IMG/VR virus record: IMGVR_UViG_3300028603_000035
From: an uncultured virus (IMG/VR IMGVR_UViG_3300028603_000035)
Taxonomy: Duplodnaviria > Heunggongvirae > Uroviricota > Caudoviricetes > Crassvirales
Length of the DNA: 20,000 bases
Reading direction: 5' to 3' (one strand)
A model generated the notes under the pieces. It worked only from the letters and a program-made list of their open reading frames with translations, did no database searches and was not told the DNA's origin. Position 1 is the stretch's first letter. The number at the start of each line of letters is the position of its first letter. The position numbers and the translations under genes are program-made. Below, piece by piece: positions 1 to 20,000 of the stretch.

Positions 1-110
1 TTATACACCCTTGCATTCAACGTGGGGAAAGTCCACTTGTCGTTAGACTGATACATGGGAGCTAAATCGCTGTTTAACCCTTTGTTAAATATGTTTAATT
101 GACTTTCCAT
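1..110 (-). CDS. 5' end (partial) of putative crAss-like muzzle / tail stabilisation protein (P22 gp10-like)
   Basis: Not in the ORF track. ATG at 110, 7 nt after the previous stop, reads open to the window edge: MESQLNIFNKGLNSDLAPMYQSNDKWTFPTLNARVY. The N-x-F-x-K-G-(L/M)-N-x-D...N-x-R pattern resembles the N-terminus of this family as I recall it, and the position after a ring-protein gene fits. Confidence 0.65.
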   Translation of the reverse strand, partial: MESQLNIFNKGLNSDLAPMYQSNDKWTFPTLNARVY

Positions 111-117
111 AATTATC

Positions 118-1107
118 TTATTTGTTTGTTGGTGGCACTACTACTAAGGTGTACGTGGCATTAGCGTCGTAGTTACACGACGTGAGGTCTACCGTGATAA
201 AAGCAGGATTACACTTAACAGGAGCTATGAAGACACTGCCATTCTTATATAATATTACAGCACTATCCTCGAAGGTGTCTAACCCTAACGAAAGGTCTAA
301 GGGGATAGTCCATATATTACCTGCGAACATACCGTTAGTGCCAAGAATATAAGTAATAGACTTAGTAAACGGTTTCTCTTTTAACTTATTATTGATAATA
401 TCTATATAATTATCCATTATTTTTCGTATATCCATAATATCCAAATTTAAATCTTCTTTGTTTTCAGGCAACACTATCTCTCGTCCTGCTAACGACGTAA
501 GCGGTAAGCCCGTCTCTCCTGCTCTCTCTGCTAATCTATAATACAAATCTTTAAAAGGCTCGTTGTAGCGATGTAGCGACAACGATGCTATAGCGTCTAT
601 CGTCCACTCTCTAAACCCTTGCTTAGCACGTAGCACGCTACCGGAGAACTCAGCCCACCTGTTAGCTTGTATCCTATAAATATGAGCGTCTAAAGCAGCC
701 TCGTCCTCAAAAAGCTGTATGATAACATAACGCCGACAGGCATCTCTATGGCTCGCTGCCACCAACGGCATACAGTCATAATCCATAGCAACACCCAAGA
801 ACTCTATCTTGACATGCCTATTCTCATACGCTTTAAGTCCGTGAATATAGCTACCGCTGACAGCCTTATTCTCGATAAGCCTACCGTCCTCATCCTCGAT
901 AAGCAATATCCTATATATATTCTTAGGAAGGGTTATCCTTCCGTCAATAACTTTCGTAACATATACGTAGCGGTGCATAATGTCTACATCGCAAATGTAG
1001 TCTGTCTCTACCTGCATACACCATTCCACTACGTCGTATAACGAAAACGTCCTACTCTTATACGTTCTCGCCACGTCCATATAAATCTCCTCCGGTCTGA
1101 TATACAT
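118..1107 (-). CDS. Putative tail ring / head-tail adaptor protein (crAss-like, P22 gp4-like) with C-terminal extension
   Basis: 329 aa. Motifs DVVEW and FLGVAMDYDCMPLV...ACRRY...W resemble crAss ring proteins. Lies directly before the muzzle-like gene. Confidence 0.55.
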   Translation of the reverse strand: MYIRPEEIYMDVARTYKSRTFSLYDVVEWCMQVETDYICDVDIMHRYVYVTKVIDGRITLPKNIYRILLIEDEDGRLIENKAVSGSYIHGLKAYENRHVKIEFLGVAMDYDCMPLVAASHRDACRRYVIIQLFEDEAALDAHIYRIQANRWAEFSGSVLRAKQGFREWTIDAIASLSLHRYNEPFKDLYYRLAERAGETGLPLTSLAGREIVLPENKEDLNLDIMDIRKIMDNYIDIINNKLKEKPFTKSITYILGTNGMFAGNIWTIPLDLSLGLDTFEDSAVILYKNGSVFIAPVKCNPAFITVDLTSCNYDANATYTLVVVPPTNK

Positions 1108-1113
1108 AATATA

Positions 1114-1626
1114 TTATTTTAAATAGTAAATATCTTCGCCTTTAACTTCTATCTTGTTAAGAGTGATGTCTTCGCTGGCATTGAACTTAACCTTACCTGC
1201 TACCTTAACATTACTCTTATTTTCTTTCTGTAGTTTTTTCCACAACTCAATGCCGTTATGTTCTACTTTGCCGTGTATGTCCACGCCTATAGTGTCCAAT
1301 ATAAGTCCTCTTATATCGCCTGACCACTGCATCTGATACTTGTCTCTCCACCATTTGGCAATACTACGCTTATCGTCGGGAATGACATTGTCATCTTCTA
1401 CCACTACGTCGGTAGGCAGTATCCACCATTCATCGCCTTCAACATATCTGTATGCCTCTACGGTAGTCATCGTAATAGGGTCTACAAGGATATTCAGCTT
1501 ACCTTCCGCCATCACCTGTTCACGGAAAAGAAAATAACGGTATACACCTTTATTACTCCTTGCCGTGTGATTGCACGTGAAGGTTACCATAACCACCCTT
1601 ATATTATCAGCATTGTTATTCTTCAT
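1114..1626 (-). CDS. Hypothetical protein in tail module
   Basis: 170-aa ORF co-oriented with the operon; overlaps the upstream gene by 11 nt; no recognised motif. Confidence 0.7.
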   Translation of the reverse strand: MKNNNADNIRVVMVTFTCNHTARSNKGVYRYFLFREQVMAEGKLNILVDPITMTTVEAYRYVEGDEWWILPTDVVVEDDNVIPDDKRSIAKWWRDKYQMQWSGDIRGLILDTIGVDIHGKVEHNGIELWKKLQKENKSNVKVAGKVKFNASEDITLNKIEVKGEDIYYLK

Positions 1627-2323
1627 CTTCCATAGTATCTATCGGTTGTTGTTGTCGTGCCTGTGGCATCAACCCTAATCGTCTTAACTCATCTCTCTCG
1701 TTGTTATATTCATCAGGATATATATGATACGCTTGTAAGATATGCTGTATCGTCAGCACTTGCAGTCTATAATCGCTGGGACACGGATACGGTGTCTCGT
1801 CAGTGAAGTTGCAAGCGTCGATAGGATTATCCAAAAGCAATATTCCTGTTAATAGTTTTAACTCCTCGTTATTTCTTCTTGGGACATTCTTCAACAGCAC
1901 TCTGTCGCCTAAAACAAGATAATGGAACTTGTCCGCCACATATCGTGAGTGATGAAGCATAGAAAAGCCCTCTACGCTTAATTTCGTGCCGTTAGAGAGC
2001 ATATCGTCGCCTCCAAGGTATTTTATATCGTGTGGCGACATATCCTTCACCAAAGGCGGTAAAACGACTTGTTTCGTACCTTCACCGCTTATGGTGTATC
2101 CTACATACTCACACTCGTTGCTTACACACTCTATCTCCAAGCAAGGTATCAGTTGATAGAAAGAGCTGTCTACGCCCTTAGGCTTCTGTTGCCGTATGAG
2201 AGCAGCACGTACTATATTCATAGACGCTAATATCACCTCATCGATAATATCCGTCTTGTCAAAAGTCTTATACGAATGCAAGGTCTCTCTGATAAGCTCT
2301 ATATGTTCTTTTGCCGTCGCCAT
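1616..2323 (-). CDS. Putative tail ring protein (crAss-like)
   Basis: 235 aa with RAALIRQ, CLEIEC, LP and DNP..C..DETPYPCP motifs resembling crAss-like ring/connector proteins. First gene after the hairpin. Confidence 0.55.
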   Translation of the reverse strand: MATAKEHIELIRETLHSYKTFDKTDIIDEVILASMNIVRAALIRQQKPKGVDSSFYQLIPCLEIECVSNECEYVGYTISGEGTKQVVLPPLVKDMSPHDIKYLGGDDMLSNGTKLSVEGFSMLHHSRYVADKFHYLVLGDRVLLKNVPRRNNEELKLLTGILLLDNPIDACNFTDETPYPCPSDYRLQVLTIQHILQAYHIYPDEYNNERDELRRLGLMPQARQQQPIDTMEDEE

Positions 2324-2347
2324 AATGATTAAATTTAAATTGTTATT

Positions 2348-2398
2348 AAAAGAATGTTAGTGCGAGGGTGGACACGCCACCCCCATACCAACTAACAT
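2348..2398 (-). terminator. Probable intrinsic terminator / attenuator hairpin
   Basis: Nested inverted repeats: ATGTTAGT (2354-2361) / ACTAACAT (2391-2398) and GGGTGG (2366-2371) / CCACCC (2377-2382) with a 5-nt loop. Followed by UCUUUU on the minus-strand transcript; begins 11 nt after the stop of the 527-aa gene. Confidence 0.7.
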
Positions 2399-2409
2399 CA
2401 CCCCTTCTT

Positions 2410-3993
2410 TTATTTCCAAGATGAAATTGCTGTTCCTGTCAAATATGCCAAGATATCTTCAAAATTGACACCAGGACTTGACGCCGTGTCAGCCTTTAAT
2501 ACATTCCAATTACTTGAAGGAGTATCCCATTTTTTCGTTTGAGCAATAGTCTTCGGAACATATATCAACACTCTTTGCTCATAAGCGTTGACGTGAGAAG
2601 CTCCGTGAAGGTCAGGAGTAGACATATCCACACCTAACTCGTAGCAGATATGCTCTTTCGCAGTGGGCATACTACCGCCTTTAACGGCTTCCAAACCTGT
2701 AATAGATAAGCTATAACCTCTGAAATCTTCTTGTATTCTCTCTAAGGTAAGAACAGGGAATGACCCTCTACCTAAAGAGTGGAAGTTGATGTCATCAAAA
2801 GTTTTTAACTGTAAAATATTATTTAGGTTCACAAGACCGTCGGGAGTAGTTGTCCCCGTATTGTAATAGTTAGTACCGCCTGTATCTTTGATGTCTACCT
2901 TGAAATAGGACACCTCAATGTCGGCTTTAGGAGCATATGCTTCCAAAACGACATACGAAGAAGCTCCTCGTATCCACAAACGATAGTCTACCGTCAAACC
3001 TACAGCACTTACATAGAAGTCTTCAAAGTCTTTAGTACCCATAATAGCGATGCTACCACCGATATTAGCAACTACATACGGACTTAAATAGTTAGTACGA
3101 TAGAATATACTTCCTGCCGTCTTAACCTCATCAACGGGGATAACCGTCGACGCAATGGTATTGTCAGTAGGAGTAGAAACCACTTGTTTTAAGTTATACT
3201 CAACACCTTTGGTAAAGGTAAAATCACTTGCTGTTCCAAGAGTTCCTTCGGTAGCCTTGTAAACAGGTTTAGAGCTAGTGTTGATACCCATAGCTTGAGC
3301 TTCAGCTTCGGTAACGGTAATATCACCCGATGCTGTCCCCCACGCTACATAGTCGGCACCGGAAGCAGCAGCCTCAACGGTATAACGTACCGTATCCGCA
3401 GCCTGTGCTACCGTATGTGTCATATCGGACTTAACAGTCATATTACCATAAGACGATAACAATGCCACCTTACGTGCTATAGCAGATGTGTGCAAACGGC
3501 TCTCATAGCTCTTATTCGATAACGGAATATACGACGTTTGGATGTCTTTCATCAAAAGAGCTTTCATTATGTTCATATCTGCTTCGGATACTACACCGCC
3601 ATTAACGGACGGACTTAGCACCTCGCCTGTGAAGACACGAACCTCTTTGTTACCACGAGAGGTGTCAAAGCCGGGACGCTCTACAAACTCACGTATGCCA
3701 AGCGACAAGCTCTTACCACCGTCGACGTTCACTCTATTGTTAAACTTAACCAAGAACGAACTTGGATAGCCATAATTAGTTACTGTTCTACTTAGGTAGT
3801 TGATACCCTTTTGAACTTTCGTTGCTGTCGGCACGTCATAACCAGCGCCGGGGTTCGTCCCTTTGACGCTAAACCCTTCGTTAGCGATGTTCAAGACAAA
3901 TCTATTGTCTGAACTGTCAACGAACAGCTTTACATTCTTAATGTCCACATCGGACAAGAACACTTTCTTTTTTGGATATTTCAAATTTTGCAT
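2410..3993 (-). CDS. Putative structural protein (auxiliary capsid / decoration protein)
   Basis: 527 aa, rich in S/T/G/V and likely beta-structured. Last gene before the terminator, three genes after the MCP, where crAss-like phages carry an auxiliary capsid protein. Function inferred from position. Confidence 0.5.
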   Translation of the reverse strand: MQNLKYPKKKVFLSDVDIKNVKLFVDSSDNRFVLNIANEGFSVKGTNPGAGYDVPTATKVQKGINYLSRTVTNYGYPSSFLVKFNNRVNVDGGKSLSLGIREFVERPGFDTSRGNKEVRVFTGEVLSPSVNGGVVSEADMNIMKALLMKDIQTSYIPLSNKSYESRLHTSAIARKVALLSSYGNMTVKSDMTHTVAQAADTVRYTVEAAASGADYVAWGTASGDITVTEAEAQAMGINTSSKPVYKATEGTLGTASDFTFTKGVEYNLKQVVSTPTDNTIASTVIPVDEVKTAGSIFYRTNYLSPYVVANIGGSIAIMGTKDFEDFYVSAVGLTVDYRLWIRGASSYVVLEAYAPKADIEVSYFKVDIKDTGGTNYYNTGTTTPDGLVNLNNILQLKTFDDINFHSLGRGSFPVLTLERIQEDFRGYSLSITGLEAVKGGSMPTAKEHICYELGVDMSTPDLHGASHVNAYEQRVLIYVPKTIAQTKKWDTPSSNWNVLKADTASSPGVNFEDILAYLTGTAISSWK

Positions 3994-4015
3994 TTTTATT
4001 TAATTTTTTATGTTA

Positions 4016-4738
4016 TTACTTTTTAGTAGGAATATTTGACGCTTCCTCATTCAAGAAACTTCTATACCTTTCTTCTTTTACTCTCTCTAAGTACAGCCTT
4101 ATACAATGGTTGAGGACTTCCTTTCGTTGAAAGTCATTCACATCGTCATAGCGTGTGTCGTTCCACTTACGTATATCGGAAGGTGTCATCGCAGGTGCTG
4201 GTGCTAACATCATATTAGGGTATCTGTAGTAGCTCACAAGAGCCTTAACGACATTAACCCTGCCATTGGTGTTAAAACGCACCTCGTTATTAGTCCTCAC
4301 ATAATACACCCTATTCTCACTCGGTCTTCTAAATACTGAATTACGAATAGTAGCTTCCTGTCCCGTACGCATAACGTGAACCTTCTTCCACTCACTTAAA
4401 CCTTTACGTTTACATCTATCGCAATATAAAGAATCGTAATCTACCTTAACCATAATATTAGCCATACGGAAGTATTTATGATTTAAATCTTTAATGGCAA
4501 ACTTATTATCTATAAGGTGCGAAAGCTCCTCTTTATATACTAATAGTGTTTCAAGGTCATCCATTTGCTTTGTAGTAAGCTCTATACCTTCTTTGATAGA
4601 CATATTATCGGCTATCCACTGCATCATACCCCACTCATTAAACAAACGTGTGAAGACAGCAGGATGAACAGTACCGGTGTATGTCTTCTTGATACCGTCT
4701 AAGAAGTAGGTAAACATTTCTTTGTTAGTATTCAACAT
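4016..4738 (-). CDS. Putative tail ring / adaptor protein (crAss-like)
   Basis: 240 aa. C-terminal YYRYP...KEVLNHCIRLYLE..RY pattern resembles crAss ring proteins encoded downstream of the MCP. Confidence 0.55.
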   Translation of the reverse strand: MLNTNKEMFTYFLDGIKKTYTGTVHPAVFTRLFNEWGMMQWIADNMSIKEGIELTTKQMDDLETLLVYKEELSHLIDNKFAIKDLNHKYFRMANIMVKVDYDSLYCDRCKRKGLSEWKKVHVMRTGQEATIRNSVFRRPSENRVYYVRTNNEVRFNTNGRVNVVKALVSYYRYPNMMLAPAPAMTPSDIRKWNDTRYDDVNDFQRKEVLNHCIRLYLERVKEERYRSFLNEEASNIPTKK

Positions 4739-4749
4739 AACATTATCGA

Positions 4750-5946
4750 TTATTCGTCAAACATCATTGCTTGTATCTCGCTTTCTAACTTCTTGTTTTT
4801 CTCTATCTCGAACAGCTCTACGAGTAGCTTACGTTTGTCGTCTATGTCTTCAATCTCCTTATAGCGGTCTTTATACTTATTGAACATACCGTTAGGAGGG
4901 TAAACGTGTGCGTTAAGACTTCTTAAATCTTTTTCGGCAACTTCTTTTTCAAACTCCTTAGTCTCGTATATCACTTTCTTCTTACCGACTTCACGATATA
5001 GAACGACATAGTCTTTAGTGTAAGTATCACCTATACGACCTTTGTATTCCTCCATAAGCTCCCCTGCCGTGAAAAGGTCGTCTTCTATTGAGGCTGCTAT
5101 TTTATCTCTTAGCTGGTCTAACGAGCATTTATCTTCACTTGCTGCCACTCTATCACTAATAAGAACATCGTAATAAGGTTCTACCTCTTTCAATGCCGTG
5201 TAAAGCCTGTCCTTCAACGAAGCATTAGCATCTAAGTAGGCGATAGCTTTTACCATTGTCGTACCTAAGTAAGCCGTTTCCTGACTACCTTCACGAACGA
5301 CATAGTTAGCTCCCTTCTTAACGATGAGCTTATGTTTGATACAGTAGGCTATAAAAAGCTGTTCCTTCACTTGAGGGTTGTGCTTAGTACTACTATTCAA
5401 GATAGCAGCGGGTGTCTTTTGTGCGGTCTTATACAACGCCGACAGCTTCTGATTGTCGGTATGTATTCCTTCCATATTGGTAACACCGGGTTGCAATGAC
5501 ACTAACAGAGTGAGAATATCTAAATCTTCCGTTTTAGTCTCCTTGATAACATCGAATGCTGCTGCCACCATATCAAACTCCTTAAGTTCTGCGTTAGCTT
5601 CCACCTCAGGGTCTATAATATAACCGTCGTGGATGCCGTCTCTGTATTCCACCTTTGACGCTGCTATCCTACCACTCAACAAGGCTGCCTTTATGATTGC
5701 CTTAGCCTCCGGATTGTCGGGGTCTATGTTCACATTATGCCTTATCTTATGCGGTACGTTAGGGTTTATCACAAACGGATACTTGACGCTTTGCTGTTCC
5801 GTCAACGGTTCTTCCCCTACCATCTGTTTATAGGTGAGGTCTTGACCCGTCAGAAACCTGCCGTTGTCTTCCACTATAGGTATAATATAACCCATTTTTC
5901 TTGCTGCTACGCTCTTTAACCAAAATCTTACTTTTCTATTACTCAT
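4750..5946 (-). CDS. Conserved crAss-like protein downstream of major capsid gene, function unknown
   Basis: 398 aa, helical; FIAYCIKHKLIVKKG..Y...LG.T...AIAYL segment; A-rich leader; synteny with the MCP. Confidence 0.6.
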   Translation of the reverse strand: MSNRKVRFWLKSVAARKMGYIIPIVEDNGRFLTGQDLTYKQMVGEEPLTEQQSVKYPFVINPNVPHKIRHNVNIDPDNPEAKAIIKAALLSGRIAASKVEYRDGIHDGYIIDPEVEANAELKEFDMVAAAFDVIKETKTEDLDILTLLVSLQPGVTNMEGIHTDNQKLSALYKTAQKTPAAILNSSTKHNPQVKEQLFIAYCIKHKLIVKKGANYVVREGSQETAYLGTTMVKAIAYLDANASLKDRLYTALKEVEPYYDVLISDRVAASEDKCSLDQLRDKIAASIEDDLFTAGELMEEYKGRIGDTYTKDYVVLYREVGKKKVIYETKEFEKEVAEKDLRSLNAHVYPPNGMFNKYKDRYKEIEDIDDKRKLLVELFEIEKNKKLESEIQAMMFDE

Positions 5947-5977
5947 ATCTTATTTTTTTAATTGTTAAATAACTCTT

Positions 5978-7480
5978 TTAATTGAATGCGTAAATGGTAT
6001 TCGGATTCCAAGGTCTCTCAACGATGAAAGGAGTGTTAAGAGAGATGATACCCACTTGCCACAACATATGTACGTGCGTACCGTCTACAGACGAAGCGAT
6101 GTTACCACCTTTGTCTATACCTGCTACCATACCTTTCACGCTCGGACGTAACGTACAGATAGTCTGTCCTTGTTGTCCTGCGGGAGTGTTACCTGTAGGA
6201 ATAATATATCCCATCCACTCATTGCTACGGCTTCCGTCATTCAACGGTATGCCTGCACGGTTTTTGAAATGGTCGCTTTCAAGCAACACCAAACGTATTC
6301 CTGAGAACTCATAATAGTTGTAGGTGTCTATAATGCCTGATTGCTCTCCACGTTTATACACCATATTTTGCACTTGAACGTGTTTGTTCTTACGTGCCAA
6401 GAAGCTGTTGAATGACATTTTAAGTCTACTACCGCATATCATCACTACTTCACGCAATCCTTCGTTATCGGTGCTTACATAGGGGTCTATCTCGCTCATA
6501 AACGACTCAAACCATTGGTCTGTAAAACCTTTAGATGTGATAGGAAAACGCATTGCTCCGTCGCCACTATACATTATACCGCTACCTGCTAACAACTCAC
6601 GTCCTCTTTCGTCTGTCAAGACGCATTTGTTGAGGTCTTGTGATACAGTAGTTTTACCTTCTAACAAAGCATTCTCTTGGAATTGAGCTGCTATACGTGT
6701 CATCTGATAGTCTGCTTCGGTGATGAAGGATTGTACTCCTCCGTGTTCCATAAAATATCCGGATACCTTTTTAGCTTTGTCGATAGCCGCTGCCGTTCCT
6801 GAATACGAATATTTGATACGTTGTAAGGTAAGATATGCACGACCGATAGCTCCTGCAAAGTAACGTTCGTTACCTCTTTCGGAGAAGTCTTGCTCGTGTA
6901 GAGTGTGAATCAATTGAAACTCCATACCGTCGGCAAGCAAATTTTTGTTTACCACATCGGCATACTCTCCCGATACCAACTTAACGAACAACTTATAAGT
7001 GTCGTTACTACTCGGTTCAGGGTCGTTGATGATAATCAACTGTGTCTGTCCGTCGGCAAGAACAATAACGTCTTTGTATCCGCTGACATTGTTATCAGTG
7101 AAAATCCAAAAACCTTCTTTCCCTTTACCGATATTATCGGCACTATTAAGGTCGTCAATATAGGTTTCTCCGTCGGCATTAGCCCTGAATAATCCGATAG
7201 GAATATCAGCTTTCTCGATACGATACTCAAGGACATTAGAACCTACGGCTCTATACTTACCTGTGATATTACCACTCTCGTCGAAAAAAGACGAAGAATA
7301 GTTAAGACCTCTTGTCATTTTATTTTTAGACACCAAAAACGACGTCAAAGGTGCTACGTCTTTGTGTGCCGACATAATAATAGGAACATAGTCGGCATTC
7401 ATTCTTCCCAGCTCCATCAACATCTTGGAACTGATACTTTCCTGTGCCACCACCTGTGGCGTTGAATTTAATCTTTTCAT
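5978..7480 (-). CDS. Major capsid protein (crAss-like, HK97 fold)
   Basis: 500 aa (about 55 kDa). Contains ENALLEGK, GSGIM and VVMICG segments in the order expected for crAss-type MCPs; sits after portal and an acidic scaffold-like gene; A-rich leader. Confidence 0.8.
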   Translation of the reverse strand: MKRLNSTPQVVAQESISSKMLMELGRMNADYVPIIMSAHKDVAPLTSFLVSKNKMTRGLNYSSSFFDESGNITGKYRAVGSNVLEYRIEKADIPIGLFRANADGETYIDDLNSADNIGKGKEGFWIFTDNNVSGYKDVIVLADGQTQLIIINDPEPSSNDTYKLFVKLVSGEYADVVNKNLLADGMEFQLIHTLHEQDFSERGNERYFAGAIGRAYLTLQRIKYSYSGTAAAIDKAKKVSGYFMEHGGVQSFITEADYQMTRIAAQFQENALLEGKTTVSQDLNKCVLTDERGRELLAGSGIMYSGDGAMRFPITSKGFTDQWFESFMSEIDPYVSTDNEGLREVVMICGSRLKMSFNSFLARKNKHVQVQNMVYKRGEQSGIIDTYNYYEFSGIRLVLLESDHFKNRAGIPLNDGSRSNEWMGYIIPTGNTPAGQQGQTICTLRPSVKGMVAGIDKGGNIASSVDGTHVHMLWQVGIISLNTPFIVERPWNPNTIYAFN

Positions 7481-7524
7481 TTTTTTAATTCTTTATTTAA
7501 TTTATTTTTTTTAGTAACTGCTGC

Positions 7525-8655
7525 TTAACGTTGAGAAAACGACTCTACCATCATATCTTTTATTTCCAAGTCAGGTTTTCCTGCTACGGCAGCACTCTGC
7601 TCCTTACTGTTATCTAAGCGGTCTAACATATCCCACTTAACCTTTTCCGTTAATAGTGTTGAATAGCTATCAAGTTTGCCTTTAGCTTTCATCCACAAGA
7701 AAGGTATAAGCTCGCTTATGGCTTCGGGGTTTTTTATCATCTCCGTCAGCTGCACCTCAGCGGGGGACATAGCAACCATATCTCCATTCTCTAACTTTAT
7801 CACTTCTCGCTTCATAAACGTAGGAATGTCTTTTAAGTATTCTTCTTTGTCGGATTGACCGAATTTGAAACCACCAAAGACATCTTTAGTCTTAGCTTGC
7901 TCTACAAACAATTCTAAAGCCTTCTCAGCGTCTTTATTGTATTTAGCTACGTTATCATTAAAAACTTTAGTTTGTTCGTCAAAAGCTCTCTTTCTATCGT
8001 CTAATTCTTTTTTTCTCAACTCCTCTTTGTAATCGGCAAACAATAGCTTCTTGTCAGCTTCGGAGAGTGAATTCAGCTTCTCCTCTACCTCGTCATCTGT
8101 TAAGTTGGCATCTGTGCCTTGTCCGTACTTCTTAGTATAGACTTCCCTTACGATTTCGTCGGTAGTCTTCCGACCACTACCACTGCCTTTATCTATATAG
8201 TCGTTAATATCAAATTCCTTATCAAAAGACTTGCTTATCAAGTCTCGGACAAAAGTGTCTACATCCTTATTGCTTCCTAACTGCACCCAGTCTAATATAG
8301 CACCGAAGATAGCAGACTTCTTATCCGCTATGGTATAATCCGTGCCGTCGGCTTTCTTGTCCGTGAAGACCGCCTTGTTGAAAGCTATCTTCAGATTATC
8401 ATCTTCTACGCCCTCGTTGAGGATATTAGATATGGCGTCTAAGTGAGACCCATAATCTATAACTTCTTCTGCCGTCGCACTTGATTGTTTACCTTCGCTA
8501 CCCTCAGGACTACTCTGTCCTCCTCCTTCTTTACCGCTACTACCGCCGTCAACACCTTCATCTCCCGACGGCATGTCTATTGCTACAGGCTCTTTGCCTT
8601 CCGCAAAAGGTGTTACGTCTAACATATCCTGTATTCCTAAATCTTGTTCTGTCAT
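7525..8655 (-). CDS. Putative capsid scaffolding / assembly protein
   Basis: 376 aa, very acidic, low-complexity G/S/E N-terminus and coiled-coil centre; immediately upstream of the MCP. Confidence 0.55.
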   Translation of the reverse strand: MTEQDLGIQDMLDVTPFAEGKEPVAIDMPSGDEGVDGGSSGKEGGGQSSPEGSEGKQSSATAEEVIDYGSHLDAISNILNEGVEDDNLKIAFNKAVFTDKKADGTDYTIADKKSAIFGAILDWVQLGSNKDVDTFVRDLISKSFDKEFDINDYIDKGSGSGRKTTDEIVREVYTKKYGQGTDANLTDDEVEEKLNSLSEADKKLLFADYKEELRKKELDDRKRAFDEQTKVFNDNVAKYNKDAEKALELFVEQAKTKDVFGGFKFGQSDKEEYLKDIPTFMKREVIKLENGDMVAMSPAEVQLTEMIKNPEAISELIPFLWMKAKGKLDSYSTLLTEKVKWDMLDRLDNSKEQSAAVAGKPDLEIKDMMVESFSQR

Positions 8656-8658
8656 ATC

Positions 8659-8680
8659 TTTTTTTTTTTTTTTTTTTTTT
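8659..8680. repeat. Homopolymer T22 (A22 on coding strand)
   Basis: 22 consecutive T at 8659-8680, ending 3 nt (GAT) before the ATG at 8655 on the minus strand. Confidence 0.9.
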
Positions 8681-8697
8681 AATAAATATTTTTTTCT

Positions 8698-9621
8698 TTA
8701 TCCACCTGAGCCGTAAGTAAGAGGTTTATCCCTTGCATCACGTCTTTTACTTCTTCTTTTTGTCTGAGCATAACGTCTTGCCGTAGCTTTATCGTAAGCT
8801 GCCTTGTTACTATCGCCTTTTTTCTCAAGCCACGCTCCTAAAGACTTTAATATTTCAGGGTCTTCGGCAGAGAGAGCATAAATCATATTGCTGATTTCAT
8901 TATCTCTATTCTCAGTCATAGAGTTCTGATAGTCCGACAAAGTCTCCCTTATATTAGTAATGTTCTCGCTCTGTGCCGCTCCTCGCATAGCCTCGTGCTG
9001 TGCGTGCATCTGCTCGTCGAAATGTCTGTTGCTGACGCCAAGTTGTATGCCTTGCATCATAGCACCCATGTTAGCATTATCGGCAGCCATTTTAAGTTCT
9101 GCATTCTTAGCGTCTATAGAACCTCGTATCTCAGCAGCCTTATTATCGGCTTGCTTCAACACGGTAGGAATAAGGTCTTGTCGTCCTGCTCCACGTAAGT
9201 TACGTATAGCAGCAATCTTGCCTCTGTTGATGTCTTGTAGGTAAGGGTCGGCACTGATACGTTGCCCTACCATAAAAGGAACATCGGGAACACTACCTCT
9301 CTGATACGGCGGCTCTTTCTTATTATGAAAATATTCAGCGATAGAGATAGCATCGTTAATGAGCTTGTTTCCTATAATATCGCCTTTATTCTTCTCTATG
9401 TTGTCTTGCATTTTAGCTACTACGGCAGCTTTGTAGTTAGCATCCTTACCGTTTTCTCCTGGTTTTAATTCATCTCCTGGTTTTTCTCCTGTTTCAGGAT
9501 CAGCAGTATTATTTGCTCCCACCGTAACACCTTCCTGAAAAGGACTACCCTCTATTTCTTTTTTAATTTTAAGAGCAAGGTCTCTAAGACGCTTTTTCGC
9601 TTTTTCTACTTCTTCATTCAT
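8698..9621 (-). CDS. Hypothetical helical protein (possible internal virion / ejection protein)
   Basis: 307 aa with an A/Q/N/M-rich coiled-coil centre (KQADNKAAEIRGSIDAKNAELKMAADNAN) and a basic C-terminus; starts 1 nt after the portal stop. Confidence 0.6.
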   Translation of the reverse strand: MNEEVEKAKKRLRDLALKIKKEIEGSPFQEGVTVGANNTADPETGEKPGDELKPGENGKDANYKAAVVAKMQDNIEKNKGDIIGNKLINDAISIAEYFHNKKEPPYQRGSVPDVPFMVGQRISADPYLQDINRGKIAAIRNLRGAGRQDLIPTVLKQADNKAAEIRGSIDAKNAELKMAADNANMGAMMQGIQLGVSNRHFDEQMHAQHEAMRGAAQSENITNIRETLSDYQNSMTENRDNEISNMIYALSAEDPEILKSLGAWLEKKGDSNKAAYDKATARRYAQTKRRSKRRDARDKPLTYGSGG

Positions 9622-9622
9622 A

Positions 9623-12313
9623 TTAGTTGTCTTTTAAATGTTCAGGGTTCTTCTTAGGCATAGCCTCAGCCTTCTTACTCTCAGCAGCAATCTTCTTAGT
9701 CTTAACGTTTAAATCGTTATCCAACGCCTTATTATCCAAACCGAGTTTGAAAGCGTTAAACAGAGCATCCAAACGCATCTGCATCGCCGTCAACCGTTGC
9801 TGTATGTTAGTACTCTTACTCTGTTCTGCAAGATAGCTCATCTCCACCTTATCCTCATTGGCAATCTTAGCAAGCTCTCTCTCGTGCTTCATATTCTCTA
9901 TATGTTGCTTCAACAGCACATTCTGCTCGTCCACCTGAGCCTTAGCCTGAGCTATGAAAGCAGCTATCTCAAGCTGCTTCTCAGCGATAAAATTATTATG
10001 CTGCTGTGCCTGCATCTCTAAGTCTACCTTAAACTGCTCTACCTCCTTAGCACTCTCCTTCTGTTGCTCTATAAGACTGCTTTGCTGTTGTTGCATAAGC
10101 TCGTTCTTCCTCTTTATTATCTGCTCTGTCTTCTTACGCATCTCCGTGATGCTGTCAATGTCTACAAGAACAGAAAGGTCGTGAGCGTCCAACGCTCCCT
10201 TAACATACTCATTCTGCAATATGCTTTTCATCATCTCAAGATTACCTTGCTCCTTAGTGCTATTATAAACATTAACCTCTATATCTACATCTTTAAATAA
10301 ATCTTCCGGAAGATAAAATATCTCTCTACCTTCCGTTCTATCGTTGAACTCCAAATAAGTGTTGTCTATCTTACCGTATTTAAGGTGTAACGACAACAAC
10401 TCATTGAGAGCTTTAGCTTCTATCTCATCGTGTTCTTCGTATAATATCTCCGTTATCAACGACGCCTGCTCTAAGGCAATCTCCGTGTTGCCGACAAGGT
10501 CGCCCTTCACTATCTGTGCTTGTCGCTGACGTGGAACACCGACTATCTCACCCATAGTCTCCTTTATCTGTATAAGCACATTATCGTAATACTGCACCGA
10601 CGACGACACCGTATTGTCAAACGACGTCCACTGATTAAAGCTGTTGTTAATCTTACGCCCTGAGCTGTCTACCGTCTGAATATACAGTCTCCCTTGTGCT
10701 ATGTTAGCCTCCCACTCGTCCATAAGCATACCGTCAGGCTTCTGACTCTTGTCTATAATCTGCCCCTTAGCTCCTGCAATAGCATAAGCAAGTTGCCGTA
10801 ACATATATATGCTGTTGTATAAGTCTTGTAAGTCTATAGTGTTCTTAATGATACTATACGGCTTGTCAAGCTGACTGCTGTGCGTACGCCCAAAGACAGG
10901 CAAGCAGAACTTAGCGTGTCTGTCCTTACTCCTGTTGACGAAAAGGTCTTTCCTAACATCTACTACCCACTCATTATTGATAACGACACAAGAATATCTA
11001 TCGTAAGTGTAACGCTTGATTATTTTTTCTGTCGCAGGGTCGTAAGTAACGACATCCGACGCAAGGTATCTATCAGTCTTATCATTCTTGTTTATATAAT
11101 AATAATCTTTATTATCTTCTGTTTCTACTTTAACATATTTGTATTTTTCTTTATCGATGACTACCTTATCCATAGGTATCATATGAATAAACTCTTTAAC
11201 GATAGCATCATCACGCATATTCTTAGACACCTTAAAGTTTACCTCTCTAAGCTCTCTGAACCATATACGCTCACGCTTGATGCCTTCTTCTACTATAATA
11301 TCTTTCTTACTATCTAACGCTCCCGTGTAGATAGCTCCGTGTCCGGGAGTGCTTATGAAGCTATGCTTATTCTCCACGTTAGGCAACGACTTCAAGATAG
11401 GCTGTTCTAAGTCCACACCTTCTTTCTTCAACTCATCACCGTACATCTCCTTGACGGCATCTTGCGTGATGGTGTCAACGACAGATACCCACGGCAAGTC
11501 TTGGATGTACTTTATACCCTTGACGTGCGGATACTTGATGTTAATACAGTTCAGGGTGTCATATTCGAGACGCTTGGTGTTCTCATTGACATATACCAAC
11601 CACGCCTCTCTACCTATTACCGCCTTCTGTTTGAAGTTAGATATGCTCTTAGCCTTGACCTCAAAAGTAGAACGTAGCTTAGACATAGCACGCTGTGCTA
11701 TCTCCTCACGGATGTCCTTATAGGAATAAGAATAATAATATTCTATCTTATCCTTCTCCTCTTGTGTGAGTTCTATCATCTCGTAGAACTGCTTCATTAT
11801 CTTTTGGAACTCGTGGTTCACTAACGGCATCTGCTGTACAAGTTGTTGTTGTTGTTGAGCCTCCTCCTCACTCTGAGGTTCTTTCTGTGCCATCTCCTGT
11901 ATCTGTTGCAGTCGTAGCTGTATCTGAAAGATATTATCCTCATAGAAGTCCACCATAGACTTACGCTTGTTCATCTCAGCGTCTAAGTACGCTTTCTGCT
12001 TAGCCTCCCACTTAGCCTTGACGCTCTCCTTGTCTACCGTAAACGTCGAGAACTGCCACACCCGCTTAGCCTGCTGGCTGATGAGGAGGTCTATGATAGG
12101 TCTCTGACACGGTATATGCACCGTATACATAGGCATACGTGCGTCGCCCTTCTTTATCATATACTCATACTTCTCACGGCGAGGTTCATTGTCATAATAC
12201 ATCCAATTGATGACATCCTGCTTGATAGCCGTAACAGTACGTGTCTCGGTGTTACCGATGACCTTAGCACGTTGCTTGACAAACTCCCGCATATTTTTAT
12301 TTTTATTCTTCAT
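9623..12313 (-). CDS. Portal protein (crAss-like, long C-terminal helical barrel)
   Basis: 896 aa between terL and MCP. Portal-like segments PIIDLLISQQAKR, DLQDLYNSIY and GEIVGVPRQRQAQI; long Q/E/K coiled-coil C-terminus. Confidence 0.85.
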   Translation of the reverse strand: MKNKNKNMREFVKQRAKVIGNTETRTVTAIKQDVINWMYYDNEPRREKYEYMIKKGDARMPMYTVHIPCQRPIIDLLISQQAKRVWQFSTFTVDKESVKAKWEAKQKAYLDAEMNKRKSMVDFYEDNIFQIQLRLQQIQEMAQKEPQSEEEAQQQQQLVQQMPLVNHEFQKIMKQFYEMIELTQEEKDKIEYYYSYSYKDIREEIAQRAMSKLRSTFEVKAKSISNFKQKAVIGREAWLVYVNENTKRLEYDTLNCINIKYPHVKGIKYIQDLPWVSVVDTITQDAVKEMYGDELKKEGVDLEQPILKSLPNVENKHSFISTPGHGAIYTGALDSKKDIIVEEGIKRERIWFRELREVNFKVSKNMRDDAIVKEFIHMIPMDKVVIDKEKYKYVKVETEDNKDYYYINKNDKTDRYLASDVVTYDPATEKIIKRYTYDRYSCVVINNEWVVDVRKDLFVNRSKDRHAKFCLPVFGRTHSSQLDKPYSIIKNTIDLQDLYNSIYMLRQLAYAIAGAKGQIIDKSQKPDGMLMDEWEANIAQGRLYIQTVDSSGRKINNSFNQWTSFDNTVSSSVQYYDNVLIQIKETMGEIVGVPRQRQAQIVKGDLVGNTEIALEQASLITEILYEEHDEIEAKALNELLSLHLKYGKIDNTYLEFNDRTEGREIFYLPEDLFKDVDIEVNVYNSTKEQGNLEMMKSILQNEYVKGALDAHDLSVLVDIDSITEMRKKTEQIIKRKNELMQQQQSSLIEQQKESAKEVEQFKVDLEMQAQQHNNFIAEKQLEIAAFIAQAKAQVDEQNVLLKQHIENMKHERELAKIANEDKVEMSYLAEQSKSTNIQQRLTAMQMRLDALFNAFKLGLDNKALDNDLNVKTKKIAAESKKAEAMPKKNPEHLKDN

Positions 12314-13149
12314 TGCCCAAACGCTCGTTTTAATTTATTTAACGTATTGCTCGGCACGCTACCTTCTCTATCTCTTATCGTCTTATCACTCTGCTGAAAC
12401 ATCTCTTTCGACGGATTGAAACTACCTATAGCAGGAACATCGCTACCTCCTGTGTATTTATAGTCGGAAACACTACGCCTTTCGTTGCCTGACAACCTCT
12501 CTTTCGTGTAGTCATAATTTTCATAATAAAAATCTTTATATAAATCACTATCGCTATATACATTCCATTTATTATTACCGAAATTAGCTCTCGTCCTATC
12601 AAAGTCATATCTACCTTCTACCATAGCTCTAAGCTGTGCCATCCGTCTTTTTACGCCTACATTACCTTCTAATCCTTCACTCCTACGTGATATATGCTGT
12701 GCTATCCTTCTACGAGAAGCGGCACTGTAACCGTCCTTCTCAGCAGCCTTGATAGCATCCCATATCTTCTCATCGGAAGGACTACCACCATAAAACATCA
12801 TTCTTAAAGCCGTAGAGACATCATCAGGCATTTTTGATATATCCACACCTTTTGATTTAGAAACCCTCTCAAAAGCCTTTATTTTCTCTTTAAAGACACC
12901 TTTCGTTAGTTCAAGAGCCTCCTCCTTAGTAATGCCGTCAGCATAATCACCCTCCCACACACTTATATCTTTGTTATCCGACAGCTTATAACCATAACCT
13001 ATAGTCCAATAACCCATAGTATCCCTGTAAGGCTTGTCTTTAAAACCCTCTCCCGACATGATATACTTAACCATCTCGTCCTCATCGAAAGGGATATTCT
13101 TACCTTTCTTGCTGTCTTTAGGATTATATGTCATTATCATATCCGTCAT
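12310..13149 (-). CDS. T4-type (GH24) lysozyme-domain protein with C-terminal extension
   Basis: EGFKDKPYRDTMGYWTIGYG gives E-x8-D-x5-T, the spacing of T4 lysozyme E11/D20/T26. Start placed at ATG 13149 (ATGA overlap with the terL stop) rather than 13170; its TGA overlaps the portal ATG. Confidence 0.8.
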   Translation of the reverse strand: MTDMIMTYNPKDSKKGKNIPFDEDEMVKYIMSGEGFKDKPYRDTMGYWTIGYGYKLSDNKDISVWEGDYADGITKEEALELTKGVFKEKIKAFERVSKSKGVDISKMPDDVSTALRMMFYGGSPSDEKIWDAIKAAEKDGYSAASRRRIAQHISRRSEGLEGNVGVKRRMAQLRAMVEGRYDFDRTRANFGNNKWNVYSDSDLYKDFYYENYDYTKERLSGNERRSVSDYKYTGGSDVPAIGSFNPSKEMFQQSDKTIRDREGSVPSNTLNKLKRAFGQ

Positions 13150-15221
13150 ACCACCACCCTCACTAAACATCCGTCAATTTCTTTCCACACATACTGTGGT
13201 TCTGTAGTCTTAAGACTGCTATCTTGTATCTCTAACAACTCTGTCTCCTTGAAAGCTATCAACGCCATCGCCGACGCCATCGTTATATCACAGTTGTACT
13301 GCCTACCCGGTCTGTACTTAAACTTACTAAAAGCTAATATCTGTCTCGGTATCCACAACCTGTTAATCTGGTCTTCATCCATCATATCTCTAAAATTACT
13401 AAGCACATAAGGTTTTAGTGCCTTGTCAGTGCCGTACCTATTAGAAGCCTTATTGTCTTTTATCTGTCCCGCAAACGTCAACGACGGTCTTTCCAACAAC
13501 ATATTAGCCTTACCCATCTTCTCGTAATACTCAAAGATAAACGGATTAACAAACTCTATATTGTTAGTAGAATTATAATATATCGATAGCATCAGAGTAT
13601 GCTCGAAGAACCTATTCTGCCCGCCCGTGTCTATACTCGGACGCTCCAACAGCAAAGCCACATAAGTGTTAAAAAACGGACTTTCACTCTTATTACGCCA
13701 TTTCTTATATACCGTTACAGCCCCTAATGAGTCGCTGGTCTCACTCTCATCCTGATTATAAGTGTCCGTACCTTGCATATATAAGTTGACATACACCTGT
13801 TCGTCTAAATTAACCTCAGGTTCTTCCACTATCTCTAACCACCAATCTTCTCTCATCAGCTCGTCCTCTGTGGCGTCAACAAAATAAACACCGTCTTTTA
13901 TACTCCCTGCTTTCTTCCATTCAAGACGCCCTTTCCTCGTTATCTGTGCGTCCTTATGTGTGAGGATATAATTATATCTCTCCGTCAACAGCCGTCGTCG
14001 CTCCGGACCCAAATAGCCCGCCGTCGTACTTTGGAAAACGTCGTCTAAGAAGATAGCCTCCGTAGACTGATGCGTGTACTTCTGCTCCTCACTCTTACCT
14101 TCCGCCTCCTTCTTGATAGCAGCGATGCTCTCAGCCTTCAACGCATTGCCGTCGCTGTCTACTATCTTATACATCCACTTAGGATTGAAATGTGCTACCT
14201 TAACGTCGCCATCATAGCCTTCCTTAGCCCACTTATTGGTAAACGACAAGATGTTATGCCTATCAGGATTATAAGCTCTCTCCTGTAAATCATAGACACC
14301 TTCTTCCATTTCACCGCCCGTGCCGATGAAAAGCTGATAGCCTGTCTTCTTATCTTCCACTTTAAGAGACGGTGCTGCATAACGCTGTACCTTCAAGCTC
14401 CAACCCTTCTTACCCTTACCTACCTCCTCATATACTATCAGCGTAGGAGCGTAACGGCTTAATGCCTGCGGGTCGTCATTAGCATTCTCAGTGAACACCT
14501 CAGAGCCGTTAAGCGACATTATATGCTTTTTGTTGTCGAAACCACGCTTACGCTGTAAGTAAAACTGCGTGTTGCTAAGCTCATCCAACCCACGAGTAAC
14601 ATTATTGAAAGTGTTGTCGGCATCGGTCTGCTCGCCTGCAACGATGATATTTTGGCTCATAGGCAAGAACAGATAGTTATACGCTAAGTCCATACCCGCT
14701 AACTTCTCACTGAAGCCTATCTGTCGTGCTTTGGTCTCTTGGTTGTCTTTCTTAAAACGTACCATCATCTCACGGCGGAAGCTATACATAACGTCCAACA
14801 TAAGAAACTTAGGTTTTATCAATGTCTTGGTAACAGCACCGTCAGCAAGACCACGTATACGCCAAAAGTTGAGGTAGAAGTAATACCGCCCGGATATGTG
14901 TACAGCTCTGTTCTTAAATGTAAGTTCATATTCCGGGAGGTAGCAGTCATCACCAGCCCATAGAGCGTCTATGCCGTCAACGATAGCGTCGCCACCGTAG
15001 TCGACAGCATTCTGAACCGTATAGCCGTAATAACAACGATACAGTTGCCTACGCCACCACTCCTCGTCAATAACGATATTGTTATCGGCGTGATACTCTA
15101 TACGCAGTTTCTTGTTCAGACCGACAAGCTCCTTAGCTTCCTTAAACAGTAGGTCATTAGCCTTAGGAAGGTCTTCGCCGTTGGCGACAGGAGCAAATCG
15201 TTTTGTGTCTATGAATCTCAT
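13146..15221 (-). CDS. terL: Terminase large subunit
   Basis: 691 aa. crAss-type ISGRYYFYLNF motif, Walker A KARQIGFSE, Walker B LIVYEEVG, coupling motif FIGTGG, nuclease acidic residues in QGTDTY, NIEF and NCDITMA. Confidence 0.93.
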   Translation of the reverse strand: MRFIDTKRFAPVANGEDLPKANDLLFKEAKELVGLNKKLRIEYHADNNIVIDEEWWRRQLYRCYYGYTVQNAVDYGGDAIVDGIDALWAGDDCYLPEYELTFKNRAVHISGRYYFYLNFWRIRGLADGAVTKTLIKPKFLMLDVMYSFRREMMVRFKKDNQETKARQIGFSEKLAGMDLAYNYLFLPMSQNIIVAGEQTDADNTFNNVTRGLDELSNTQFYLQRKRGFDNKKHIMSLNGSEVFTENANDDPQALSRYAPTLIVYEEVGKGKKGWSLKVQRYAAPSLKVEDKKTGYQLFIGTGGEMEEGVYDLQERAYNPDRHNILSFTNKWAKEGYDGDVKVAHFNPKWMYKIVDSDGNALKAESIAAIKKEAEGKSEEQKYTHQSTEAIFLDDVFQSTTAGYLGPERRRLLTERYNYILTHKDAQITRKGRLEWKKAGSIKDGVYFVDATEDELMREDWWLEIVEEPEVNLDEQVYVNLYMQGTDTYNQDESETSDSLGAVTVYKKWRNKSESPFFNTYVALLLERPSIDTGGQNRFFEHTLMLSIYYNSTNNIEFVNPFIFEYYEKMGKANMLLERPSLTFAGQIKDNKASNRYGTDKALKPYVLSNFRDMMDEDQINRLWIPRQILAFSKFKYRPGRQYNCDITMASAMALIAFKETELLEIQDSSLKTTEPQYVWKEIDGCLVRVVV

Positions 15222-15247
15222 AATGCCTTTTTATAAATGAAAACTAA

Positions 15248-15961
15248 TCACAACTCCGCTTTTAAATACGTCTTCTGAGCCTCTTTCTCCATAGCGTGAT
15301 ACTTCTCTAATAACGACATACCGTCGTACTTAGCTCTTAATTCTTCTTTCTCTATCGCTGCCCTACGCAATGCCTCGTCGTACTGCTTGGACAACTTGAA
15401 AGCCTTCTCAATCTCTTTAACTAACAAATCGGTGTTATACACCTCTATACGTTTCTTGACGACACCGCTGAACTTATTGTCGGGTATCTTAACGTACTTA
15501 TCTTTGTCTTTCTTATATATGTCAAAATTATACGACGCCTCGTAAGGTATCTCTATCTCTTTGTTGGTTACCAACTCCAAGTTAGCGATACGCTCCATCT
15601 CGACGGCGATAGCCTCTTTAATCTTCAAGGCAAGTCTCTCCTCGACGCCCATCTGCAACGTACGATACATATCAACGAAACGGATGATACGCTTGTTGTC
15701 GGCGAAGCTACGAGGGAACTTACCGTCGAAATAACTTTTCTTGACAAGCTCTCTACGTTCGGCGTCCGGGAGGTTGGCAAGCGGATGCACCCTGCTGTAC
15801 AAATGATAGGTGTACTTACATACCTTATGAAAGAAAGACTTGTCGCCTATCTTATCATAAAGCCACAGGTCGTACACGGCAGGTATCTGCATTGCCTCCT
15901 GAACAACGCTAACGTCGCCCGTCTCCTCGTCTAATATGAACATAATATCTTTCATCGACAA
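15248..15961 (-). CDS. Conserved crAss-like protein upstream of terL (putative small terminase)
   Basis: 237 aa, helical. IP...LW..DK..DK.....Y.Y..Y...P pattern resembles the crAss gene adjacent to terL; the small-terminase role is inferred from position only. Confidence 0.5.
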   Translation of the reverse strand: MSMKDIMFILDEETGDVSVVQEAMQIPAVYDLWLYDKIGDKSFFHKVCKYTYHLYSRVHPLANLPDAERRELVKKSYFDGKFPRSFADNKRIIRFVDMYRTLQMGVEERLALKIKEAIAVEMERIANLELVTNKEIEIPYEASYNFDIYKKDKDKYVKIPDNKFSGVVKKRIEVYNTDLLVKEIEKAFKLSKQYDEALRRAAIEKEELRAKYDGMSLLEKYHAMEKEAQKTYLKAEL

Positions 15962-15964
15962 TAT

Positions 15965-16327
15965 TTATTTAAACAACAGAAATATGGTGTCTATCCCCGA
16001 CACATAAGCAAGAAGAACACCAAGAATAACAAACGTCAAAAAGATAATTCCTAACTTAGGATGTCTGCTAAAGAAATGTAGAGTGTCCATTTCGCTGACA
16101 ATCTTCTTTAAACAAACAATTTCTTCATTATTGTTCTGTATAGCCTTATTGTTCTCTTCCAATATACGGATATTCTTGTTGAGCTTCTGAAGCTCCTCGC
16201 TTGTCTCCATCTGTTTATCCTTAATCTGTTCAAACCTATCTTCTATCAACTTCGACAAAAGTATAATAGCTTTATTATTCTTATCGCCTTCAGTAAGCAC
16301 CTCTATTTTATCCGTAATATCACACAT
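15965..16327 (-). CDS. Coiled-coil protein with single C-terminal transmembrane segment
   Basis: 120 aa; heptad-rich centre followed by hydrophobic LGIIFLTFVILGVLLAYV. Confidence 0.7.
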   Translation of the reverse strand: MCDITDKIEVLTEGDKNNKAIILLSKLIEDRFEQIKDKQMETSEELQKLNKNIRILEENNKAIQNNNEEIVCLKKIVSEMDTLHFFSRHPKLGIIFLTFVILGVLLAYVSGIDTIFLLFK

Positions 16328-16330
16328 CTT

Positions 16331-16636
16331 TTATATCGCATTAAGATAATTATGTACCGCCATAGCCCCTTGTTCGGCTATACTCCACGGCACTAACACT
16401 CGTGAATGAAACAACTCCTTATGAAACTTGCCGTCCTTGTCAAACCACGTGCATATAAGCCCTACGAGCTTAGACGCAGGCTTAGTCTCAAAGCCACTGC
16501 CATCCTCTTTCTCCTTATAAGGGACTTCCGTTTTCCTATATACTATCTCCTGAACCGTCATCGGCTGATAGAGATTGTTCTTATAAGCAACGTCATCGCC
16601 TTCCCTGAACTTAACCTTAACTATATCTCCACTCAT
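16331..16636 (-). CDS. DUF2158/YodC-like small protein
   Basis: 101 aa; FREGDDV...PMTV...ICTWFDKDG.....F....L matches the DUF2158 pattern F-x-x-G-D-x-V...M-T-V...C-x-W-F. Confidence 0.7.
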   Translation of the reverse strand: MSGDIVKVKFREGDDVAYKNNLYQPMTVQEIVYRKTEVPYKEKEDGSGFETKPASKLVGLICTWFDKDGKFHKELFHSRVLVPWSIAEQGAMAVHNYLNAI

Positions 16637-16658
16637 ATCTCTACTGTTTATATTTTTT

Positions 16659-17093
16659 TTACTCCTTATCCTCTTTAACGATAGCAGCTATGTCCACCTC
16701 ACGGATGAAATGAAAGACAGAACCGTCATAAATGAAAGTGTCGTTAGGATTGGAACGTAACAACACCTTATCGCCTACGGCAACATCACTCTCTATCTTG
16801 CTCCCTACCGCTAACACCTTGCCATACGCCATACCAAAAGGAAACATATCTTTGAAATCCATAATAGAAAATTCATACTTATTGTTATAATTATGATAAA
16901 TGTTCTTATGGCTCACAAAACCGTTCTCTTTGTATTCTTTAGCATCAGGAAGGTTCATCACTAAACCTATAATAATGGCGTCGGCACGAGGGATTATACC
17001 TTTAGGAAGCTCCCTACCCAAACCTAAGTTAAGTTGTTCGTAAACCTTAGCTTTGATGTCGCTCTGTTTTTTCTCTTTACTCTCTGTACTCAT
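16659..17093 (-). CDS. groES: GroES/Cpn10-like co-chaperonin
   Basis: IIPRADAIII and GKVLAVG...DVAVGDKVL...IREVDIAAIV align with GroES IRPLHDRVIV and GEVLAVG...DVKVGDIVI...MSESDILAIV. Confidence 0.85.
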   Translation of the reverse strand: MSTESKEKKQSDIKAKVYEQLNLGLGRELPKGIIPRADAIIIGLVMNLPDAKEYKENGFVSHKNIYHNYNNKYEFSIMDFKDMFPFGMAYGKVLAVGSKIESDVAVGDKVLLRSNPNDTFIYDGSVFHFIREVDIAAIVKEDKE

Positions 17094-17113
17094 AATCTTT
17101 AAATTTTAAAAAT

Positions 17114-17641
17114 TTATAATAACATTTTTTTATCATCATTACTTTCTTCTTTAACACGTTTTGTATATTTACGCTTTTGCTTCTTATCTTCCTCCGACGC
17201 CAAGAAGCGTTTCAGAATCCCTATCTTCTCTACGAACTCCACGTTAAGCACCCACACAAAGAAACGTAACACCTTGCTCTGTGGAAACAATATAGACAGG
17301 TTCTTAAAGCCGTTGACAACATAAAACCATATAGTAACAACAGATACTATAATGACTATGTTCTGCGTGAAGAATTGGTCTTTCATCAACTTTCCAAGTG
17401 TAAATAGAAAGACGATAAGAAAGATATATACGGCAAATAATGCCAATGCACGCTTACCGCCCTCACGACTTACCTTTGCTTGTTTTAATATCTTACTTTT
17501 GATTACCCCGATAAGAAGGTCAAATAAGAATGCTAATGCTACAGCTAATAGCGTAGCGCCAATGGGATTATAAAAACCTATTATCATAGCAGGCAACCCC
17601 ATTAAAAATACTGTAAATGTTTTTAAATAATTCAATTCCAT
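17114..17641 (-). CDS. Putative holin (phage holin 4-like)
   Basis: 175 aa with 3-4 hydrophobic segments, D-L-L-I-G motif and a highly charged C-terminus; directly downstream of the amidase. Confidence 0.75.
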   Translation of the reverse strand: MELNYLKTFTVFLMGLPAMIIGFYNPIGATLLAVALAFLFDLLIGVIKSKILKQAKVSREGGKRALALFAVYIFLIVFLFTLGKLMKDQFFTQNIVIIVSVVTIWFYVVNGFKNLSILFPQSKVLRFFVWVLNVEFVEKIGILKRFLASEEDKKQKRKYTKRVKEESNDDKKMLL

Positions 17642-17647
17642 ATCTAT

Positions 17648-18244
17648 TTATTTTTTATTGTTTTCTTCTTTAATATAATTCTCTATTCCGTCAGCGATAG
17701 CGGAAGACATAACGTCTTTCCATAATTCCGACATCAACAATTGACAGTTCTTAAACGTATCCATAAAGCCTATCTCTAATAGCGTGGCTGGCATCCACAC
17801 CTTACGAAGAATGTATAGGTTGGTACGCTTCGCCTGATACCCACTACTGACATCACCCTTACGTAGCTTATAATTCGGCAACACCCAACTGATAAAATTA
17901 TAAATATGTTCCGCTAAATCCAACGCTTTGGTCTTACCCTTTATAACGTGAGCCTCGAAGCCAAAGCCCTGCTCAGGTTTCTTACCTGCATTGGCGTGAA
18001 CACTAACCAATATCGATTTTTCCTTTATTTCATTAGCTCTAACAGCTCTTTCCGACAAAGATATATCCTTATCCTCCGAAACCAAGATGTGCGTTCTAAT
18101 GCCCTTGAAATTCAATTTAGAGGCTATCCTATAAACCATATCACGATTAAACTGCCACTCGAACAACTGCGTGCCGTCCGACCATATAGGACTTCGCTTC
18201 CCTGGCGTATCTATACCGTGTCCGTTATCCAATATTACTAACAT
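17648..18244 (-). CDS. N-acetylmuramoyl-L-alanine amidase endolysin (Amidase_3)
   Basis: Zn-binding and catalytic motifs ILDNGHG, FEW.FN, LSER...AN, SVHANA and LLEIGFMD. Confidence 0.93.
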   Translation of the reverse strand: MLVILDNGHGIDTPGKRSPIWSDGTQLFEWQFNRDMVYRIASKLNFKGIRTHILVSEDKDISLSERAVRANEIKEKSILVSVHANAGKKPEQGFGFEAHVIKGKTKALDLAEHIYNFISWVLPNYKLRKGDVSSGYQAKRTNLYILRKVWMPATLLEIGFMDTFKNCQLLMSELWKDVMSSAIADGIENYIKEENNKK

Positions 18245-18441
18245 TATAACCTATTTGCGTTTAATAAACTATTTTCATAGGCTTCTTTTTCTTCCGCTGT
18301 TGCTTCTCTGTAATTGTCTATATTGATTGTTTTTGCATGCATTTCTTTTGCAAAGAATCTATCAACCACATCTCCTTTTTGTGTAATGTAGCCTTCTTCG
18401 GCTATTAGTTTTTCGTTTTTTTCTAAAATAATAAGTTTCAT
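18244..18441 (-). CDS. Small hypothetical protein (possible fibre assembly helper)
   Basis: 65 aa between the LRR gene and the amidase; TAATG overlap with the amidase start. Function inferred from position only. Confidence 0.65.
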   Translation of the reverse strand: MKLIILEKNEKLIAEEGYITQKGDVVDRFFAKEMHAKTINIDNYREATAEEKEAYENSLLNANRL

Positions 18442-18453
18442 TTCATTTTATTT

Positions 18454-19920
18454 TTAAGCTGTTATTACGATCCAGTTTTTATCCGTTGCAATTGATGTTG
18501 TGCAAGTTGCTGCACCCGGATTGCCTTTTACATTTATTGTCTGTTGTGCAAGAGCGGTTAAATCCTTCAAGTCTGTAAATAGCGCATTTATATTCGCTGC
18601 ATCCATATTCGAGTTTTCAATTGAAAACGATAATGGAACGTTTGGAAGTCTACACATAGATAGAGTATAATTAGATTGCGTAATGGATGTATTGTTTGTT
18701 ATTGAATTGAGATTACTCAAGCTTAAATCAATGCTTTGTAAGGAAGTGCAATAATAAAACATATTTGCCATATTTGTAACATTCGAAGTGTTAAAAGAAC
18801 TTAAATCAATGCTTTGTAAGGAATAGCAAGCATTAAACATATATTGCATATTTGTAACATTCGAAGTGTTAAAAGAACTTAAATCAATGCTTTGTAAGGA
18901 AGTGCAAGCATTAAACATATATCGCATATTTGTAACATTCGACGTGTTAAAAGAACTTAAATCAATGCTTTGTAAGGAAGTGCAATAATTAAACATATTT
19001 GCCATATTTGTAACATTCGACGTGTTAAAAGAACTTAAATCAATGCTTTGTAAGGAAGTGCAATAATTAAACATATTTGCCATATTTGTAACATTCGAAG
19101 TGTTAAAAGAACTTAAATCAATGCTTTGTAAGGAAGTGCAATAATAAAACATATTTGCCATATTTGTAACATTCGACGTGTTAAAAGAACTTAAATCAAT
19201 GCTTTGTAAGGAAGTGCAATAATAAAACATATTTGCCATATTTGTAACATTCGACGTGTTAAAAGAACTTAAATCAATGCTTTGTAAGGAAGTGCAAGCA
19301 TTAAACATATTTGCCATATTTGTAACATTCGAAGTGTTAAAAGAACTTAAATCAATGCTTTGTAAGGAATAGCAATAATAAAACATATATGACATATTAG
19401 TACATAAAGTCGTCTGTTGATATGCTTTGAATTTTTCCAAAAATATAGCCTTGCAATTATTATACATCAATATCCGAGATATATGCGTTCCGCTAATGCT
19501 TATATCTAACCAATTTGATGACGATTGGTAATGTATATCTGCACTATGTTTATTTCCAAGATTATATTGCGTTATGTGCTGTCCAGCCTGTGGAGTTACG
19601 GTAATAATAGCCTGTTTATTCCCTCGCTCACATATAGTCGAATCAGGCAAATCATCATAATCATAGACATGTTCAGCATTCGCATTGCTTGCGAAATTCT
19701 CAACCGTTCCATCTCCCCAATCAACCGTGCAATTACCTGTTATTACCATCGTGCAATAATTGTTAAAATAATTATTAGCTACATTGGCAGCATCCCACAC
19801 CGCATATAAACCGACCATTTTCTCTTCCCCCTCCGTAATTAAGTGTTCGATTTGTAACCATTCTAATGGTCTTACATAGCCGCCTTTAATGCTAAATGTT
19901 GCATTTGTTCTTCCTATCAT
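18454..19920 (-). CDS. DUF285/BspA-type leucine-rich-repeat protein with PKD-like domain (putative receptor-binding / fibre protein)
   Basis: 488 aa. VDWGDG...HVY PKD-like motif; nine 26-aa repeats TNMxxMFxxCxSLQSIDLSSFNTSNV; C-terminal cap (GNPG...IATDKNWIV). Confidence 0.85.
   Translation of the reverse strand: MIGRTNATFSIKGGYVRPLEWLQIEHLITEGEEKMVGLYAVWDAANVANNYFNNYCTMVITGNCTVDWGDGTVENFASNANAEHVYDYDDLPDSTICERGNKQAIITVTPQAGQHITQYNLGNKHSADIHYQSSSNWLDISISGTHISRILMYNNCKAIFLEKFKAYQQTTLCTNMSYMFYYCYSLQSIDLSSFNTSNVTNMANMFNACTSLQSIDLSSFNTSNVTNMANMFYYCTSLQSIDLSSFNTSNVTNMANMFYYCTSLQSIDLSSFNTSNVTNMANMFNYCTSLQSIDLSSFNTSNVTNMANMFNYCTSLQSIDLSSFNTSNVTNMRYMFNACTSLQSIDLSSFNTSNVTNMQYMFNACYSLQSIDLSSFNTSNVTNMANMFYYCTSLQSIDLSLSNLNSITNNTSITQSNYTLSMCRLPNVPLSFSIENSNMDAANINALFTDLKDLTALAQQTINVKGNPGAATCTTSIATDKNWIVITA
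18722..19398. repeat. 78-bp tandem repeat, about 8.7 copies, encoding the LRR units
   Basis: CTTAAATCAATGCTTTGTAAGGA recurs at 18722, 18800, 18878, 18956, 19034, 19112, 19190, 19268 and 19346 (exact period 78). Confidence 0.97.
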
Positions 19921-20000
19921 TTTATTTTAATTATTAAAGGTAACGTAATTGATGTGTTAACTTTACTGTATATGGTTATTTTCCCATTATCAACAAGACA
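19917..20000 (-). CDS. 3' end (partial) of upstream gene
   Basis: Open frame from the window edge, ...CLVDNGKITIYSKVNTSITLPLIIKIK-TGA; the stop overlaps the LRR start as ATGA. Confidence 0.65.
   Translation of the reverse strand, partial: CLVDNGKITIYSKVNTSITLPLIIKIK

Follow-up and report, generated by a model that had tools for sequence, protein, structure and literature searches.

A mosaic leucine-rich repeat array in a probable tail-tip adhesin gene of a crAss-like phage

The protein P0001, encoded in a 20 000-nucleotide stretch of DNA from an uncultured virus (IMG/VR record IMGVR_UViG_3300028603_000035; the whole stretch is called the window below), is probably a virion-attached leucine-rich repeat (LRR) adhesin, carried in an exchangeable tail cassette, in which recombination from repeat to repeat, under selection, brings the exposed residues into new combinations. 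Judged by the crassvirus-type terminase, portal and head-protein matches in the window (PHROG) and by a match to PF23898 (34.9 bits against a cut-off of 27), the phage is crAss-like, with a capsid, portal and terminase of Crassvirales type. The features discussed are listed in table 1.

Table 1. Features of the LRR gene and its surroundings in the window.
Feature	Position	Strand	Description
Holin-like gene	17114..17641	-	downstream flank; PF05105 below cut-off; phrog_15037
Endolysin (Amidase_3)	17648..18244	-	downstream flank of the LRR gene
Small partner gene	18244..18441	-	65 aa, directly downstream of the LRR gene
Exchange point of the slot	18319..18320	.	from G001 alignment and contig ends
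LRR gene	18454..19920	-	488-aa PARCEL/DUF285 LRR protein P0001, probable tail-tip adhesin
C-terminal cap	18454..18721	-	residues about 400-488; end motif conserved across the family; poorly modelled
Repeat array	18722..19401	-	8 full units and 1 partial unit of 78 nt (26 aa)
N-terminal domain	19402..19920	-	residues 1-173, beta-sandwich-like, kept throughout the phage family; probably the attachment part
Upstream fibre-like gene, 3' end	19917..20000	-	most of the gene lies beyond the window

The array lies in frame within the LRR gene. Tandem Repeats Finder places it at 18722-19402, with a period of 78, 8.7 copies, 94 per cent matches and no indels. The units start at 19401, 19323, 19245, 19167, 19089, 19011, 18933, 18855 and 18777, their mean identity is 0.937, and the match of the ninth, partial unit extends only to codon 18-19. 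A sequence-only reading of this DNA had described nine units differing at nine of 78 nucleotides, eight of them non-synonymous in five codons and one silent; our recount gave exactly these figures. The eight are unit nucleotides 10, 11, 13, 22, 25, 26, 31 and 32 (codons 4, 5, 8, 9 and 11), all at first or second codon positions, and the silent one is nucleotide 69, in the Thr codon 23. The allele order SY-YY-Y, AN-NA-T, AN-YY-T, AN-YY-T, AN-NY-T, AN-NY-T, RY-NA-T, QY-NA-Y, AN-YY-T was recovered as first listed, as was the independently varying order T,G,G,T,G,G,T,T of the silent site over the eight full units. The unit framework outside the variable codons is invariant in this array; unit 1 shows one additional edge-base difference, in its first codon. 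As to dyad symmetry of the coding DNA, a trait of PARCEL repeats, folding of two-unit DNA gave no excess of hairpins over shuffles (z -0.08) in a test that differs from the MEME palindrome test of PMC2996958. Promoter-like and terminator-like counts are at chance level (13 against 12.8 expected and 1 against 1.3, respectively).

Profile comparison identifies the repeat as the PARCEL/DUF285 (TIGR02167) LRR, which is a known family: P0001 matches DUF285 (PF03382) with 225 bits (cut-off 25, E 1e-67) and TIGR02167 in nine stretches with 343 bits (cut-off 30, E 4e-105). DUF285 and LRR are the only families that match it (no NACHT/NB-ARC, WD40, ANK or TPR), and no signal peptide was seen by eye. Of the structural part of the earlier reading, the LRR solenoid stood: it appears in both models, the top Foldseek PDB matches of the P0001 model are all LRRs, and the model aligns to 4fs7 with Z 20.3 (rmsd 3.5, 306 aligned) and to 4gt6 and 4h09 with Z 16.7 and 16.0. 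Both models place a recurring strand at positions 15-17 of the unit. The concave LxxLxL strand is invariant in the window and the variable residues lie outside it. For codons 4-11 the two models differ in secondary structure, and the variable face was located via the alignment and the strand assignment, not from coordinates.

The nearest solved folds are the TpLRR/BspA proteins (4fs7, 4gt6 and 4h09), to whose xxAFxxCxxL segment the variable stretch of the window aligns. They are cellular surface proteins with shorter, diverged units and differ from P0001 in being only 17-19 per cent identical to it. The first model, made with no alignment input, is poor outside the array (pLDDT 53.6). In the N-terminal domain pLDDT is mostly 70-95 from residue 20 on. 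This domain has no match of its own in Pfam or PHROG; its structural look-alikes are mostly viral, and PKD appears on 11 per cent of two clusters, which is a lead only.

Relatives of the LRR gene were found in 406 viral loci. At 25 loci the neighbours, picked by hand, were checked against PHROG: a tail-class neighbour is present at 17, and none is among the chosen neighbours at the other eight. In a siphovirus, the orthologue stands after the tape measure, Dit, hub-like and fibre-like genes and before holin-like and endolysin genes. In the window itself the sign of a tail module is indirect, and lysis genes (endolysin and holin-like) are the direct neighbours of the LRR gene, which speaks against the tail reading; the holin-like gene matches the same PHROG family as the siphovirus gene. 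The stop of the upstream fibre-like gene overlaps the start of the LRR gene (ATGA). P0154, a homologue of this fibre, has an LRR-like domain fused to its end at the same point, and the upstream-fibre copy of the close orthologue locus L003 is 60 per cent identical over 146 aa to the C-terminus of the siphovirus fibre gene. By these alignments, the C-terminal part of the upstream fibre is a segment that travels together with the LRR gene.

Over 56 aa, the small partner shares 62.5 per cent identity with the gene that comes after the siphovirus orthologue, and most relatives have an ORF of 50-150 aa behind their LRR gene. It has no Pfam or PHROG family at a useful score; seven representatives were found at E <=0.001, two of which are long repeat proteins and probably chance matches. 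One might guess that it is a chaperone or a cap.

G001, the virus record nearest to the window, matches it with 99.76 per cent identity over positions 1-18319 and is unrelated past that point, with a different gene in the LRR slot (the tblastx E-values of this comparison are sum statistics and were left out of account). Contigs depart from the window at the same point in four of four runs. We infer that the LRR gene lies within an exchangeable tail-appendage cassette composed of the fibre C-terminus, the LRR protein and the small partner; receptor binding by P0001 and an effect on host range are putative and are suggested by this context. A DUF285 search of G001 gave no match and its controls were silent likewise, so that it is uninformative. 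Searches of viral contigs with single sequences gave no close full-length relative of the LRR gene; the sequence of the one terminase relative among them ends short of it. In run X6, the depth is about 457 on the amidase side and 44-46 on the LRR gene, which is suggestive of a minority cassette; these are summed contig depths that give no copy number, and they were not counted as evidence.

The same shuffling might serve a non-essential adherence or decoration protein of the capsid or tail that binds biofilm matrix or particles, a reading that we consider unlikely. The LRR slot is replaceable, as G001 illustrates, the scanned neighbours at one locus (L131) are a head-tail adaptor and a head protease, the best match at another (L121) is a head-decoration family, and the DUF285 proteins AaV_052 and AaV_382 are present in the virions of a tailless giant virus (PMC7507832). 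A tail adhesin is favoured over decoration by the tail-class neighbours at 17 of 25 loci, by the fibre position that the siphovirus copy occupies and by the rapid diversifying change, which would better suit a contested host ligand.

Amino-acid change at the five variable codons exceeds silent change. pN at these codons is 0.32 in the window, where pS is 0.036, and 0.38 in L003, where pS is 0.00, and pN is above pS in 28 of 30 arrays with an internal identity of at least 80 per cent. With pS restricted to codons 4-11, this holds in 22 of 28 outside arrays and fails in six. In the window, first and second positions of the five codons vary at eight of ten sites and third positions of codons 4-11 at none of seven (Fisher p = 0.002, the five codons having been picked after inspection of the data). 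Among the 15 pooled units of the window and L003, all ten first and second positions vary and again none of the seven third positions (p = 5e-5). In the 28 homogeneous outside arrays the pairwise difference is 0.52-0.61 at positions 2, 4, 5, 8, 9 and 11 and 0.00-0.02 at positions 3, 6, 7, 10 and 13, of which 3, 6, 7 and 10 were partly fixed by the search pattern used. The same hypervariable positions, and mosaicism, were seen in almost every homogeneous array compared, and non-viral arrays (L203, from a Flavobacteriaceae genome) are no exception; the pattern alone is therefore no indicator of a receptor-binding role in phages.

Neutral concerted evolution, in which slippage and conversion homogenize the units, purifying selection maintains the core and the exposed positions drift, is very improbable. 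It would agree with the description by Roske et al. (PMC2996958) of variable hydrophilic positions and of near-identical blocks read as recent duplications, and with the arrays of less than 70 per cent identity, where pN about equals pS at the variable codons (median ratios 0.8-1.1). However, drift predicts equal silent variation, contrary to the third positions of the pooled units, and the exposed concave-strand positions 14, 15 and 17 are invariant in both the window and L003 (pN 0.000).

The combinations of alleles point to recombination inside units. In the four-gamete (compatibility) test, 12 of 36 site pairs failed, and the best tree takes 15 nucleotide steps against a minimum of 11. Counted by codon, the excess is three steps, or four with the silent site phased to the next unit and two for the five codons only. 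At least 12 incompatible pairs arose in 0, 0.0002, 0.001, 0.005 and 0.02 of the runs of a duplication-only simulation with 10, 12, 15, 20 and 30 events (a tree with recurrent mutation, 20 000 runs per event number), which is a simple neutral null and does not model selection towards few residues. The mosaic of the window is rarely produced by duplication alone, and the claim that serial duplication is insufficient for it was upheld.

Six lineages of a sister cluster of nine genes share codon alleles much more than haplotypes: 492 of 522 alleles recur in another lineage, against 4 of 87 haplotypes. Linkage there is clear for adjacent codons only (z 3.1 and 3.7), the 13 other pairs giving z from -0.9 to 2.2. 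As read from these sequences, the pattern is one of concerted evolution, diversifying selection and sub-repeat shuffling, like that of the fungal het-e WD40 repeats. Compatibility, tree, simulation and lineage sharing all support the earlier proposal that sub-repeat recombination reshuffles a small alphabet, but the Tyr/Asn bias that it included is local only: at 2755 variable positions of viral arrays overall, Ser accounts for 30 per cent, Asn for 16 per cent, Gly and Thr for 10 per cent each and Tyr for 8 per cent. No recombinase is common to the five near-complete relatives searched (RecT in two, RecA-like in one, ERF and Rad52-like in none). Alleles common to several lineages could partly be due to repeated mutation towards a small set of favoured codons.

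That assembly joined units of co-occurring strains into a chimeric mosaic is, in our view, very improbable. None of the contigs listed from four runs spans the array, which leaves its unit order and number provisional; its longest exact repeat is 120 nt, and chimeric repeats made by SPAdes are documented (PMC11761791). P0005, which shares the flanks of P0002 and has two units, of which the second combines two units of P0002, may be a collapse. Nine of the 12 incompatible pairs, however, fall inside a 23-nt stretch; this is shorter than the usual assembly k-mers, so that a path in the graph should be unable to join those pairs. In addition, three array pieces of 53-61 nt match contigs of run X1, which may be the source sample, exactly, and in eight groups of relatives the gene is identical between records that were deposited separately (and may share samples). 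Unit order and number specifically may still be chimeric.

Arrays differ markedly between close relatives. The close orthologue L003 has six units against nine in the window and none of its six haplotypes in common with it, while the two genes differ at three of 173 codons in the N-terminal domain and at ten in the C-terminal cap. Codons 12-18 of the framework show no difference among the 15 units of the two. A sixth variable position, codon 2, is seen in L003 and across the family. Unit number ranges from 2 to 9 among 12 homologous proteins, and differs by one within each of two pairs from single 90 per cent clusters. Among 39 distinct-gene pairs with an N-domain identity of at least 95 per cent, of which 36 come from the sister cluster of nine genes and are not independent, unit number differs in 36 and at most two haplotypes are common in 33. 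In the comparison of orthologues that the sequence-only reading had proposed as a check, arrays were unlike in both unit number and haplotypes.

Mutagenesis by diversity-generating retroelements (DGRs) is adenine-specific. That such an element mutates the units from a template repeat elsewhere is the least probable explanation: the alleles of the window and L003 at codons 2, 5, 8, 9 and 11 all end in T and are derivable from AAT via adenine changes, DGRs are known in some crAss-like phages (PMC10136315) and about 54 kb of the 74.6-kb contig lie outside the window, but codons 4, 13, 14 and 18 keep their third-position adenine in every one of the 15 units, a search for RVT_1 in 50 related virus records was negative (completeness was 90 per cent or more in 13; the control was found in 3 of 14 genomes), as it was for the window and for G001 (29 per cent complete), no template-like copy or donor cassette is present in the 20-kb window, and alleles recur across lineages instead of arising anew.

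For PARCEL/DUF285 proteins, Roske et al. (2010, PMC2996958) described a variable unit number with conserved hydrophobic and variable hydrophilic positions, and proposed shuffling. The window array has the same tandem 25/26-aa units and the same hydrophobic/hydrophilic pattern. According to the available text of that paper, its proteins are cellular membrane proteins in which near-identical blocks are infrequent and come from recent duplication; unlike them, the window gene belongs to a phage structural module, shows no signal peptide and has pN above pS and sub-unit mosaics. Viral DUF285/BspA proteins include ORF200 and ORF287 of vB_VhaM_pir03 (PMC7765460); the available text on these and on the giant-virus proteins (PMC7507832) contains no test of function, tail role or diversification mechanism. 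DUF285-type genes are annotated in 120 GenBank phage records, none of which covers 80 per cent of the query, and the N-terminal domain has no match in that collection.

Straboviridae gp38, a monomeric, modular and variable distal-tail adhesin that sets receptor choice (PMC12032242), is of use as a docking model only, homology not being expected. The tail spikes of Crassvirales are encoded by fast-evolving, exchangeable appendage genes, as we propose for the window cassette; BACON varies by whole-domain duplication and the DGR by reverse transcription, and the available text of this source mentions no LRR array (PMC10136315).

The best mechanistic match is provided by the fungal HNWD/NLR repeats (het-d and het-e WD40; ANK, TPR), whose units are more than 85 per cent alike, evolve in concert through unequal crossing-over and are polymorphic in number, with three to five codons per unit under diversifying selection on the binding surface (PMC4986451, PMC11761791). 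The identity of the window units, the 2-9 units of the homologues and the few hypervariable codons are comparable. The fungal proteins are intracellular eukaryotic immune sensors made of WD40, ANK or TPR units, with no LRR found in the survey, whereas the window protein is a phage LRR; their variable sites lie on the usual binding surface. The window protein would work like them without being a member of the group. In jawless fish, VLRs are built in somatic cells by joining donor cassettes, and their variation lies on the concave face; TALE repeats follow a one-repeat-one-base code. The analogy first drawn with these two holds for the modular repeat build, in which a small number of residues vary and the frame stays constant, but not beyond: the concave strand of the window is invariant, its 20 kb contain no donor cassette and no code was seen. 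The fungal repeats of high internal conservation are the closest mechanism in print, closer than VLR or TALE.

In the mechanism that we propose, the 26-aa units form an LRR solenoid with a fixed core and concave strand and with variation at positions 2, 4, 5, 8, 9 and 11. As the sequence pattern shows, the 78-nt units, being nearly identical, recombine out of register, either inside one genome or with that of a co-infecting relative; this homogenizes the framework and leads to gain or loss of units and, by breaking units at a scale of few codons, also brings a small number of shared codon alleles into new combinations. Amino-acid change at the exposed positions would be favoured by selection, as pN above pS suggests. 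Residues of the same phase would stack as one stripe opposite the concave strand, and this stripe might bind a variable structure of the host surface, either a glycan or an outer-membrane protein. The N-terminal domain would dock P0001 onto the end of the upstream fibre, and the whole cassette would additionally be exchanged among phages. Neither a reverse transcriptase nor a donor cassette would be necessary.

Phages reach new host ranges by, among other routes, point mutation, module swapping and invertible segments. DGRs are another route (PMC10136315). A solenoid whose nearly identical repeats exchange their binding residues is established for fungal non-self receptors, but was not found for phage adhesins in the open-access literature; the parts are already known, and what is new is their combination, spread and speed. 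More broadly, and with somewhat less than even confidence, we suggest that hundreds of unrelated tailed phages carry a plug-in LRR adhesin whose receptor-binding surface, with non-concave variable residues, is diversified by self-recombination at nearly codon scale, changing host range within a population. This would be a counterpart of DGRs free of reverse transcriptase and a viral parallel to the repeats of fungal het genes. Shuffling of the array would explain why short-read assemblies break at this slot. If P0001 binds the host, it would provide a testable role for DUF285, a large family without known function, and a natural library of LRRs with six variable positions per unit.

The minus strand of the window forms one gene run of a crAss-like phage. 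Its first complete gene (18454-19920) encodes P0001, a 488-residue leucine-rich repeat (LRR) protein. The same run contains a crassvirus-type major capsid protein, portal, terminase, lysozyme, GroES-like protein, a holin-like gene and an amidase; a 2170-residue ORF of the nearest virus record, G001 (L231:319-6831), extends the structural module past window position 1. At least half of the words of the phage are present in 20 of the 24 metagenome runs listed, and its habitats are landfill, bioreactor, wastewater and biogas metagenomes.

Three further genes of the run
Feature	Window position	Strand	Context
Lysozyme	12310-13170	-	between terminase and portal; first of two cell-wall hydrolases
GroES-like (Cpn10) gene	16659-17093	-	between holin-like gene and terminase region
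Amidase	17648-18244	-	adjoins holin-like gene; second of two cell-wall hydrolases

Within the P0001 gene lies a tandem array of 78-nt units (8.7 copies, 94% identity; the ninth is partial), and no extra copy of the unit exists elsewhere in the 20-kb window. Codon-level alignment identifies nine variable sites, eight of them non-synonymous (codons 4, 5, 8, 9 and 11) and one silent (codon 23), and bears out every count and the allele order of the sequence-only reading.

That reading had also held that simple serial duplication does not give this pattern unless recombination or recurrent mutation is added, and the mosaic is indeed real. Twelve of the 36 site pairs are incompatible with a tree; the shortest tree for the eight distinct haplotypes takes 15 steps where 11 would be the minimum, and a codon-level tree of the units takes three extra steps (four if the silent site is phased with the next unit, two for the five codons alone). 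Simulated histories of duplication only with recurrent mutation seldom gave 12 or more incompatible pairs: no more than 2% of runs did so, up to and including 30 events on ten sites. The null used is a neutral one, and selection for a few residues lies outside it. Nine of the 12 incompatible pairs are confined to 23 nt, so that, judged from k-mer length, the assembly graph cannot have joined them. Less confidence attaches to unit order and unit number than to the mosaic within units: exact repeats reach 120 nt, none of the contigs listed from the four runs compared crosses the whole array, and chimeras are possible in short-read assemblies of similar fungal repeats, according to passages of PMC11761791.

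The close orthologue L003 has six units against the nine of the window. Its framework DNA is that of the window except at the silent site; its units carry different alleles at the variable codons, and codon 2 varies too. The six haplotypes of each array have none in common, and 47 of the 54 window codon alleles are present in L003 at the same position. With both arrays pooled, first and second positions of the five codons (picked from the window data) vary in 10 of 10 cases and third positions of codons 4-11 in 0 of 7 (p = 5e-5). Unit number in twelve homologous proteins ranges from 2 to 9, two pairs from single 90% clusters differing by one unit; some short-array homologues may be assembly collapses.

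Turnover is also seen on a larger scale. A set of 65 distinct genes contains 39 pairs whose N-domains reach 95% identity or more; unit number differs in 36 of these and at most two haplotypes are shared in 33. The pairs are not independent, 36 of them being drawn from a single nine-gene cluster. In a comparison of six lineages from this cluster, 492 of 522 codon alleles reappear at the same position in another lineage, against only 4 of 87 six-codon haplotypes. Alleles are clearly associated only at neighbouring codons, with z 3.1 for 4-5 and z 3.7 for 8-9; z for the remaining 13 codon pairs runs from -0.9 to 2.2. Recurring alleles, rarely recurring haplotypes and adjacent-only linkage are expected if recombination acts on stretches of a few codons; repeated mutation towards favoured codons may contribute, as may epistasis between neighbours. 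The large-phage genes L130-L133, L139, L149, L154-L157 and L161 form a cluster with N-domains 95-100% identical, while their arrays, with 12-18 units each 24 residues long, have almost nothing in common; they offer the best natural data for quantifying the shuffling.

No recombinase common to five relatives was found (RecT in two, RecA-like in one, ERF and Rad52-like in none), and replication slippage in register could also serve for shuffling. Mutagenesis by diversity-generating retroelements (DGRs) is adenine-specific, and a DGR was worth testing because all alleles of the window and L003 are derivable from AAT through adenine changes. The silent adenines of four codons are, however, invariant in 15 of 15 units, and no RVT_1 match occurs in 50 related virus records, 13 of them at least 90% complete; the complete genomes L083, L095 and L140 are without such a match yet carry uniform, variable arrays. 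On this evidence a DGR is a very unlikely source, with a small doubt attached to the other 54 kb of the contig.

On profile evidence (DUF285 and TIGR02167, both far above cut-off), the feature belongs to the PARCEL/DUF285 family and its units are assigned to PARCEL repeats. A model built with a 12-sequence alignment has a mean pLDDT of 78, with values of about 90 for most array residues and poor ones in the C-terminal cap; its closest structures are LRRs of the BspA/TpLRR class (4fs7: Z 20.3, rmsd 3.5, 306 aligned). An invariant strand recurs at unit positions 15-17; it is the LxxLxL strand, which in LRRs forms the lining of the concave face. By alignment, the variable codons correspond to the xxAFxxCxxL segment of 4gt6 and to the inter-strand segment of FBXL2, which places them on the non-concave side. 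Invariant positions 3, 6, 7, 10 and 13 alternate amphipathically with variable positions 2, 4, 5, 8, 9 and 11, and residues of the same phase stack in a solenoid; the variable residues therefore likely form one exposed stripe. Two models disagree in the segment carrying them.

Outside the array, P0001 and L003 differ at 3 of 173 N-domain codons, all non-synonymously, and at 10 of 90 cap codons (18454-18721), seven non-synonymously; more divergent caps occur in contigs of the metagenome runs X5 and X6. Selection or swapping may thus affect the cap as well.

The gene travels as a cassette. A siphovirus contig carries a P0001 orthologue (61-66% identity, ten units) between tape-measure, Dit, hub-like and fibre-like genes on one side and holin-like and endolysin genes on the other. 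It also shares the C-terminal 146 residues of the fibre-like gene upstream of P0001 (60% identity) and, following the LRR gene, the small gene (62.5% identity across 56 residues). Just after the siphovirus lysis genes is a 399-residue ORF (L082:12716+876 region; L081:12716-13915) that by eye resembles an IS605/TnpB-family protein. G001 matches window 1-18319 at 99.76% and past that point has an unrelated gene end; of the small partner, only 36 codons survive there, upstream of the amidase (G001:C1:1-111, L229). In each of the four runs compared, contigs part from the window at 18319. Judging from these alignments, the appendage slot has been swapped in G001, with the breakpoint at 18319-18320, inside the small gene. 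P0154, a 495-residue fibre-like protein with the shaft segment of the upstream gene, ends in a fused LRR-like domain, replacing the short C-terminal domain of other homologues; this fits an LRR at the fibre end.

With the alignment as query, relatives are encoded in 406 of 535 candidate stretches of viral contigs, of which the best 80 were kept. Nearly all of 35 loci examined have the N-domain, array, conserved C-terminal motif and small following ORF. Among 81 hand-picked neighbouring proteins from 25 of these loci, 17 loci gave PHROG tail-class matches, one head and connector genes, two endolysins only, and five were uninformative. An ORF of 108-109 residues lies directly upstream of the LRR gene at L089:9624-9947, L094:1469-1792 and L097:9627-9953, with similar ones in L100, L102, L116, L120 and L135; in the three that were scanned, the match is to N-terminal portions of the tail-fibre families phrog_693 and phrog_1276. 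It is possibly a separate attachment adaptor.

There are 346 arrays of at least four units in 229 sequences, that of the window being the most uniform. Thirty of 172 distinct arrays (at least six units) have at least 80% internal identity; all 30 have incompatible site pairs and 28 have pN > pS at the five codons. This excess persists in 22 of 28 outside arrays if silent change is counted at codons 4-11 only, and pN at the five codons exceeds pN at concave-strand positions in 168 of the 172. Amino-acid change is in excess at six positions, counting codon 2. The 30 include five arrays from unassigned metagenome contigs and four from genome contigs, two resembling the phage cassette (L168, L170) and two in a Flavobacteriaceae genome (L203). 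The latter (L203:7281 and L203:9704) are long, uniform 25-residue PARCEL arrays of 19 and 29 units, in which pN is roughly fivefold pS at the corresponding positions; by sequence, L203 appears to be a cellular case of the same regime.

Passages of Roske et al. (PMC2996958) define PARCELs, note their variable hydrophilic positions and put near-identical blocks, which they call infrequent, down to recent duplication. Annotated PARCEL genes of phages are described in a part of PMC7765460, and we found such genes in 120 GenBank records and among BFVD matches; PARCEL proteins were detected in a giant-virus particle (excerpt of PMC7507832). Crassvirales appendage genes diversify via DGRs and BACON duplication, as outlined in PMC10136315, and the gp38 adhesin, as sketched in PMC12032242, was among the systems compared with P0001. 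In the main texts of mainly open-access literature, repeat shuffling was not found described for any LRR adhesin of a phage.

The evolutionary regime of the array is that of the high-internal-conservation repeats of fungal HNWD and other NLR proteins, as portrayed in sections of PMC4986451 and PMC11761791. Since it also occurs in uniform arrays from genome contigs and unassigned metagenome contigs, the hypervariable pattern belongs to the repeat family and is not peculiar to this phage. P0001 works like a fungal HiC repeat sensor, placed in a phage tail cassette. It would be carried on the virion, docked to the upstream fibre, and would bind through the variable face and may affect host range.
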